64,000 nucleotides of DNA from an uncultured Solirubrobacterales bacterium (GCA_963795745.1 CAWCIT010000008.1:184232-248231), one strand, 5' to 3'. Shown: positions 1 to 64,000, counted from the stretch's first letter. The notes: generated from the sequence alone by a model not told the origin. Numbers and translations are program-made.

Positions 1-1
1 C

Positions 2-1015
2 GGGCCGGTGGGCCTGGCCACGGCGTTCTGGGCCGGGATGCGGGAGGCCAGCGCGCGGATCATCGACTCTCTGCCGGAGATCGGCGGCCAGCTGACGACC
101 CTCTATCCGGAGAAGTGGATCTTCGACGTGCCCGGCCACCGCCGCATCCTGGCCAGGGATCTCGTCGAGGAGCTCCGCCAGCAGGCGCTCGAGCAGTTCG
201 ATGTGCCCGTGCACCTGGAGACCACGGCCGAGGCGATCGCGTGGGAGCCCGACCCGCAGGACGAGTCCAAGCAGCTCGTCGTGCTCCAGACGACGGCGGG
301 GGAGATGCGCTCGCGGGCGGTGATCATCGCCGGCGGCCACGGGGCATTCGAGCCGAAGCGGCTGCCGGGCTTCGACATGAGTCCGTGGGAGGGCCGCGGC
401 GCCCACTACCTGGTGGGCGAGAAGTCGGCGTTCGCCGGCCAGCGGGTTCTGATCGTCGGCGGCGGGGACTCGGCCTGCGACTGGGTCGTCAATCTCCTCG
501 ACACGGCCGAGCGGGTCTCGCTCGCCCACCGGCGGGAGGGCTTCCGGGCGCACGAGGCGACGATCAAGCAGGTCATGGACGCCCACGGTGCGGGCCAGGT
601 CGACCTTCACGTGCCGTTCCAGATCCGCCATGTCGAAGGCGACGCGAACGGCGGGATCGAGCGGGTGATCCTCTTCCACACCGAGGACGAGGCGCACGAG
701 ATCGAGGTCGAGGTCGACGCGATCCTGCTCCAGCTCGGCTTCAAGACGGCGCTCGGGCCGCTGCGCGACTGGGGGCTCGAGATCGAGAAGGGGGCGATCG
801 TCGTCGACTCGCTGATGAAGACCAACCTCCACAACGTCTGGGCGTGCGGGGACATCACGACCTTCCGCGGCAAGCTCAAGCTGATCGCCACCGGCTTTGC
901 CGAGTCGGCGATCGCCGTGTCGCAGGCCGTGCACGAGATCCGCCCGGAGGTCAAGCTCCAGCCGAAGTACTCGACCAACACGGGGGTGCCCGGCGCCGTC
1001 GCCGGTCAGACCTGA
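2..1015 (+). CDS. Ferredoxin-NADP(+) reductase, thioredoxin-reductase-like type; the 5' end is outside the window
   Basis: The ORF 8..1015 translation resembles YumC/TrxB-like FNRs (SLPEIGGQLTTLYPEKWIFDVPG, second dinucleotide fold VLIVGGGDSACDW, C-terminal GDITTFRGKLKLIATGF). The N-terminal GxGxxG FAD motif is absent. The frame stays open back to base 2, so the gene starts upstream of the window. Confidence 0.8.
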   Translation, partial: GPVGLATAFWAGMREASARIIDSLPEIGGQLTTLYPEKWIFDVPGHRRILARDLVEELRQQALEQFDVPVHLETTAEAIAWEPDPQDESKQLVVLQTTAGEMRSRAVIIAGGHGAFEPKRLPGFDMSPWEGRGAHYLVGEKSAFAGQRVLIVGGGDSACDWVVNLLDTAERVSLAHRREGFRAHEATIKQVMDAHGAGQVDLHVPFQIRHVEGDANGGIERVILFHTEDEAHEIEVEVDAILLQLGFKTALGPLRDWGLEIEKGAIVVDSLMKTNLHNVWACGDITTFRGKLKLIATGFAESAIAVSQAVHEIRPEVKLQPKYSTNTGVPGAVAGQT

Positions 1016-1649
1016 GCGCGGCGGCGGGAGCCCGGCGATCGGCGCCCTGCGGGCCGCCGATCCGGTTCTGGCCCGCCTGATCGCGGCGATCGGGGACGAG
1101 CCGGAGCGGCGGCGACCGGACCGTCCGCCGCCGGGCGAGCACTACGCGGCGCTCGTGCGGACGATCGCCGGCCAGCAGCTGTCGGTGGGCGCGGCCCGGG
1201 CGATCTGGACGAAGCTGCTCGCCGTGTTCGACGGCCGGCCGCCGACGCCGCAGGAGGTCCTCGATGCCGACCCGGAGGAGCTGCGGGCGGCGGCCGGCTT
1301 CTCGCGGGCCAAGGTCTCCTACCTGCGGTCGCTGGCCGAGCACGTCCTGAGCGGCGAGCTCGAGCTCGAACGCCTGGACGAGCTGCCGGACGAGCAGGTG
1401 ATCGCCGAGCTCGTCGCCGTGCGGGGGATCGGCGAGTGGAGCGCCCACATGTTCCTGATGTTCCAACTCGACCGGCCGGACGTGCTGGCCAGCGGCGACC
1501 TCGGCGTGCGCCGGGCGGTCCAGCTCGCCTACGGGCTCGAGGCGCTGCCGGCCCCGGCGGAGCTGGTCCGGATGGCCGAGGCGTGGCGGCCGCACCGAAC
1601 GACGGCGTGCCGGGTGCTCTGGCGCTCGCTCGAGCTCACCCCGCAGTAG
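897..1649 (+). CDS. HhH-GPD superfamily DNA glycosylase (3-methyladenine glycosylase II / AlkA-like)
   Basis: Motifs seen: IAGQQLSVGAARAIWTKL, a helix-hairpin-helix VAVRGIGEWSAHMFLMF, and an Asp-containing loop DVLASGDLGVRRAV. ATG 897 is the only canonical in-frame start, and it overlaps the upstream gene by 119 nt. The homologous part begins near 1040, so the true start is uncertain. Confidence 0.65.
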   Translation: MPSRRSPCRRPCTRSARRSSSSRSTRPTRGCPAPSPVRPERGGGSPAIGALRAADPVLARLIAAIGDEPERRRPDRPPPGEHYAALVRTIAGQQLSVGAARAIWTKLLAVFDGRPPTPQEVLDADPEELRAAAGFSRAKVSYLRSLAEHVLSGELELERLDELPDEQVIAELVAVRGIGEWSAHMFLMFQLDRPDVLASGDLGVRRAVQLAYGLEALPAPAELVRMAEAWRPHRTTACRVLWRSLELTPQ

Positions 1650-2874
1650 CGGCGCAGGCGCGGGCGGCATCGGGCGGCGGCGGCGAGTTGGGACCGCGGG
1701 CCCCCCAGGCGCGCCAGACGGCGTAGGCCGGCTCGACCCGGTTCAACGCCGTATCGGCGAGCCCGAGGCGGAAGAGCGGATCCTCGCGGAACGTGTACTG
1801 GAAGACGGCGTCGACGCGAGGGTCGGCGTTCCAGTGGGCGAGAGCGAGGGCGAGCTCCCGGCAGGCGGCGGCGGGAGCCTCGGCCCCGGCGGTCGGGGCG
1901 CCGGCCTCGGTGACCCAGATCGGGGCGGCGCAGCCCCGGGCGGCGAGGGCGCGCTCGAGCGCGGTGACGGTCGCCTCGGCGCGGCGGGCGCGGCCGGCGA
2001 GGCCGTAGTGGACGGCCCAGGCGCCGCCCGCGCAGACGACGTCGCCGGGGAGGGCGGCGACGAACTCGCCGATGGAGACGGCCAGCGGCGAGGACGCGAC
2101 GAAGCCGGCGAGGTCGCCGAGGACGAGCCGATGGGGGCGGCCGTCGGCCGCGAGCGCGGCGGCCATCGCCCGAGCCAGGCGGGTGTAGACGGCCGGTGAG
2201 AGGGCGGGGGCGTGGGTTCGGCAGACGGCGCGCTGGGGGCTGATGAAGAGCGGGTGGTTGGGCTCGTTCCATGGGCCCCACCACGGGAGCTCGAGACCGA
2301 CCCCGCGGGCGAGGGCGAGGATCCGGCCGATCAGGGCGCGGTAGGCGGCGAGGGCTCGGGGGGCGAGCGCCCGGGCGGACGGCGGCGTGCCGGGGCGCTC
2401 GCAGCCACCGCCGGGCTGGACGGCCCAGGCGGGGGCGCCGTAGATCACCACGACGGGCGTGAGGCCGGGGTGGGAGGCGATGGCGGCGAACTGGTCGCGC
2501 AGGCCGGCGTAGGGGGCGCAGGGGCCGGCGCCGCGCTCGCAGCCGTCCTGGCGCGCGGTCAGGTCGGCGGGGCGGTCGGCTCGCGGCTGGAGCTTGGCCC
2601 AGTCGACGACGACGCGCATGTAGTCGGGGTGGAGGGCGGCGGCGCGGTCACGCCAAGCGGCGAAGCCGGCCGGGAGGGCGGGGCGGGCAGCGGCGCTCCA
2701 GAGGAGGGCGGGGTTGGGCTCGGTGAGCCCGATCGCCAGACCGCTGCCGCGACGGTGGCTGGCCGGGGCGGCGCCGTGCGGCGTGGTCGCGGGTCCGGCG
2801 GTCCCGCCGCCGCAGGCGGCGAGGAGGGCGGCGGCGGCGGCCAGGCCGGCGAGGGCCGGGCGGCGGCGGATCAG
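1636..2874 (-). CDS. Lipoprotein, clan GH-A-like glycoside hydrolase (TIM barrel); apparent CTG start
   Basis: The tracked ORF 1636..2619 has WWGPWNEPN (an NEP acid/base motif) and IWVTEAG (a TE nucleophile motif). The same frame stays open upstream and encodes a textbook lipoprotein signal, IRRRPALAGLAAAAALLAAC, with no ATG/GTG/TTG. The best start is CTG at 2874, overlapping the erpA stop (cTGA). Confidence 0.6.
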   Translation of the reverse strand: MIRRRPALAGLAAAAALLAACGGGTAGPATTPHGAAPASHRRGSGLAIGLTEPNPALLWSAAARPALPAGFAAWRDRAAALHPDYMRVVVDWAKLQPRADRPADLTARQDGCERGAGPCAPYAGLRDQFAAIASHPGLTPVVVIYGAPAWAVQPGGGCERPGTPPSARALAPRALAAYRALIGRILALARGVGLELPWWGPWNEPNHPLFISPQRAVCRTHAPALSPAVYTRLARAMAAALAADGRPHRLVLGDLAGFVASSPLAVSIGEFVAALPGDVVCAGGAWAVHYGLAGRARRAEATVTALERALAARGCAAPIWVTEAGAPTAGAEAPAAACRELALALAHWNADPRVDAVFQYTFREDPLFRLGLADTALNRVEPAYAVWRAWGARGPNSPPPPDAARACAATAG

Positions 2875-3224
2875 ACGGGCGAGCAGGACTCCGTTCCGGC
2901 AACCCGGAAGGAGGATCCGCAGCCGCAGGCGGCGACGACGTTGGGGTTGTTGACCTTGAACCCGGCGCCGATCAGGGCGTCGACGTAGTCGATCTCCGAG
3001 CCGTCGACGTAGGAGAGGGCGTCGTGATCGACGAGCAGCTTGAGGCCCTTGACCTCGAAGACCTCGTCGTCGTCGCGCTTCTCGTCGAAGGCGAGCTGAT
3101 ACTGAAAGCCCGAGCAGCCTCCACCGCGAACTCCGACGCGGAGGCCGGCGGCCGCGACGTCGTTGCTCTGGGCTGCGAGAAACTCGCGGACCTTGTCTGC
3201 GCCCTTATCGGTGATCGTGACCAT
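2871..3224 (-). CDS. erpA: A-type iron-sulfur cluster carrier/insertion protein (ErpA/IscA/HesB family)
   Basis: A 117-aa product starting MVTITDKGADKVREF, with GGGCSGFQY and a C-terminal CGCGSSF Cys triad. ATG at 3222-3224 was verified in the sequence. The longer tracked ORF (to 3485) is an N-terminal run-on. Confidence 0.9.
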   Translation of the reverse strand: MVTITDKGADKVREFLAAQSNDVAAAGLRVGVRGGGCSGFQYQLAFDEKRDDDEVFEVKGLKLLVDHDALSYVDGSEIDYVDALIGAGFKVNNPNVVAACGCGSSFRVAGTESCSPV

Positions 3225-3266
3225 TTGCCAAGTGTAGCGGTCGGTTCGACTAAGCTTGAAATCGAG

Positions 3267-3494
3267 ATGCCCAGCCCGAACGAGATCAAGCAGCGCATCG
3301 AAGCGGCCATTCCCGGCGCTCTGGCCGATGTCGAGGACTACACCGGCGGGGGCGACCACTTCCGGGCCGTCGTGCGCGCCAGCGCCTTTGCCGGGCTCTC
3401 GCGGATCGAGCAGCACCGACTCGTCTACCGCGTCTTCGGCGAGGAGATCGGCGGGCCGATCCATGCCCTGTCCTTGAAGACGCAAAGCGAGTAG
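3267..3494 (+). CDS. bolA: BolA family protein
   Basis: A 75-aa product, MPSPNEIKQRIEAAIPGALADVEDYTGGGDHFRAVV...SRIEQHRLVY...IHALSLKT, which is the typical BolA fold signature. ATG is at 3267. It lies immediately upstream of a monothiol glutaredoxin, the classic BolA-Grx pairing. Confidence 0.85.
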   Translation: MPSPNEIKQRIEAAIPGALADVEDYTGGGDHFRAVVRASAFAGLSRIEQHRLVYRVFGEEIGGPIHALSLKTQSE

Positions 3495-3503
3495 AGGATC
3501 CCC

Positions 3504-3896
3504 ATGAGCGAGCAGACCGATAATCCCGTCCGCGAGGCGATCGCGACGGCGATCGCCGAGAACGAAGTGATCCTGTTCATGAAGGGCACGCCGCAGGCGC
3601 CGGCGTGCGGATTCTCGGCCCGGGCGGTCCAGGCCCTCCAGGCGCTGGGCACGAAGTTCGCCGGCGTCGACATCCTCCCGGACCCGCGCATCCGGCAGGA
3701 GCTGGTGGCGATCTCGAACTGGCCGACGACGCCGCAGCTCTTCGTGCGGGGCGAGCTCGTCGGTGGGTGCGACATCATCACCGAGATGTTCGACTCGGGC
3801 GAGCTGGCCGACCTGCTGGGCGCCGAGAAGCAGTTCGAGCCGGATCCGGTCGAGCTCGAGCAGGCGCCGATGCAGATCGAGAACCGCCTGGCCTGA
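3504..3896 (+). CDS. grxD: Monothiol glutaredoxin (Grx4/GrxD family, CGFS active site)
   Basis: VILFMKGTPQAPACGFS active site, WPTTPQLFVRGELVGGCDI motif, 130 aa. Confidence 0.9.
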   Translation: MSEQTDNPVREAIATAIAENEVILFMKGTPQAPACGFSARAVQALQALGTKFAGVDILPDPRIRQELVAISNWPTTPQLFVRGELVGGCDIITEMFDSGELADLLGAEKQFEPDPVELEQAPMQIENRLA

Positions 3897-3913
3897 GCGG
3901 CGGACGGCCGGCG

Positions 3914-6268
3914 TCAGCGGGCCGAGGGCAGGATCGTCGTCGTAGGTATCGACCGGACCGGCGGAAGCGGCAGCGTGACCGTGGTCGGGACGCTGGGCCC
4001 CGCCGGCTTGGTCGGGGCCGGCGCGGGTCGCGGCGCGACCGGCGCGGGGCGCTGCGTAATCGGGGCGGCCGGCCGGCGCGTGACCGGTGCGACGACACGC
4101 GGCCGGGGCGCGACCGCCGGCGGCGCGGGCGCCGCCGGCCGGGCGCCGGCCGAGGTCGGCGCGGTGGCGGCGCGCTGCCGGGAGGCGGCGGTTGGGGTGG
4201 CGGCCGCCGCCGCCGGGCGGACGGTCCGGGTCTGGACGCGGCGGGTCGACGTGGACGGAGCCGGTCGCGGGGCGAGCGGCTTGGCGGCGGCCGGTGGGAC
4301 GGTGGCGGCCGGCGGCGCGAGCGCCGCGGGGGCCGAGCCGGCGGCGGGCGAGTTGGCGGCGGGCGACCGATCGCCGGATAGGGACACTCCGCCGACGGCG
4401 GCGGCCGTGCCGGCGCCGACGAGGGCGAGGCCGACCACGGCCGCGCCGATGCGCGCGCGGCGGCGACCCGGTCCCGCGGAGGTCGGCGGCTTCGGGGCCG
4501 ACCGCGCGGACGCCGGCGGCCGGCGGGCGGCGGCGGCTGCTTGCGCCGGCGCCGCGGCCGCGGTCCGCGGGCGCTGAGACGGCGCCTCGGGAGGGCCGGC
4601 GGCGGCCGGCGGCGCGTCGACGGCGTCGGCGCCGCGGCTTCCGTTCCGATGCGGCGCGGGAAGCGCGGCCGCACCGGCGGCGTCGGCGGGCGGCCGGCTC
4701 GAGACCGGCGTGCGACCGGAGTCGGCGGACCGCCGGGCCGGACGCGGCGGCCCGTCGCCACCCGCGGCCCGGCGGGCCGGACGCGGCGGCCCGTCGCCGC
4801 CCGCGGCCCGCCGGGCCGAACGCGGCGGCCCGTCGCCATCCGCGGCCCGGCGGGCCGAACGCGGCGGCCGGTCGGCATCGGAGGGCCGGGGGGCCGAGCG
4901 CGGCGGCTCGTCGCCGTCCGCGGCACGGCGGGCGGGACGCGGCGGCCGGTCGGCGGACGGCGGCGCCAGGCCTTCCACAGCGGCGGCGGCGACCGCGCGG
5001 GCGGGCGGCGGCGCTCCGCCGTCCAGAGCCGCGGCGGGGACCGGGTTGGCCGGCGACAACGCTCCGGCGTCCACGGCCGCGGCGGCGACCGGGTTGGCGG
5101 GCGACGCCGCGCCGCCGTCCAGAGCCGCGGCGGCGACCGGGTCAAAAGCAGAACGGCGTGGCCCGGCGGGCGGGACGGGCCGGTCAGGGGCGGGGCCGAC
5201 GGTCGGTGCCGGGGCGGCGCCGGCCGCAGGCGCGGCGGCGACGCGATCCGACGCCGACCGACCCGCCTCACCGACCGGGGCCGGGCGAGCAATGGACGCC
5301 GCCACCGGCCGCGGCCGGGCCTCGCCGGACACCGGGGGATCACCGGCGATGGCCGACGCCGCCACCGGCCGCGGCCGGGCCTCGCCGGACACCGGGGGAT
5401 CACCGGCGATGGCCGACGCCGTCGCGCGGGCCGGGCGTGCCTCGCCGGACGGTGCCGGGCCGGCTGCGCCGGTGGTGGCGAGCCGGCGCGTCGGGCGCGG
5501 CTCGCCGGCGACGCCCGGGCCGACGATCGGCCGGCGGGAGGCGGGCGCGGCGGTCGATGACACCTCGGCGGCCCGCGCCGGGCCGGGACTGGGACGACGC
5601 GGCGCCGACCGCGGCTGCGGCTCGGCTCCCGGACTCCGCTCGGGCTGAGAGCGCCCCTTGTCTTCCGGGCGCGCCTCGGCCCCCGAGCCCGCCTCGACCC
5701 CCGAGCCGGCCTCGGCTCTCGGGCGTGGGTCGCCCCCCGAGCCGGCCTCGGCCGCCCGGGGCGCGCCGGGGGCGAGGGAGACGCCGCGGTGGAGCTGCCA
5801 CTCGGCGGCGTCGAACCGACCCGCGAGCTCCGCGCAATCCAGACATTCGTCGAGGTGGTGGTAGAGGCGGGCGACCTGGCCGGTTCCGATCCGGCCGTCC
5901 GCTCGCGCCGCCAGCAGTCCCGGCACCGGGCGGCAGCCGCGGCGCAGCCGAGCCAAGCGGGCGAGACGGCTCGCCAGTCGCGCCTGCCGGCGCTCGACCG
6001 CCCGCAGCGCGACCTCCCGGGCCCGCCGGGCCGTGGCCTCGCCGATCGGGCCCTCGTCAACCGTGCCGATCTCGGCGATCGCCGCGGCCACGACCCGATC
6101 CGGGGCCTCCCGGCCCACGACCGCCCGCACGTAGCCGGCGAGCTCGTCCGTCGCCGCGGCGGCCCGCCGACCGACCGGCGACGATGGCCGAGCATCGTTG
6201 TCGAACGATCTCACCACTGCGTTCAGGCTAGCGCGCCGCTGACCCCCCCGGCCCCGGGCCGCCCTCAT
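3914..6268 (-). CDS. Anti-sigma-factor-like single-pass membrane protein (zf-HC2 HxxxCxxC motif) with a long Pro/Ala-rich repetitive linker and ectodomain
   Basis: This frame of ORF 3914..6538 contains YHHLDECLDC (H-x3-C-x2-C), several in-frame tandem repeat families, one clear TM helix (IGAAVVGLALVGAGTAAAVGGV), and a Pro/Ala-rich C-terminal part. I chose ATG 6268 as the start because it forms an ATGA overlap with the stop of the upstream small membrane ORF. The first 90 codons of the tracked ORF look like a shadow frame. The competing ORFs 3778..6195(-) and 4087..6231(+) are Arg-rich shadows. Confidence 0.55.
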   Translation of the reverse strand: MRAARGRGGQRRASLNAVVRSFDNDARPSSPVGRRAAAATDELAGYVRAVVGREAPDRVVAAAIAEIGTVDEGPIGEATARRAREVALRAVERRQARLASRLARLARLRRGCRPVPGLLAARADGRIGTGQVARLYHHLDECLDCAELAGRFDAAEWQLHRGVSLAPGAPRAAEAGSGGDPRPRAEAGSGVEAGSGAEARPEDKGRSQPERSPGAEPQPRSAPRRPSPGPARAAEVSSTAAPASRRPIVGPGVAGEPRPTRRLATTGAAGPAPSGEARPARATASAIAGDPPVSGEARPRPVAASAIAGDPPVSGEARPRPVAASIARPAPVGEAGRSASDRVAAAPAAGAAPAPTVGPAPDRPVPPAGPRRSAFDPVAAAALDGGAASPANPVAAAAVDAGALSPANPVPAAALDGGAPPPARAVAAAAVEGLAPPSADRPPRPARRAADGDEPPRSAPRPSDADRPPRSARRAADGDGPPRSARRAAGGDGPPRPARRAAGGDGPPRPARRSADSGRTPVSSRPPADAAGAAALPAPHRNGSRGADAVDAPPAAAGPPEAPSQRPRTAAAAPAQAAAAARRPPASARSAPKPPTSAGPGRRRARIGAAVVGLALVGAGTAAAVGGVSLSGDRSPAANSPAAGSAPAALAPPAATVPPAAAKPLAPRPAPSTSTRRVQTRTVRPAAAAATPTAASRQRAATAPTSAGARPAAPAPPAVAPRPRVVAPVTRRPAAPITQRPAPVAPRPAPAPTKPAGPSVPTTVTLPLPPVRSIPTTTILPSAR
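4715..4950 (-). repeat. In-frame 39-bp tandem repeats (about 6 units; 13-aa unit RRAA[GD]GDGPPR[PS]A) inside the anti-sigma-like gene
   Basis: gacgcggcggcccgtcgcc recurs at 4741 and 4780, with a variant at 4819, giving a 39-nt period. The protein shows six consecutive 13-aa units. Confidence 0.85.
5295..5414 (-). repeat. Perfect 60-bp tandem duplication (2 full copies plus a partial third) inside the anti-sigma-like gene
   Basis: 5295..5354 and 5355..5414 read identically (gacgccgccaccggccgcggccgggcctcgccggacaccgggggatcaccggcgatggcc). They encode SAIAGDPPVSGEARPRPVAA twice. Confidence 0.9.
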
Positions 6269-6549
6269 CCGCGCCGGCGCCGGCTGCGGCTCGGGGTCAG
6301 GCGCCGCGCCGGCGGCGGCGGCGGCGCCTGCGCTCGCCTTATCTCCTCGACCTCGCGCGCCCGCGCCCGATCCTCGCTGCGGCCGACCTCGAAGAACATC
6401 AGGCTCATGACGACGATCAGGCCGAGCGAGATCAGGGCGATCGACACCGCCTCGGCGGTGACGGTGTCCGACGCGACGATCACCCCGATTCCGGCCGCGA
6501 CCAGGAGTCCAGCCGACCCGTACCACCGGATGCGCCACGCCCTCGCCAC
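6265..6549 (-). CDS. Small membrane protein (2 predicted TM helices), hypothetical
   Basis: The C-terminal part of shadow ORF 6265..7314 is hydrophobic and protein-like (WYGSAGLLVAAGIGVIVAS...VSIALISLGLIVVMSLMFF, then a charged tail). A GTG at 6549 is the first plausible start after the DegV divergent region. Its stop overlaps the ATG of the downstream gene (ATGA). Confidence 0.4.
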   Translation of the reverse strand: MARAWRIRWYGSAGLLVAAGIGVIVASDTVTAEAVSIALISLGLIVVMSLMFFEVGRSEDRARAREVEEIRRAQAPPPPPARRLTPSRSRRRRG

Positions 6550-6609
6550 CGACGCAAACGTAGCGCCTGTGGCGACGGCGCGCCGGCGAGCGTCGGGTAG
6601 GGTGGCGCG

Positions 6610-7476
6610 GTGCGTCCGGTCGCCGTCGTCACCGACACCACCCATTACCTCCCCGACGACCTGCGCGAGCGCCTCGCCGTCAAGCAGGTCAGCCTCTACG
6701 TGAACTGGGGCGAGGGCCTCCAGCGGGAGAGCGACTTCCCCGACTACGACGACTTCTACGCCCGCCTGCGCAGCACGACCGACGTCCCGAGCACCTCGCA
6801 GCCGTCGGTCGGCGACTTCGCCGAGGTCTACGAGCCGCTCCTGGCCAGCGGCCACGACATCGTCTCCCTTCACCTCTCCGGCGGCATCTCCGGCACCTTC
6901 GGCGCCGCCGGCCAGGCCAAGGCGATGCTCGACGAGCGGCAGGGCGACGGCCGGATCCTGGTCATCGACACCGAGAGCGCCTGCGGCGGGCTCGCCTGCC
7001 TGGTGATGGCCGCCGCCGCCGGCGCCCGCGCCGGCGAGGATCTCGACACCGTCGCCGCCCGCGTCCGCGACGCCCGCGCCGAGCTGAAGATCTGGTTCTC
7101 GATCGACACGCTCGAGTACCTCCGCCGCGGCGGCCGGGTCGGCAACGCCCAGGCCTGGCTCGGCGGCGCGCTCAAGATCAAGCCGATCCTCTCCGTCGGG
7201 CGCGAGATCACCCCGATCGAGCGCGTCCGCACCGCCGGTCGGGCCTTCGAGCGGATGGTCGACTACATGCGCAGCCGCCACGACGACGGCGCCGACTGCT
7301 GGGTCATCCAGCACATCCAGGCTCCCGACGTCGCCGACCGCCTGGCCGACCGCGGCCGCGAGATCTTCGGCACCGAGCCCTGGTTCATCTCCGAGCTCGG
7401 CCCCGTGATCGGGACCTACACCGGCCCGGGCATGCTCGGCGTCGGCGGCCTGCCGACCCGCTTCGTCGAGCCTTAG
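6610..7476 (+). CDS. DegV family fatty-acid-binding protein
   Basis: VAVVTDTTHYLPDDL..., TSQPSVGDF, HLSGGISGTFGAA, EYLRRGGR: the typical DegV/EDD-fold signature, 288 aa. Confidence 0.9.
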   Translation: MRPVAVVTDTTHYLPDDLRERLAVKQVSLYVNWGEGLQRESDFPDYDDFYARLRSTTDVPSTSQPSVGDFAEVYEPLLASGHDIVSLHLSGGISGTFGAAGQAKAMLDERQGDGRILVIDTESACGGLACLVMAAAAGARAGEDLDTVAARVRDARAELKIWFSIDTLEYLRRGGRVGNAQAWLGGALKIKPILSVGREITPIERVRTAGRAFERMVDYMRSRHDDGADCWVIQHIQAPDVADRLADRGREIFGTEPWFISELGPVIGTYTGPGMLGVGGLPTRFVEP

Positions 7477-7745
7477 ACGCCGCCGGCGGCGGCCGCGCCT
7501 CGGGACGCCTTGCGCCGCCGGTGGCGGCGGAAGGTGACGAGCCCGCCGAGCCCGGCCAGACCGCCGCCCACCAGGAAGCCGCCGACGACCGACGCCGCGA
7601 GGACGATCGGCTGGTTGCGCTGGAGCTGCTTGCGCCAGTCGGTGATCTCGGCCACCTCGCCCCGCAGCCGGACCACGGACACGGCCAGCGCCTCCCGGTT
7701 GGCCTCGATCGAGGCCCGGATCTCCTCCGGGCTGCGTCCGGCCAT
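7473..7745 (-). CDS. DUF3618-like small membrane protein
   Basis: A 90-aa product, MAGRSPEEIRASIEANREALAVSVVRLRGEV..., followed by a C-terminal TM helix. ATG 7745 overlaps the upstream stop (TGATG). The longer tracked ORF (to 7940) is an extension. Confidence 0.65.
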   Translation of the reverse strand: MAGRSPEEIRASIEANREALAVSVVRLRGEVAEITDWRKQLQRNQPIVLAASVVGGFLVGGGLAGLGGLVTFRRHRRRKASRGAAAAGGV

Positions 7746-8152
7746 CAGTCGCCGCTCACCGACGCCCGGATCTTCCGGGCCTCGTCGATGGCCATGGTCG
7801 GCGTCGGCGGCGCCGCCGCCTTGAGCCACCGCGCGGCCAGGAAGCCGCCGAGGCCGCCCAGCGCGACGAGCAGGAAGGCGACCACGAAGAAGCCCGCGTA
7901 GAACTTGCCCCGCGGGAAGAGCTCGATCGAGATCAGCCACGACAGGCCGTTCAGGAAGTAGAGCAGCGCGAGCAGGGCGAAGATCCCGGCCACCAACCCG
8001 ACCGCAGCGCCCCGCATCAGCTTGTTCAGCTTCTCGAAGATCTCCGCCTTGGCCAGCTCGATCTCCTCCCGGACGAGCAGCGATGCCCGCTCCGAGACCT
8101 CGGTTATGGTCTTGGCCAGGGTCTGCGCCAGCTGAGGATCGTCAGCGGCCAA
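7745..8152 (-). CDS. Holin-X / phage-holin-superfamily-III-like membrane protein (DUF1469-like)
   Basis: A 135-aa product with an amphipathic N-terminus (LVREEIELAKAEIFEKLNKL) followed by two TM helices. This layout is typical of the actinobacterial 'putative holin-X' family. Confidence 0.7.
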   Translation of the reverse strand: MAADDPQLAQTLAKTITEVSERASLLVREEIELAKAEIFEKLNKLMRGAAVGLVAGIFALLALLYFLNGLSWLISIELFPRGKFYAGFFVVAFLLVALGGLGGFLAARWLKAAAPPTPTMAIDEARKIRASVSGD

Positions 8153-8333
8153 GGCGCCTGACGATCATCGCGGCGATCAGGCCACCGGCGAATGCCGCGA
8201 CGACCGCTATCTCCGGTCGCCCGCCGACCAGCCCCACGACCTTGGCCTGCACCTGCGAGATCGGCACCCCGGCGCTCTCCACGGACGCGATCAGGCCGGC
8301 CAGTCCCGTGGACGCCGCCGCCGGCTCGCTCAT
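8142..8333 (-). CDS. Small hydrophobic protein, hypothetical (first gene of the holin-X/DUF3618 unit)
   Basis: A 63-aa ORF with a C-terminal TM segment (EIAVVAAFAGGLIAAMIV). It overlaps the next gene by 11 nt. Confidence 0.4.
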   Translation of the reverse strand: MSEPAAASTGLAGLIASVESAGVPISQVQAKVVGLVGGRPEIAVVAAFAGGLIAAMIVRRLGR

Positions 8334-8340
8334 CGGCGGC

Positions 8341-8475
8341 TCACTCCGGAGGCTCCTCGTCGAACAGCCGGCGCCAGACGATGGCCGCCACCCGGCTGGT
8401 CGCCACGGTGGCCAGGGCTCCGAGTCCCGCCATCAGGCCGGACCACATCAGACGTTTGACGAGCGGATTCTCCAT
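8341..8475 (-). CDS. Short DUF4235-like membrane peptide (tentative)
   Basis: MENPLVKRLMWSGLMAGLGALATVATSRVAAIVWRRLFDEEPPE resembles the N-terminal helix region of DUF4235 proteins. It is very short and the start is uncertain. Confidence 0.3.
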   Translation of the reverse strand: MENPLVKRLMWSGLMAGLGALATVATSRVAAIVWRRLFDEEPPE

Positions 8476-8669
8476 GGGCTCCCAGTCAATCAGATCCGAC
8501 CCGCTGACGGTGAAAATCTGGCGGGCGCCGACGGGCCGGTGGCGGCGCCCCCGAACGCCCAGGATGCCCGCACCGCGCGTCCGCCAACCGCGTCGTCGGC
8601 CGATCCGATCCGGCCTCGCCGTCGTCCCGGCCTCCCGCTTCGCCGGCCCCCTGGCCGGCGGCCGCGCCG

Positions 8670-9275
8670 CTACGCGTCCAGTCCGCCGCAGATCGTCTCG
8701 ACGATGTAGTGCTTGGCCTGCTCGTACTCCGCGTCGCCCTGCTCGAGCACGCCGAAGATCCAGCCCGTCAGCACCTGCTCGATCGCCCCGTAGAAGGCGA
8801 GCGCCGCGAACTGCGGGGCCACCTGCGGGCGGAAGGACCCGTCGGCCTGGGCCTTGGCCACGATCTGCGCGATCAGCACGTAGGCCTCGCTGATCTCCGC
8901 CATGTGCCGCGCGCCGAAGGAGTTGGCCGCCCGCGTGACCTCGACGATGATCACCTTCATCAGGTTCGGGTCGTGGCGGTAGGACTCGACGATGAACGAC
9001 GCGATCGCCGCCAGCTTCTCCCGCGGCGGGAGGTCCTCGGCGTCGACCTCGCGGATCCGATCGAGCATCACCGACCACCGCTCGAGGAAGAGCGTGTCGA
9101 GCACCTCGTCCTTGGAGGCGAAGTAGTGGTAGACGAGCCCGTAGGCCACTCCCGCCTGGTCGGCGATGTCGGCCACGCGGCAGGCGTGGAAGCCGCGGCG
9201 GGCGAAGGTGAGCACCGCCGCGTCGAGGATCTGGCGCCGCTTGTCGGCCGCCGCCTGGCTGCGGGTCGTCGACAT
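8670..9275 (-). CDS. TetR/AcrR family transcriptional regulator
   Basis: A 201-aa product with the N-terminal HTH RRQILDAAVLTFARRGFHACRVADIADQAGVAYGLVYHYFASKDEVL. ATG 9275 was verified and overlaps the upstream stop (TGATG). The tracked 441-aa ORF is a run-on. Confidence 0.9.
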   Translation of the reverse strand: MSTTRSQAAADKRRQILDAAVLTFARRGFHACRVADIADQAGVAYGLVYHYFASKDEVLDTLFLERWSVMLDRIREVDAEDLPPREKLAAIASFIVESYRHDPNLMKVIIVEVTRAANSFGARHMAEISEAYVLIAQIVAKAQADGSFRPQVAPQFAALAFYGAIEQVLTGWIFGVLEQGDAEYEQAKHYIVETICGGLDA

Positions 9276-10132
9276 CAGACGCCCACCGCCGGCCACTCGT
9301 AGGCCTCTGGTCGCCGGTTGGCGAGCGACGGGAGCTGGGCGCGGATCCGCTCGAGCCGGCTCAGGTCGGCCGTCGCCCGGATCTGACCGACGGTGTCCGG
9401 GGCCTGCGCGAGGACCACGCCCCACGGATCGACGATCAGCGACCGCCCGCCCGAGCGCTGGTCGGGCGCGTGGCGTCCGATCTGGTTGGCCGCCACCACG
9501 AACGCCTGGTTCTCGATCGCGCGCGCCCGCAGCAGCGTCTCCCAGTGATCCCGCGTCGTGGCCAGCGTGAACGCCGCCGGCACGACCAGCACGCGCGCCC
9601 CGCGCAGCGCGAGGATCCGGTAGAGCTCGGGGAAGCGGACGTCGTAGCAGACGCTCAGACCCAGCTCGACGCCGCCCGCCGTCGTCGAGGTGACGATCCG
9701 GCTCCCGGGCCGCTCGTGGCGCGACTCCTCGTAGACGACCCCGTCGACCGTCACGTCGAACATGTGGATCTTCCGGTAGACCGCCCGGTCGCGCCCGTCG
9801 GGCCCGATGTGCACCGACGTGTTCGCCAGACGCGGGCCCCCCACCGCCGCCCCGCCGTCGAGCCGCTCGACGATCGAGCCGGCGACGAGGTCGATGCCCA
9901 GCTCGCGGGCCGCTTCCCGAGCCCATGTCAACGCCGGTCCGTCGAGCGGCTCGGCGCCCGCCTCGAGGGCCGGACCCGATCCGAGGAGGCTCCACTTCTC
10001 GGGGAGCAGGATGAGCTCCGCGCCCGCCGCCGCCGCCTCGCGCGTCAGCCGGTCGGCCTCGGCGAGGTTGGCCGCCCGGTCGTCCGTCGAGTTCATCTGG
10101 ACGGCCGCAATTTGGATTGACTGGTCAGTCAA
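9275..10132 (-). CDS. Carbon-nitrogen hydrolase (nitrilase superfamily, Nit/omega-amidase-like)
   Basis: IQIAAVQMNS..., LILLPEKW (catalytic Glu region), YRKIHMFD (Lys), LGLSVCYDVRFPEL (catalytic Cys). A TTG start at 10132 is preceded by GAGG 4 nt upstream. The tracked 752-aa ORF is an N-terminal shadow extension. Confidence 0.85.
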   Translation of the reverse strand: MTDQSIQIAAVQMNSTDDRAANLAEADRLTREAAAAGAELILLPEKWSLLGSGPALEAGAEPLDGPALTWAREAARELGIDLVAGSIVERLDGGAAVGGPRLANTSVHIGPDGRDRAVYRKIHMFDVTVDGVVYEESRHERPGSRIVTSTTAGGVELGLSVCYDVRFPELYRILALRGARVLVVPAAFTLATTRDHWETLLRARAIENQAFVVAANQIGRHAPDQRSGGRSLIVDPWGVVLAQAPDTVGQIRATADLSRLERIRAQLPSLANRRPEAYEWPAVGV

Positions 10133-10156
10133 GGTACCTCGGCAACAATAGCGAGG

Positions 10157-11086
10157 ATGCTCACGGACACCCCCTGGAGCCACGACGGCGCCCCGGCCAG
10201 TTGCGCCTGGTGCGAAGCACCCCTCGCCCGGCCGGCCGGCCGGCGTCGGGGTCGGACGGTGTGCGCCGCCTGCGGCGTGGCCACGACCGATCCCTGGCCG
10301 ACGCCCGCGGCCCTGGCCGACGCCTACGGCGGCGCCTACCGACCGCCTGAGGGCCGCTTCAGCGGACCGGGCGACGCGGTCCTCGAGCTGACCCGCGCCG
10401 CGCTCGCCCGCCGCCTGGACCGGATCGCCCCGCCCGGCCCCGTGCTCGACGTCGGCGCCGGGACCGGCAGCCTCGTCGCCGCGCTGCGCGATCGCGGCCG
10501 GGAGGCGATCGGCCTCGAGCGACAGGCCCGCGGCGACTGGATCCGCGACACGCCGCTGGCCGAGCTCGACGGTCCCTGGGCGGCGATCGTCTTCTGGCAC
10601 TCGCTCGAGCACCTGACCCGGCCCGGCCGCGATCTCGACCGGGCGGCCGACCTGCTCGCCCCCGGCGGCGTGCTCGTCGTGGCGGTTCCCAACGCCGCCA
10701 GCGTCCAGGCCCGCCTGTTCGGCGACCGCTGGCTCGCCCTCGACCTCCCCCGGCACCTCACCCACATCCCGGCCCGCGCCCTGACCGCCCGCCTCGAGGC
10801 GCGCGGCCTGGCCATCGAGCGCGTCAGCCACTGGCGCGGCGGCCAGGTCGTCTTCGGCTGGCTGCACGGCCTCGTCGGCCTCGCCCCCGGCCGGCCGAGC
10901 CTCTACGACGCGGTCCGCCGGCCCCCGGCCCGCTGGCAGGAGCAGGACGGCCGGCGCCGGGCCCAGATCCTCGCCGCGGCGCTCCTGCTCGGTCCGGTCG
11001 CCGGACTCGGCGCCGCGCTCGAGATCGCCCTCGGCCGCGGCGGCACCGTCTACGTCGAGACGCGCAGGCCCGTCGCCATCCCGTGA
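10157..11086 (+). CDS. Class I SAM-dependent methyltransferase with an N-terminal Cys4 zinc-ribbon-like motif
   Basis: CAWCEAPL...CAACG near the N-terminus and the SAM motif I VLDVGAGTGSLV, followed by VFWHSLEHL and GGVLVVAVPN. It is only 24 bp from the divergent nitrilase-like gene. Confidence 0.85.
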   Translation: MLTDTPWSHDGAPASCAWCEAPLARPAGRRRGRTVCAACGVATTDPWPTPAALADAYGGAYRPPEGRFSGPGDAVLELTRAALARRLDRIAPPGPVLDVGAGTGSLVAALRDRGREAIGLERQARGDWIRDTPLAELDGPWAAIVFWHSLEHLTRPGRDLDRAADLLAPGGVLVVAVPNAASVQARLFGDRWLALDLPRHLTHIPARALTARLEARGLAIERVSHWRGGQVVFGWLHGLVGLAPGRPSLYDAVRRPPARWQEQDGRRRAQILAAALLLGPVAGLGAALEIALGRGGTVYVETRRPVAIP

Positions 11087-11139
11087 AGGCATGGCAACGA
11101 CTCGCCACGGCCGGCGATCTCGCGTGATGACATCGAGAC

Positions 11140-11454
11140 TCAGCTGACTCGGAACTCCGTGGCCCGGGCGCCACCCTGGAGGCTGTAGACGGCGAGGCCC
11201 CGCCCGTCGCGGGCGATCGCCACCTGGCCGGAGCTCGCCCCGATGCCGGGGGGCGACAGCGCTCGGCTCGCTCCGATCGCTCCGGCCGGCCCGATCCGGG
11301 AGATGCGCAGGGCCGAGCGCTGGTCCGTGAAGACGACGTAGGTTCTCCCCCGGGGGTCGACGAGGACGTCCGGGGCGCGCTGCGCGTCGCGTCCACCCGG
11401 CCCGGCCACCGGGCGCGACAGCGATCCCCCGATTCGCCCCCGCGCGAGCTCCAC
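11140..11454 (-). CDS. Hypothetical protein or gene remnant
   Basis: A 104-aa ORF with beta-strand-like segments (RTYVVFTDQ, GLAVYSLQ). I recognised no family. It could be a relic. Confidence 0.2.
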   Translation of the reverse strand: MELARGRIGGSLSRPVAGPGGRDAQRAPDVLVDPRGRTYVVFTDQRSALRISRIGPAGAIGASRALSPPGIGASSGQVAIARDGRGLAVYSLQGGARATEFRVS

Positions 11455-11578
11455 CTCCTCGCCTCCCCGCTGAACGTGTCTGCCGCGCCGACGCAGGTGA
11501 TGGCGACTGCTGCCTGACCGCTCGAACCGGCACGCGCGGGGGCCCCTCGCGTACCCGGGCGGCCGCCGATCCTCCGGC

Positions 11579-12283
11579 CTACCCCCCGCTCGCGTGCTGG
11601 CGGCGCAGCTCGGCGAGGAGGAGCTTCGAGTGCATCGCCCCGATCAGCTCGCGCAGCGGCTCGGCCCCGGCGGTGATGATCTCGACCGCCCGGTCGGCGT
11701 CGACCTCCCCGGTCAGGCGGCCCAGCAGCGTGCGCACCTCCTTGGCCACCAGCGGCTCGAGGGCCTCCCGGTAGCGGAGCGTGTCGTAGACGGTGAAGCC
11801 CAGCGTCTCGTCGTAGCCGCTGGCCCGGAAGCGGCCGATCGCCTCGATCACCTTGACGTCGTCCGGGTCGTAGCCGGCCGGCGACGGCGTCAGCACGCCG
11901 AGCTCGGCCAGCCGGTCGAGGGCGGGCTGGGGCACGTCGTAGCGACGGCGGACCTCCTCGGTCGAGATCCGCCGCTGCTGCTGGGAGTGGCTGAGCGCCT
12001 TCTCGATGATCCGGTCCTCGAGCTCGAGCAGCGCCGCCAGCCGCTCCGGCTCCTCGGCCAGCATCCGCTTGATCAGCCGCAGCGGCATGAACCGCTGCTC
12101 CTGGAGGCGCTTGATCAGGCTCAGCCGCTCGACGAACTCCGGCCCGTAGTAGGCCATGTTGCGGCTCGTGCGCACCGGCTCGGGCAGGAGCCCCTCGCGC
12201 AGGTAGTGCTTGATCGTCGGCGCGCTGACCCCCGAGCGCTCGACGAGCTCCGACATCTTGAGCAGGCCGTCGACCGTGCTCAT
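11579..12283 (-). CDS. MerR family transcriptional regulator
   Basis: A 234-aa product with the N-terminal HTH LKMSELVERSGVSAPTIKHYLREGLLPEP. ATG 12283 was verified and forms an ATGA overlap with the upstream CoA-transferase stop. Confidence 0.85.
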   Translation of the reverse strand: MSTVDGLLKMSELVERSGVSAPTIKHYLREGLLPEPVRTSRNMAYYGPEFVERLSLIKRLQEQRFMPLRLIKRMLAEEPERLAALLELEDRIIEKALSHSQQQRRISTEEVRRRYDVPQPALDRLAELGVLTPSPAGYDPDDVKVIEAIGRFRASGYDETLGFTVYDTLRYREALEPLVAKEVRTLLGRLTGEVDADRAVEIITAGAEPLRELIGAMHSKLLLAELRRQHASGG

Positions 12284-13518
12284 CGCGCCCCCGCCCCCGC
12301 CCCCGTCCCCGCCCGCGCGACGGCCCCGTCGCGCTCGAGGGCCGCGATCTCGGCCGCGCCGTAGCCCGCCTCCCGCAGGACTGCCGCCGTGTGCTCGCCC
12401 GGCCCCGGCCCCGGCCGCCGCGCCGGGTCGCCGGGCGTGCGCGACAGCCGGACGGGGATCCCCAGCTGGCGGACCCCGCCGGCCACGCCCGGCTGGTCGA
12501 GCTCGACGACCATGCGCCGGCCCAGCTCGGATTCGAGGGCCTCGTCGAGCCCGAGCACCGGCTCCAGGCAGCAGTCGTGCTCGGCGCCGAACGCCTCCCA
12601 CGCGGCCCGCGTCCGCCCGGCGAAGATCGCCTCGACGGCCCGGTGGACCGCTGACCCGGGAGGCTCGAGCTGGCCGCCGATCAGGTCGTCGCGGCCCACC
12701 CCCCGGCACCACGCGGCCCAGAACTTCGGCTCGAGCGCCCCGAGCGTCACCCAGCCGTCGGCGCACCGGTACGGCCGGTAGCAGACGAGGCCGCCGCCGA
12801 GCTCGAGCCCGCCCCGCGCCGGCGCCGGCGCCGACGCCGACGCCCCGGCCAGGTAGCCGGCGGCGACCAGGGCCAGCCAGGCGAGCGCCCCGTCGGCCAT
12901 GGCCACGTCGACCAGCTGGCCCTCGCCGCTGCGCTCGCGTTCGCGCAGGGCAGCGAGGATGGCGAACGCGGCCAGCAGCGCCCCACCCCCCAGGTCGGCG
13001 ATCTGGCCGGCTGACGTGGCCGGCGGGCCGTCGGCCTCGCCGCTCAGGCCGAGCAGGCCGACCCGGCCCAGGTAGTTGATGTCGTGGCCCGCCCGGTCGC
13101 GCAGCGCCCCCTCCTGTCCGTAGCCGCTGATCGCGCAGTAGACGAGCCCCGGGTTGACCTCCCGCAGGCGCTCGTAGCCGACGCCCAGGCGGTCGAGGAC
13201 CCCCGGACGGAAGGACTCGAGCAGGACGTCGTGGGCGCCGCCCAGGCGCTCCAGCACCTCCCGGCCGCCCGCGGTCCGCAGGTCGAGGACGATCGACCGC
13301 TTGTTGCGGTTGAGCGCCAGGAAGGGCGCCGAGCCGGCCCCGGGCGCCGCGCCCGGGTAGAACGGCGGCCACGCCCGCAGGTAGTCGCCTCCGTCCGGGC
13401 CCTCGACCTTCAGCACCTCGGCTCCGAAGTCGGCCAGGAGCAGCGAGCAGAAGCCGCCCGGAAGCAGGCGCGAGAGGTCGAGCACGCGAATCCCCGCCAG
13501 CGGAAGCCCGTCGCTCAC
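12280..13518 (-). CDS. Family III CoA-transferase (CaiB/BaiF/Frc-like)
   Basis: LAGIRVLDLSRLLPGGFCSLLLADFGAEVLKVE, LNRNKRSIVLDL, VLLESFRPGVLDRLG, HDINY: the classic family III signature. GTG 13518 forms a GTGA overlap with the enoyl-CoA hydratase stop. Confidence 0.9.
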   Translation of the reverse strand: MSDGLPLAGIRVLDLSRLLPGGFCSLLLADFGAEVLKVEGPDGGDYLRAWPPFYPGAAPGAGSAPFLALNRNKRSIVLDLRTAGGREVLERLGGAHDVLLESFRPGVLDRLGVGYERLREVNPGLVYCAISGYGQEGALRDRAGHDINYLGRVGLLGLSGEADGPPATSAGQIADLGGGALLAAFAILAALRERERSGEGQLVDVAMADGALAWLALVAAGYLAGASASAPAPARGGLELGGGLVCYRPYRCADGWVTLGALEPKFWAAWCRGVGRDDLIGGQLEPPGSAVHRAVEAIFAGRTRAAWEAFGAEHDCCLEPVLGLDEALESELGRRMVVELDQPGVAGGVRQLGIPVRLSRTPGDPARRPGPGPGEHTAAVLREAGYGAAEIAALERDGAVARAGTGAGAGAR

Positions 13519-14300
13519 CGGCCGGACCACCGCGGCTCCCGGTGCCCGAAGAAGGCCTCCACCCCCTCGCGCAGGTCGTCGCTCGACATCGCGATCGCCA
13601 GCTGCGCCCGCAGGTACTCGAGCGCGTCGAGGAGCGGCATGTCCATCTGGCGGTACATCGCGTCCTTGCCCATCCGCATCGCCAGCGGCGCCGCCGCCGC
13701 CAGCCGGGTCGCCCAGCCCTCGACGGCGGCTTCGAGCTCGCCCGGCGCGACGACCCGGTTGACGATTCCGGCCTCGCTGGCCGTCTCGGCCGAGATCCGC
13801 TCCCCCAGCAGCAGCAGCTCGCTCGCCCGCTTGCGCGGGACGTTGCGGTAGAGCAGGGCCATGACCATGAACGGGAAGGCGCCGACCCCGAGCTCCGGCG
13901 TCCCGAAGCTCGCCGCCGTGCTCGCCACGACGAGGTCGCAGGCCAGGACCACGCCGACCGCGCCCCCCAGGGCCGCGCCGTCGACCGCGCAGACCGTCGG
14001 CTTCCCCAGCGTCCCGATCAGCTCGAACACGCGCACGAAGCGCCCGGCCCCGTCGTGGCGCTCGACCAGCGGCCGCTCGCCGACGAAGTCCTGGAGGTCG
14101 GCCCCGGCCGAGAAGACCTTGGGATGCCCGGAGGCGAGCACCACACAGCGGACGGCCGGGTCGGCCCGCGCCCGCTCGAGCTCGGCGCACAGCGCCTCGA
14201 GGAGCTCGCCCGACAGGGCGTTGCGCCGCGCCGGGTCGTTCAGGGTGATGCGCGCGACGCCCGCCGCCGTCACGCCGTAGAGCACCTTGGGCTCGCCCAC
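13515..14300 (-). CDS. Enoyl-CoA hydratase/isomerase (crotonase) family protein
   Basis: ITLNDPARRNALS, FSAGADL, VCAVDGAALGGAVGVVLACDL, PELGVGAFP: oxyanion-hole and crotonase motifs, 261 aa. Confidence 0.9.
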   Translation of the reverse strand: MGEPKVLYGVTAAGVARITLNDPARRNALSGELLEALCAELERARADPAVRCVVLASGHPKVFSAGADLQDFVGERPLVERHDGAGRFVRVFELIGTLGKPTVCAVDGAALGGAVGVVLACDLVVASTAASFGTPELGVGAFPFMVMALLYRNVPRKRASELLLLGERISAETASEAGIVNRVVAPGELEAAVEGWATRLAAAAPLAMRMGKDAMYRQMDMPLLDALEYLRAQLAIAMSSDDLREGVEAFFGHREPRWSGR

Positions 14301-14320
14301 GATCCGCCCATCCTACCCAA

Positions 14321-14345
14321 AAGTGAGAAGTACTACTGTTTACTT
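14321..14345. promoter_or_regulatory. Candidate operator: an imperfect palindrome in an AT-richer patch of the divergent acyl-CoA promoter region
   Basis: aagtgagaAGTACTactgtttactt: the arms AAGTGAGAAGT and AAGTAAACAGT (reverse complement) match at about 8 of 11 positions around an AGTACT core. It sits in the 113-bp gap between 13515..14300(-) and 14414..15601(+). Confidence 0.25.
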
Positions 14346-14413
14346 TCCAGTCGGCCCGCGGTACGGTCTGTCGAGCGTTCTCGCCGCCCCATGAGGAAGG
14401 AGCACCGTCGTCG

Positions 14414-15601
14414 ATGGCCATCGCCGAGCAGAGCCTCAAGCCCGACTTCACGGCGCCCCGGCGGCACTTCGTCTTCACCGACGAGCACGACCAGCTGCGC
14501 GAGTCGATCCGTCGCTTCGTGACCCGCGAGCTGCGGCCCCACGCCGAGGAGTGGGAGGAGACGACCTTCCCCGACTGGGTCTTTCGCCGCATGGGCGAGC
14601 TCGGCTTCCTCGGCCTGTCGATGCCCGAGGCCTACGGCGGCCAGGGCGGCGACTACTACTGCAACCTCGTCCTCGCCGAGGAGATGGCCGGGGCCGACTC
14701 GGCCGGCACGGCGATGGGCGTGGCCGTGCACACCGACATGGCGATGCCGCCGCTCGAGCGCTTCGCCACCGAGACCCAGAAGCAGGAATGGCTCGTCCCG
14801 GCCATCCGCGGCGAGAAGATCCTCTGCCTGGGCATCACCGAGCCCGACGCCGGCTCCGACGTCGCCGCGATCAAGACGCGCGCCGTGGCCGACGCCGGCG
14901 ACTACGTCATCAACGGCTCGAAGACCTACATCACCAACGGCCACCGGGCCGACGTGATCATCCTCGTGACCAAGACCGACCCCGCCGCCGGCCACGGCGG
15001 CCTGACGCTGTTCCTCGTGCCGCTCGACGCCCCCGGCGTGACCCGCGAGAAGCGGCTGGTCAAGCTCGGCATGCACGCCTCCGACACGGCGCTCCTGAGC
15101 TTCCAGGACGTCCGCGTCCCCGCGAGCGCCGTCCTCGGCGAGGTCGGTCGCGGCTTCCAGGAGATCATGTGGGAGCTCCAGGGCGAGCGGCTGATCTCGG
15201 CCGCCGGCTGCGTCGCCGCCGCCGAGCGCTGCTTCGAGCGCACGCTCGCCTTCGCCAAGGAGCGCCAGGCGTTCGGTCGGGAGATCGGCCACCACCAGGC
15301 CATCCGCCACCGGTTCGCCGAGATGGCGACCAAGATCGAGACGGCCCGTCAGGTCGTCTACACGACGGCCTGGCGCTTCGAGCGCGGCGACTATCCGGTC
15401 CGGGAGATCTCGATCGCCAAGCTCCACGCCGCCCGGACGGCGGTGGAGGTGGCGGACGACTGCATCCAGATCCACGGCGGTGCCGGCTACATGCGCGAGT
15501 ACGGGATCGAGCGCGTCTGGCGCGACCTGCGCCTGCACCGGATCGGCGCCGGGACCGACGAGATCATGCTCGAGGTCATCGGCCGCAGCTATGGCCTCTA
15601 G
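14414..15601 (+). CDS. Acyl-CoA dehydrogenase
   Basis: A 395-aa product with GITEPDAGSD, YITNG and a C-terminal QIHGGAGYMREYGIERVWRD...IGAGTDEI: canonical ACAD motifs. Confidence 0.95.
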   Translation: MAIAEQSLKPDFTAPRRHFVFTDEHDQLRESIRRFVTRELRPHAEEWEETTFPDWVFRRMGELGFLGLSMPEAYGGQGGDYYCNLVLAEEMAGADSAGTAMGVAVHTDMAMPPLERFATETQKQEWLVPAIRGEKILCLGITEPDAGSDVAAIKTRAVADAGDYVINGSKTYITNGHRADVIILVTKTDPAAGHGGLTLFLVPLDAPGVTREKRLVKLGMHASDTALLSFQDVRVPASAVLGEVGRGFQEIMWELQGERLISAAGCVAAAERCFERTLAFAKERQAFGREIGHHQAIRHRFAEMATKIETARQVVYTTAWRFERGDYPVREISIAKLHAARTAVEVADDCIQIHGGAGYMREYGIERVWRDLRLHRIGAGTDEIMLEVIGRSYGL

Positions 15602-15632
15602 ACGGGGCGCCAATCGACGCAAGGGAGACCGA

Positions 15633-16460
15633 ATGGGAGTTCTCGACGACAAGGTGGCCATCGTCACCGGCTCCGCCCGCGGCATCGGCCTCGCCACCGC
15701 GGAGCTCCTGGCCGAGCACGGAGCCAAGGTCCTGGTCAACGACCTCGACGGCGACGCCGCCCGCGCGGCGGCCGACCAGATCGACGGCGACACGGCGGTC
15801 TTCGCCGGTGACCTCACCCGGCCCGGCGTTCCCGACGACCTCGTGGCCGCGACGATCGACGCCTTTGGCCGGATCGACATCATCGTCAACAACGCCGGCT
15901 ACACCCTCGACAAGCCGATCCACACGATGAGCGACGACTGGTTCCAGCGGATGCTCGACATCCACGTCGTCGCGCCGTTCCGCGTGATCCGCGCCGCCGC
16001 CCCCCACCTGCGCGAGCCGGCGAAGGTCGAGCGGGCCGAGGGGCGGGAGGTGTTCCGCAAGATCGTCAACGTCTCATCGGTCTCCGGCACGATGGGCAAC
16101 GCCGGACAGGCCAACTATGCGGCCGGCAAGTCCGCAGTCGTCGGACTGACCAAGACCCTGGCCAAGGAGTGGGGCCAGTTCAAGATCAACGTCAACGCCG
16201 TCGCCTTCGGCTACATCGAGACCCGGCTGACCGCCGCCAAGGACGAGTCGAACACGATGGAGATCGACGGCCAGCAGGTGCAGCTCGGGATCCCCGACCA
16301 GCTGCGCGGCATGGTCTCGATGCTGATCCCCCTCGGCCGTCCCGGCACCCCGCAGGAGGCCGCCGGCGGCGTGTTCTTCCTCTGCTCGCCCTGGTCCAAC
16401 TACGTCCACGGTCAGGTGCTCAACGTGACCGGCGGCCAGTTCACCGGGATGACGACCTGA
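15633..16460 (+). CDS. Short-chain dehydrogenase/reductase (FabG-like 3-oxoacyl reductase)
   Basis: VAIVTGSARGIG (TGxxxGxG), NNAG, S...YAAGK catalytic triad. ATG 15633 is preceded by AAGGGAGA. The tracked ORF from 15480 overlaps the ACAD 3' end. Confidence 0.9.
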   Translation: MGVLDDKVAIVTGSARGIGLATAELLAEHGAKVLVNDLDGDAARAAADQIDGDTAVFAGDLTRPGVPDDLVAATIDAFGRIDIIVNNAGYTLDKPIHTMSDDWFQRMLDIHVVAPFRVIRAAAPHLREPAKVERAEGREVFRKIVNVSSVSGTMGNAGQANYAAGKSAVVGLTKTLAKEWGQFKINVNAVAFGYIETRLTAAKDESNTMEIDGQQVQLGIPDQLRGMVSMLIPLGRPGTPQEAAGGVFFLCSPWSNYVHGQVLNVTGGQFTGMTT

Positions 16461-16466
16461 CCGCGC

Positions 16467-18026
16467 TCAGGCGAGCGGCACGGCCAGGAGCGTGGCCTGC
16501 GGCGCGGCGCTGCCCTGCGGCGTCAGCTCGGTGACGTAGGCACCGGTGGGGCTCAGCGCCGTGGTCCACAGGCTGACGTGCGTCCGCGGCGCCCGCGGAG
16601 GCGGGCAGCGACTCGGCTCGCTGCCCTGGCTCGTGTGCCCCGGCTCGTGCCCCGCGTCGCGCGAGGAGACGCCGCCGATGCGCAGCAGCACGCGCGCCCC
16701 GATGGCCGTCTGCGCCGACCCGAGGACCAAGCGCTGGTCGCAGTAGGTCGCCCGCTCGTAGAGGAGCCGGTTGCCGAGCAGCGCCGGGTTCAGGAGCTGA
16801 CTCACACCCGACTGGCGCAGCACCTGCCGCCGACCGCTCTGCAGGTCGATCTCGACGATCCGGCTCCCCCGGGGCCCGTTGATCGCGACCACCACCCGGC
16901 TGCCGTCGAGCCCGGGCCGGCCGAGGTCGACCGCCGACGGCTCGGCCGCGACCACGGTCATCGGCGCCAGGGCCGGCAACGGGAAGGCGAACAGCACCTG
17001 GCGCGCGGTCGCGTCCGTCGCCCGGACCACGAGCCAGCCGGCCGAGACCGCGAGCTGCTCGACCGTTCCCGGGACGGTGACCCGGCCGATCGTCGCGCCG
17101 GTGCCGGTGCCGGCGGCGGCGCCGGCGCCGGCGCCGGCGGTGATCACCGTCACCTGCGAGCCGGCGAGAAGCGCCAGGTTCCCGCCGCCGAGCGCCGGGT
17201 CGGCTCCGCTCAGGGCCCGCGGCGGCGCCCCCGACGCGTCGAGCGCCATTCCGGCGCCGCTGGCCGGCGCCTCCCAGGCGAGCAGGTCGCCGCTCACCGT
17301 CGGATCGGTCGCCCCGACGGCCACCGGCGTCACCGCCGCCACGGCGCTCCCCGCCGCGGGCCCGATGGCCAGCGCCGCGGCGCACAGCAGCAGCAGCGCG
17401 CCGTCGAGGCGACGCAGCCACGCCAGCACCACCGGCCGCTCGGCCATCAGCTCGGCGTAGCGGACCGCCCGCACGCCGTCGATCCACGGCGCGAGCGCGA
17501 CCACCGGCAGCGCCCGCCCGGCGCCGAAGGCCACGCCGATCGCGAGGCCGGCGCCCGGGTCGCCGAGCGCCACGCACAGGCCGGCCAGAACCCACACGGC
17601 CATGGTCAGGACGAAGGTCGTGAAGCCCAGCCCCAGCAGCACGCCGTAGAGGCCGCCGGCCACCGGGAGCGGCATCACCCGCCGCCAGTGCTCCGGCACC
17701 TGGCGGCGCACCTGGGGCACGACCCGCACCCCCCGAGCCTCGCCGACCGCCGCCGCCGCGGCGACCGCCACCGCCGCTGCCGTCGCCGCCGGCCGCGCGT
17801 CCCCGCCCCCCAGCGCCCGGCCGAGCAGGGACAGGACGGTGAAGGTCGCCGCGCCCCCGGCCACCGCGCCGGCGGCAAACGTGACGCACGCGGCGAACGT
17901 CGTGCGCCGTCCCCCGGTGTGGCCGGTCGGACCGAGCGTGCTCAGCATCGAGAACCCGCACGGCGACCAGGTGCCGGTCACGCCGGCGGCGAACGCGGTG
18001 GTGGCCAGGATGACGGTGACTAGCAC
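16467..18026 (-). CDS. DsbD_2/CcdA-type (MauF-like) polytopic membrane protein fused to an extracytoplasmic beta-propeller-like domain
   Basis: The N-terminal half has multiple TM helices with a WSPCGF motif in the first helix, as in CcdA/DsbD_2-type thiol-disulfide transporters. The C-terminal ~250 aa has a recurring strand motif (VSGDLLAW, SAGWLVVR, DGSRVVVA, GNRLLYE), as in TolB-like propellers. GTG 18026 overlaps the upstream TAG by 7 nt. The first 50 codons of the tracked ORF are a run-on into the upstream gene. Confidence 0.6.
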   Translation of the reverse strand: MLVTVILATTAFAAGVTGTWSPCGFSMLSTLGPTGHTGGRRTTFAACVTFAAGAVAGGAATFTVLSLLGRALGGGDARPAATAAAVAVAAAAAVGEARGVRVVPQVRRQVPEHWRRVMPLPVAGGLYGVLLGLGFTTFVLTMAVWVLAGLCVALGDPGAGLAIGVAFGAGRALPVVALAPWIDGVRAVRYAELMAERPVVLAWLRRLDGALLLLCAAALAIGPAAGSAVAAVTPVAVGATDPTVSGDLLAWEAPASGAGMALDASGAPPRALSGADPALGGGNLALLAGSQVTVITAGAGAGAAAGTGTGATIGRVTVPGTVEQLAVSAGWLVVRATDATARQVLFAFPLPALAPMTVVAAEPSAVDLGRPGLDGSRVVVAINGPRGSRIVEIDLQSGRRQVLRQSGVSQLLNPALLGNRLLYERATYCDQRLVLGSAQTAIGARVLLRIGGVSSRDAGHEPGHTSQGSEPSRCPPPRAPRTHVSLWTTALSPTGAYVTELTPQGSAAPQATLLAVPLA

Positions 18027-18589
18027 TTGATGCCCGTGTCGTAGTAGTAGGTGCAGAAGACCGCCCGGCCGGCGTAGCAGTAGCCGGTCAGTGCGGCATC
18101 GCCGTTGATGCGCACGGTCGAGTACGAGCAGCAGTCGAGCAGCCGCCGTACGTTGCCGCCGCAGCACCGATACCACGAGCCGTCTACGTAGGTCTTGAAG
18201 TGGAAGCGCTCCGGGATCGCGTCCAGGCAGACCCGGCTGCGCGGCGCCGGCGGCAGCGGCCGGCCGACCGGGTCGACCAGGACCTGTCCGCCCGCGTCGA
18301 CCGCGTGGCCGGCGGCGTTGACCGGCCGGCCGAGGTCGTCGACCGGATGGCCGTCGCGCGCCCGCAGCGGCCGGCCGCGGGCGTCGACCCGGGGCAGCCC
18401 CGTCGGGTGCGGGCAGCTGGCCGTCGTGTAGATGTGGCCACAGAAGTGGAAGGCCTCGGCCGCCGGCGGCCGGGCGAGCCGGCTGCCGCCGGCGGCGGCG
18501 ACGACAGCCGCCCCGACCCGCGCGATGAAGCCCCGCCGCGACGTCGTCCGCGCGACGGCCAGGCCGAGCCCGGGGTCAGCCTTCGGCAT
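18020..18589 (-). CDS. Tat-exported Cys-rich protein, methylamine-dehydrogenase-light-chain (MauA)-like
   Basis: Twin-arginine signal TSRRGFIARVGAAVVAAAGG. The mature part has 10 Cys in MauA-like spacing (FCGH..SCPHP; SWYRCCGG....LDCC; GYCYAG..VFCTYYYD..KC). Compare MADH-L ...AYRDCCG...CPC...IWCFG...YHCT, quoted from memory. A Gly/Arg/Pro/Asp-rich insert with repeated D..GRP[VL] motifs separates the Cys clusters. Confidence 0.6.
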   Translation of the reverse strand: MPKADPGLGLAVARTTSRRGFIARVGAAVVAAAGGSRLARPPAAEAFHFCGHIYTTASCPHPTGLPRVDARGRPLRARDGHPVDDLGRPVNAAGHAVDAGGQVLVDPVGRPLPPAPRSRVCLDAIPERFHFKTYVDGSWYRCCGGNVRRLLDCCSYSTVRINGDAALTGYCYAGRAVFCTYYYDTGIKC

Positions 18590-19466
18590 GGCTCAGCGCC
18601 GCTCGTCGCTCGGCGGTGGCCAGCATGCCCTCGAGTTGGCCCCCGCTGTTGAACGCCCCCTTGGCCAGGACGGTGCCGGCCCGGTCGAGGACCAGCGCGT
18701 ACGGGCTTCCCGGAACTTCGAGCGCCCGCCAGACGTCGTCGTCGGCGTGCTCGTCGAAGCTCAGCATCGACACGAACGGGTCGCGCCCCAGCCAGTCGAG
18801 GGCCGGCTCCAGCGCCCGGCAGAGGGGGCAGCCAGCGGAGGAGAAGACGGCCAGCGCGAGCTTGACGTCGCCGTCGAGGGCGAAGCGTCCGATCAGCGGG
18901 ACCCGGCGACCGAGCGGCGGCCCCTCGTCGGCCAGCTCGAGCGCCAGCTGCGGTCCGAGACGCAGGCGCAGCTCGCCGATCTCCCGGGCGAGCGCGACGG
19001 TGACCACGCCGACGGCGGCCACACCGACCAGGGCGAGGACCAGGCCGGCGGCCAGCCACCCCACGGTCGAGACCGGGGCCCGCGTCACCGACGGCAGCCC
19101 GGCGTACGCGGCCGCCAGGGCGAGATCGCGGGCCACCGCCCGGCGGCTGACCGTCGCCCGCGCGCCGAAGCACGCGCACGGCGCGCCCGTCCCCCCGCGG
19201 CCGATGACCACGGCCAGCGCGAGCCCGAAGGCCGCCATCGCCGCGGCGGCGGCGTAGGCGCCCGCGCGGCTGCCGGCGGCCACGCCCGCGGCCAGCCCCA
19301 GCTCGGCGGCGACGAGCGCCGCCAGCGCCGCCGCCTGCGCGCGCCGCGGCCGGATCCCGAACGTGGCCAGGGCGGACGCGCTGCGCCCCGGGCTGGTCAG
19401 CTTGGCGGCGGCGCTCGCCGCCAGCACGCCGGCGAGCAGCCAGGCCGCAGCCGCATGCGGGCTCAC
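18576..19466 (-). CDS. MauE/DoxX-type membrane protein fused to a thioredoxin-like (MauD/TlpA-like, CPLC) domain
   Basis: The N-terminal TM domain has the MauE hallmark GAPCACFG. The C-terminal domain has LAVFSSAGCPLCRALEP (CxxC) and a thioredoxin-fold-like end, YALVLDRAGTVLAKG. GTG 19466 was chosen because the giant upstream gene stops at 19546. The tracked start at 19628 would overlap it. Confidence 0.7.
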   Translation of the reverse strand: MSPHAAAAWLLAGVLAASAAAKLTSPGRSASALATFGIRPRRAQAAALAALVAAELGLAAGVAAGSRAGAYAAAAAMAAFGLALAVVIGRGGTGAPCACFGARATVSRRAVARDLALAAAYAGLPSVTRAPVSTVGWLAAGLVLALVGVAAVGVVTVALAREIGELRLRLGPQLALELADEGPPLGRRVPLIGRFALDGDVKLALAVFSSAGCPLCRALEPALDWLGRDPFVSMLSFDEHADDDVWRALEVPGSPYALVLDRAGTVLAKGAFNSGGQLEGMLATAERRAALSHAEG

Positions 19467-19545
19467 GCCCCGAGACCTCCCGCACCACCGCCGGCCATCG
19501 GCCCGAGGATAAGGCATACCCCCGGCTTCGCCGGCGGCGATCGGC

Positions 19546-22500
19546 TCAGGGAGCCTTGGCCAGGTAGCTGCGCCCCGCCCGCAGCACGATCTGGCGCCGG
19601 GTGCGGAGGTTGGTGACCGCGACCACACCGCGCTGCACGGCCGTCAGCGTCCCGTCGCAGCGATCCGTCGTCGTCCACATCGTCCCGCGCACCGTCGCCG
19701 CGCTGTAGCGCCCGCGGGTGCGGAACTTCCCCTTGACGTTCGCCCGCAGCAGGGCCAGGACCGTCTTGGGCAGCGCCTTGGCGGCCGCCGTCTGCGCCTG
19801 GCCGACCTGGCCAACCTTGCCGACCTTGGGGACCTTGCCCGCCGCACACCTGCGCGCCGCGGTGCTCCGGAGCACGAGCCTCAGCTCGCTCAGCCCGCGC
19901 TCCTTGCGGTTCTGGAGGAGCTTGAACAGGCCGCCGCCGAAGTTGCCCGCCTGCGTCTGACCCTTGGTCGCGGTCGCCGTGGTCAGCCGGGCCACCCCGC
20001 TCGTCGTGTCGAAGATCGTGCCCACCGGCAACTGGCGCGCCTCGGTCAGCGGCACGAAGCCCACGCCCTTGGCCGCGCTGGTGTGCGCCGAGGCGACGTG
20101 GCCGGTCCCCGGGACGAGCACGTAGACGACCCCGCTGACCGTCGCCGCGTCGACCGACTTGCCGAGCACCGGCGGACCCGGCGGCGGATCGACCGCCGTC
20201 TGGAACGCGGCGTCCCCGCCGCTCGCCACGCCGAGCGCGTTGCTGGCCACGGCCTTCACGTGGTAGGCGCTGTTGGGCAGGAGCCGGGCCACCACGGCCT
20301 TGACCACGTGGTCGGCGAAGTCCGACCCGACGACCTGCTCCGGCGTCGTCGCCGCGTAGGAGACCGCCGCCGCGGTCGCCGGCGCCCCGCTGGCCACGGT
20401 GTACTCGAAGTGCATCGTCGTCGGCGCTCCGCCCGGGTTGATCACGGCCGAGAACTCGACGCTCGTGCTGTTGATGACCTTCGGCGGCCCGGTCACCACC
20501 GTCGCCGCGCGCGGTGTCCCGGTGGGACCGCTGGGACCACTCGGCCCGGCGGGACCGGGGGGACCGGGCGAGCCGCCGACGTAGGTGAACTGGTCGCCCG
20601 CGCCGGCCGGGCTCGTGCCCGACGGTGTGGTCACGGTCACGTCGACGGTGCCCGTGCCGGCCGGCGCGGTGGCCGTGATCTGGGTCGGCCCGTCGACGGT
20701 GAACTGCGCCGGCGCGGCGCCGAAACGGACGAAGCTCGCGCCGGTCAGCCCGGTCCCGGTGATCGTGACCACCGTCCCCCCGGCCGCCGGCCCCGACGTC
20801 GGGCTGATCGCGGTGACCGCCGGCGCCGGCAGCGGGGTCCCGTAGGCGTAGTGGTCGGCGGCGCCCTTCGTGCTCGTCCCGGAGGGCGTCGTCACGGTCA
20901 CGTCGACGGTTCCGGTCCCGGGGGGCGCGACCGTGGTCAGCTGGGTTCCGTCCGCGCTCACGCCGACCACGGGTGCCGGCGCCGAGCCGAAATGCACCGA
21001 GGTCGCGCCGGTGAAGCCGGTGCCGCTGATCACCACGCCGTTGCCGCCGGCCGCCGGGCCCGACGCCGGCGTGACCGCGGTCACCAGCGGTGGCCCGGTG
21101 GGGGGCGCGACGTAGGCGTAGGCGTCGGGCGCCGTGGTCGGGCTCGTCCCGGCCGGGGTCGTCACCCGGACGTCGACGGTGCCGCTGCCGGCCGGCGCGG
21201 TCGCCGTGATCTGGCTTGGGCTCGTGACCGTGAACGCGGTCGCCGGCGTTCCCCCGAAGCTGACGCCGGTCGCTCCGGCGAAGCCCGTCCCGGTGATCGT
21301 CACCGTCGTGCCCCCGGCCTGCGGCCCGGAGATCGGGCTCAGTCCGGTGACCGCCGGCGCCGGCGCGCTGACCACGACCGCCTCGGTCGGGTCCGCGCAG
21401 GCCGTGGTCGAGGTCGGGTAGTTGCCGTCGCCGCTGTAGGTCGCGACGACCCGGTAGGTGCCGGCCAGCGTCGGCGTGAAGCTGTCCGACGCCGCCGCGG
21501 TGCCGCCCCGGGTCAGTGCGTTGGTCGAGGTGAACACGGGCGCCGCGCTGCACGTGGCGTCGGCCGGCCCGAAGACCGCGAACGTCACCGTGCCCGTCGG
21601 TGCCGCCGCGCCCGCCGGCGCCGGCCCGAGCGTGGCGGCATCGTTGAACGACGCGCCGAGCGCGATCGCCTCCGGCCCGGCGTCGGTGGTCAGCGCGAGC
21701 GCCGTCGCCCGGCCGACCGCGGCCGCCTCGGCCGGATCGGCGCACGCCGATGTCGAGGGGGTGTAGTCGGCGTCGCCGGCGTAGCTCGCAATCACCCGGT
21801 AGGTCCCGGCGCTCGACGGCGTGAAGCGGCCCGAGGTCGCCGAGTTCCCGTCGGCGCCGAGCGGGTTGATCGACGTGAACACCGGCGTGGCCGCGCACGT
21901 CGGATCGCCCGGGCCGTAGACCTGGAAGGTCACGCTCCCGCTCGGCGCCGCCGCCCCGGCCGGCACCGGGCCGAGGCTGGCGGTGTCGGCGAACGAGCCG
22001 CCGAGGGCGAGCGAGGCCGGGGCCACCGCGGTCGCCAGGACCAGCGGCGCCCGACCGACGGTGACCGTCTCGCCCGGATCGCCGCACGAGGACGCGGACG
22101 GCAGGTAGTTGGCGTCGCCGCCGTAGGCGGCGACCACCCGATAGGCGCCGGTCCGCGCCGGCGTGAAGCTGCTCGACGTCGCCGACCCGCCGCTGAGCGC
22201 CGCGGTCGCCGTCAAGGCCGGCGCCGACGCGCAGGCCGGGTCGGAAGGGCCGTAGACGTTGAACGTCACCGTCCCGGTCGGCGCCGGCGCCCCGCCCGCC
22301 GGCGGTGCGACCGTGGCCGTGTCGTGGAAGGCGCCGCCCAGGGCGATCGTCGCCGGCGCGACCGCCGTGGCCACCGGCAGGCTCGCCCGGCCGACCACCT
22401 CGGCCTCGGCCGGATCCGCGCATGTCGACGCGGACGCGAGGTAGCTCGCATCGCCGGAGTAGCTCGCGATCACCCGGTAGGTCCCGGGCGCGGTCGGCGA

Positions 22501-24732
22501 GAAGTCGGAGGAGACCGCGGTCGTCCCGGAGGGGTCGACCGCATTGGTCGAGGTGAACAGCGGCGTCGCGGCGCACGTCGGGTCGGCCGGGGCGTAGACG
22601 TTGAAGGTCACGGTGCCCGTCGGCGGCCCCCCGCCCGCGGGCGGGCTGAGCGTCGCGGTGTCGTGGAACGCTCCGCCCACGGCGATCGGAGTCGGCGCGA
22701 CCTGGGTGGCGATGGCGAGCCCCGTCCGGGCGACGGTCACGCGTTCGCTCGGGTCCCCGCACGACGAGGTGGCCGAGTTGTAGTTCGCGTCGCCGCTATA
22801 GGTCGCGACCACCACGTAGGTGCCCGCCGCCGCCGCGGTGAAGGCGCCGGAGGTCACCGACGGGCTGTCGACGAGCGGGACGGTGGAGCTGAAGACCGGG
22901 GACGAGGCGCACTGGGAGTCGTTCAGGTAGACGTCGAAGGTGACCGTCCCGGTCGGTGGCGGCGCGCCCTCGAACGGCGAGCCCACGGTGGCGCGGTCCT
23001 GGAAGCTGCCGCCGACGGCGATCGCGGCCGGCGTGGCCAGCGTGGTGAGCGTCGGCTGCGCCGGATTGACCGTGACCGACTCGGCCGGGTCGCTGCACAC
23101 CGACGCCGAGGGCTGGTAGTTCGCATCGCCGCTGTAGGTCGCGATCACCTGGTAGGTCCCGGCGGCGGTCGGGAAGAAGTTCGTCGACGCCGCTGAGGTT
23201 CCCGCGGCGTTGACCGGATTGGTCGAGGTCAGGACCGGGCTCGCGGTGCATGCCGGGTCACCCGGGCCGTACACGTCGAAGGTCACCGACCCGGTCGGCG
23301 CGGCTGCCCCGGCGACGGCGGGTCCGAGCGTGGCCGTGTCCTGGAAGTTGGCGCCGAGCGTGATCGAGGCTGGCGCGACCTGCGTGGCGATGGCCAGCGG
23401 CGCCGGGCTGACCGTGACCGCCTCGGCCGGGTCGGCGCAGAGCGAGGCCGACGCCGTGTAGTTGGCGTCGCCGCTGTAGCTGGCCACCACCCGATAGGTG
23501 CCGGCGCCCGTCGGCGTGAAGTCGCTCGACGCGGCCATCGTCCCCGACGCGGTGAGCGGGTCGGTCGAGGTGAAGACGGGCGCCGCCGCGCACGACGGGT
23601 CCGCCGGGCCGTAGACGTTGAAGGTGACCGTCCCGGTCGGCGCCGGCACCCCGGCCGGGGCGGGACCGAGCGTCGCGTCGTCGTGGAAGGTGGAGCCCAG
23701 GCCGATCGTCTCCGGCGTCACGTCGGTCGTCACGGCCACCGTCGCCGGGCCGACGCTCACCGACTCCCCCGGGTCGCCGCACGTCGTCGAGGTCGGGCCG
23801 TAGTTGGCGTCGCCGCTGTAGGTGGCGATCACGTCGTAGCCGCCCTGGGTGGTCGGGGTGAACGGGTCGGAGACCGCCGTGGTCCCGGCGGCGTCGACCG
23901 GGTTGGTCGAGCTGAAGACCGAGGAGGTGTCGCAGGAGCTGCCGGTCGGATAGACGACGAACGTGACCGTCCCGGTCGGCGTCGCCGCCCCCGCCGTCGG
24001 GCTCAGGGTCGCCGTGTCCTGGAACGGCGAGCCGACGCCGATCGCCGGCGGGGCGACCTGCGTGGCGATCGGGAGGGCGCCCGGCGAGACCGTGACCTGG
24101 TTGGACGAGCTGCCGCTGCCGGTGACCTGGTCGGTCGCGGTGCCTTGGGCGAAGCCGGCCTGTTCGGTCTGGATGCCGCTCGCGTCGGGGTTCGCGTCGC
24201 CGGCCGGCATCCGGACCACGTCGACGGTGAAGTCGATCACGCACGTCGTGTTCCCGGAGCCGCTGGCCGGACCGAGGACGACGGGGGCGGACGGCGTGAA
24301 CTGAACCTTGCCCTGCAAGGCGTCGACCACCGCGATCGTGAACGTCGTCCCGGCGCAGGCCGTGCCCGCCTCACCGACGCCGGTCGCGCTGAGGCGCAGC
24401 ACCCCGGGGTCCGTCCGCCCCGGCGGGCAGTCGGCGCCGGAGGGGAAGGTGGTGCAACTCGGGACGAGGGTGATCGTGCCGAGCGTGACCGGCAGGGTGT
24501 CCTCGGGCGGGCTCGACTGGTTGGAGATCGTCAGCGTCTCGAGAACCGCGGACTGCCCGACCCTGAGGGAATTGCCACTGGGGATGCTCGGAGCGGCGCT
24601 CAACCCGACGGTGGCCCAGGCCGGGCCGGCGGCCACGCCGAGGAACGCGCCGAGAACCACCAGCGCCAGTACGACCGCGCGCCAGCGGAGAAGCCCCACC
24701 CCGTCGCCGCCCCCCTCCCGCATCGCCCGCAT
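19546..24732 (-). CDS. Giant secreted surface/adhesin-like protein (1728 aa): signal peptide, Cys-containing N-domain, 8 Ig-like (Big_3-type) repeats, 3 IPT/TIG domains, a short collagen-like GXY run, an FN3-like domain and a conserved C-terminal module
   Basis: Signal peptide: RWRAVVLALVVLGAFLGVAAGPAWA. There are eight ~113-aa repeats, each ending YSGDANY..S..C.DP.E.V.V. Three IPT/TIG units have the form SGP.AGGT.VTITGTGF.GA..V.FG...TVDVTVTTP.GTS. The collagen-like run is GPPGPAGPSGPSGPTG. GAGGGA lies 7 nt upstream of ATG 24732. Confidence 0.85.
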   Translation of the reverse strand: MRAMREGGGDGVGLLRWRAVVLALVVLGAFLGVAAGPAWATVGLSAAPSIPSGNSLRVGQSAVLETLTISNQSSPPEDTLPVTLGTITLVPSCTTFPSGADCPPGRTDPGVLRLSATGVGEAGTACAGTTFTIAVVDALQGKVQFTPSAPVVLGPASGSGNTTCVIDFTVDVVRMPAGDANPDASGIQTEQAGFAQGTATDQVTGSGSSSNQVTVSPGALPIATQVAPPAIGVGSPFQDTATLSPTAGAATPTGTVTFVVYPTGSSCDTSSVFSSTNPVDAAGTTAVSDPFTPTTQGGYDVIATYSGDANYGPTSTTCGDPGESVSVGPATVAVTTDVTPETIGLGSTFHDDATLGPAPAGVPAPTGTVTFNVYGPADPSCAAAPVFTSTDPLTASGTMAASSDFTPTGAGTYRVVASYSGDANYTASASLCADPAEAVTVSPAPLAIATQVAPASITLGANFQDTATLGPAVAGAAAPTGSVTFDVYGPGDPACTASPVLTSTNPVNAAGTSAASTNFFPTAAGTYQVIATYSGDANYQPSASVCSDPAESVTVNPAQPTLTTLATPAAIAVGGSFQDRATVGSPFEGAPPPTGTVTFDVYLNDSQCASSPVFSSTVPLVDSPSVTSGAFTAAAAGTYVVVATYSGDANYNSATSSCGDPSERVTVARTGLAIATQVAPTPIAVGGAFHDTATLSPPAGGGPPTGTVTFNVYAPADPTCAATPLFTSTNAVDPSGTTAVSSDFSPTAPGTYRVIASYSGDASYLASASTCADPAEAEVVGRASLPVATAVAPATIALGGAFHDTATVAPPAGGAPAPTGTVTFNVYGPSDPACASAPALTATAALSGGSATSSSFTPARTGAYRVVAAYGGDANYLPSASSCGDPGETVTVGRAPLVLATAVAPASLALGGSFADTASLGPVPAGAAAPSGSVTFQVYGPGDPTCAATPVFTSINPLGADGNSATSGRFTPSSAGTYRVIASYAGDADYTPSTSACADPAEAAAVGRATALALTTDAGPEAIALGASFNDAATLGPAPAGAAAPTGTVTFAVFGPADATCSAAPVFTSTNALTRGGTAAASDSFTPTLAGTYRVVATYSGDGNYPTSTTACADPTEAVVVSAPAPAVTGLSPISGPQAGGTTVTITGTGFAGATGVSFGGTPATAFTVTSPSQITATAPAGSGTVDVRVTTPAGTSPTTAPDAYAYVAPPTGPPLVTAVTPASGPAAGGNGVVISGTGFTGATSVHFGSAPAPVVGVSADGTQLTTVAPPGTGTVDVTVTTPSGTSTKGAADHYAYGTPLPAPAVTAISPTSGPAAGGTVVTITGTGLTGASFVRFGAAPAQFTVDGPTQITATAPAGTGTVDVTVTTPSGTSPAGAGDQFTYVGGSPGPPGPAGPSGPSGPTGTPRAATVVTGPPKVINSTSVEFSAVINPGGAPTTMHFEYTVASGAPATAAAVSYAATTPEQVVGSDFADHVVKAVVARLLPNSAYHVKAVASNALGVASGGDAAFQTAVDPPPGPPVLGKSVDAATVSGVVYVLVPGTGHVASAHTSAAKGVGFVPLTEARQLPVGTIFDTTSGVARLTTATATKGQTQAGNFGGGLFKLLQNRKERGLSELRLVLRSTAARRCAAGKVPKVGKVGQVGQAQTAAAKALPKTVLALLRANVKGKFRTRGRYSAATVRGTMWTTTDRCDGTLTAVQRGVVAVTNLRTRRQIVLRAGRSYLAKAP
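21367..24081 (-). repeat. Array of 8 diverged ~340-bp coding repeats (Ig-like domain repeats) within the giant protein gene
   Basis: A periodic protein motif, PTGTVTF.VYGP.DP.C....VFTSTN...GT.....F.PT..GTY.V.A.YSGDANY, recurs about every 113 aa between residues ~218 and ~1122. Confidence 0.8.
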
Positions 24733-24844
24733 GCCGCTGTCCCTCGCGCCTGTCCCGCCAGCCGATCGATCCCCAAGCCGGGCGCCGCAGAGGCGCCCTG
24801 CGCGATCATACGCCCGAGCGGAGCGACCGGCGCCGACGCCCCGA

Positions 24845-27800
24845 TCAGGCCGCCTTGGCCAGGTAGCTGCGCCCGGCCCGCAGCACGATCTGGCGCCGGG
24901 TGCGGCAGATCAGTGACCACGACCACACCGCGCTGCACGGCCGTCAGCGTGCCGTCGCAGCGATCCGTCGTCGTCCACATCGTGCCGCGCACCGTCGCCG
25001 CGCTGTAGCGCCCGCGCGTGCGGAACCTCCCCTTGACGTTCGCCCGCAGCAGGTTGAGGACCGTCTTCGGCAGCGCCTTGGCGGCCGCCGTCTGGGCGGT
25101 GGCGGCGTTGCCGGCCGGTGGACACCGTTTGGTCGCGCTGCTCTGGGCCACCAGCCGCAGCTCGCTGAGGCCGCGCTCCCGGCGGTTCTGCAGAAGTCGG
25201 AACAGACCGCCGCCGAACTCCCCGGACTGCACCCGGCTCCGGGTGGCGGTCGCCGTGGTCAGCCGCGCCACGCCCTTGCTGGCGTCGAAGATCGTCCCCA
25301 CGGGCAGCTGGCGCGCCTCGGTCAGCGGGATGAAGCCCACGCCCTTGGCCGCGCTCGCGTGGGCCGCGGCGACGTGCCCGGCGCCGGGGAGGAGCACGTA
25401 GACGACGCCGCTGACCGGGACGGCGTTGAACGTCCTCCCGAGCAGCGGGGGCGGCGGTGGGGGATCGGTCGCCGTCTTGAACGTCGCATCCGCGCCCGGG
25501 GTCACGCCCTGGGGATTGGTGGCCACCGCCCGAACGTGGTAGCTGCTGTTCGGGAGCAGGCCGGCGACCCGGGCGGTGACCACGTGGGCGGCGAAGTCGG
25601 ACCCCACCGTCTGCTCCGGCGTGCGCGCGGCGTAGGTGATCGCCGCCGCGCTCGCCCCGGCCGGCGCCACCGCCGCGTACTCGAAGTGCATCGTCGTGGG
25701 CAGGCCCTCGGGGTTGATCGTCGCGGTGAACTGGGCGCTCGAGCTGCTGAGCACCTGCGGCGGACCGACCTGCAACGTCGGCGCCTGGTGTCCCGAACTG
25801 GCCGACCCGACCGCCCCGCCCGCGGTCGCGGCACCGGTCGTCGTACCGCCGGTGGTGGGGGCGCCAGTCGTCCCGCCGCCGGTCGTCCCGCCGCCGGTCG
25901 TCCCGCCGGTCGTCGCACCGCCGGTCGTCCCGCCGCCCGCCGTGCCAGCGCCGGTCGACTGCGGCGGGACGTAGGCGTACCGGTCGGCGGCGCCGGCCGC
26001 GCTGGTCCCGGCCGCTGTCGTCACCGTCACGTCGACGGTCCCCGTCCCCGGCGGGGTGAGGGCTACGAGCCGCGTGCCGGCGGCATCGACGCTCAGGATC
26101 GTCCCGGGCCTCGAGCCGAAGCTGACCGCCTTCGCCCCGCCGAGGCCAGTGCCGAAGACGACGACGCCGTCCCCGCCCGCGGTCGAGCCCGACGCCGGCG
26201 CCAGGCTCGCGATCACCGGGCCGCCGGCGGGCGGACCGTGGGTGACCGTGGTTCCGGGCGCGACGCACGAGGGATCGTCGGCTCCGGTCCAGGTCAGCTC
26301 CACCTGGACCGACCCGGGCGCTCCGGTCTCACCGACCAGGGTGATCAGGAACTGAGGCAGGCCGTTGGCCGTCGCGAGGTTGAGCCCGGTCAGGTCGACC
26401 GCGCCCGTGCTGTCGAGCGGCCGCGAAGGCGCGTTCGGGATCGGATTGCCGTCCCCGTCCTCGAAGGCGACCGAGCCGCTGGTGTAGGTGCCGGGCGCGG
26501 GCGAGAGCACCTTCAGCGAGGTGAACTGGCTTGGCATGCACAGTGAGCTGGGCACGACGACGCCCGAGGCCAGGACGCGGATCGGCCCCTGGCCGCAGCC
26601 GCTCCCGGTGAACGCATCGAAGTTCTGGATCTGACCCGAGCCGCCGTCGGCGTTGACCCAGATGCACGTCGGGCGCTGCGGATCCGGGTTGACCGTGTAG
26701 AGGAAGCTCAGGTTGCTGAGGCTCTTGGGGAAGTTGGCGCACGCCGCGGAGGTGCTGTAGTCGTAGCAGAGGACATGGTCGGTGTTGCCGTCGGGGACGT
26801 AGACGCGGGGGCCCAGCACGAAGGCCGGGCCGTTCCAGCCGTCGGTCGGGGTGATCACGGTGGCCAGTCCGGCCGGGGCGGCGACCGGCGCGCCGGCCAG
26901 GCTGAAGCAGGGGGTGTTGGGGCTGGGCAGGCAGAGCCCGGTGACGGTGCCGGAGGCGCTCAGGAGCGGGAAGGGCGCCCCGTAGTTGGAGGCGTAGGAG
27001 AAGTCGAGCTTGACCGGCCAGGAGCCCGAGCAGTTGCCGCCGGCGGTGGCGTCGTAGCAGGCCAGCTCTTCGGTGCCGCCGACGGTGACCGGGACGATCA
27101 CCTGGCCGGCGATCGCCGCCGTGGCCGGCGCGGGGAAGGTCTGATTCGTGAGGGTCCCGCTCCCGACCGAGACCGCGTACGGCTGCCCGGCGCAGGCGGC
27201 AAAGGTCGTCAGGTCGAAGCAGAGCAGCTTGTTCTCGGCGCCGGTGACGGGGGCGCCGTCGACGTAGTTGAAGGCGTACCAGCGCGTGCCCACCACCACG
27301 GGATCGCTTATCCCACTCGTTCCTGGCGACGCCTCGCCGGCCCCGGTGAGCGCGGTGAACCCGCAGAACGGCTTGGGCGGAGTCGCCGCCGCCTGCGCCG
27401 TGTCGATGCAGACGACACCGGCTGTCTGGTCGTTGGTCCGGGTGGCGAACACGTACAGGTGCCCGCTGGCCTGGTCGAGCCAGAGCCCGGGTTGGCTCGA
27501 GGTGGCGAAGTCGTTGCCGTTCGCGTCGGTGACGGTCTCCGGCGCCCAGCACGGCGAGGCGTCGGTCTGGAGATGGCAGGCGACCTGAAGCGTGCCGGCG
27601 TGGTGGAAGACGTTGTAGACGGCGGTCGGCGTCATCGCGACCGCCCATCCGTCACCGCCGCCGCTGCCGGCGAAGGTCGACGCCGGGGGCACGGGGATGG
27701 TCACCGTGGCCGTGTAGGTCGCCTGCGGCGCGCCCGCCGCCCACGCCGTCTCGACGGACCCGACCGATCCGACGCCGAGCGCCGCCGCGACCGACGCCAT

Positions 27801-27869
27801 CAACAGCCGGAGGCGTCGGCGCCGCCTGCGAATCGGTTGTGAACTTCCTCTCTCCACGAAGGCCCCCAC
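24845..27869 (-). CDS. Large secreted protein: signal peptide, 7-fold Cys-pair repeat (propeller-like) domain, IPT/TIG, Gly/Thr linker, FN3-like domain and the same C-terminal module as 19546..24732. It has an apparent 1-nt frameshift near the 3' end
   Basis: The tracked ORF 24600..27869 matches its paralog up to ...TAVQRGVVVVTDL, then diverges. Alignment to 19546..19625 shows one extra base near 24905. Reading past it in the other frame restores RTRRQIVLRAGRSYLAKAA and a stop at 24845-24847. Signal peptide: RRRRRRLRLLMASVAAALGVGSVGSVETAWA. The start could be GTG 27869 or the GTG 4 codons downstream, which is preceded by AAGGTGGGGG. Confidence 0.75.
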
Positions 27870-27928
27870 CTTCTCGACGCGGCCACGGCCGAGCCTGAGG
27901 GCCGACCGGAGATCTGTCGATTGACCGG

Positions 27929-27957
27929 ATTCTACGCCCCGGGCGGGGGCGGCGCAA
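27929..27957 (-). promoter_or_regulatory. Candidate sigma-70-type promoter for the 24845..27869 gene (-35 TTGCGC, 17-nt spacer, -10 TAGAAT)
   Basis: The minus strand reads cTTGCGCcgcccccgcccggggcgTAGAATccggtc. This is about 55-60 nt upstream of the GTG start, in the only sizeable intergenic gap upstream of the block. Confidence 0.4.
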
Positions 27958-27968
27958 GCGGTCGGCGG

Positions 27969-28745
27969 CTAGCGCTGGGGGAGGGCGAGCCGGCCGCGCC
28001 GGCGGCGGGCTCGGCGGGCGATCGCGACGTGGCCGTGCTCCTCGAGCGCCTCGTAGAGGCCGCGAATCGCCGCGAAGATCTCGTCGGCCACCTCCTGCTG
28101 GCGCTCGCGCGAGGCGCCGGGCTGCGCGTCGAAATGGAGCGCGTCGCCGTAGTGGACGCTGACCCGGGGGAAGCTCAGCCGCTTCCAGTCACGGATCTTG
28201 GCCGACCCGTGGATGGCCACCGGCACCACGGGGGCCCCGGACTCGAGCGCCAGGCGACCGATGCCCGGCTTGGCGCGGTCCTGGAGCTCGCCGGTGCGGG
28301 AGCGTCCGCCCTCGCAGTACATGGCGACCACGCCGCCGCGGGAGAGGATCGTCTCGGCGGTCACGAACGCCTCCTCGTCGCGCGCGCCCCGGCGGACGGG
28401 AAAGACGCCGCCGTGGCTGTAGACCCACTTCATCGGGCCGGTGAACAGCTGCGACTTGGCCATGAACCGGACCTTGCGGCGGATATAGCAGCCGAGGAGG
28501 AAGTGGTCCATGAACGAGAAGTGGTTGGGCGCGAGGATCGCGTGACCTCGGGCGGGGACCTTCTCGGCGCAGATCGACCGCGTCCGCAGCAGCGTGTAGG
28601 CGTAGAGCGAGGTGATCACCCGCACGACGGTGTACACCCAGTTGGGCTCGCGCGTGCGCGACCGCGCGTGGAAGCGGTCGAAGTACTCCTTCGGCCGCGG
28701 GTCCTTGTAGACCTGCTCCTTCATCTGGACCGTCGGGCCGCTCAT
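27969..28745 (-). CDS. plsC: 1-acyl-sn-glycerol-3-phosphate acyltransferase
   Basis: The HX4D motif in LAPNHFSFMDHF, the FMAK motif, and the YCEGGRSRTG and PVVPVAIHG blocks, 258 aa. Confidence 0.9.
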   Translation of the reverse strand: MSGPTVQMKEQVYKDPRPKEYFDRFHARSRTREPNWVYTVVRVITSLYAYTLLRTRSICAEKVPARGHAILAPNHFSFMDHFLLGCYIRRKVRFMAKSQLFTGPMKWVYSHGGVFPVRRGARDEEAFVTAETILSRGGVVAMYCEGGRSRTGELQDRAKPGIGRLALESGAPVVPVAIHGSAKIRDWKRLSFPRVSVHYGDALHFDAQPGASRERQQEVADEIFAAIRGLYEALEEHGHVAIARRARRRRGRLALPQR

Positions 28746-28776
28746 CCGGAAATCGTACGCCGCGCGCCGCCGAAAG

Positions 28777-30252
28777 TTACCCGCGCCCGGGCGTGACGTG
28801 CCCGAGCGCGGCGTGCCAGCCGGCCAGGAGCTCGTCCCGCTCGGCGGGGTCCATCCGCGGCTCGAAGCGGGCGCCCTCGCGCCAGCGGGAGCTGACCCCG
28901 TGCTGCGTCCAGAGGCCGGCGCCGACGCCGGCCAGGCAGGCGGCCCCGTAGGCGGTGGTCTCGGGGAGCCGCGGCAGGACCACCGGCACCGCGAGGACGT
29001 CGGCCTGGAACTGCATCAGCCAGCGGTTGACGCTCGCCCCGCCGTCGGCCCGCAGCTCGGGCAGCGGCGCGTCGCCGGCGGCCTCGATCGCGCGGATCGC
29101 GTCGACCGTCTGGTAGGCGATCGCCTCGAGCGCCGCCCGCGCCAGATGCGTTCGGCCGGTGCCCCGGGTCAGGCCGACGATGGTCCCCCGGGCGTGCGGG
29201 TCCCAGTGGGGCGAGCCGAGGCCGGTGAGCGCCGGGACGAAGTAGACGCCGTCGTTGGACTCGAGCGATCCGGCCAGGGCCTCGGTCTCGGCCGCGGCGG
29301 CGATCACGCCCAAGCCGTCGCGCAGCCACTGGACGGCGGCGCCGGTGACGAAGATCGCCGCCTCGAGCGCGTAGACGAGCGCGTCGCCGATCCCCCACGC
29401 GACGGTGGTCAGAAGGCCGCGGGCGGGCGGCGGCGGGCGGCGGCCGGCGTTGATGAGGACGAACGACCCCGTCCCGTAGGTGTTCTTGCCCATGCCCGTC
29501 GCGAGGCACGCCTGGCCGAAGAGCGCCGCCTGCTGGTCGCCAGCGACGCCGCAGACCTCGACTTGGTGGCCATGGAGCGCGTTCGGGCGGGTTCGGCCGT
29601 GTGGTCCAGCGCTGGGACGGACCTCGGGCAGCGCCCGTTCGGGCACGCCGAACAGGTCGAGCAGTTCGGGGTCCCAGGCGCCGCGGCCGATGTCGTAGAG
29701 GAGGGTGCGCGAGGCGTTCGACGGGTCGGTCGAGAGCTCGCCGGTCAGGTTGAACACGAGCCAGGCGTCGATCGTCCCGAACACGGCGCGACCGTCGCGG
29801 ACGCGCTGGCGCAGGCCGTCGACGTTCTCGATCAGCCACTCGATCTTCGTCGCCGTGAAGTACGGATCGAGCACGAGCCCGGTCCGGGCGCGAACGAGCT
29901 CCTCGTGCCCGGCCGCCCGGAGCTCCTCGCACCGGAACGCCGTCCGCCGGTCCTGCCACACCAGCGCCCGATGGAGCGGCTCGCCCGTCGCCGGATCCCA
30001 GACGACGACGGTCTCGCGCTGATTGGTGATGCCGACGGCCTCGAGCTGGCCGGGGCGGACGCCGGCGTCGTCCAGCGCCTCGCCGGCCACGGCCTGCGTG
30101 ACGAGCCAGATCTCCCGGGCATCGTGCTCGACCCAGCCGGGGCGGGGGAAGTGCTGAGCGAACTCACGATAGGCGCGCCCGACGAGCTCGCCGTCGAGGT
30201 CGAAGACCAGGCACGTCGTGCCGCTGGTCCCCTGGTCGATGGCGAGGATCAT
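28777..30252 (-). CDS. glpK: Glycerol kinase
   Basis: MILAIDQGTSGTTCLVFD..., GWVEHDA.EIW, GITNQRETVVVWD, and C-terminal FGQ.C...G..KNTYGTG and ELRADGGAS.N..LMQFQAD: canonical FGGY/GlpK motifs. ATG 30252 was verified. The tracked ORF adds a 92-aa false extension. Confidence 0.95.
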   Translation of the reverse strand: MILAIDQGTSGTTCLVFDLDGELVGRAYREFAQHFPRPGWVEHDAREIWLVTQAVAGEALDDAGVRPGQLEAVGITNQRETVVVWDPATGEPLHRALVWQDRRTAFRCEELRAAGHEELVRARTGLVLDPYFTATKIEWLIENVDGLRQRVRDGRAVFGTIDAWLVFNLTGELSTDPSNASRTLLYDIGRGAWDPELLDLFGVPERALPEVRPSAGPHGRTRPNALHGHQVEVCGVAGDQQAALFGQACLATGMGKNTYGTGSFVLINAGRRPPPPARGLLTTVAWGIGDALVYALEAAIFVTGAAVQWLRDGLGVIAAAAETEALAGSLESNDGVYFVPALTGLGSPHWDPHARGTIVGLTRGTGRTHLARAALEAIAYQTVDAIRAIEAAGDAPLPELRADGGASVNRWLMQFQADVLAVPVVLPRLPETTAYGAACLAGVGAGLWTQHGVSSRWREGARFEPRMDPAERDELLAGWHAALGHVTPGRG

Positions 30253-30382
30253 CGGCGCGAGGATAGAGCCCGGTTCGCGCCGCCGAGCACGGTGCTCACG
30301 ACGAGCGGGGCGGCGGTGATCGAGCGCCCCGGGTGCGCGACGCGACCAGGGTCGGGTTCGAGAGCCGGGTCGTCGGAAGGGC

Positions 30383-30930
30383 GTGGCCAGGACGCACGCG
30401 TTGGAGGCGCTCATCATCTGCGGGTTCCTGCGGGGCCTCTCGGTGCGCGACGTCGAGGCGGCGCTGGAGGAGTGCTTCGGTGAGCGGGTGATCGGCAAGT
30501 CGACCGTCGCCCGGGTCTGCAAGGACACCGCCGCTCGGTATGCCAGCTGGTGCGAGCGTGACCTGGGCGTCCACGATCTGATCTACCTGTATCTGGACGC
30601 GATCTATCTCAAGCTGCGCCCCGCGGATGAGCCGGCCGAGGGCGTCCTGGTCGCGTGGGGCATCACCCTGGAGAACCAGAAGGTTCTGCTCGGCCTCCAG
30701 CTCGGCGCGCGCGTGAGCTGCGAGTCGTGGCTTGACTTCGGGCGCGACCTGACGCGCCGCGGCCTGCGGGCACCGGCGCTCATCGTCGCCGACGGCGCCG
30801 CGGGGATCTGGAAGGCAACCCGGGAGCTGTGGCCCGGTGCCCGGGAGCAGCGGTGCACGGCGCACGCGTTGTGCGCATCACCGCCAAGTTGCCCGAGCGA
30901 CTGCTCGCTGAGGTCAAGGCCCGCTACCGC
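30383..30930 (+). pseudogene. IS256-family (Mutator-type) transposase remnant: N-terminally truncated, frameshifted and 3'-truncated
   Basis: LIICGFLRGLSVRDVEAAL..., YLYLDAIYLKLR, LVAWGITLENQKVLLGLQ, LIVADGAAGIWKA... are typical Transposase_mut blocks. The continuation ...ITAKLPERLLAEVKARY lies in another frame (ORF 30829..31074). It stops where an oppositely oriented IS110 fragment begins. Confidence 0.8.
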
Positions 30931-31118
30931 CAGCCCGTCATCGCCTCGACCGCGACGATGACCTCCCGGCCCTCGGCCGTCAGACGCGCGAGGAATGCGC
31001 GGACCGTCGCGCGGTTCGCTGGCCGGATCCGGCCGGTCCGGACCTCGCCGGTCGCGACGTCGAGCGCGTCGTAGGTGATCTGAGCGCGATGCACATCCAA
31101 ACCAACGAAAGTCGCCAC
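30931..31118 (-). pseudogene. IS110-family transposase N-terminal fragment
   Basis: MATFVGLDVHRAQITYDALDVATGEVRTGRIRPANRATVRAFLARLTAEGREVIVAVEAMTGW is the DEDD_Tnp_IS110 N-terminal domain only. It is cut off at about 30930. Confidence 0.75.
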
Positions 31119-31310
31119 GAGGGCCTCCCAGCCTCGATCAACAGAGAGACCGATGCTCCGAAACGACCCGGACGGCTCCTCCTACATGCGATCTTTCTCG
31201 CGGGCGATCAGGCCGGCGCGCCGGCGCGGATGCTGGCCGCGACGCCGCAGCCTGCCCGCATTCTCAGGGGGCGTTCCCAGGACAGCAGCGAGCCAGCCGC
31301 CCGTCCCCGG

Positions 31311-31560
31311 GTCAGAGGTCGGCGAAGAACTCCGGCGTGACCCGGATCTCCTCGACCTGGCGGCACGGTTCGCCGGATGCCGAGCTCGTGTTGCTTGGGC
31401 AGACCACAGAGCTGGTCACCATCGATCAGGTCGACCGGCGGCGCGCCGTCGCGTGTTGCTTTCTGCTTCGCGTCGGCGGTGAACCTGCCGGTCGTGATCA
31501 GGAGTCGCCTGTACGGCGTTCTTCGGCCCTGCGCCCCGTCGACGCGACCGAATGGTCGCC
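31311..31560 (-). pseudogene. Mrr-like (type IV restriction endonuclease, Mrr_cat) C-terminal remnant, frameshifted
   Basis: My minus-strand translation gives ...LLITTGRFTADAKQKATRDGAPPVDLIDGDQLCGLPKQHELGI. After a frame change it reads ...QVEEIRVTPEFFADL followed by a stop. This matches the usual C-terminal end of Mrr-type enzymes. No intact N-terminal part is present. Confidence 0.4.
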
Positions 31561-31724
31561 CGCGCCCGCGTTCTATCCGCCCGCGTGGCTAGGCTACCGC
31601 CCGTGGTGGGGGCGAGCAGCCGCCTCAGCTCGACGCCGATCGTCTCCCCCACCCCGCTCGTCAGAGCGGAAGGCACGTCGTTTATCAACCGGTCCAGAGG
31701 AGCGTAGTCGGACGGCCAGACGGC

Positions 31725-32428
31725 ACCTAGCGCCCTACGCACAGCCCGACGTGGAGTGCGTCAGGAAGAAGCGCTGCCGAATTCCGCGGCGGTGATCTCG
31801 CCGCGTTGCAGGGCAAGGGCGATCGCGTGGGGGCGCGTTTGCGCTCCCAGTTTGACGAGGACGTTCTGCAGGTGTGTGCGGACGGTGTCTGGCGAGATGA
31901 AGAGTTCGGCGGCGATCTGCGGGCCGCTTTCGCCGACCGCGACGCGCACGAGGATCTCGCGCTCCCGGGGGGAGAGGCGTCTGCCGCCGGTGGTGGCGGG
32001 GACCGACAGGGGCGCTTCGGTCTGGTTCATCAGGATCGAGAGGTGGAGGCCCGGCACGAAGTTCGGCGTCGCGCTGTACTCGACCGTGATGCGCGTGGAT
32101 TTGGCCGTGCACATCTCCCAGGTACCCTCGCCGCCGGTGTTGCCCGCGGTGAACGTGGGCCAGACCGTTTCGAGGAGCTCTTGGTCCTGGTCAGGCGTGA
32201 AGTCATCGATTCGCTTGCCGATGATCTCCTCGTGGGGGCACTCCAGCAGCAGGCCGCTGGCCTGGTTGCAGTCCACGTAGACGCGAGCGTTGTTGACGAT
32301 CAGCATCGCGTTACGGGTCCGCTCGAACACCGCCTCGAGGTGGTCGTGGCGCCAGTCGCGCGCCGAGCGGAACCCGGAATCGCGGCCAGGAGCGAACCAG
32401 GGACTGGCCGCTTGGTCGGGTACGCGCC
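31725..32428. repeat. Segmental duplication, copy 1 (PAS-LuxR gene plus flanks); continues at 33904..33950 after the IS3 insertion
   Basis: It aligns by eye with 34283..35022 at high identity, for example gtgatctcgccgcgttg[ct]agggcaagggcgatcgcgtgggggcgcgtttgcgctcccagtttgac in both copies. Confidence 0.85.
31761..32428 (-). CDS. PAS-domain / LuxR-type HTH (GerE) transcriptional regulator, copy 1; the 5' end is interrupted by an IS3-family insertion
   Basis: The C-terminus RLSPREREILVRVAVGESGPQIAAELFISPDTVRTHLQNVLVKLG is a LuxR/GerE HTH. A PAS-like region lies upstream (HLEAVFERTRNAMLIVNNARVYVDCNQASGLLLECPHEEIIGKRIDDF). The frame is intact up to the IS junction at ~32428. Any start would now lie in IS-derived sequence. 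Confidence 0.7.
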
Positions 32429-32484
32429 ATCGTTTTGAGACACGAATTTGTTTGGATCGGGTTTCCGAGTCGAAGGAGAAGACG

Positions 32485-32799
32485 ATGGCTCGTCCCCCGA
32501 TGTTCAGCGTGCAGGAGAAGCAGCGGATCGTGCTCAGCGTGTTGCGTGGCGAGGCGAGTGTGGCGGAGGCCGCGCGGCGCAACAAGTGCTCGGAGACGTC
32601 GATCGCGAAGTGGCGTGAGCAGTTCGTGCAGGCCGGCCTGGGTGCGCTGGCGGCGGGGGCGGAGCGGGGACCGTCGGCGCGCGAGGCGCAGCTCGAGCGC
32701 GAGCTCGGCGAGGTGACGCTGGCGCTGGGTGAGGCGCATGTCGAGTTGCGGCTGCTCAAGCGCGAGGGGGCGGGTTTCGCTTTGAGGAGCTTGAAGTGA
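32485..32799 (+). CDS. IS3-family transposase OrfA (HTH)
   Basis: MARPPMFSVQEKQRIVLSVLRGEASVAEAARRNKCSETSIAKWREQF, followed by a leucine-zipper-like tail. AAGGAGA lies upstream of ATG 32485. Confidence 0.85.
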   Translation: MARPPMFSVQEKQRIVLSVLRGEASVAEAARRNKCSETSIAKWREQFVQAGLGALAAGAERGPSAREAQLERELGEVTLALGEAHVELRLLKREGAGFALRSLK

Positions 32800-33713
32800 T
32801 CCGCGTGGAGGCGGGCCTGAGCGTCGAGCGGTTCTGCGCTGTCGCGGGGATCGCGAGGCCGACGTGGTATCGCTGGCGAGAGCGGGCGCTCGGCGGTCAG
32901 CCGGTGAAAGGGCCGTGGCCGCAGCCAACGCGTGATCGGGTGAGCGCGGTCGTGTTGGCGTACGCGCTGCGCTATCCGGCGTGGGGGCATCGAAAGATCT
33001 GGGCGTTGACCGTCGCCGATGGGCACCGCGTCAGCCAGCGCACGGTGCATCGCATCCTCGACGAGCACGGCCTGATCCATCCTGGCCGCTACCAGGCGCA
33101 GCGGCGCGAGCTCGCCCAGGCGCGCAGGCAGACGTTTCATGACCCGCCGACCAGGCGCAACCGGGTCTGGCAGACCGACTTCTCGGAGTTCGAGACCAGG
33201 GCCGGCGGGACGTGGCAACTCGGCGGGGTCGTTGATTACGTCGCGAAGTTCTGCCTGACGTGCCCGGTGACCGCGACGAAGACGTGGCGGGACGCCGTCG
33301 GCGCGCTCGAGGCCGCCAGGGAACGCGCCGGCGAGGTTCTCGGCCACCAGTTGATCGAGGATCTCGTCGATCGCCCGACGGGTGAGCTTCACCCGATCGT
33401 CGTCGTCAGCGACAACGGCCCGTGCTACAAGGCCGGCGCGTTCGCGCGCTACATCGCCTCGCGCCCGGAGTTCGAACACGTCCGCACCCGCCATCGCAGT
33501 CCGCAGACCAACGGGGTGATCGAGCGCTGGTATCAGTCGGTGAAGTACGAGCACCTCTACCTGCACGAGATCGACGACGGCCCCGCGCTCGCCGAGCAAG
33601 TCGCTGGCTACCAGCGCATCTACAACGACGAGCGGCCACACGAAGCGATCGACTGGGCCCGGCCACGCGAGCGCTACACCCAGACCCCCGCCCAACCCGA
33701 CCAGCCGGCATGA
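32796..33713 (+). CDS. IS3-family transposase OrfB (rve/DDE integrase core)
   Basis: WQTDFSEF...VVDYVAK...VVSDNGPCYKA...HRSPQTNGVIERWYQSVKYE: a DD(35)E integrase core. GTG 32796 overlaps the OrfA stop (GTGA). Confidence 0.9.
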   Translation: MIRVEAGLSVERFCAVAGIARPTWYRWRERALGGQPVKGPWPQPTRDRVSAVVLAYALRYPAWGHRKIWALTVADGHRVSQRTVHRILDEHGLIHPGRYQAQRRELAQARRQTFHDPPTRRNRVWQTDFSEFETRAGGTWQLGGVVDYVAKFCLTCPVTATKTWRDAVGALEAARERAGEVLGHQLIEDLVDRPTGELHPIVVVSDNGPCYKAGAFARYIASRPEFEHVRTRHRSPQTNGVIERWYQSVKYEHLYLHEIDDGPALAEQVAGYQRIYNDERPHEAIDWARPRERYTQTPAQPDQPA

Positions 33714-34024
33714 CCGCAACGCCCAAAGCTCTTCCTCCCCGTCCGGGACGATGTCCCGGACCTGGTTGCCCGGCAGCGGCGGCGGCGAGCCTTGTCACCC
33801 GCAGGGCGGCCCAACGGGCCGAGCGCGAAGCGCTTGACCAGGATCGCCGACACCGCTACCCAAGACCCCACATAGCAACGATCTGCCACACACCAACAAC
33901 GACCGCCCGGAATTTCCGGGCTGGGAACTCGGACACGAATACTCCTTGGGAAAGGGACAGTCAAGTGCCGGGAGGGTTGGTGTAGGAGTTCGCCGCTCAC
34001 TTCGTCGGTGGGTGCGTTGGCGCT

Positions 34025-34244
34025 TCAGGCCGCGATGAGGGAGGTGTTCGCCTCCTCGTTGTCTTTCTCGAGAGCGAGCGTCGTCGCGGTCGGGATTTCG
34101 TAGAGGCCGGCCATGGCTCGTCGGCTGGTAGCACGGCCGACGAGCCGCGTCGTTGGCTTTGATTGCGAGCATCGAGACGAGGCGGATCACTGAGGCGTCG
34201 TCGGGGAAGATGCCGACCGTTCGGTTTCGCGGGTGATCTCGCAT
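34025..34244 (-). pseudogene. IS256-family transposase 3'-terminal remnant (frameshifted)
   Basis: ...RNRTVGIFPDDASVIRLVSMLAIKAND... and, after a frame change, ...AMAGLYEIPTATTLALEKDNEEANTSLIAA followed by a stop (34025-34027). This matches the usual C-terminal end of Mutator-type transposases. Confidence 0.5.
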
Positions 34245-34282
34245 GAGGAGCAGTGCGAGCCGTCGCGCTCCGGTCGGCTCCG

Positions 34283-35022
34283 CGCCCTACGCTACAGCCA
34301 GATCGTGGAGTGCGGTCAGGAAGACGCGCTGTCGAATTCCTCGGCGGTGATCTCGCCGCGTTGTAGGGCAAGGGCGATCGCGTGGGGGCGCGTTTGCGCT
34401 CCCAGTTTGACCAGGACGTGCTGCAGGTGCGTGCGGACGGTGTCTGGCGAGATGAAGAGCTCGGCGGCGATCTGCGGGCCGCTTTCGCCGACCGCGACGC
34501 GCAGAAGGATCTCACGCTCCCGCGGCGAGAGGCGTTTGCCGCCGGTGGTGGCGGGGACCTTCAAGGACAGGTCGGACTGCTTCATCAGGATCGAGAGGTG
34601 GAGGCCCGGCACGAAGTTCGGCGTCGCGCTGTACTCGACCGTGATCGCGCGTGGATTTGGCCGTGCACAGCTCCCAGGTGCCCTCACGGGCGGCAGTGGC
34701 CGAGAGGAATTCGGGCCAGGTCGTCTCGAGTAGGTCTTGGTCCTGGTCAGGCGTGAAGTCATCGATTCGCTTGCCGATGATCTCCTCGTGGGGGCACTCC
34801 AGCAGCAGGCCGCTGGCCTGGTTGCAGTCCACGTAGACGCGAGCGTTGTTGACGATCAGCATCGCGTTACGGGTCCGCTCGAACACCGCCTCGAGGTGGT
34901 CGTGGCGCCAGTCGCGCGCCGAGCGGAACCCGGAATCGCGGCCAGGAGCGAACCAGGGACTGGCCGGTGGGTCGGGTACGCCCCGGAATTGCCGGGCTGG
35001 GAACTCGGACACGAATACTCCT
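34283..35022. repeat. Segmental duplication, copy 2 (uninterrupted by IS)
   Basis: See copy 1 (31725..32428 plus 33904..33950). Confidence 0.85.
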
Positions 35023-35048
35023 CGAAGGGACGGCGCGGCGGAGCACAA
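34316..35048 (-). pseudogene. PAS-LuxR regulator, copy 2, disrupted by a 1-nt insertion (or a sequencing error)
   Basis: It is split over ORFs 34512..35048 and 34316..34762. Relative to copy 1 (cgaccgtgatgcgcgtgg), copy 2 reads cgaccgtgatCgcgcgtgg, with the extra c near 34646. This breaks the frame between ...CTAKSTR and ITVEYSATPNF.... Confidence 0.7.
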
Positions 35049-35176
35049 GGTCCGAGCGCGATACAGGCCGACCCCGAAGCATCCATTTGCTGGGCTGAAT
35101 CCTATCGCGTCTGGAAGCTCGCTAACCCTAAGTAAACGGGGATCAGCTAGCTAAAACTCTAACTATCCTGGGGCGG

Positions 35177-35235
35177 ATACGTAAATCGGGGATGCGAATA
35201 CGTCAATCCGGGACGCGAAATACGTCAATAGGGGA
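35177..35235. promoter_or_regulatory. Three direct repeats ATACGT[AC]AAT[n1-2]GGGA spaced 21-22 bp apart, in a low-GC intergenic region
   Basis: The repeats are atacgtaaatcgggga (35177-35192), atacgtcaatccggga (35198-35213) and atacgtcaatagggga (35220-35235). They lie between the LuxR copy 2 (divergent) and the 35462 surface-protein gene. Confidence 0.5.
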
Positions 35236-35461
35236 ACGGCAACGCTGCGGTTTGGGGTACTGCACTAGTAGGCATCGCGACTCTCGAAACCAGGAACCCG
35301 TCCCTGAGTCGTAACCACGGCTGGCTCCACACCGGAGCGAGCCGCAACTAGCACACGCAGCACCGGGACACACAAGGCGGCCCCGGCACTAACGGCTCTA
35401 TCGACGACGGCCCGTCAGCAGACGGTACGCCCAAGCTCCCCAGAGGGCTTAGGAGGCAGCG

Positions 35462-36982
35462 ATGAAGTACTCCCCCGAAGCCCATGCTCGAGCAGCGCAG
35501 ACACCTACCCCTTCGTGGCGCCTGGGGGTGCTCATCGCACTGGGACTCGGTCTTGGCGCCTTCGCCTCGCAGTCCTCCGTTGCGCTGGCCCAGTCCCCCG
35601 TCTCGGCTCCCACCGCCGTCTCGGCACCCACCGCCGTCTCGGCACCCACCGCCGCCATGCCCGTCGCAGTCGTTGCCTCTGCGGCCAGTGCCAGCTCTCC
35701 GCCCGACGTGGCCGGCGCGGCCACCACCGCGTCCAGCGGCGCCTCCGAGCCTGCCGCAGCTGCCGCCGCGCCGAGTACCCCGTCCCCGGCGCCCCAGACC
35801 CCCTCTGCGCCCATCGTCGCCGCCGTCGCGCCGGTTGTCGCCGCGGCCTCTAGCGCCCCGGCCACGCCTAGCGCGCCCATCGTCGCCGCCGTCGCGCCCA
35901 GCGCCCCCGCCACGCCGGCAGTCGCCGCGGCCTCTAGCGCCCCGGCCACGCCTAGCGCGCCCATCGTCGCCGCCTCCCCGCCGGCGACCTCGCCCTCCTC
36001 TGCGCCGGCCGCTGTCCCCCCGCCGCCTAGCGGCCCCCCCGCGTCCAACGCGACCGGCGCGCCCATAGTCGCCTCCACCGCCGCGCCCAGCACCTCCGGC
36101 GCACCGACCCCCGCCGCTGCCATGCCCATCGTCGCTGTAGCCGCACCCGTCGCCCCAAAGCGATCGATTGCCCGCGCAGCCGCCGTGAACGCGGCCGCTC
36201 CGGTCATCGGAACGGTGGATCAGTGCAACAACACGGGCTCCGTCGGGGGCGACACGATCAAGTGCAAGGTCACCGTCACGAATAACTTCGCCTACAACGC
36301 GGCGACGCCCAATAGCCCGACCGGGCTGGCGACGATCGTCACCGAGATCAACTGCACGGGGTCGGCGGTCTGCCCGACCGGGGGCACCACGACCTCGACG
36401 ACCCCGGTGACCAACGTCGATCAATGCAACAACGCCGGCCTGGGCGGAGCCAGCACGGTGACCTGCACCGTGACCGTCACCAACAACCTCACGGGCTACC
36501 CCGTCGGCTCCGCGAGCGACTCCACCGTCGCGCAATGCCAGACGCCCGGCGTAGTCGGCACACTGACCTGCGTCGCCACCCCGCCCGGCAACAACCGCTC
36601 CGGTACCGCCGGCCCCGGCGGGCAAAGCGTCAACCAGTGCAACAGCTCCGGCGGGGCGGGCGGCACCCTGACCTGCACCGCCACGGCTCCTCCCACCCAG
36701 AGCACCGGGCTGCCCATCACGATCAACCAATGCAACGCCTCCGGCAAGACCGGCGCCAGCACCGTCACCTGCACCGCCACGATCACCAACAACTTCAAAG
36801 ACAGCATCCCCGCCGTCGTCGTGCCGCCCGTCGTGACGCCGCCGGTCGTCACGCCCGCCGGTCCCCGTCGTGACGCCGCCCGTCGTCACGCCGCCGGTGC
36901 CCGTCGTGACGCCGCCCGTCGTACGCCCCCGGTGCCCGTCGTGACGCCGCCCGTCGTTACGCCCGCCGGTCGCCCGTCGTGA
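35462..36982 (+). CDS. Secreted Ala/Pro-rich protein with 4-5 novel QCN-type Cys-hairpin repeats. It is probably the 5' part of a single LPXTG surface-protein gene (35462..37618) that is broken in its repeat stalk
   Basis: AGGAGG lies 5 nt before ATG 35462. Signal peptide: WRLGVLIALGLGLGAFASQSSVALA. The N-region has SAPTAV x3 and AAASSAPATPSAPIVAAVAP x3 repeats. The repeated modules are VDQCNNTGSVGGDTIKCKVTVTNNF, VDQCNNAGLGGASTVTCTVTVTNNL, VAQCQTPGVVGTLTCVATPPGNN, VNQCNSSGGAGGTLTCTATAP and INQCNASGKTGASTVTCTATITNNF. A PVVTPP stalk follows, in which the frame is lost. Confidence 0.7.
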   Translation: MKYSPEAHARAAQTPTPSWRLGVLIALGLGLGAFASQSSVALAQSPVSAPTAVSAPTAVSAPTAAMPVAVVASAASASSPPDVAGAATTASSGASEPAAAAAAPSTPSPAPQTPSAPIVAAVAPVVAAASSAPATPSAPIVAAVAPSAPATPAVAAASSAPATPSAPIVAASPPATSPSSAPAAVPPPPSGPPASNATGAPIVASTAAPSTSGAPTPAAAMPIVAVAAPVAPKRSIARAAAVNAAAPVIGTVDQCNNTGSVGGDTIKCKVTVTNNFAYNAATPNSPTGLATIVTEINCTGSAVCPTGGTTTSTTPVTNVDQCNNAGLGGASTVTCTVTVTNNLTGYPVGSASDSTVAQCQTPGVVGTLTCVATPPGNNRSGTAGPGGQSVNQCNSSGGAGGTLTCTATAPPTQSTGLPITINQCNASGKTGASTVTCTATITNNFKDSIPAVVVPPVVTPPVVTPAGPRRDAARRHAAGARRDAARRTPPVPVVTPPVVTPAGRPS

Positions 36983-37232
36983 CGCCGCCCGTCGTTACGC
37001 CGCCGGTCCCCGTCGTGACGCCCCCCGTCGTCACGCCCGCCGGTCGCCCGTCGTGACGCCGCCCGTCGTACGCCCCCGGTCGCCCGTCGTGACGCCGCCC
37101 GTCGTCACGCCGCCGGTGCCCGTCGTGACGCCGCCCGTCGTCGACGCCGCCGGTCGCCCGTCGTGACGCCGCCCGTCGTCACGCCCGCCGGTCGCCCGTC
37201 GTGACGCCGCCCGTCGTCACGCCCCCCGGTCA
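36811..37232 (+). repeat. Degenerate ~36-bp tandem repeats encoding (PVVTPP)n, with unit-length variants that break the reading frame
   Basis: The unit cccgtcgtgacgccgcccgtcgtcacgccgccggtg recurs about 11 times. Several units are 35 or 37 nt (for example ...acgcccgccggtcgcccgtcgtga..., ...gtcgtacgcccccggt...). Stops therefore appear in every frame (ORFs end at 36873 and 36982). Confidence 0.85.
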
Positions 37233-37285
37233 CCACAGTCCCCCGTCGCCCCGTCCCTGTCGCCACCGTCCCGGTCGCGGTTGCC

Positions 37286-37618
37286 GTGCCCGCGGTCGTC
37301 CCGCTCCCGGCTGCTTCATTGCCGGTCACGTCACCGGCGGTTCGTCATGTCGCCCACCGTTATGCCGTCACGACGCACCCCATCTCGACGTCGATGCCGA
37401 CCAAGAGGGAGGCCATTGAGCTCGCGGCGGTCCCCGTGCCGCCCGCGGATAGCGGCGCGGCGAGCACTAGCCAGACGCGGCGCGGCGTAGCCACGAGCTC
37501 GGCCACCTTGCCGTTCACGGGACTCAACGTCATGTGGCTGCTGGTCGGCGGAGTGATCCTGCTGGCGGCAGGGGTGGCGTTGCGGCGCTTCGGCTCGCGT
37601 CGCCAGGGAGTTGAGTGA
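37286..37618 (+). CDS. C-terminal cell-wall sorting signal segment (LPFTG + TM helix + basic tail); a likely 3' part of the broken surface-protein gene
   Basis: ...SSATLPFTGLNVMWLLVGGVILLAAGVALRRFGSRRQGVE followed by a stop. This is the canonical LPXTG / hydrophobic / Arg-rich tripartite sortase signal. The same frame is open upstream into the P/V/T-rich stalk (VTTVPRRPVPVATVPVAVAVPAVVPLP). Confidence 0.6.
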   Translation: MPAVVPLPAASLPVTSPAVRHVAHRYAVTTHPISTSMPTKREAIELAAVPVPPADSGAASTSQTRRGVATSSATLPFTGLNVMWLLVGGVILLAAGVALRRFGSRRQGVE

Positions 37619-37797
37619 TGCTAGCCACCGTCTTTATGATCCTCGCCGCCTGGACGGGCGTGAGCCTGCTGGTCGGTGTCCTCCTCGTGCAAGGTTGGGG
37701 GAGACGCAGGTGCATGCCTGCGGGCCCTCCGATGGCGAATCCCGCCTACCCAGACCTTCACGCCAGCCCGGTCGAGCTTCGGCAAGGAGCGGGCTAA
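37615..37797 (+). CDS. Small hydrophobic ORF (one TM helix), hypothetical; it ends 3 nt before the IS1380 inverted repeat
   Basis: MLATVFMILAAWTGVSLLVGVLLVQGW. The start overlaps the stop of the LPXTG segment (GTGATG). The stop TAA is at 37795-37797. Confidence 0.3.
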   Translation: MMLATVFMILAAWTGVSLLVGVLLVQGWGRRRCMPAGPPMANPAYPDLHASPVELRQGAG

Positions 37798-37800
37798 GCG

Positions 37801-39430
37801 CGGATCCACCGATCGTGTAGGCCGGTTCCGTCCGGTCGTTGCAGAAGAATGACCTCCAGTGCAGGGCTTTTACGGCTGTTGGCGGCAGCCGGGGCCTGCA
37901 ACGGGAGGTCACCTTCGTGGTGCACGATGACAGGCCGGTCGGACTGGACGGGGTCGAGGTCGTTTTTGATGATGAGAAGGTCGTCTCGGACGCGGGTGTG
38001 ATGCTCGTCGCGACGCTCGCCGGGCGCCTCGGGATTGAGGCGTTGGCGGTGGATCTCGTGCGGCTGCGCCCGGGTCGGCCGGGGCCGGCGAACGCGGGGC
38101 GCAAGATCATGGCGCTCGTGTTCGCGATGATCTTGGGCGCTGACAGCATCGATGACTGCCAGGTGCTCCGGGCGGGTCGCACCGGGCGCCTGTTGGGGGG
38201 CTGGATCCCGGCACCGTCGACGTTGGGGACGTTTCTGCGGGCCTTCACCTTCGGGCATGTCAGGCAGCTCGACGCGCTGTTGGGCCGGTCGATCGAGCGG
38301 GCGTGGAAGGCCGGCGCCGGCCCCGGCGAGGGGCGGCTGGTCGTCGATGTCGACAGCTTCGTCGGCGAGGTCTGCGGTCGGTTGAAGCAGGGCGCCAGCT
38401 ACGGCTACACCCGGCTGCTGGGCTACCACCCGCTGCTCGCGACCAGGGCGGACACCAGGGAGACGCTGCACATCCGGCTGCGGAAGGGCTCAGCGAACAC
38501 GCAGCGGGGCATGAAGCGCTTCACCGAGGAGCTGATCGCCCGGGTCAACCGCGCCGGCGCGAACGGCGTGAAGCTCCTCCGCGCAGATTCGGGGTTCTGG
38601 AACACGAAGGTCTTCGAGCTCCTCGAGAACGCGGGCTGGGAATACTCGATCGGGGTGCGGATGATCAAGACCGTCCGCGCTGCGGTCGATCAGATCGCTG
38701 AGGACGCCTGGCAGACGATCGCCTACCCCGATGAGGGCGAGGCGCAGATCGCCGAGACCGTCTACGGCGGCCGGCGCCTGGTCGTCCGGCGGACCCGCCT
38801 GACCGGGGCCAAGCAGGCCGAGCTGTGGCCCGACTGGCGACACTTCTGCTTCCTCACCAACCGCACGGAGGCCGTCGTGCTTGTCGAGGCTGAGCACCGC
38901 GATCACGCCGTCGTTGAGCAGGTCATCAGCGACCTCAAGGACCAGGCGCTCGCGCACTTCCCCTCCGGCGAGTTCAACGCCAACGGCGCCTGGACCGTGC
39001 TCGCCGCCCTCGCGCACAACCTGCTGCGCTGGACCCAGCTCCTCGGCCTGCCCGACACCACAATCCGCGCCGCCCGCACCCTGCGCCGCCGGCTCCTCCA
39101 GATCCCGGGGCGGTTGACGAGCCACGCCCGCGGCTGGACGCTTCACCTCCCCGCCCGCTGGCCCTGGCACGGCGACTACATCGCGGCCCTGAACCGCATC
39201 CGCGCCCTCCCAGCCCCGGCCTGAACGCCGACCACCGACACCGACGACGAGCAGCACACCCCGGGCACACCACCCGCGATCACCCCTGCCCGCGAACCCT
39301 CCAGAAGATCCCCGCTGCGGACGTCAACAACCCGCCCGCCCCGATCACACCGCCAAAACCAACGCCACACCCAGCCCCGACGCCGCCAGCCCCACCTCAG
39401 GCGACCCACCGACCTCGATCGGTGGATCCG
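37801..39430 (+). mobile_element. IS1380-family insertion sequence with perfect 15-bp terminal inverted repeats (CGGATCCACCGATCG)
   Basis: cggatccaccgatcg at 37801-37815 and its exact reverse complement cgatcggtggatccg at 39416-39430 bracket the transposase ORF. I could not see a clear target-site duplication. Confidence 0.8.
37839..39224 (+). CDS. IS1380-family DDE transposase
   Basis: VSDAGVMLVATLAGRLGIEAL, LGADSIDDCQVLR, VVDVDSF, GYHPLLA, LRADSGFW, HFCFLTN, AEHRDHAVVEQVISDLKDQALAHFPSGEFNANGAW: the characteristic IS1380 blocks. The start may be an internal GTG near 37917. Confidence 0.85.
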   Translation: MQKNDLQCRAFTAVGGSRGLQREVTFVVHDDRPVGLDGVEVVFDDEKVVSDAGVMLVATLAGRLGIEALAVDLVRLRPGRPGPANAGRKIMALVFAMILGADSIDDCQVLRAGRTGRLLGGWIPAPSTLGTFLRAFTFGHVRQLDALLGRSIERAWKAGAGPGEGRLVVDVDSFVGEVCGRLKQGASYGYTRLLGYHPLLATRADTRETLHIRLRKGSANTQRGMKRFTEELIARVNRAGANGVKLLRADSGFWNTKVFELLENAGWEYSIGVRMIKTVRAAVDQIAEDAWQTIAYPDEGEAQIAETVYGGRRLVVRRTRLTGAKQAELWPDWRHFCFLTNRTEAVVLVEAEHRDHAVVEQVISDLKDQALAHFPSGEFNANGAWTVLAALAHNLLRWTQLLGLPDTTIRAARTLRRRLLQIPGRLTSHARGWTLHLPARWPWHGDYIAALNRIRALPAPA

Positions 39431-39800
39431 GGCTCATATGGATGAGCGTTTGTCAAGGGGTAGCGCTGATTTTCCGTGGGGCGGCTGGGGGTTGCGGGCG
39501 GGGGTGGCGTGGGCGGTTCCCGGGGCGGGCACGAGCGAAGGTCCGGCGTGTTCGACCGATCTTGGTCAGGCTCATATCGGTTATGAAAGGGAGGCTGTCC
39601 TGGCCGGCGAAGTACTGGGCACCGGAACTGGGGCAGTGGGGAGCAAAGGTCAAGGGCAGGCCGTCGCGCATATGGGCTTTGAGCCCGAGCTGATATCTGG
39701 CCGCCCCTGCGACTTGTCCGGTTGCGCTTCGAGCGCGAATCCGTAGGTGTCGTGTTGCCCGGCCCTCCCCATCGGTTGTCGTCGATGAAAGGAGCTTGAG

Positions 39801-40997
39801 ATGGGACGGACGGTGGCGCTTGATGTGCATAAGCGCTTTGCCGAGGTCGCGGTGCACGAGAACGGCGAGGTCCGCCGCGTGGGGCGCGTCGAGACCAAGG
39901 AGCTCGGCGCTTTCGCTGATTCGCTGCGGCCTGATGATCATGTGGTGCTGGAGTCGACGTCGATGACGTGGGCGATCGCGGAGCTTCTGGCGCGGCGCGC
40001 GGGACGGGTCACGGTGTCCAATCCGATGCGCACGAAGGCGATCGCGTCGGCGAAGGTGAAGTCCGACAAGGTCGACGCGCGGGTCCTGGCGCAGTTGGGT
40101 GCGGCGGACTTTCTGCCGGAGGTGTGGGCGCCTGACGAGCAGACCAGGGAGCTGCGGCGGCGGATCGCTCACCGCTCGAGCTTGGTGCGCCAGCGCACGA
40201 GGCTGCGCAACCAGATCCACGCCGTGCTGGCGCGCAATCTGATCGATCTGGACGTCAGCGACGTGTTTGGCCACAAGGGTCGCCGGCTGCTCGCCGGGGT
40301 CGTGCTGGCCGCGCATGAGCGCGACCAGGTCGATTCGGCGCTGCGGCTGCATGACGCGCTGACCGCGGAGATTGAGCTCGCTGAGCAGCCGTTGGCGCGT
40401 CGCGCTCTTGACGATGAAGGGGTGCGGCGGCTGATGACGATCCCCGGGGTCGGGTCGATCACGGCGCTCTCGATGATCGCGGTCATCGGCGACATCCACC
40501 GGTTCCCGAGCGCCCGCAACCTCGTCGGTTACGTGGGCCTGGATCCCAGGGTGCGCCAGTCGGGGGAGCGCAAGGCTCGCCACGGCCATATCTCCCGGGA
40601 GGGGCAGGCGCACGCCCGCGGCCTGTTGGTCGAGGCGGCGCACTGCGCGATCCGCACCCCCGGGCCCCTGCGCGCCTTTCACGCCCGCGTCAAGGAGCGC
40701 CGCGGGTCGCAGGTCGCGCTGTGCGCGACCGCACGCAAGCTGGCGGTGCTCTCATGGCACCTGCTCACCCGCGGCGAGGACTACCGCCATAGTGCCCAGA
40801 CCATCACGCTGCGCAAGCTCCGCACTTTGCAGCGCAAAGCCGGGGACGGCGGCCCCCGGATCAGTCTCGCCGGCGAGGCATCCCGCAAAGAGCTCGAGCG
40901 GCGTCTGCTCGAGCAAGCCGAGCGCCACTACCGAGTCGAAGTTGCCGCCTACCGGCGGCGCGGCGCGGGTGCCACCAACGGGGACGCGACTCTATGA
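39801..40997 (+). CDS. IS110-family transposase (intact-looking)
   Basis: VALDVHKRF...VVLESTSMTW (DEDD N-domain) and MTIPGVGSITALSMIAVIGDIHRFPSARNLVGYVGLDPRVRQSGE (Transposase_20 HhH domain). AAAGGAG lies upstream of ATG 39801. Confidence 0.9.
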   Translation: MGRTVALDVHKRFAEVAVHENGEVRRVGRVETKELGAFADSLRPDDHVVLESTSMTWAIAELLARRAGRVTVSNPMRTKAIASAKVKSDKVDARVLAQLGAADFLPEVWAPDEQTRELRRRIAHRSSLVRQRTRLRNQIHAVLARNLIDLDVSDVFGHKGRRLLAGVVLAAHERDQVDSALRLHDALTAEIELAEQPLARRALDDEGVRRLMTIPGVGSITALSMIAVIGDIHRFPSARNLVGYVGLDPRVRQSGERKARHGHISREGQAHARGLLVEAAHCAIRTPGPLRAFHARVKERRGSQVALCATARKLAVLSWHLLTRGEDYRHSAQTITLRKLRTLQRKAGDGGPRISLAGEASRKELERRLLEQAERHYRVEVAAYRRRGAGATNGDATL

Positions 40998-41315
40998 GGC
41001 CGTCAATGCGGCAAACGATGCGCGGCAGGCTCGAAGTCCCCAACACCTGCGCTTCTCGTTCCGGGGTCACCCGCGCCAATGAAAATGTACCCCCAGCCCT
41101 TGACGTTTTCATCCGTATGCGAGGGCTGGGTACCTCAAGACCCTTGTTCGTCGCCGGGCGCTGCATTCTAAGAACGGGCGCGGCCCAGCCCGTGGGGTTG
41201 GGTTGCCCATAGCCCGTGGTCGCGGGCCCGTGGATGGCGACGTGTCGGCCTTCGATTGCTCGTGCTCGCCCCGGCAGCCGTCGGCGCCTGGGCGGGGCGA
41301 TATGTCGTGGGGGGT

Positions 41316-42401
41316 TCAGTCGAGCGTGGCGGCCTCCCAGCAGAACGCGGCGAGTTCGCGCGCGCACGCGACGACAACGGTGCCGGTGTGCTTGCCGCGA
41401 CGGGTGCCGAGATGGCGCCAGCGTGCGTTCAGGCGCTGTTGTGCTCGCCAAGCGATCGCCACGACGCGGGGGTCCTGGCCGACTTGGCGGGCAGCGATCG
41501 TCTCACCCACGGCGGCGCGATGGTGGTAGTGATGCGCGGCTTCGACGAGCAGCCGGCGGGCGTGCGGCGGCCCGGCCTTGGTGATCTGGCCCTGCACCCG
41601 CTTGCTGTCTGAGGTGTACTCGCACGGGACGATCCCGAGGAATCCTGAGAGCAGCGCGGGCTTCTCGAACCGCTCGAACGAGCCGATCTCGGCGCACAGC
41701 CCGGCGGCGGTCAGGGTGTCGATCCCCCTGAAGCAGCGCAGCCGGGCGATCGTCTCGGCGTGACTGCTCGCCGGTACGGCTTCCTCGAGGACGCTGATCA
41801 GCGTGCCGCGGCGTTGCGCGAGCGCGTCGACCGCGCAGCGGTAGTCCAGGAACGTCGCGCGCGACAACGCGTCCTCGAAGACGAGCTTCCCAAGCCAACG
41901 CCCGTGCGGCTGCGTCCACGCCCGACCCGGGAAGCGCAGCCCGCGGCGCAGCAGAAACTTCGAGAGGCGATGCCGGGAGCGCATCAGGTCCTTGCGGGCA
42001 TCCTCGATGCAGCGCACCAAATCACGAAACCGCTCGTCGGTCTCGCTCGGCACGAACGCGAACGACAGCTCCCCGGCCGCGAACAACCGCACCAGCCGCT
42101 TCGCGTCGCGCCGGTCGGTCTTGACCCGGTCACCCGGCGACCTGGGAATCGATCCGGGCGCAACGACCCGCACATCAACACCACGCTCCGCGGCTGCCCT
42201 GGCCAGCCCAAACCCCGACGGGCCCGCCTCATACACCGCGCGCACCGGCCGCCCCAGGCCCTCAAGAAACGCCAGCACCACCAGCGCCGGCGCACCCCAC
42301 AACCGCTCCACCTGGAGCTCCCCGGTGACCGGATCGAGAACCGCCGCGACCGTCTGCGCCTGATGCACATCCAGACCCACCAGAGCCATACTCTCCGACA
42401 T
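41316..42401 (-). CDS. IS110-family transposase (a second, different member)
   Basis: MSESMALVGLDVHQAQTVAAVLD..., VYEAGPSGF, and FRGIDTLTAAGLCAEIGSFERFEKPALLSGFLGIVPCEYTSDSKRVQGQITKAG. ATG 42401 was verified. The tracked start 42464 adds 21 aa. Confidence 0.9.
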   Translation of the reverse strand: MSESMALVGLDVHQAQTVAAVLDPVTGELQVERLWGAPALVVLAFLEGLGRPVRAVYEAGPSGFGLARAAAERGVDVRVVAPGSIPRSPGDRVKTDRRDAKRLVRLFAAGELSFAFVPSETDERFRDLVRCIEDARKDLMRSRHRLSKFLLRRGLRFPGRAWTQPHGRWLGKLVFEDALSRATFLDYRCAVDALAQRRGTLISVLEEAVPASSHAETIARLRCFRGIDTLTAAGLCAEIGSFERFEKPALLSGFLGIVPCEYTSDSKRVQGQITKAGPPHARRLLVEAAHHYHHRAAVGETIAARQVGQDPRVVAIAWRAQQRLNARWRHLGTRRGKHTGTVVVACARELAAFCWEAATLD

Positions 42402-42974
42402 GGTCGGCACCTCCCATAGCTGGGGTGTCGGCACCGGGACCACCCCGGCGCCCAGTCCCCGCACACCTATGCGCGGGGTGCCGACCGACTCTGCCTGAAC
42501 CGCCGAACGACCGGCAATCCATAGGGTCTAAGGTGCTCCGCGGACGGCCGTTCACGGCCGGAATTACGGTTCTTGTCGCGGCGCTTCTCGCCTCGAGTGC
42601 CCGGGCCGCCGCAGTGCCGCTGGGGACCGACACCGAGCCTGAGCGGCTCGCGCGGCTCGCCCGGCTGCGCTGGAAGATCGAGCTCAGGCGGCTCCTGGTA
42701 CCGTGCCGTCGAAGACATCTGGTGTCTACACCCACGAGCGCAAGCGCGGGCCACCTCGCCCCCCGTGATCGGCGTCCACGACGAACTCAGCGGCCGGTAC
42801 GGCAGCGCGGCCGAACTGGCGCCATGTGAGCATGTCGCGAGGACGCTCCTGCGAGTCCCGATCCGGACGATAGGGGGCGCTTGGTCCGGCTATTCCAGAC
42901 TTCTGCAATCGCGCCTGTTCTCAGGAGTCCGGCGTCGGCGCGCCTACGGGCGCTCACCCCCGCCGGGCCTGCCG

Positions 42975-43496
42975 TTACGGCCAGGTGAGCTGCTCGGCGA
43001 GCTCGGCGGCCCCGAGCTCGATCAGTCCGCTGCGGGCGACGGCCTCGTACTCGCCGTTACGCAACCCGAGCCACGTGACGATCCCCCCGGCCGGGTCGAC
43101 GATCAGGATCTCGTCGACCTGGTGGGCGGCGTAGAACGGCAGCTTTTGCCAGGTCTCGTCGCCCGGGGAGACGATTTCCACGACGAGCGCCGCCGTCGGC
43201 AGCCACACGCCGGCGGCTCCCGGCCGGTGCAGTCCCCCGTCGGGCACGCGGAAGTCGTGCTCGGACTCGCCGACGTTGAACTCATGCGTCGTGGGGATCA
43301 GGCCCGCCGCCCGGGCTGGGGCGTCGAGGAGCACGGCGAGCTGCTGGGCGATCTGCGCGTGCTCGAAGCTCCGGACGGGAACCAGGTGGCGGACCCCCCG
43401 CCACACCTCGTCGAGGCGGTCGACGCCGGCCCGGCGACGGCGCTCGAGCAACGCCCGCAGCTCGGGCGGCGGGCTGCCGAGCACCAGTGTTGACAC
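42975..43496 (-). CDS. Uma2-family (DUF820) PD-(D/E)xK endonuclease-like protein
   Basis: 173 aa. ...HAQIAQQLAVLL......FRVPDGGL......ALVVEIVSPGDETWQKLPFYAAHQVDEILIVDP matches the Uma2 core (D...E.xS motif). Confidence 0.8.
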   Translation of the reverse strand: MSTLVLGSPPPELRALLERRRRAGVDRLDEVWRGVRHLVPVRSFEHAQIAQQLAVLLDAPARAAGLIPTTHEFNVGESEHDFRVPDGGLHRPGAAGVWLPTAALVVEIVSPGDETWQKLPFYAAHQVDEILIVDPAGGIVTWLGLRNGEYEAVARSGLIELGAAELAEQLTWP

Positions 43497-43545
43497 GCTC
43501 GGAGCCTACCGGCTCACCCCCGGCGGCCCCTCACCCGCCGGCCCC

Positions 43546-43881
43546 TCAGGCGAAGAGCGCCGCCCGCGACCCGACGTCGGGCCGGGCCACCGCGTCGACC
43601 CAGACGTCGCCGTCGCGGACCTCGACCCGGTAGGCGCGGACCGCGAGCTCGTCGGTGTGGCAGCGGCCGCTGGCGAGGTCGAAGCGGCGGTCGTGGAGCG
43701 GGCAGATCACGCAGCCGTCGGCCACGATGCCGTCGGCCAGCGGCCCGCCCCGGTGGGGGCAGCGCTGGTCGAGCGCGTACCAGCCGTGCCGCGTCCTGAA
43801 CACGGCGATCCGCCGTCCGTCGATCTCCACGGCCCGGCCCTCGCCGAGCGGGACGTCGCCCGTGCGGCAGACCCGGGTCAT
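43546..43881 (-). CDS. nirD: Nitrite reductase [NAD(P)H] small subunit (Rieske-like)
   Basis: 111 aa, MTRVCRTGDVPLGEGRAVEIDGRRIAVFR...ALDQRCPHRGGPLADG......VICPLH...FDL.SG. ATG 43881 forms an ATGA overlap with the nirB stop. Confidence 0.9.
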   Translation of the reverse strand: MTRVCRTGDVPLGEGRAVEIDGRRIAVFRTRHGWYALDQRCPHRGGPLADGIVADGCVICPLHDRRFDLASGRCHTDELAVRAYRVEVRDGDVWVDAVARPDVGSRAALFA

Positions 43882-46244
43882 GCCGCCGGCCCGACGACTT
43901 CGACGAACTGGCTCGGGTGGTAGGGGTCGTCGCGCTCGAGCCACGGGTCGCGGACCGCCGCCTTGGCGATGGCCAGCCGCTCGCGCAGCGCCGCCGCCTG
44001 CTCCTCGTCCAGCACGATCTCCCGCAGCCGCTCCAACCCGATGCGCGGGACGAAGGCGTACATGCGCTCCTTGTAGTCGGCGTGCTCGCGGTAGTACTGG
44101 AGGAAGGCGGTGGTCACCCGCAGCGCCTCGGCCGCCGTCTCAACCGTGCAGAGGATGTCGGCCTCGCGCACCGTCGCCCCGGCCGCCCCGCCGATCCGCA
44201 CCTGCCAGCCGCCCTCGACCGCGACCACGCCGATGTCCTTGATCGTCGCCTCGGCGCAGTTGCGCGGGCAGCCGGACACGCCGCTCTTGACCTTGGCCGG
44301 CGTGTGCAGCCCCTCCCACGCCCGCTCCATGTCGATCCCGAGCTGGATCGAGTCGCCCAGGCCGAAGCGGCAGAAGCTCTTGCCCACGCACGTCTTGACC
44401 GTCCGCACGGCCTTGGCGTAGGCGTGGCCCGAGGGCATGCCGATGTCGCGCCAGATGTCGGGCAGATCCTCGCGGCGGACGCCGAGCAGATCGATGCGCT
44501 GACCGCCGGTGATCTTGACCATCGGCACCTCGTACTTCTCGGCCGCGTCGGCGATCCGCCGCAGCTCCGACGGCGTGGTCACGCCGCCGTACATCCGCGG
44601 CACGACCGAGAAGGTGCCGTCGTTCTGGATGTTGGCGTGGACGCGGTCGTTGATGAAGCGCGCGTCGCGCTCCTCGCGGTGGCGGTTGCCGTTGATCTCC
44701 GACACCAGGTAGGCCAGCGCCGGCTTGCAGGCGCCGCAGTCGTGGCCGGTCCCGCACCGCTCGCCGACCGCGCTCACCGCGTCGAGCCCGTGCTCGCGGA
44801 TGACCGCGGCCAGCTCGACGCGCGTCTGCTTGCGGCACGGGCACAGATAGAACGGCTCGTCGGCGGCGTCGCCGCTGATCATGGTCACGATCTCGGCCAC
44901 GAGCGCCCGGCACGAGCCGCAGCCGGTGCCGGCCCGGGTCGCCGCCATCACCTCGCGCGGCGTCGGCAGCCCGTCGGCCACCGCCTGGACGATCTCGCCC
45001 TTGCAGACGCCGTTGCAGTTGCAGACCTGCGCCGCGTCCGGCAGGTCGGCGGCCGTCGCGTTGGTGGCGGCCACCAGGCGGGCCAGCGGGTCGCTCACCA
45101 GCTCCCCGGCGCGCACCGCCTCGAGCAGGTTCTCGTGGCCGCGGATGTCGCCCAGCAGGATCGCCCCGCTGATCTTCCCGTCGCGGAGCACCAGCTTGCG
45201 GTAGATCCGGTCCTCGCGGAACTCGGCGATCGCCGCCTGGTCGGCGTCGGCCTCGCCGATCGAGACCAGGTCGACGCCCATCACCTTGAGCTTGGCCGAC
45301 GGGATGGAGCCGCCGTAGTCGAGCCCGATCCGCCGCAGCACCGTGTCGGCGGCGACCTTGGCCTGCTCGTGGATCGGCGCGACCAGCCCGTAGACGACGC
45401 CCCGATGCTCGGCGCACTCACCGACCGCGAGCACATCGACGGCCGACGTGCGCATGCGGTCGTCGACGACGATCCCCCGCGTACAGGCAACCCCTGCCCC
45501 ACGAGCGAGGGAGATCTCCGGGCGAATGCCGATCGAGACCACGACCAGGTCGGCATCGAGCGAGTCGCCGTCGGCGAACCGGAGCTCCTTGACCCGGCCG
45601 TTGCCGTGCAGGGACGTCGTCTGGCGCCCGAGCTGGACCTCGACGCCGAGGTCGGCCATCGCCGGGGCCAGCATCTCGGCCGCCCCCTGGTCGAGCTGGC
45701 GCTCCATCAGGCGGCCCATCAGGTGCACGACGGTGACCGGCGCCCCCTGGGCGACGACGCCGCGGGCGGCCTCCAGCCCGAGCAGGCCGCCGCCGATCAC
45801 CGCGGCGTGGCGCGCGCCCGACGCCTCGGACCGGATCGCCTCGCAGTCCTCGGGGCCGCGGAAGGGGTAGACGCCCGGGAGGTCGATGCCCTCGATCGGC
45901 GGCATCAGCGGCTGCGACCCGGTGGCCAGGACGAGCGTCGAGTAGGCGAGCGTCTCGCCGCCGCCGAGCGTCACCTCCTTGGCCTCGACGTCCAAGCCGG
46001 TCACCCAGGTGCCCAGGCGCACGTCCACGGAGCGGTCGTCGTACCACTCGCGCGGGCGCAGCTGGAGGGCGTCGGGCTCGTCGCCGGAGACGAGCAGCTC
46101 CGACAGACGCACCCGGTCGTAGGGCAGACGGCCCTCGCCGCAGACGAGGACGATCGGCACCTCGCCGTCGCGGTCGCGGAGCGCCTCGCACACGGCCTGC
46201 CCGGCGATGCCGCCACCGATCACGACGATGGGGGCCAGGTTCAT
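43878..46244 (-). CDS. nirB: Nitrite reductase [NAD(P)H] large subunit (FAD/NAD, BFD-like 2Fe-2S, sirohaem/4Fe-4S domains)
   Basis: IVVIGGGIAGQA, AAVIGGGLLGLEAA, CNCNGVCKGEI (BFD), and the sirohaem-binding Cys cluster TCVGKSFCRFG...GVSGCPRNCAEA. ATG 46244 forms an ATGA overlap with the upstream stop. The tracked 2096-aa ORF is a same-frame run-on. Confidence 0.95.
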   Translation of the reverse strand: MNLAPIVVIGGGIAGQAVCEALRDRDGEVPIVLVCGEGRLPYDRVRLSELLVSGDEPDALQLRPREWYDDRSVDVRLGTWVTGLDVEAKEVTLGGGETLAYSTLVLATGSQPLMPPIEGIDLPGVYPFRGPEDCEAIRSEASGARHAAVIGGGLLGLEAARGVVAQGAPVTVVHLMGRLMERQLDQGAAEMLAPAMADLGVEVQLGRQTTSLHGNGRVKELRFADGDSLDADLVVVSIGIRPEISLARGAGVACTRGIVVDDRMRTSAVDVLAVGECAEHRGVVYGLVAPIHEQAKVAADTVLRRIGLDYGGSIPSAKLKVMGVDLVSIGEADADQAAIAEFREDRIYRKLVLRDGKISGAILLGDIRGHENLLEAVRAGELVSDPLARLVAATNATAADLPDAAQVCNCNGVCKGEIVQAVADGLPTPREVMAATRAGTGCGSCRALVAEIVTMISGDAADEPFYLCPCRKQTRVELAAVIREHGLDAVSAVGERCGTGHDCGACKPALAYLVSEINGNRHREERDARFINDRVHANIQNDGTFSVVPRMYGGVTTPSELRRIADAAEKYEVPMVKITGGQRIDLLGVRREDLPDIWRDIGMPSGHAYAKAVRTVKTCVGKSFCRFGLGDSIQLGIDMERAWEGLHTPAKVKSGVSGCPRNCAEATIKDIGVVAVEGGWQVRIGGAAGATVREADILCTVETAAEALRVTTAFLQYYREHADYKERMYAFVPRIGLERLREIVLDEEQAAALRERLAIAKAAVRDPWLERDDPYHPSQFVEVVGPAA

Positions 46245-49200
46245 GCCCGGATCATGCCCCCGGCCGGTTTCCCCGCCGTCTCGGCATCGTTTCCATCCGA
46301 TGAACGGTCGAGGAGCTCCTCGATCTGCGCCGCGCAGCCGCCGCAGCCGGTTCCCGCCCGGGTGACGTTGCCGACCTGGGCCGCCGTCCGCAGGCCGCCG
46401 CCGGCGATCGCCGCCGCGATCTGCCCTTGGGTCACGGCGTTGCACGAGCAGACGACGGTCTCCGGACCGGGCGCCTGGACCGCGACGGGCGCGCCGCCCG
46501 GCTCGAGCAGCGCGGCCGGGACCGGGTCGCCGCTGCGCAGCAGGCCGGACAGGAGCCGCGCCTCGGCGCTGTCGCCGACCAGGAGCGCCCCGCTCAGGCG
46601 GTCGCCGTCGAGCACGAGCTTGCGGTAGACGCCCCGGCGGGTGTTGCTCTGGACGACCTCGTCGCGGCCGGCGGCGACGCCGCCGGCGAACACCTCGACC
46701 CCGGCGACCTTCAGCGTCGTGGCCCCGATCGTCGCGTGGAAGGCCCCCGGCTGGCCGGCGATCACCGCCCCGGCCACGCGGGCCTGCTCGGCGAGCGGCG
46801 CCCACAGGCCGTAGACGCAGCCGCGGTGCTCGGCGCACTCGCCGACCGCGAACACGCCGGCGGCGCTCGTGCGCAGCTCGTCGTCGACGACGATCCCCCG
46901 GGCGCACTCGAGGCCGGCCGCCCGGGCCAGCGTCGTCTCCGCGCGCACGCCCACGGCGAGCACGACGAGGGCGGCCGGCAGGCGCTCGCCGGTGTCCAGG
47001 TGGACGGCGTCCGGCTCGATCCGCTCGACCGACCGCCCGACGCGGGCGTAGAGGCCGAGGTCGCGCAGGCGCCGGCGGAGGATCGCCGCCGCACCGCCGT
47101 CGAGCTGCTGGGCCATCAGCCGGTCGGCCAGCTCGATCACCGTGACCGTCTTGCCCTGGGCTCGCAGCCCGGCCGCCGCCTCGAGGCCGAGCAGGCCGCC
47201 GCCGACCACGACCGCCGCCCGGCCCGGGGCGTTGCGCAGGGCCTCGACGTCGTGGGCGGTCCGGAAGAGCTGGACGTGCGGCAGGTCGGCACCGGGAATC
47301 GGCGGGCGCACGGCCCGCGACCCGGTGGCCAGGACGAGCCTGTCGTACGGATGGGGCTCGCCGCTGCGGTCGACGACGACGCGGGCGTCGAGGTCGACGC
47401 GGTCGGCCCCGCAGCCGCCGCGCAGGTCGACGCCGTGGGCGGCGTACCAGTCGGCCGGGCGCAGCTGGGTCTCGACGTAGCCGGCGGTCCCGGCCAGGAC
47501 CTTCGACAGGAGCACGCGGTTGTAGGCCGGCCCGTACTCCTCGCCGAGCATCGTCACCCGCAGCGACGGCTCGCGGCGGATCACCTCCTCGACGACCGCC
47601 AGGCCGGCCATGCCGGTGCCGATGACGACGACCCGCTGCGGCGGCCGCGTCCGCCGGCGCCCGGCCGGGAGGCGGGCCGCGCGGGCGGGGCCGGCGAGCC
47701 GGGCGGCCGGGACGGACGGCGCGCCGACGCGCTCGACCCGGACCGCCGCCGCCTTGAGCTCCGGCTGGCGTGAGACCGGGTCGACCGCCCCGTGGGTCGC
47801 CTGGTTGAGCTGGCCGGCCCCGGCCGGCGAGTGGAGGAGGCCCCAGTGGAAGGGCGCGAAGGCGACCCCCCGCGGCAGCTGGTCGTCGAGCCGCGCCGTG
47901 GCCCGGAGCTCGCCCCGCGGCGACACGATCCGGACCTGGTCGCCGGCGGCGATGCCGGCGGCGTCGGCCGGGTGGAGCTCGACGAACGGGTCGCCCGTGC
48001 GCAGGGCCGGCGCCTTCCCCGTCCGGGTCATCGTGTGCCACTGCTCGGCGATCCGGCCGGTGGTCAAGGTCAGCGGGTAGTCGTCGGTCGGCGCCTCGAC
48101 CGGCAGCGCGTGCTCGGTGGCGGCGAACCGGGCCCGGCCGTCGGGCGTCGGGAAGCGGCGGTCGGCGTAGAGGCGGACCGTGCCGTCGTGCTCCTCGGCC
48201 GGACACGGCCACTGGACGCTCCCGGCCCGGCGCAGGCGCTCGTGGCTGAGGCCGCTGACGTCGCACGGCCGCCCGGCGGTGATCGCCGCGAACTCCGCGT
48301 AGACGGCGGCGGCGTCGGGCCAGGCGAACTCGTCGCCGTGGCCGAGGGCCGCGGCCAGGCCGGCGAAGATCCTCCAGTCGGGGCGGGCCTCGCCCGGCGG
48401 GTCGATCAGCTTGCGCACCAGCCCGACCCGGCGCTCGGAGTTGGTCATCGCCCCCTCCTTCTCCGGCCAGGCGGCCGCCGGCAGGACGACGTGGGCGAGT
48501 GCCGAGGTCTCGGTCGGGTGGTGGGCGTCCTGGACGACGACGAGCTCGGCCTGGGCCAGCGCCTCGCGGACCGCGTCCGAGTCGGGCATCGACACCGCCG
48601 GGTTGGTGGCCACGATCCAGATCGCCTTGACCCGGCCGGGGTCGAAGATCTCGGTGGCGGTCAGCCCCGGCCGCGGGTCGATCGGGCCGGGCGTCGACCA
48701 GTGGGCCTCGAGGGCCGCGCGGTCGTCCGCGTCGGCGACCTCGCGATAGCCGGGCAGGAGGTGGGCGAGGCCGCCGGCCTCGCGCCCGCCCATCGCGTTC
48801 GGCTGGCCGGTCAGCGACAGGGGGCCGGCCCCGGGGCGCCCGATCTGCCCGGTGGCCAGGCAGAGGTTGATCAGCGCGCGATTCTTCAGCGTCCCGACCG
48901 TCGACTGGTTGGCGCCCATCGACCACAGGGCCATCGCCCCGCCGGCGCCGGCGAAGCGCCGGGCGGCGAGCTCGATGTCGGCGGCGGCGATGCCGCAGAC
49001 CTCGGCCGCCCGGGCCGGGGGCCACTGGCCCGCGACCGCCCGGGCCGCCTCGAAGCCGGTCGTGCGCCGGTCGATGAAGTCCTGGTCGAGCAGGCCGTCC
49101 CGGTCGATCGTGTGGAGCATGGCGTTCAGCAGGGCGAGGTCGGTGCCGGGCCGGACGGCGAGGTGGAGGTCCGACCCCTTGGCCGTCGGCGTCGGCCGCG

Positions 49201-49774
49201 GGTCGACGCAGATGACGAAGGCGCCCTCGGCCTGGCGCTCGCGGATCCGCGCCCACAGGATCGGGTGGCAGGCGGCGGCGTTCGACCCCAACAGCAGCAG
49301 GCAGTCGGCGAGGGCGAGGTCGGCGTAGGCCGGCGGCGGGCCGTCGAAGCCGAATGCGCCCTTGTAGCCGGCGACCGCGCTCGACATGCACAGGCGCGAG
49401 TTCGAGTCGACGTTGTTGGTGGCCAGGAACCCCTTCGCCAGCTTGTTGACCACGTAGTAGTCCTCGGTCAGGAGCTGCCCCGAGATGTAGAAGGCGATCT
49501 CGCCCGGCTCGTAGCCCCGCAGCCGGGCGGCCAGCCGCTCGAACGCGTCCGGCCAGCCGGTGGGCACGAAGCGGGAGTCGCGGTCCTCGCGCCAGAGGGG
49601 CGTCGTCGCCCGGTCGACCGCGTGGACGGCGGCGGCCAGCTCGAGCGGCTTGCGGCAGGTCCGGCCGTGGCTGACCGGGTGGATCGGGTCGCCCTCGACG
49701 GCGGCCAGGCGGTTGCCCTCGGCGCGCACGATCAACCCGCAGCCGGTGCCGCAGTAGGGGCAGAGGGTTCTCAT
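46241..49774 (-). CDS. Assimilatory nitrate reductase: a molybdopterin (MopB) catalytic domain fused to a NirB-N-terminal-like FAD/NAD(P)H flavoprotein and a BFD-like [2Fe-2S] domain
   Basis: The N-terminal 4Fe-4S motif CPYCGTGCG, then YISGQLLTEDYYVVNKLAKGF, NSRLCMSSAV and the molybdopterin blocks. From about residue 700 onward: VVVIGTGMAGLA, AAVVVGGGLLGLEAA, and a C-terminal CSCNAVTQGQI...AGTGCGGC. 1177 aa. Confidence 0.9.
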   Translation of the reverse strand: MRTLCPYCGTGCGLIVRAEGNRLAAVEGDPIHPVSHGRTCRKPLELAAAVHAVDRATTPLWREDRDSRFVPTGWPDAFERLAARLRGYEPGEIAFYISGQLLTEDYYVVNKLAKGFLATNNVDSNSRLCMSSAVAGYKGAFGFDGPPPAYADLALADCLLLLGSNAAACHPILWARIRERQAEGAFVICVDPRPTPTAKGSDLHLAVRPGTDLALLNAMLHTIDRDGLLDQDFIDRRTTGFEAARAVAGQWPPARAAEVCGIAAADIELAARRFAGAGGAMALWSMGANQSTVGTLKNRALINLCLATGQIGRPGAGPLSLTGQPNAMGGREAGGLAHLLPGYREVADADDRAALEAHWSTPGPIDPRPGLTATEIFDPGRVKAIWIVATNPAVSMPDSDAVREALAQAELVVVQDAHHPTETSALAHVVLPAAAWPEKEGAMTNSERRVGLVRKLIDPPGEARPDWRIFAGLAAALGHGDEFAWPDAAAVYAEFAAITAGRPCDVSGLSHERLRRAGSVQWPCPAEEHDGTVRLYADRRFPTPDGRARFAATEHALPVEAPTDDYPLTLTTGRIAEQWHTMTRTGKAPALRTGDPFVELHPADAAGIAAGDQVRIVSPRGELRATARLDDQLPRGVAFAPFHWGLLHSPAGAGQLNQATHGAVDPVSRQPELKAAAVRVERVGAPSVPAARLAGPARAARLPAGRRRTRPPQRVVVIGTGMAGLAVVEEVIRREPSLRVTMLGEEYGPAYNRVLLSKVLAGTAGYVETQLRPADWYAAHGVDLRGGCGADRVDLDARVVVDRSGEPHPYDRLVLATGSRAVRPPIPGADLPHVQLFRTAHDVEALRNAPGRAAVVVGGGLLGLEAAAGLRAQGKTVTVIELADRLMAQQLDGGAAAILRRRLRDLGLYARVGRSVERIEPDAVHLDTGERLPAALVVLAVGVRAETTLARAAGLECARGIVVDDELRTSAAGVFAVGECAEHRGCVYGLWAPLAEQARVAGAVIAGQPGAFHATIGATTLKVAGVEVFAGGVAAGRDEVVQSNTRRGVYRKLVLDGDRLSGALLVGDSAEARLLSGLLRSGDPVPAALLEPGGAPVAVQAPGPETVVCSCNAVTQGQIAAAIAGGGLRTAAQVGNVTRAGTGCGGCAAQIEELLDRSSDGNDAETAGKPAGGMIRA

Positions 49775-49801
49775 CGTCCGCCGGCATCGTCCCCGGCGGC
49801 G

Positions 49802-49840
49802 GTAACCGGGGCGGGTCGCCCGTGTGAACGCTGGATGAAC
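49802..49840. promoter_or_regulatory. Phased GTAAC / TGAAC / TGAAC direct repeats in the nas-glnA divergent promoter region (candidate GlnR-type site)
   Basis: GTAAC is at 49802, TGAAC at 49825 and TGAAC at 49836. The last two are separated by exactly 6 nt (an 11-bp period). Confidence 0.3.
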
Positions 49841-49887
49841 GGCCTGGGCCGGCGCCGGCCTCGCCGCGGCGGGATACTGGCCGGGCG

Positions 49888-51186
49888 ATGGCGACGAACT
49901 CCGACTTCGTCCTGCGCACGGTCGAGGAGCGCGGAGTCCGGTTCGTCCGGCTCTGGTTCGTCGACGTGCTCGGCCTGGCCAAGTCGATCGCCATTCCCAT
50001 CTCCGAGCTCGAGGCGGCGCTCGAGGGCGGGGTCGGCGTCGACGGCTCGGCCCTGGAGGGGTCGGCCCGGCTGGCCGAGCGCGACGTGATCCTCCATCCC
50101 GACCCGGCGACCTTCCAGATCCTGCCCTGGCGGCCGGACTCGGTCGTCGCGCGCATGTTCTGCGACACGTGCCTGCCCGATCGCTCGCCGTTTCCCGGCG
50201 ACTCGCGCGAGGCCCTCCGACGGGTCCTGTCGGCGGCGGCCGACCAGGGCTACAGCTTCCAGGTCGGGGCCGAGATCGAGTTCTTCCTGTTCTCGGGCGC
50301 GGCCGGCGACGATCCGCCGGTGCCGCTGGACGACGGCGGCTACTTCGACCTCACCGCCCAGGACCTCGGGTCCGACTTCCGCCGGCGGACGATCGAGTAT
50401 CTGGAGCAGATGGGGATCCCGGTCAAGGCCTCCCACCACGAGGCGGCGCCGTCGCAGCACGAGATCGACCTCGAGCACACCGACGCCCTGTCGATGGCCG
50501 ACGCGACCACGACGTTCCGCATCGTGGTCAAGGAGGTCGCCCGCGAGCTCGGCCACTACGCGTCGTTCATGCCGCAGCCGCTCGAGGGTCAGCCGGGCTC
50601 GGGCATGCACCTCCACCTGTCGCTGCTGCACGGCGACGGCGCCAACGCGTTCTCGGGCGCCGGCGACCCGCTGTCGGCCGTCGGCCGCGCCTTCCTCGCC
50701 GGGGTCCTCGGCCACGGCCGCGAGCTGTCGGCGGTCACCAACCAGTGGGTCAACTCCTACAAGCGGCTGGCCGGCGGCGACGAGGCTCCTTCCCATGTCG
50801 GCTGGACCCGCCACGGCCGGGCCGGGCTCGTCCGCGTGCCCGACGGCCGCCCCACCCGGCCGGCCGCGGCCCGCATCGAGCTCCGGTCGCCCGACCCGGC
50901 CTGCAACCCCTACCTCGCCTTCGCCCTGATCCTGGCCGCCGGCCTGCGGGGCATCGAGCGCGGCTACGAGCTGCCGCCGGAGATCGTCGACGAGCCGCCG
51001 GCCGGGACGGCGCGGCTCCCCGAGAGCCTGCACGAGGCAACCGACCTGTTCGACGCCTCCGAGCTCGCCCGCGACGCCCTCGGCGACCGGCTGTGCGACT
51101 GGTACGTGCGCAACAAGCGGCGCGAGTGGGAGGAGTATCGCCGGACGGTCTCGCCGTACGAGCGGCGGCGCTACCTGCGGCTCTGA
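49888..51186 (+). CDS. glnA: Glutamine synthetase family protein (type I-like, 432 aa)
   Basis: VRFVRLWFVDVLG (beta-grasp), FDGS-type region VDGSALEG, EIEFFLF, KASHHEAAPSQHEIDL, SFMPQP...PGSGMHLHLSL, NSYKRL: canonical GS motifs. Confidence 0.9.
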   Translation: MATNSDFVLRTVEERGVRFVRLWFVDVLGLAKSIAIPISELEAALEGGVGVDGSALEGSARLAERDVILHPDPATFQILPWRPDSVVARMFCDTCLPDRSPFPGDSREALRRVLSAAADQGYSFQVGAEIEFFLFSGAAGDDPPVPLDDGGYFDLTAQDLGSDFRRRTIEYLEQMGIPVKASHHEAAPSQHEIDLEHTDALSMADATTTFRIVVKEVARELGHYASFMPQPLEGQPGSGMHLHLSLLHGDGANAFSGAGDPLSAVGRAFLAGVLGHGRELSAVTNQWVNSYKRLAGGDEAPSHVGWTRHGRAGLVRVPDGRPTRPAAARIELRSPDPACNPYLAFALILAAGLRGIERGYELPPEIVDEPPAGTARLPESLHEATDLFDASELARDALGDRLCDWYVRNKRREWEEYRRTVSPYERRRYLRL

Positions 51187-51302
51187 GGCGGCGGGTCGCC
51201 GGCCGGGTCGTGGTCGGCGGGCGGTCTGGGCGGACCGGCGGCCGGGCGCGGCCGGTCCCGCCGAGCGGCGTCCGCCTCCGGCTTGCGGGCCGGCCGGCGG
51301 CC

Positions 51303-52763
51303 TCAGGTGGCCGGGGCGACCGGCGCCGCCCGCCGGCGGCCGCGGCCGTCCGACTCGCGGGCCGCCCGGCAGCGGACGGGCAGGTCGGCCATCAGCCGCT
51401 CGACCTCGGCCCGATCGCGGTCGCGCAGCACGGCATGGACCTTCCGGCCGGCCGTGTCGAGGTGGATGCTGGCCAGACGCAGCCGCCGCTGGAGCGGTCC
51501 GTCGGTCCGGCGGATGCTCTGCACCTTGGCCAGCGGCACCCAGTCGGTCACCCGCCGCAGCCGGCCGCTGGTGGTCACCGCGTAGCGCTCGTTGACGGCG
51601 TAGGAGAGGAACCGGAACCGCAGCGGCGACTTCCAGCGCGCGCGGGCCGGGGGCGGCAGCCGCTGGTCGGTCAGGTGGGGGAACACCCTGGCCACGAGGA
51701 AGGCGGCCTGCTCGTGGCTGCCGACCGGGAGCAGCGCCCGCGCGGCGGCGGCCTGGGAGCGGTCCTGGCGGCCCCGGGCCTTCTGGCTGGCCACGTCCAC
51801 CTCCAGCCGGCACCAGCCGAGCGGCCTCCAGGCCAGGGGCTCGATCATCCGGATCGCCTGGATCCGCCCGCCGGGGATCGTCTCGGCCGAGGTCTCGACC
51901 AGCCCCGAGCGCAGGCGCAGCCCGTCGGGAGCCTCGGCCACGGTCATGCGAAAGTCCCCGTTGAACCGGCGGAACACGCCGGCGAGAAGGCCGAGCAGGG
52001 GCACGGTCCCGCCGCCGATGACGGCGAGGGCGACGCCGGGGGCGGCGACGCCCAGGATGGCGAAGGCGGTGACCAGCGCGCTCAGGAGGAGGCCGGGACC
52101 GCCGAGCAGGCTGGCGGCGACCAGCTGGCCGGTCGGGACGCTCAGGAGCACCTGCTCGGACGGCGCCGCCGTGGCCTCGGGCACCCCGCGGCTCAGGGCG
52201 AGCAGGCGCGCCCGCAGCGTCTCGGCCTCGCCGACGGCGAGGAAGGCCAGACGGCCGGCCTTCCGGCTGCCGCCGGCCAGGCGGATTCGCAGCTCGGCCA
52301 GGCCGACGAGCCGGGCCAGCCCGGGGCGGACCGTGTCGATGGCCTGGATCTGGCTGAGCGGGAAGCGGTCGGAGGTCCGCCGCAGGAGTCCGCTCTCCAC
52401 TTGCAGCACGCCGGCCTCCACCCGCCATCTCGTGACGAGCCAGGAGACCAGGCCGAACCCGAGCAGGAGGGCGACGAGGCCCAGGTGGATGAGGTCGCTG
52501 CCGAGCGATCCCTTCTGGCTGCCGAGCGTGGGTACGACGAGCACGAGGAAGATGGCGATGACCCCCCGCCCGGCTCTGACCAGCGGCGAGAGCGGGTGCA
52601 GCCGCTGCCAGCCGCCCGGCAGCCCGACCGTCGACGGCTCACCGGGCGCCGGGGCTGACTCCCCGGGCGGCGGCAGCGGCTCCCTGGGCGGCGGCGGCGG
52701 CTCCCCGGGCGCCGACTCCCCGGGCGGCGGCGCGGGCGGCGGGGGGTCGGTCGGTCCGGTCAC
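51303..52763 (-). CDS. YdbT-like membrane protein with three bacterial PH (bPH_2/DUF304) domains and a Pro-rich N-terminal tail
   Basis: TM hairpins alternate with segments such as RWRVEAGVLQVESGLLRRTSDRFPLSQIQAID and ...VHAVLRDRDRAEVERL. GTG 52763 forms a GTGA overlap with the upstream stop. Confidence 0.7.
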   Translation of the reverse strand: MTGPTDPPPPAPPPGESAPGEPPPPPREPLPPPGESAPAPGEPSTVGLPGGWQRLHPLSPLVRAGRGVIAIFLVLVVPTLGSQKGSLGSDLIHLGLVALLLGFGLVSWLVTRWRVEAGVLQVESGLLRRTSDRFPLSQIQAIDTVRPGLARLVGLAELRIRLAGGSRKAGRLAFLAVGEAETLRARLLALSRGVPEATAAPSEQVLLSVPTGQLVAASLLGGPGLLLSALVTAFAILGVAAPGVALAVIGGGTVPLLGLLAGVFRRFNGDFRMTVAEAPDGLRLRSGLVETSAETIPGGRIQAIRMIEPLAWRPLGWCRLEVDVASQKARGRQDRSQAAAARALLPVGSHEQAAFLVARVFPHLTDQRLPPPARARWKSPLRFRFLSYAVNERYAVTTSGRLRRVTDWVPLAKVQSIRRTDGPLQRRLRLASIHLDTAGRKVHAVLRDRDRAEVERLMADLPVRCRAARESDGRGRRRAAPVAPAT

Positions 52764-53257
52764 AGTCCCATGGCCTGGGCCTCGCCGGAGGAGGTGAGTT
52801 GATCGCGAAGGCGCCCGGCCTCGACCGCGGGCAGGCCGGGGATGCGCGCGTCACTGGCCGCCGCGGCCGTGTGCATCTGGACCGTGGCCAGCCCGAAGGC
52901 CCGCTCGAACGGGCCGGCGGTGACCTCGACGTACTGCATGCGTCCGTAGGGGATGACCGACATCCGCCGGAACATGACCCCTCGCCTGACCAGCAGGTCG
53001 TCGGCTCGCTCGGCGTAGGCCCAGGCCCGCACGCGCCGTCCGGCCAGGACATCGGCGATCGCGCCGGCGATGCCGAGCCCGGCGACCACCGCCACCGCGA
53101 CGGAGACGGCGCCGCCGGCGGCGAGGACGGCGAGGAGACCGGCGATGACCAGCGTCAGCGTGGTCCCCGCCACCTGATACCGGCGCAGACGCCGCAGCCG
53201 CGATGACGGGACGTTCCATTTCACCTGCCCGTCGTCGACGCCCGCGGCCACCACCAT
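52760..53257 (-). CDS. YdbS-like PH-domain (bPH_2) membrane protein
   Basis: 165 aa, a TM hairpin followed by LLVRRGVMFRRMSVIPYGRMQYVEVTAGPFERAFGLATVQMHTA. This is typical of the YdbS partner of YdbT. Confidence 0.7.
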   Translation of the reverse strand: MVVAAGVDDGQVKWNVPSSRLRRLRRYQVAGTTLTLVIAGLLAVLAAGGAVSVAVAVVAGLGIAGAIADVLAGRRVRAWAYAERADDLLVRRGVMFRRMSVIPYGRMQYVEVTAGPFERAFGLATVQMHTAAAASDARIPGLPAVEAGRLRDQLTSSGEAQAMGL

Positions 53258-53330
53258 CGCGACGACGATAGTGATGGGAGTGCCGCTCCGTGCGCCGCCG
53301 GGTCGCCCGGGTCGGCCGGGTCGGGCGGGG

Positions 53331-54005
53331 TCAGCGACGGCTGCGGTAGACGGCGACGAAGTCGGCGAGCTGGCGGGCCCGGTGGAGGAACCCGCGCAGA
53401 TCGCGGACGGTCGCCCGATGGGCCAGCGCCAGCTCGACCTCGACGATCCGCAGCCCGGCCCGGGACGCGTCGATGGTCATGCCGATCTCCATCCCAAAGC
53501 GGGGGGCGAACGGGAGGACCCGGACGAGCGCCGCCGCCGAGAGGGCGCGCTGGCCGGAGATCGGTGCGGCCAGCGCCGGCCCGCCGCGCCGGCGGATCGC
53601 CCAGCCGGCGAAGCCGCGGGCCAGGCCGAAGCCGCCGCCGGCCCGGTCGGCGAAGGCGGCGACGGCGAGGTCGGCGCCGGCGCGGACCGCCCGGTCGAGC
53701 GCGCCGAGCTCGAGCGCGGTATCCGCGAGGTCGCCGTCGCAGAGCACGTAGACGGTGTCGGGCGATCCGAGCTCGAGCGCCCGGCGGGCGGCCAGCGTGG
53801 CCGTGCCGCCCTTGCCGAGCGGTCGCGCGGCGGCGAGCACCTGCGCGCCGCGGGACCGGGCCACGGCGGCCGTCGCGTCGCGCGAGGCATCGTCGCCGAC
53901 CACGACCGGCGCGCCGGGAAAAGCCCGGGCGAGGGCGTCGAGGGTGGCGCCGAGCCGGTCGGCCTCGTTGCGGGCGGTGATGATGACGATCGTGGGCGGT
54001 GGCAT
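53331..54005 (-). CDS. Glycosyltransferase family 2 protein
   Basis: TIVIITARNEADRLGATLDAL, VVVGDDASRD (DxD-like), LCDGDL, 224 aa. Confidence 0.8.
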   Translation of the reverse strand: MPPPTIVIITARNEADRLGATLDALARAFPGAPVVVGDDASRDATAAVARSRGAQVLAAARPLGKGGTATLAARRALELGSPDTVYVLCDGDLADTALELGALDRAVRAGADLAVAAFADRAGGGFGLARGFAGWAIRRRGGPALAAPISGQRALSAAALVRVLPFAPRFGMEIGMTIDASRAGLRIVEVELALAHRATVRDLRGFLHRARQLADFVAVYRSRR

Positions 54006-54073
54006 CGGGGGCGCGGTCTATTCTCCGCGCCAGTGGTCGCGGTCGACCGCCAGACCCCAAAAGGAGGCAGTGC

Positions 54074-54292
54074 GTGCCCGTAGTCGAGGCCCACATCACC
54101 GGCATCGTCTGGAAGATCGAGTGCGCCGTCGGCGACCGGATCGAGGAGGACCAGACGGTCGCCGTGCTCGAGTCGATGAAGATGGAGATGCCCGTCGAGT
54201 CGGAGTACGCCGGCCGGGTGACCGAGATCCTGTGCGCCGAGGGCGAGGCGGTCAACCAGGGCCAGACGCTGATCGTGCTCAGCGACGACTGA
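54074..54292 (+). CDS. Stand-alone biotinyl/lipoyl-attachment domain protein (BCCP-like, 72 aa)
   Basis: The E[AS]MKM biotinylation motif is in VAVLESMKMEMPVESEYAGRV. AAGGAGG lies 6 nt upstream of GTG 54074. The tracked ORF start 53999 lies inside the divergent GT2 gene. Confidence 0.8.
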   Translation: MPVVEAHITGIVWKIECAVGDRIEEDQTVAVLESMKMEMPVESEYAGRVTEILCAEGEAVNQGQTLIVLSDD

Positions 54293-54361
54293 CGGCGGCG
54301 AGCGTCGGTCGCGAGCGGGCGGGCGGGCGGGCGGGCCGGCCGGCGTCGGGGCCGGCGGGCG

Positions 54362-54377
54362 GAAACGCCGTGGAAAC
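54362..54377. promoter_or_regulatory. GAAAC-n6-GAAAC direct repeat upstream of narK (candidate GlnR-type box)
   Basis: gGAAACgccgtgGAAACacg, with the pentamers at 54362-54366 and 54373-54377 (an 11-bp period), about 185 bp upstream of the narK ATG. Confidence 0.35.
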
Positions 54378-54559
54378 ACGCCGGACTCGTCGTCCTCATC
54401 GGCCGGTCATCGAATCGATATCCGGCCGCCGTAGCTTCCCGGGCCGGAGGTATGTGACTACCCGGGAGGTCTGATGAGCACGGTGGGCGACGGTCGGCGC
54501 ACGGCGCCGGCGGCAGGCGGCAGGCGGGCACGGCGCCGCCGGAGCGGCGAGGCGGGTCG

Positions 54560-56218
54560 ATGAGCACCGGCGTCCGCGCGCCGGCCGCACCGACCTACCG
54601 AGCCGGGACGGCGACCAAGCGCCTCCAGCGGGGTCGGTGGATCGACGAGTGGGAGCCTGAGAACGAGGCGTTCTGGGCGGCGGGCGGGCGGACGATCGCG
54701 CGCAAGAACCTCGCCTTCTCGATCTTCGCCGAGCACCTCGGGTTCTGCGTCTGGGTCCTGTGGACGATCGTCGTCCTCAACCTCGCCTCCGTCGGCATCA
54801 CCATGTCGATCTCCGAGCTGTTCTGGCTGACCGCGGTGCCGAATCTGATCGGCTCGGCCCTGCGGATCCCCTACACGTTCGCGATCCCCCGCTTCGGCGG
54901 GCGCCTGTGGACGACCATCAGCGCGGCCCTGCTGCTGATCCCGGTGACGCTGCTCGCCGCCCTCCTGCCGAGCGCGTGGCTCCACGCGCAGAGCCACGGC
55001 ACGCAGTTCTGGGTCCTGTTCGCGTGCGCGGCGACCGCAGGGGTCGGGGGCGGGAACTTCTCGTCGTCGATGGCCAACATCTCGTTCTTCTACCCGGAGC
55101 GGCGCAAGGGCTTCGCGCTGGGTCTGAACGCGGCCGGCGGCAACCTCGGCGTGGCCGTGACCCAGCTGCTGGTGCCGCTGGTGATCATCGTCGGGGTGCC
55201 GGCGGCGGCGGTGAAGCTGCCGATCCACCCGGTCCACCTGGCCTACGCCGGGCTCGTCTGGATCCCGTTCATCGTCCTGGCCGCGCTCGGCGCCTACCTG
55301 TACATGGACAGCCTGACCCAGGCGCGGACGGACACCAGGGCCTACTCGCAGGCGATCCGCAACCGGCAGACGTGGATCATGTCGCTGCTCTACATCGGGA
55401 CGTTCGGGTCGTTCATCGGCTACTCGTTCGCGCTGCCGCTGGTGATCAAGAACACGTTCCCGGAGTTCCTGGCCCACCATGTGTTCATCGCCACCTACCT
55501 GGCCGGCCTGGGCTTCATGGGCGCGCTGCTGGGCTCGTTGTCGCGTCCGCTGGGCGGCTGGACGTCGGACCGGCTGGGCGGCGCCCGGGTCACGCTGGCG
55601 TCGTTCGTGGGGATGGGCGTGTTCACGGTGACGGCGATCGCCGCCGTCGACGCGCACAGCTTCACGTGGTTCTTCGCGTCCTACATGGTGATCTTCTTCC
55701 TCGCGGGGATGGGCAACGGCTCGGCGTACCGGATGATCCCGGCCATCTTCGCCACCCTGGCCACGCGCCACGTGGCCGAACACGGGGGCGACGACCGGGC
55801 GACGCGGCTGTCGTTCAAGCGCCAGACGGCGGCCGTGATCGGGGTCGCCGGGTCGGTCGGGGCGTTCGGCGGCTTCCTGATCCAGGTCGTCTTCCGCCAG
55901 GCGAGCCTCCACGTGTCGGGCCTCCTGGCGGCGGCGACGGCCAGGGGCAGCAAGGTCACGGCGCCGCTGATGAAGGTGATCGCCACCAGCCACGACCGGG
56001 CGCTCGTCGCGCACGACAAGCTGCTGCTGGCCCACGACAAGGCGGCGGGGCTCCAGGCGAAGGTGGCGATCGCCCACGCCAACGCGCACTGGTCGATCGG
56101 GGCGCTCCAGGTCTTCCTGGGCGCCTACGTGCTGCTCGCGGCGATGACGTGGGTCTTCTACCTGCGCCGGGCGCCGGCGACGAGCAGGCTCCCGAGCCTG
56201 GCCGAGGCGTCGATCTGA
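54560..56218 (+). CDS. narK: MFS nitrate/nitrite transporter (NNP family)
   Basis: 12-TM MFS with nitrate-porter signature regions, GVGGGNFSSSMANISFFYPERRKGFALGLNAAGGNLG and GMGNGSAYRMIP. A ~90-aa C-terminal extension carries an extra TM helix. Confidence 0.9.
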   Translation: MSTGVRAPAAPTYRAGTATKRLQRGRWIDEWEPENEAFWAAGGRTIARKNLAFSIFAEHLGFCVWVLWTIVVLNLASVGITMSISELFWLTAVPNLIGSALRIPYTFAIPRFGGRLWTTISAALLLIPVTLLAALLPSAWLHAQSHGTQFWVLFACAATAGVGGGNFSSSMANISFFYPERRKGFALGLNAAGGNLGVAVTQLLVPLVIIVGVPAAAVKLPIHPVHLAYAGLVWIPFIVLAALGAYLYMDSLTQARTDTRAYSQAIRNRQTWIMSLLYIGTFGSFIGYSFALPLVIKNTFPEFLAHHVFIATYLAGLGFMGALLGSLSRPLGGWTSDRLGGARVTLASFVGMGVFTVTAIAAVDAHSFTWFFASYMVIFFLAGMGNGSAYRMIPAIFATLATRHVAEHGGDDRATRLSFKRQTAAVIGVAGSVGAFGGFLIQVVFRQASLHVSGLLAAATARGSKVTAPLMKVIATSHDRALVAHDKLLLAHDKAAGLQAKVAIAHANAHWSIGALQVFLGAYVLLAAMTWVFYLRRAPATSRLPSLAEASI

Positions 56219-56397
56219 GGGGGCGGGAGTCGGGCCGGCACCGCGTCCGCCCGGGGTCGGGGTCGGCCGGCGCGGGCTCGGCCGGGGGGGTGCGGGCCGC
56301 GCTGGGGCGGGGGTGGAGCGGTGGACCCAGGCGCGGCCGGCGGGTGCAGGTGCGGGGGGTTGACGTCCGGTTGGCCGCGTAAGCTGTCGAGCAACTC

Positions 56398-57537
56398 ATG
56401 CCACCGCTGATCACACGGGATGAGGCCCGGCGCCTCGGGGAGCTCGAGGACCATGAGGCGATCGAGGCCCTGATCGAGCGCGCCTGGCGGGCGCGGACCG
56501 AGCATTTCGGCGACGCGACCGACATGTGCTCGCTGGTCAACGCCAAGTCGGGCGGCTGCGCCGAGGACTGCGGCTTCTGCGCCCAGTCGCGGTACGCGTC
56601 GGCGGATACGCCGATGCACGCGATGATGGAGCCCGAGCAGATCCTCGAGCACGCGCGGGCGGCGGAGGCGGCCGGGGCCCACCGCTTCTGCATGGTCACC
56701 CAGGGCCAGGGGCTCGGCCGGCGGGACTTCGAGAAGGTGCTCGCGGGAGCGCGGCTGGTCGCCGAGCACACGAACCTCAAGCGCTGCGCCTCGATCGGCC
56801 ACACCTCGCCGGAGCGGGCGCGGGCGCTCAGGGAGGCCGGAATCCAGCGGGTCCACCACAACGTCGAGACGGCGGCCAGCTACTACGACGAGGTCACGAC
56901 CACCGTCCGCTACGAGGGACGCCTGCGGACGATCGACGCCGTGCGGGAGGCGGGTCTCGAGACCTGTGTCGGCGGCATCCTCAACCTCGGCGAGACGCGC
57001 GAGCAGCGGGTGGAGATGGCCTTCGAGCTGGCGGGGATCAACCCGACCAGCGTCCCCATCAACATGCTCAACCCGCGGCCGGGGACCAAGTTCGGCGACC
57101 GCGACCACATGGATCCGTGGGAGGCGGTCAAGTGGATCGCGATCTTTCGCCTGATCCTGCCCGAGGCGCTCTTCCGCCTGTGCGGCGGGCGGGTCGAGAA
57201 CCTCGGCGAGCTCCAGTCCCTCGCCGTCAGGGCGGGAATCAACGGGGTGATGATGGGCAACTTCCTGACCACCCTCGGCTCCACGCCGCAGGAGGACCGG
57301 GCGCGGTTCGAGGAGTTGGGGCTGAACGTCGGCCGCCAGCCCGACAACGGGTCCAACCCGCGGCCCGACAACCGGAGCGGCTGGCTCGAGGGCGAGACGC
57401 CGGCGGCCGAACTGCGGGAGCTGCCGCCGCCCCGGCCCGAGCTCGATGTCCGCCTCTGGGATCCGTCGACCCAGCTGCGCTTCCAGGCCAAACGGTCGGT
57501 GCCGGGCCGGCCGGACGGAGCCCGAGCCGGCACATGA
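56398..57537 (+). CDS. bioB: Biotin synthase (radical SAM)
   Basis: CAEDCGFCAQS (CxxxCxxC), the YNHN-type block VHHNVET, GGILNLGE, and a Pro/Arg-rich C-terminal tail. Confidence 0.95.
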   Translation: MPPLITRDEARRLGELEDHEAIEALIERAWRARTEHFGDATDMCSLVNAKSGGCAEDCGFCAQSRYASADTPMHAMMEPEQILEHARAAEAAGAHRFCMVTQGQGLGRRDFEKVLAGARLVAEHTNLKRCASIGHTSPERARALREAGIQRVHHNVETAASYYDEVTTTVRYEGRLRTIDAVREAGLETCVGGILNLGETREQRVEMAFELAGINPTSVPINMLNPRPGTKFGDRDHMDPWEAVKWIAIFRLILPEALFRLCGGRVENLGELQSLAVRAGINGVMMGNFLTTLGSTPQEDRARFEELGLNVGRQPDNGSNPRPDNRSGWLEGETPAAELRELPPPRPELDVRLWDPSTQLRFQAKRSVPGRPDGARAGT

Positions 57538-57556
57538 CCAGGGAGGTAGGCGTCCG

Positions 57557-58897
57557 ATGAGCGAGATCCAGGAGCGCCTCGAGGAGCTGCGCGGGCTCGG
57601 CCTGTACCGGCGGATGCGGATGGTCAGCGGGCCGCAGGGTCCACGCGTGCTGCTCGACGGCAAGCCGGTGCTGCTCCTGTGCTCGAACAACTACCTGGGC
57701 CTGGCCGACCACCCGCGCGTGCGCGAGGCGGCGGCCGAGGCGGCGATGCGCTGGGGCGTGGGCGCCGGGGCGTCGCGGCTGGTCTCGGGGACGATGACCA
57801 TCCACCGCCGCCTGGAGGACCGCCTGGCGGACTTCGAGCGGACCGAGTCGTGCCTGCTCTTCGGCTCGGGCTACCTGGCCAACCTGGGCGTGATCGGGGC
57901 GCTGGCCGGTCGCGACGAGGTGGTCTTCTCCGACGCCCTCAACCACGCGTCGATCGTCGACGGCTGCCGCCTGTCGAGGGCGGAGACGTTCGTCTACGAC
58001 CACGGCGACACCGAGCACCTGGCCTGGGGCCTGCGCCAGGCGGACGGGCGCGGTGCGCTGATCGTCACCGATTCGGTGTTCTCGATGGACGGCGACGTGG
58101 CGCCGCTGGCCGAGCTCGTCGAGCTTGCCCGCCGGTTCGACGTGCGCCTGATGGTCGACGAGGCCCACGCTACGGGCGCGCTCGGGCCGGGCGGCCGGGG
58201 CGCGGTGGCGGCCGCGGGGCTCGAGGGCGAGGTCGACGTGATCGTGGGGACCCTGGGCAAGGCGCTCGGCTCCTACGGCGCCTACGTCTGCTGCGACGCC
58301 GAGATCGCCCAGCTCCTGGTCAACACCGCCCGGCCGTTCATCTTCTCGACCGCACCGCCGCCACCGGCGGTGGCCGGAGCGCTGGCGGCGCTCGAGCTCA
58401 TGGTCGAGCAGCCGCGCCGAGTCGAGCGCCTCCAGGCGGCCGCCGCCCACCTGCGCGATCAGCTCACGCTGGCCGGGGTGCCGGCGCCGGTGTCGGCCAC
58501 GCAGATCGTGCCGCTGGTCATCGGGGACGCGGCCATGACCGTCCGCGTCTGCGAGGGCGCGCTGGCCCGCGGGGTCTTCGCCCAGGCGATCCGGCCGCCG
58601 ACGGTGCCTCCGGGCAGTTCGCGCCTGCGCCTGGCCGTGATGGCCTCGCACACCCACGCCGAGCTCAGCCGTGCGGCCCAGGCGATCGCCGCCGCCGCCC
58701 GCGAGGCCGGGGCCGAGTTCGAGCGTCCGGCGCCGCCGATCCCGCGCCGGGAGCCGGAGCCGGAGCCGGCGCCGGCACCGACGCCGCGCCGGCAGCCCGA
58801 GCCGGCCGCTCGGGGGCTGGCCGACGGTTCGCCCGCGTCGGCGAGTCCGGCGCTGTTCGACTTCGAGTCGGAATCGGCGGTCCCGCGCGCGGCGTGA
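57557..58897 (+). CDS. bioF: 8-amino-7-oxononanoate synthase
   Basis: GLYRRMRMV, LLLCSNNYLGLADHP, SGYLANLG, SDALNHASIVDG, DSVFSMDGD, VDEAHATG, GTLGKALGS (PLP Lys). ATG 57557 is preceded by GGGAGG. A Pro-rich tail follows. Confidence 0.9.
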   Translation: MSEIQERLEELRGLGLYRRMRMVSGPQGPRVLLDGKPVLLLCSNNYLGLADHPRVREAAAEAAMRWGVGAGASRLVSGTMTIHRRLEDRLADFERTESCLLFGSGYLANLGVIGALAGRDEVVFSDALNHASIVDGCRLSRAETFVYDHGDTEHLAWGLRQADGRGALIVTDSVFSMDGDVAPLAELVELARRFDVRLMVDEAHATGALGPGGRGAVAAAGLEGEVDVIVGTLGKALGSYGAYVCCDAEIAQLLVNTARPFIFSTAPPPPAVAGALAALELMVEQPRRVERLQAAAAHLRDQLTLAGVPAPVSATQIVPLVIGDAAMTVRVCEGALARGVFAQAIRPPTVPPGSSRLRLAVMASHTHAELSRAAQAIAAAAREAGAEFERPAPPIPRREPEPEPAPAPTPRRQPEPAARGLADGSPASASPALFDFESESAVPRAA

Positions 58898-59081
58898 GCA
58901 GCCGACGGGGAGCCCGGTGCGCGGCTGCCCGGTGATTGCGACCGGCGTCGGCGTCGGCAAGACGGTGCCCGCGGTCGCCGGTCCGGCGCGCGGCGTGAGC
59001 AGCCGACGGGGAGACCGGTGCGCGGCTGCCTGGTGACCGCGACCGACACGGGGGTCGGCAAGACGGTGCTCGCGGCGGCGA
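58880..59081 (+). repeat. 101-bp tandem duplication (2 diverged copies) spanning the bioF stop / bioD start junction
   Basis: 58880..58980 (gtcccgcgcgcggcgtgagcagccgacggggagcccggtgcgcggctgcccggtgattgcgaccggcgtcggcgtcggcaagacggtgcc...) aligns with 58981..59081 (gtccggcgcgcggcgtgagcagccgacggggagaccggtgcgcggctgcctggtgaccgcgaccgacacgggggtcggcaagacggtgct...). Confidence 0.85.
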
Positions 59082-59695
59082 TCATCGCCGCCCTGGCGGC
59101 GCGCGGCGAGCGGGTCGTCGCGCTGAAACCGGCGGTCACCGGTCTCGACGAGCGGGAGCCCGGCGTCCCGGCCGACCACGAGTTGCTCGGTGCGTGCGCG
59201 GGGATGGCGCCCGACGACGTCGCGCCCCACCGCTTCGGCCCGGCGGCGTCGCCCCACCTGGCGGCCGCGCTCGCCGGGCGGCCGATCGACGTGCCCGGGC
59301 TCGTGGCCCGCGCCCGGGCGAGCCGGGCCGATGCTCTGGTCGTCGAGGGCGTCGGCGGCCTGCTCGTTCCCCTGGCGCCCGGCTGGGACGTCCGGGCCTT
59401 CGCCGTCGCCCTCGGCCTGCCCGTCGTCATCGCCGCCCGACCGGGGCTCGGGACGATCAACCACACGCTCCTGACCGTCGAGGCGGCACGGGCCGCCGGC
59501 CTCGACGTTCGCGCCGTCGTCCTCACCCCGTGGCCGCGCCGGCCGAGTCCGGTCGAGCAGTCCAACCGCGTGACGATCGCCGAGCTCGTGGCGATCCCGG
59601 TGGCCGTCCTCCCCCGGGTCGCCCGCCTTGACCCGGCCGAGCTCGCCGCCGCCGGCGCCGGCCTCCCGCTCGACCGCTGGCTCGGGCCCGCCTGA
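59018..59695 (+). CDS. bioD: Dethiobiotin synthase
   Basis: LVTATDTGVGKTV (P-loop), ALKPAVTG, VVEGVGGLLVP, 225 aa. Confidence 0.9.
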   Translation: MRGCLVTATDTGVGKTVLAAAIIAALAARGERVVALKPAVTGLDEREPGVPADHELLGACAGMAPDDVAPHRFGPAASPHLAAALAGRPIDVPGLVARARASRADALVVEGVGGLLVPLAPGWDVRAFAVALGLPVVIAARPGLGTINHTLLTVEAARAAGLDVRAVVLTPWPRRPSPVEQSNRVTIAELVAIPVAVLPRVARLDPAELAAAGAGLPLDRWLGPA

Positions 59696-59720
59696 GGCGG
59701 CCCCTGCCAGACTGTTCGGT

Positions 59721-61265
59721 GTGAGCGACGAGCACAGGCGCGGTCCGACGCAGGGTCGGAGCGCCCGGACCGCCCGGCTCGGCAAGGTCGCCGCCGGCGG
59801 GGCGGTCCGCTGGGCCGGCGACCGCCTCGACGGGCGCGGCACCCCGGCCGACCGCGACCGCCGGCGGGGCGACCGGATGGTGGCGACCATCGACGCCCTC
59901 GTCGACCAGCTGTCGGTGATGCGCGGCGCGGCGATGAAGGCCGGCCAGGTCCTCTCGACCGTCGAGTTTCCCGGCCTCGAGGCCGATCAGGCCGCCTACC
60001 TGCAGGGCCGGCTGGCCTCGTTGCGCGACAGCGTCCCGCCCGTCGGCTGGCGGCAGATGCGCAAGCTCCTCGAAGCCGAATGGGGCCAGCCGGTCGACGC
60101 CGTGATGGCCGAGATCGACACCGAGCCGGCCGCGGCCGCCAGCATCGGCCAGGTCTACCGCGCCCGGACCCACACCGGCGCCGAGGTGGCGATCAAGGTC
60201 CAGTACCCCGGCATCGCCGAGGCGGTCGAATCGGACATGCGCAACCTCCGCCTGCTCTCGCCGATGCTCCGCAAGCTCATTCCCGGCGTCGAGGTCAAGG
60301 CGCTCCTGGGCGAGCTCAGCGAGCGGATCGCCGAGGAGTGCGACTACGAGCTCGAGGCGGCCAACCACCGGCGACTGCACCGCTACTGGCGCGGCCATCC
60401 GTTCGTGCTCGTTCCGGCGGTCGACGGCGATCTCAGCAACCGCCGCGTCCTGGTGACCGACTGGGTCGACGGCATGGCCTTCGACGCGGTCGCCCGCCAG
60501 GACGACGCCGTCCGCGACCGCTACGCCGAGATCCTCTACCGCTTCTTCTACGCGACGATCACCGGTCTCGGGCTCGTGCTCGGCGACCCCCATCCCGGCA
60601 ACTACCTCCTGTGTCCCGACGGGCGCGTCGCCTTCTTCGACTTCGGCATGCTTCGCCGGCTCCCGGCCGACTACCTCCGCCGCGAGGGCCTCGTCAGCCG
60701 GGCGATCCGCCGCGGCGACGCCACGCTCATGGTCGAGACCCTCCACGACCTCGGCTACCTCCCCGGCCCGACCGCCGACTGGGACGGCGAGCTCCTGCTC
60801 GACTACATGCGCGAGGCGTCCTGGTGGCTCGAGAGCCCCGACCGCCTCGAGCCCAAGGATCTCTGGCGCAGCGCGGCTCCCCTCCGCGGCGAAGCCGGCG
60901 CCGACCATATGCGCCAGCTGCGGCGCATGACCTTCCCCGCCGAGGCCCTCCTCCTGCGCCGCATGGAGGGCCTGCTGTTCCAGAGCGCGACCACGATCCG
61001 GGCCAAGGTCGCCTGGGGGCCGCTGATGCGCGAGCTCGTCGAAGGACGACCCGCCGGCCGGACCGCTCGGCGCCGAGCACGCCCGCTGGCTGGCCGGCGA
61101 GCCGTGGCCGGCCGCGGACCGGCCGGCAGCTACGACGCCGGCGCCAGCGGCCGCAGGGCCGCGCCCAGCAGCTCGGTCAGCGCCCGGCGGTGGCGGGCCA
61201 GTGCGGCCGGCGCCAGCGGGTCCTCGTCGAGCAGGCGGGCCCGGAAGCCGGCGTCCGAGAAGTAG
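59721..61265 (+). CDS. ABC1/UbiB-family atypical protein kinase
   Basis: MRGAAMKAGQVLS, AAASIGQVYRA, VAIKVQYPG, DPHPGNYL, FFDFGM: the canonical ABC1 motifs. A GTG 59721 start was chosen just after bioD. The last ~45 codons are low-complexity and overlap the convergent TetR gene, so the true 3' end is uncertain. Confidence 0.8.
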   Translation: MSDEHRRGPTQGRSARTARLGKVAAGGAVRWAGDRLDGRGTPADRDRRRGDRMVATIDALVDQLSVMRGAAMKAGQVLSTVEFPGLEADQAAYLQGRLASLRDSVPPVGWRQMRKLLEAEWGQPVDAVMAEIDTEPAAAASIGQVYRARTHTGAEVAIKVQYPGIAEAVESDMRNLRLLSPMLRKLIPGVEVKALLGELSERIAEECDYELEAANHRRLHRYWRGHPFVLVPAVDGDLSNRRVLVTDWVDGMAFDAVARQDDAVRDRYAEILYRFFYATITGLGLVLGDPHPGNYLLCPDGRVAFFDFGMLRRLPADYLRREGLVSRAIRRGDATLMVETLHDLGYLPGPTADWDGELLLDYMREASWWLESPDRLEPKDLWRSAAPLRGEAGADHMRQLRRMTFPAEALLLRRMEGLLFQSATTIRAKVAWGPLMRELVEGRPAGRTARRRARPLAGRRAVAGRGPAGSYDAGASGRRAAPSSSVSARRWRASAAGASGSSSSRRARKPASEK

Positions 61266-61801
61266 GTGAAGACGGCGCCGTAGCAGACCTGCATCAGCTC
61301 GAGCGGGTCGTGGCGCCGCAGCCGCCCGGCCGCCATCTCCCGCTCGAGAAAGACGATCGCCCGGTCGAGGAACGGCCGCAGGGCTCCGGCGATGGCGTCG
61401 TCGAGACGTTCGCCGCCGTCCATCGCCTCCCGCCGCAGGATCCGGGCGAAGTCCGGGTGACTGGCGAAGAACGCGAACCCCGCGTCGATGATCGACGCCA
61501 CCTGGTCGAACCCCTCGAGCGCCCCGGATACCGCCGCCTCGGTCTCCCGCACCCAGTCCACCACCGCGCCGGCGATGACCGCTCCGTACAGCTCGGCCTT
61601 CGAGGTGAAGTGATAGAGCAGCGTCGGATGGCTCAGCCCGGCCTGCCCGGCGATGTCCGTCAGCCGCGCGCCCTCGAAGCCCCGCTCGGCGAACTCCCGC
61701 CGCGCCGTGGCCAGAATCCGGGCGCGGGACGGCGACTCGGTCTCGGGGACGATCGCGCTCATGGCGCCGATCATAGGGCCTACCGGCGGCTCTACTGACA
61801 A
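61130..61801 (-). CDS. TetR/AcrR family transcriptional regulator
   Basis: HTH ARILATARREFAERGFEGARLTDIAGQAGLSHPTLLYHFTSKAELY. The start may be an internal ATG (MSAIV..., near 61762). Confidence 0.85.
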   Translation of the reverse strand: MSVEPPVGPMIGAMSAIVPETESPSRARILATARREFAERGFEGARLTDIAGQAGLSHPTLLYHFTSKAELYGAVIAGAVVDWVRETEAAVSGALEGFDQVASIIDAGFAFFASHPDFARILRREAMDGGERLDDAIAGALRPFLDRAIVFLEREMAAGRLRRHDPLELMQVCYGAVFTYFSDAGFRARLLDEDPLAPAALARHRRALTELLGAALRPLAPAS

Positions 61802-61830
61802 GTCAGTAGAGGCGGTATCGTCTCGGTTCC

Positions 61831-64000
61831 GTGAGCGATCAGCTCCCCCAGACGGTCGGTGAACGCCTAGCCGGCGCCACGCTCCTCCTGACCGGCGCCT
61901 CCGGCTTCGTCGCCAAGGCGGTGCTCGCCCTCGTGCTCGAAGTCGTCCCCGACTTCGCCGAGATCCGACTCCTCCTGCGCGCCGCCGACGACGACGCCGC
62001 CCTCGCTCGTCTGCGCGGGCAGATCCTCGCGTCGTCGGCCTTCGCCGCGCTGGACCCGACGGTGGCCGACGCGGCGATCGCCGCCGGACGGCTGCGAGCC
62101 TTTGCCTGCGACCTGATCGAGCATGACCTCGGTCTCGGCGACCGCCGGGCCCTCGATGACGTCGATGTGGCCGTCCACTGCGCCGCGTCCGTCAGCTTCC
62201 AGCAGCCGCTCGACGAGATGCTCGAACTCAACGTGATCGGCACCGCCAACCTCGCCGAGGCCCTGCGCCAGGCGAGCCCGGCCGTCCGCTTCGTCCATGT
62301 CTCGACCGCCTACGCCGCCGGGACGCGTACCGGACTCGTGCTCGAGCGCCCGTCGGGCCAGGGCCCGGCCGAGCCCGACCTCGACGCTCGGGCCGAGCTC
62401 GATGCCGCCCGCGCCTGGCGCCAGGCGCTCGAGGCCGACTCGCGCCTGCCCGACCATCAGGACCGCTTCGTGCGCGACGCCCGCCAGGAGATCGGTCCGG
62501 CCGGCGCGCCGACGATCGGCGCGCGGGCCGAGCAGGCCCGCAAGGCCTGGGTCTACCGCGAGCTCGTCGACCGCGGCCGGTCCCGCGCCCGGGCGCTCGG
62601 CTGGGCCGACGCCTACGCCCTGTCGAAGGCCCTCGGCGAGCGGGCGCTCGTCGCCGGCGACCTCGCCAGCCTGACCATCGTCCGCCCGTCGATCGTCGAG
62701 TCCGCCCTGCGCTCGCCGTTCCCCGGATGGATCGAGGGCCTGAAGGTGGCCGATCCGGTGATCCTCGCCTACGCCAGCGGCATGATCAGCCGCTTTCCCG
62801 GCAATCGCTCGGCCCGACTGGACATCGTTCCCGTCGACCTCGTGGCCAACGCCTGCCTGACCGCCGCCGCCCACCCGCCGGCCCGGAGTCCGCGCGTCGT
62901 CAACCTGACCAGCGGCGCCCGCAACCCGCTCAGCATCGGCGAGATCTCAGAGCTCGTGACCGACTACTTCCGCGAGCGCCCGCTCCCCGACGAGGACGGC
63001 ATGCCCGTCGAGGTGCGCGACTGGCGCTTCTCCTCGAGTGCCAGCGCCCTGCGGGCGATCGACCGCGGCGAGCGCGGGATCACGGCCGCCCGCCGGCTGC
63101 TCGACCATGTGGCGGTGCCCCGTGTCGACGACGTCGAGCGGCGCCTCCACAAGGAGCAGCGACGACTCGAGCGGTTGCGGCTGCTGGCCGACATCTACGG
63201 TCCCTACGTCGAGCTCGACTGCATGTTCGACGACCGTCACGCGCGCGAGCTCCAGGCCGAGCTCCATCCCGACGACCGCGTCCGCCTCGACTTCGACACC
63301 GCCGCGATCGACTGGCCCCGCTACCTCGCCGACGTCCACCTCCCGGCGCTCCGCGCCTTCGTTCCGGCGCCGCCGGCGCCCGCCGCCCGCCGCATCGCCG
63401 CGGGCACGACGATCGCCGACGGGCCGCCGGCGCTGGCCATCTTCGACGTCGAGGGCGTCGTCCTCGACGCCACCGTCGCCCACTTCTACGCCTGGCTGCG
63501 CGGGCGGGGGATGCCGGCACTCGACCACACGATCTGGCTCGCCGGCCTCGCCGCCCGCGTGCCCGGATACCTGCTCGCCGACCGCCGCTCCCGGGCCGAC
63601 TTCAACCGCAGCTTCTACCAGCAGTACCGCGGCCTGCCGGCCGGCGAGCTGCGCGAGCACGCCCGGGCGACCCTCAGCGACTTCATCCTCCCGCGCCTGC
63701 GCCACGACGCCGTCCGCCGGATCCGCGCCCACCGCGCGCGCGGCGACCGGGTGGTCCTCGTCACCGGCGCCCTCGACTTCATGGTCGAGCCACTGCGCCA
63801 CCTGGCCGACGAGCTGATCGCCGCCCGCCTGACCGAGCGCCGCGGGGCGTTCACCGGCGAGCTGGCCGAGCCGCCGCTGAGCGCCGACGGTCGCGCCTCC
63901 CTGGCCGCCCGCCTGGCCGCCGAGCACGACGTCGAGCTGGCGGCCTGCCACGCCTACGGCGACAGCATCAGCGACCTGCCGCTGCTCGAGCTCGTCGGCC
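61831..64000 (+). CDS. Fatty acyl-CoA/ACP reductase (NAD_binding_4, extended SDR) fused to a HAD-IB (SerB-like) hydrolase domain; the 3' end is outside the window
   Basis: This gene is not in the ORF track because it has no stop in the window. My translation from GTG 61831 reads LLLTGASGFVAKAVL (TGxxGxxG), HCAASVSF, VSTAYAAG and YALSKALGE (YxxxK). From about 63430 it reads LAIFDVEGVVLD (HAD motif I, DxD-like), VVLVTGAL and YGDSISDLPLL (motif III). The long shadow ORFs 61867..62874(-) and 62947..63951(-) lie opposite it. Confidence 0.8.
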   Translation, partial: MSDQLPQTVGERLAGATLLLTGASGFVAKAVLALVLEVVPDFAEIRLLLRAADDDAALARLRGQILASSAFAALDPTVADAAIAAGRLRAFACDLIEHDLGLGDRRALDDVDVAVHCAASVSFQQPLDEMLELNVIGTANLAEALRQASPAVRFVHVSTAYAAGTRTGLVLERPSGQGPAEPDLDARAELDAARAWRQALEADSRLPDHQDRFVRDARQEIGPAGAPTIGARAEQARKAWVYRELVDRGRSRARALGWADAYALSKALGERALVAGDLASLTIVRPSIVESALRSPFPGWIEGLKVADPVILAYASGMISRFPGNRSARLDIVPVDLVANACLTAAAHPPARSPRVVNLTSGARNPLSIGEISELVTDYFRERPLPDEDGMPVEVRDWRFSSSASALRAIDRGERGITAARRLLDHVAVPRVDDVERRLHKEQRRLERLRLLADIYGPYVELDCMFDDRHARELQAELHPDDRVRLDFDTAAIDWPRYLADVHLPALRAFVPAPPAPAARRIAAGTTIADGPPALAIFDVEGVVLDATVAHFYAWLRGRGMPALDHTIWLAGLAARVPGYLLADRRSRADFNRSFYQQYRGLPAGELREHARATLSDFILPRLRHDAVRRIRAHRARGDRVVLVTGALDFMVEPLRHLADELIAARLTERRGAFTGELAEPPLSADGRASLAARLAAEHDVELAACHAYGDSISDLPLLELVG

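Follow-up and report, generated by a model that had tools for sequence, protein, structure and literature searches.

What kind of protein is encoded at positions 35,462 to 37,618 of the window, i.e. of the whole stretch of 64,000 nucleotides from an uncultured Solirubrobacterales bacterium that was analysed here, and does this gene belong to its genome and code for one continuous product? A preliminary description had seen in it a horizontally acquired adhesin with a previously unnamed cysteine repeat and a sortase signal in another frame. We consider it probable that the locus encodes a sortase-substrate DUF8253 cell-wall surface protein of a Solirubrobacterales-like (Thermoleophilia) soil actinobacterium; as written, this gene is frame-broken in its stalk array. 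A 506-aa ORF is present at 35462..36982 (+), and the following parts can be distinguished:

35451..35456, plus strand: ribosome-binding site AGGAGG, 5 nt 5' of the ATG, kept in the orthologue L004
35462..35590, plus strand: signal peptide, aa 1-43, translation read by eye, predicted cleavage between ALA and Q
35591..36208, plus strand: Ala/Pro-rich low-complexity linker, aa 44-249, with 18-nt and 84-nt in-frame tandem repeats
36209..36796, plus strand: DUF8253 (PF26781) domain, aa 250-445, with five QC units and one extra C-x5-C pair
36797..37285, plus strand: Pro/Val/Thr stalk, with the tandem array at 36825-37231 and frame-0 TGA at 36980, 37016 and 37202
37286..37618, plus strand: C-terminal sorting-signal segment, with LPFTG at 37508-37522, hydrophobic helix, RRFGSRRQGVE and stop

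The strong ribosome-binding site, the signal peptide, the Ala/Pro-rich N-region and the PVVTPP stalk of the preliminary description are all recovered. The N-terminus, MKYSPEAHARAAQTPTPSWR-LGVLIALGLGLGAFA-SQSSVALA with cleavage before Q, is that of a classical predicted signal peptide with a basic n-region and the hydrophobic core LGVLIALGLGLGAFA, and it is kept in the orthologues L005, L007, L010 and L014. The Ala/Pro-rich region of ~205 aa follows directly after it, similar linkers of 150-300 aa occur in L005, L007, L008, L010, L013, L014 and P0007, and the stalk reads IPAVVVPPVVTPPVVTP in translation. An exact look-up of the 506-aa product found no record. An Rfam scan of 34900-37900 matched no RNA family, and a promoter/terminator scan of the same range gave a promoter-like site only at the 3' end of the gene, which is uninformative.

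Is the cysteine-rich head a new domain? Homologues number 260 at E≤1e-3 (best E=1.1e-92, 83% identity, 96% coverage), and all 120 matches listed of these 260 carry PF26781.1, with the accession name DUF8253. The QC repeat thus matches an already described domain family and is not unnamed, as had been thought. By its sequence, the head domain is a member of this catalogued, uncharacterised Pfam family, which comprises about 477 clusters at 50% identity and occurs mainly in Actinomycetota, with Dormibacteria; the lineages are Thermoleophilia, Acidimicrobiia, Microbacteriaceae and Dormibacteria, and members were found in Cryobacterium. In copies of Pfam-A and NCBIfam that predate PF26781, the QC region found no match, and as annotated PF26781 proteins likewise remained unmatched, the model must be absent from that Pfam-A copy. 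Since the copy is older than the family, the absent match is no evidence of novelty.

With Pfam members of DUF8253, the region of aa 250-445 is 60-94% identical over the whole domain, and it has in common with them the five QC units, the 12 Cys, the TNN strand ends and the single-domain architecture. Within the family, a clade of Thermoleophilia and some Acidimicrobiia differs from the members in Microbacteriaceae and Dormibacteria by an inserted loop YNAATPNSPTG after unit 1, by near-complete threonine ladders and, in many members, by a low-complexity linker of 150-300 aa before the domain; the alignment of the close clade (A2) was used for scanning the genome collection for loci. DUF8253 remains a blank family for which neither a function nor a structure nor literature is on record: the searchable literature contained no mention of DUF8253 and nothing relevant on Cryobacterium, ice-binding or LPXTG in this context. 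Its ~480 clusters sit on the surface of abundant, little-studied soil lineages. With its structure and ligand established, DUF8253 would become a new surface-binding module.

The 12 cysteines of the head domain are found at aa 255, 268, 298, 304, 322, 335, 359, 370, 393, 405, 424 and 437. They form five QC units (VDQCN..C, VDQCN..C, VAQCQ..C, VNQCN..C and INQCN..C, with spacings of 13, 13, 11, 12 and 13) and a sixth pair, NCTGSAVC (aa 298/304), between units 1 and 2. The five Cys-hairpin copies that had been counted are therefore there, but there are six Cys pairs in all, and the spacing is 11-13 and not 12-13; the T-x-T-N-N ending that had been ascribed to the repeat stands for units 1, 2 and 5 only. 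The 12-Cys count is kept in 90/120 homologues, all 12 Cys are present in 86 of the 104 homologues that span the domain, and where Cys are lost, this occurs in adjacent pairs. The alignment columns Q85, C86, C99, N105, Q156, C157, G164 and C169 are invariant. With 260 homologues at E≤1e-3 and with these invariant Q, C, N and G columns, the QC pattern is, judged by the alignment, far beyond chance.

For the domain, AlphaFold gives a confident, all-beta model (pLDDT 89.9, pTM 0.86). Foldseek searches against PDB and BFVD found nothing at E≤0.001, with best matches of TM 0.10-0.18; the top matches are beta-helices, but with E≥0.14 and TM≤0.16, and a profile search against PDB sequences gave no match at E≤1. 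DUF8253 is hence a family with a confident predicted fold that has no match among solved or viral structures. In every unit, C1+4 couples with C2-2, i.e. coevolution points to a loop closure within the unit. Of the 50 couplings between units in direct coupling analysis (DCA), 26 are in register, where 10% would be expected, although repeat homology can mimic such a signal. As neighbours, the couplings pair U1-U2, U2-U5, U5-U4 and U4-U3, but not U2-U3. The 12 conserved Cys, the pairwise Cys loss, the AlphaFold model and the coevolution all fit a disulfide-stapled all-beta repeat architecture; it had been proposed early on and remains a predicted one.

The sorting signal at the C-terminal end reads TLPFTG-LNVMWLLVGGVILLAAGVAL-RRFGSRRQGVE and comprises an LPXTG motif, a hydrophobic helix and a positively charged tail. 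This anchor is orthologous to that of L004, with which it shares 60% identity over 43 aa; sorting-signal HMMs score below their cut-offs, with 14.4 versus 20 bits for Gram_pos_anchor (PF00746) and 12.3 versus 15.9 bits for TIGR01167. Complete orthologues end in LPFTG, LAFTG or LPQTG plus membrane helix and basic tail. Among DUF8253 members, LPxTG (n=19) and LAxTG (n=29) endings occur, and many members have no recognisable LPXTG/LAXTG; those that were inspected, e.g. P0027, end in a membrane helix and a basic tail. A motif scan found no TLxTC-type sortase ORF within the 64-kb window or in the flanks of close orthologues. The DUF8253 gene of the Cryobacterium locus L022 overlaps at its 3' end with a sortase gene (Pfam Sortase, 30.9 bits, cut-off 26.6). 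The single-ORF orthologues with LPXTG-type ends and the sortase overlap in Cryobacterium support an assignment of the window protein to the LPXTG/sortase-substrate type of surface proteins. It may act as an adhesin, and it resembles the LPXTG/LAXTG head-plus-stalk (“fibrillar adhesin-like”) proteins in having a signal peptide, a folded head, a Pro-rich stalk and LPFTG with helix and Arg-rich tail. It differs from them in that its stalk is a simple peptide repeat without tandem Ig-like domains, in the long disordered linker before the head, and in that head and anchor are not in one open reading frame.

Did the gene come to this place together with the mobile elements that surround it? Its neighbourhood is composed as follows:

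31761..33719, minus strand: 652-aa ORF whose C-terminal PAS-GerE part duplicates the regulator (Pfam, self-BLAST)
34316..35048, minus strand: PAS-LuxR (GerE) regulator gene, divergent, in two overlapping ORFs, with PAS_4 at 34512-35048 and GerE at 34316-34762 (Pfam)
35176..35235, plus strand: three direct repeats AATACGTCAATccGGGA in the divergent promoter region, with 21- and 22-nt spacing
37839..39224, plus strand: DDE transposase (DDE_Tnp_1_4), directly 3' and outside the gene, Pfam E=4.6e-45
39801-40997, plus strand, and 41316-42464, minus strand: two IS110-family transposase genes (Pfam DEDD_Tnp_IS110, Transposase_20)

The LuxR-type neighbours and the IS-rich setting are as first reported, and from the claimed 400-bp low-GC leader it can be kept that the intergenic leader has a lower GC content (0.60, with a core of 0.54). 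The reading as horizontally acquired cargo has to be given up, as GC content and synteny speak against horizontal transfer: the GC content of the gene equals that of the window (0.740 versus 0.738), and the closest orthologue, L004, retains the divergent PAS-LuxR gene and the intergenic direct repeats. A homologous regulator furthermore lies beside DUF8253 genes in 12 loci, so that the gene is, judged by composition and gene order, resident and not imported. L004 also has a downstream gene that is present in the window at 51358-53120, inverted; as regulator, repeats and downstream gene are all kept there, the IS elements came to the gene, and not the gene with the IS elements. The gene is thus the organism's own and no part of the IS island, and DUF8253 genes have a conserved sensor-regulator partner. 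In the window, this regulator is split by a +1 G insertion near 34645, as seen in the alignment with the intact 260-aa orthologue of L004, and it has been duplicated (31730-32428 against 34282-34984 in self-BLAST); the PAS-GerE part of the 652-aa ORF has 87% aa identity to the L004 regulator. With ≤1 mismatch allowed, AATACGTCAATccGGGA matches the 64-kb window only at these three repeats, their core TACGTCAAT occurs four times in L004 with 22/21/21-nt spacing, and they are a candidate operator.

Signal peptide, passenger and sorting signal are not joined by one continuous ORF here, as three in-frame TGA lie between them. The stalk has the basic unit PPVVT (15 nt) and super-units of 35-38 nt. 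TRF describes the array with a period of 38, 11 copies, 92% match and 6% indels, and the unit lengths are 37, 36, 35, 38, 36, 38, 36, 36, 38 and 38. The PVVTPP reading moves across all three frames, and it takes three or more frame switches to connect the ORF parts. The LPFTG, the helix and the RRFGSRRQ of the presumed other-frame anchor are real, but the anchor ORF shares its nominal frame with the ATG (37286-35462 = 1824 = 608x3) and is merely cut off by the scrambled array. What looks like a two-frame structure is a scrambled tandem array and should not be over-interpreted. A Viterbi frame tracker based on GC by codon position put the Thr-rich domain on the wrong strand and was too unreliable for counting frameshifts.

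Are these breaks real? We lean towards the explanation that the at least three frame shifts of the stalk array are consensus errors of a long-read assembly, which we hold to be more likely than pseudogenisation. Some 20 complete orthologues from short-read assemblies have signal peptide, linker, QC domain, stalk and LPXTG-type end in a single ORF, none of them is frame-broken, and PVV-type stalks are intact in L005, L011 and L026; the broken ORF in the window may therefore be an assembly artefact. The MFD copies, by comparison, are frame-broken in five of six cases (L004, L013, L015, L017 and L018; L008 is intact), which is why assembly error is favoured, and in two of the five the break lies inside the non-repetitive domain. 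The MFD MAGs were assembled from nanopore reads only and polished by one Medaka round (PMC12313526). The window's contig belongs to the 0.2-1 Mb class, with several IS copies resolved, which points to long reads as its source. In nanopore-only MAGs, frameshifts of low-complexity, high-GC genes need checking. No independent assembly of the strain was found, as an exact 25-mer from the domain/stalk junction had no match in metagenome contigs, and the comparison of an IS110 copy with a Logan short-read contig (3 substitutions, 0 indels) is uninformative on indel errors of the assembly. Against the error explanation counts that three other very GC-rich arrays of the window (periods 39, 48 and 60 nt; 4725-5450) have 0-2% indels within an open 874-aa ORF, and that the assembly has a low error rate in general, given its open ORFs with lengths of 1728 aa and 1089 aa.

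The rival explanation is a genuine pseudogene that lost its function after IS invasion and rearrangement of the locus, with non-triplet slippage in the stalk and the +1 frameshift in the regulator; its product, if any, would be a 506-aa protein that is secreted but not anchored and ends in a garbled tail. This possibility deserves attention, even if we rather doubt it. At least three, realistically 7-8, frame changes within 400 nt are many for a window with open long ORFs and regular arrays elsewhere, the 38-nt variant units are near-identical, as if spread by duplication, the adjoining PAS-LuxR gene is frameshifted with a 92.7% nt-identical duplicate 2.5 kb off, three transposase genes follow directly downstream, and downstream synteny is inverted relative to L004; the frame-shifted, duplicated regulator in an IS-rich, rearranged region fits real decay. 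However, the net frame is kept with the anchor in frame 0, neither stops nor decay are seen in anchor, head domain or the first 250 aa, and similar breaks are a matter of the nanopore-only copies and never of short-read ones. It is very improbable that the non-triplet units represent a contingency locus, at which slippage toggles between a wall-anchored and a released or truncated form. The non-triplet period of an array within a gene for a surface protein, and the breaks in low-complexity segments of two related MAGs (window and L004), would agree with such phase-variable anchoring, but three or more consecutive 38-nt units meet a TGA in every frame, so that no copy number of such units restores the ORF, and intact relatives use the triplet-compatible units of 15, 27 or 36 nt.

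The intended product would have ~700 aa in five parts, i.e. signal peptide, linker, head, stalk and sorting signal. It would be exported by its Sec signal peptide, which is followed by the presumably disordered Ala/Pro linker of ~200 aa, and the single all-beta head of ~196 aa would form six disulfides between consecutive Cys after export. A housekeeping sortase encoded elsewhere would cut LPFTG between T and G and join the protein to peptidoglycan, and the stalk would keep the head at a distance from the wall. With the threonine ladders T-x-T-C-T-x-T-x-T on its stacked long strands, which are conserved and would face the solvent, the head may then bind an external ligand or surface. The divergent PAS-LuxR regulator probably controls expression through the three 21-nt-spaced TACGTCAAT repeats.

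What could such a head bind? Instead of a classical host or polymer adhesin, it could be an ice- or crystal-surface-binding module, in which flat Thr arrays on disulfide-braced stacked strands dock to ice. We regard this as unlikely, and the lead is speculative, yet it is a cheap and testable hypothesis. If strand alternation is used to tell the outward face, it comprises the positions C2-3, -1, +1, +3 and +5; in the Thermoleophilia clade, Thr occupies these at 63-100%, mostly at 90-100%, in most of the five units, the exceptions being C2+1 of units 1 and 3, which has Ala/Thr or Val. Distant members keep the ladder only in part. The DUF8253 stop of L005 overlaps, as ATGA, with the start of a gene for a DUF3494 Ice_binding protein with LPFTG (Pfam E=1.9e-65), and DUF3494 homologues lie 1.3-3 kb upstream in L001 and L019. 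This adjacency concerns 3 of ~45 loci, the window not being among them, and no DUF3494 gene is present in its 64 kb. To our knowledge, most DUF3494 proteins are themselves untested. DUF8253 members occur in Cryobacterium, L006 is labelled “antarctic”, and several other MAG name prefixes presumably denote Antarctic soils, but many members come from temperate Danish soils, and Foldseek matches to ice-binding proteins are noise (E=6-9, TM<0.1). The DUF3494 (PF11999, Ice_binding-like) proteins resemble the window protein in their LPFTG anchoring and adjoin DUF8253 genes in L005, L001 and L019, but the two are not homologous, as the window protein has no Pfam match to PF11999.

In its most far-reaching form, the idea would be that DUF8253 is a structurally unprecedented, surface-displayed class of ice- or crystal-face-binding domains, with a planar grid of ~20-25 Thr from five stapled units that would be convergent with the TCT antifreeze proteins of beetles, and that in some Thermoleophilia it would work together with a co-transcribed DUF3494 ice-binding-like protein under a PAS-LuxR switch; this is a long shot that was derived from sequence patterns and gene neighbourhood. 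Beetle antifreeze proteins of the Tenebrio molitor type are disulfide-braced beta-helices with TCT/TxT arrays and 12-aa coils. In both, the repeats are short and place outward Thr on either side of an inward Cys (T-C-T); each repeat of the window protein would likewise have one disulfide, and its repeats would be stacked in register with Thr ladders on one face. The two differ in that there is no sequence or Foldseek similarity, that the window units have 31-67 aa with strands of 7-13 residues instead of 12-aa coils, and that their stacking order appears to be U1-U2-U5-U4-U3 and not that of a simple solenoid.

The gene at 35462-37618 and its repeat domain are real, and the domain belongs to a family that is catalogued but uncharacterised. 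The domain search returned 260 proteins (best E=1.1e-92, 83% identity), and as every match among those listed carries PF26781.1, named DUF8253 in the contig annotation, the repeat is not the unnamed one that the preliminary description had taken it for. No paper mentioning the family was found. At 50% identity, an exhaustive profile search finds 477 clusters, of which 251 lie below 1e-30, and nearly all of the 477 have one DUF8253 domain in a protein of 250-700 aa; named sources are Thermoleophilaceae, Solirubrobacteraceae, Acidimicrobiaceae, Cryobacterium, Arthrobacter, Pseudolysinimonas and Candidatus Dormibacteria. The nearest genome locus, L004, is from a Solirubrobacterales MAG and has 94% aa identity in the domain. 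The gene is laid out as follows:

35462-36982, + strand: main ORF, 506 aa, with AGGAGG 5 nt before the start
residues 250-445 of the product: DUF8253 domain, five QC units
36825-37231: tandem array between the ATG and the anchor ORF (TRF: period 38 nt, 11 copies, 92% match, 6% indels)
37286-37618, + strand: anchor ORF with LPFTG

The translated 506-aa ORF begins with a signal peptide (basic n-region, hydrophobic core LGVLIALGLGLGAFA, ALA|Q site), a layout that orthologues keep, followed by a low-complexity stretch rich in Ala/Pro, about 205 residues long, with in-frame 18-nt and 84-nt repeats. The five QC units described earlier are all present, but the Cys pairs number six, with NCTGSAVC between units 1 and 2 as the sixth (12 Cys in the domain), the spacing is 11-13 (13, 13, 11, 12 and 13 in units 1-5), and T-x-T-N-N is the ending of units 1, 2 and 5 only. 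The domain is followed by the stalk, IPAVVVPPVVTPPVVTP...

The window protein is of the standard sortase-substrate type. The complete copies found in MAGs and metagenomes assembled from short reads (L002, L005, L007, L009, L011, L012, L014, L028, L030-L039, L041, L043-L045) are single ORFs with a signal peptide, in many cases a linker of low complexity, DUF8253, a low-complexity stalk (PVV-, G-, T- or TTGT-type) and a C-terminal anchor, in this order. In most, the anchor is an LPXTG-type motif (LPFTG, LAFTG, LPQTG, LPPTG and others) with membrane helix and basic tail; in a few, e.g. L012, it consists of helix and tail alone. A sorting signal can be recognised in 50 of 120 database homologues (LAxTG in 29, LPxTG in 19), and others, such as the homologue P0027, have the C-terminal helix and tail with the motif absent. 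No sortase gene was found in the 64-kb window or in the flanks of close orthologues. In Cryobacterium sp. M91 (L022), the DUF8253 gene is overlapped at its 3' end by a sortase gene (8887-9576; PF04203, above cut-off), possibly for a dedicated enzyme with a variant sorting motif; the DUF8253 product there lacks a canonical LPXTG and reads ...FVPATDDGG..., then a membrane helix and RRISARH.

The anchor had been placed in another frame, but its offset of 1824 nt, or 608 codons, from the ATG puts it in the same nominal frame. The breaks lie in the array between, whose units, cut at a fixed anchor word, measure 37, 36, 35, 38, 36, 38, 36, 36, 38 and 38 nt: a 36-nt unit yields VVTPPVVTPPVP, and those of 35, 37 and 38 nt change the reading frame. 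TGA occurs in frame 0 at 36980, 37016 and 37202, and the passage from main ORF to anchor needs at least three frame switches, or seven or eight if the PVVTPP reading is tracked through the array. The anchor segment itself is sound; across 43 aa it shares 60% identity with that of L004, the closest orthologue.

What could explain a copy that is frame-scrambled in its stalk? We lean towards an assembly artefact, and assembly error is more likely than decay. The MFD MAGs, the group that includes L004, are nanopore-only assemblies with one Medaka polishing (PMC12313526), and five of their six copies are frame-broken (L004, L013, L015, L017, L018; L008 is intact), those of L017 and L018 within the non-repetitive domain, whereas no break occurs among about 20 short-read copies; such a split suggests that long-read MAGs retain indel errors in genes of high GC and low complexity. 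The copy on the flye-style contig L001 is also broken, and the window contig, 0.2-1 Mb long with several IS copies resolved, suggests a long-read origin as well. The defect in the neighbouring regulator gene, a single extra G, likewise counts towards an artefact.

Real decay into a pseudogene, although less probable, is a serious contender. The 874-aa Ala/Pro/Arg-rich ORF at 3914-6538 (- strand) allows indel errors to be gauged within the window: its three in-frame tandem arrays (4725-5450; periods 39, 48 and 60 nt; 82-87% GC) show 0-2% indels and the ORF is open, as are the window ORFs of 1089 and 1728 aa. Moreover, the 38-nt variant units are near-identical, as though copied, and the locus, rich in IS elements, has a regulator duplicated at 92.7% and downstream synteny inverted relative to L004. 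The split between nanopore-only and short-read copies speaks against decay. Phase variation of the stalk array is very improbable, because no frame stays open through runs of 38-nt units. The 874-aa protein also contains an HHLDECLDC motif, anti-sigma-like by eye.

For the domain, AlphaFold2 with a 107-sequence alignment gave an all-beta model (pLDDT 89.9, pTM 0.86), in which the short strand of each unit ends in Q-C and leads through a Gly-rich loop into a long one (7-13 residues) that bears the second Cys. Foldseek found nothing significant in the PDB (best E=0.14, TM 0.16) or in BFVD, and a profile search against PDB sequences gave no match. In mean-field DCA (245 aligned members, Meff 197), C1+4 couples to C2-2 in all units (C1 and C2 being the first and second Cys), which indicates that the loop closes, in agreement with a C1-C2 disulfide; among homologues, Cys columns disappear as adjacent pairs (3-4 and 7-8). 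Of the top 100 couplings, 50 are inter-unit, and 26 of these are in register versus 10% expected; the neighbour pairs are U1-U2, U2-U5, U5-U4 and U4-U3, whereas U2-U3 has no coupling. This would fit stacked, register-aligned units rather than a simple sequential solenoid, though repeat homology can inflate such a signal. If the second Cys faces inwards, positions -3, -1, +1, +3 and +5 point outwards, and in the Thermoleophilia clade these are 63-100%, mostly 90-100%, Thr, followed by N-N; exceptions are C2+1 in units 1 and 3 (Ala/Thr or Val) and +5 in units 3-4 (Pro). Distant members mostly have Thr at +3 and +5 only. The Thr ladder is the most conserved predicted solvent-facing feature and probably the functional face.

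A PAS-LuxR gene adjoins the DUF8253 gene in 12 loci, with regulators 57-74% identical among most; L002 differs in having a PAS histidine kinase and a GerE response regulator in its place. The divergent region between the two genes contains direct repeats, and IS genes lie downstream:

35176-35235: three direct repeats with core TACGTCAAT, 21-22-nt spacing (L004: 8867-8951, four copies)
37839-39224: DDE_Tnp_1_4 transposase, directly downstream of the anchor
within 37839-42464: two IS110 transposase genes, one at 39801-40997

As the core has no other match in the 64-kb window, the repeats are a candidate operator. The DUF8253 module is resident, with the IS elements arriving later, because the GC content of the gene equals that of the window (0.740 and 0.738) and L004 shares the intergenic repeats and the downstream genes, which correspond to 51358-53120, inverted. 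The idea of horizontally acquired cargo is thus not borne out; the low-GC leader noted with it does exist (0.60). The PAS-GerE segment occurs twice (31730-32428 and 34282-34984, 92.7% nt identity); a 652-aa ORF (31761-33719, - strand) has the upstream copy as its C-terminal third, and this copy is nearer to the L004 regulator (87% aa) than is the frame-shifted copy beside the DUF8253 gene. The IS110 copy at 39801-40997 has a 99.8% match in a Logan contig (run ERR11523670).

An ice- or crystal-binding role is conceivable but unlikely on present evidence, a lead rather than a finding. In L005, the ATGA of a DUF3494 Ice_binding LPFTG gene (11395-12612, E=1.9e-65) overlaps the DUF8253 stop codon, which suggests that the two may be co-translated, and DUF3494 homologues lie 1.3-3 kb upstream of the DUF8253 gene in L001 (2285-3052) and L019 (8201-8875); the LPFTG anchor is known from the L005 copy, the sole one read to its C-terminus. 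Neither the window nor the other approximately 40 loci have a DUF3494 gene. The T-C-T ladders of DUF8253 resemble beetle antifreeze proteins, and members occur in Cryobacterium and in at least one MAG labelled as Antarctic (L006).

The window also encodes two very large secreted proteins, in which no LPXTG was seen:

19546-24732, - strand: 1728 aa, with about eight Ig-like repeats of 342 nt (114 aa)
24600-27869, - strand: 1089 aa

Both have TIG/IPT-like repeats and a common C-terminal region of about 330 aa, with 78.7% nt identity between 19546-20521 and 24845-25795.
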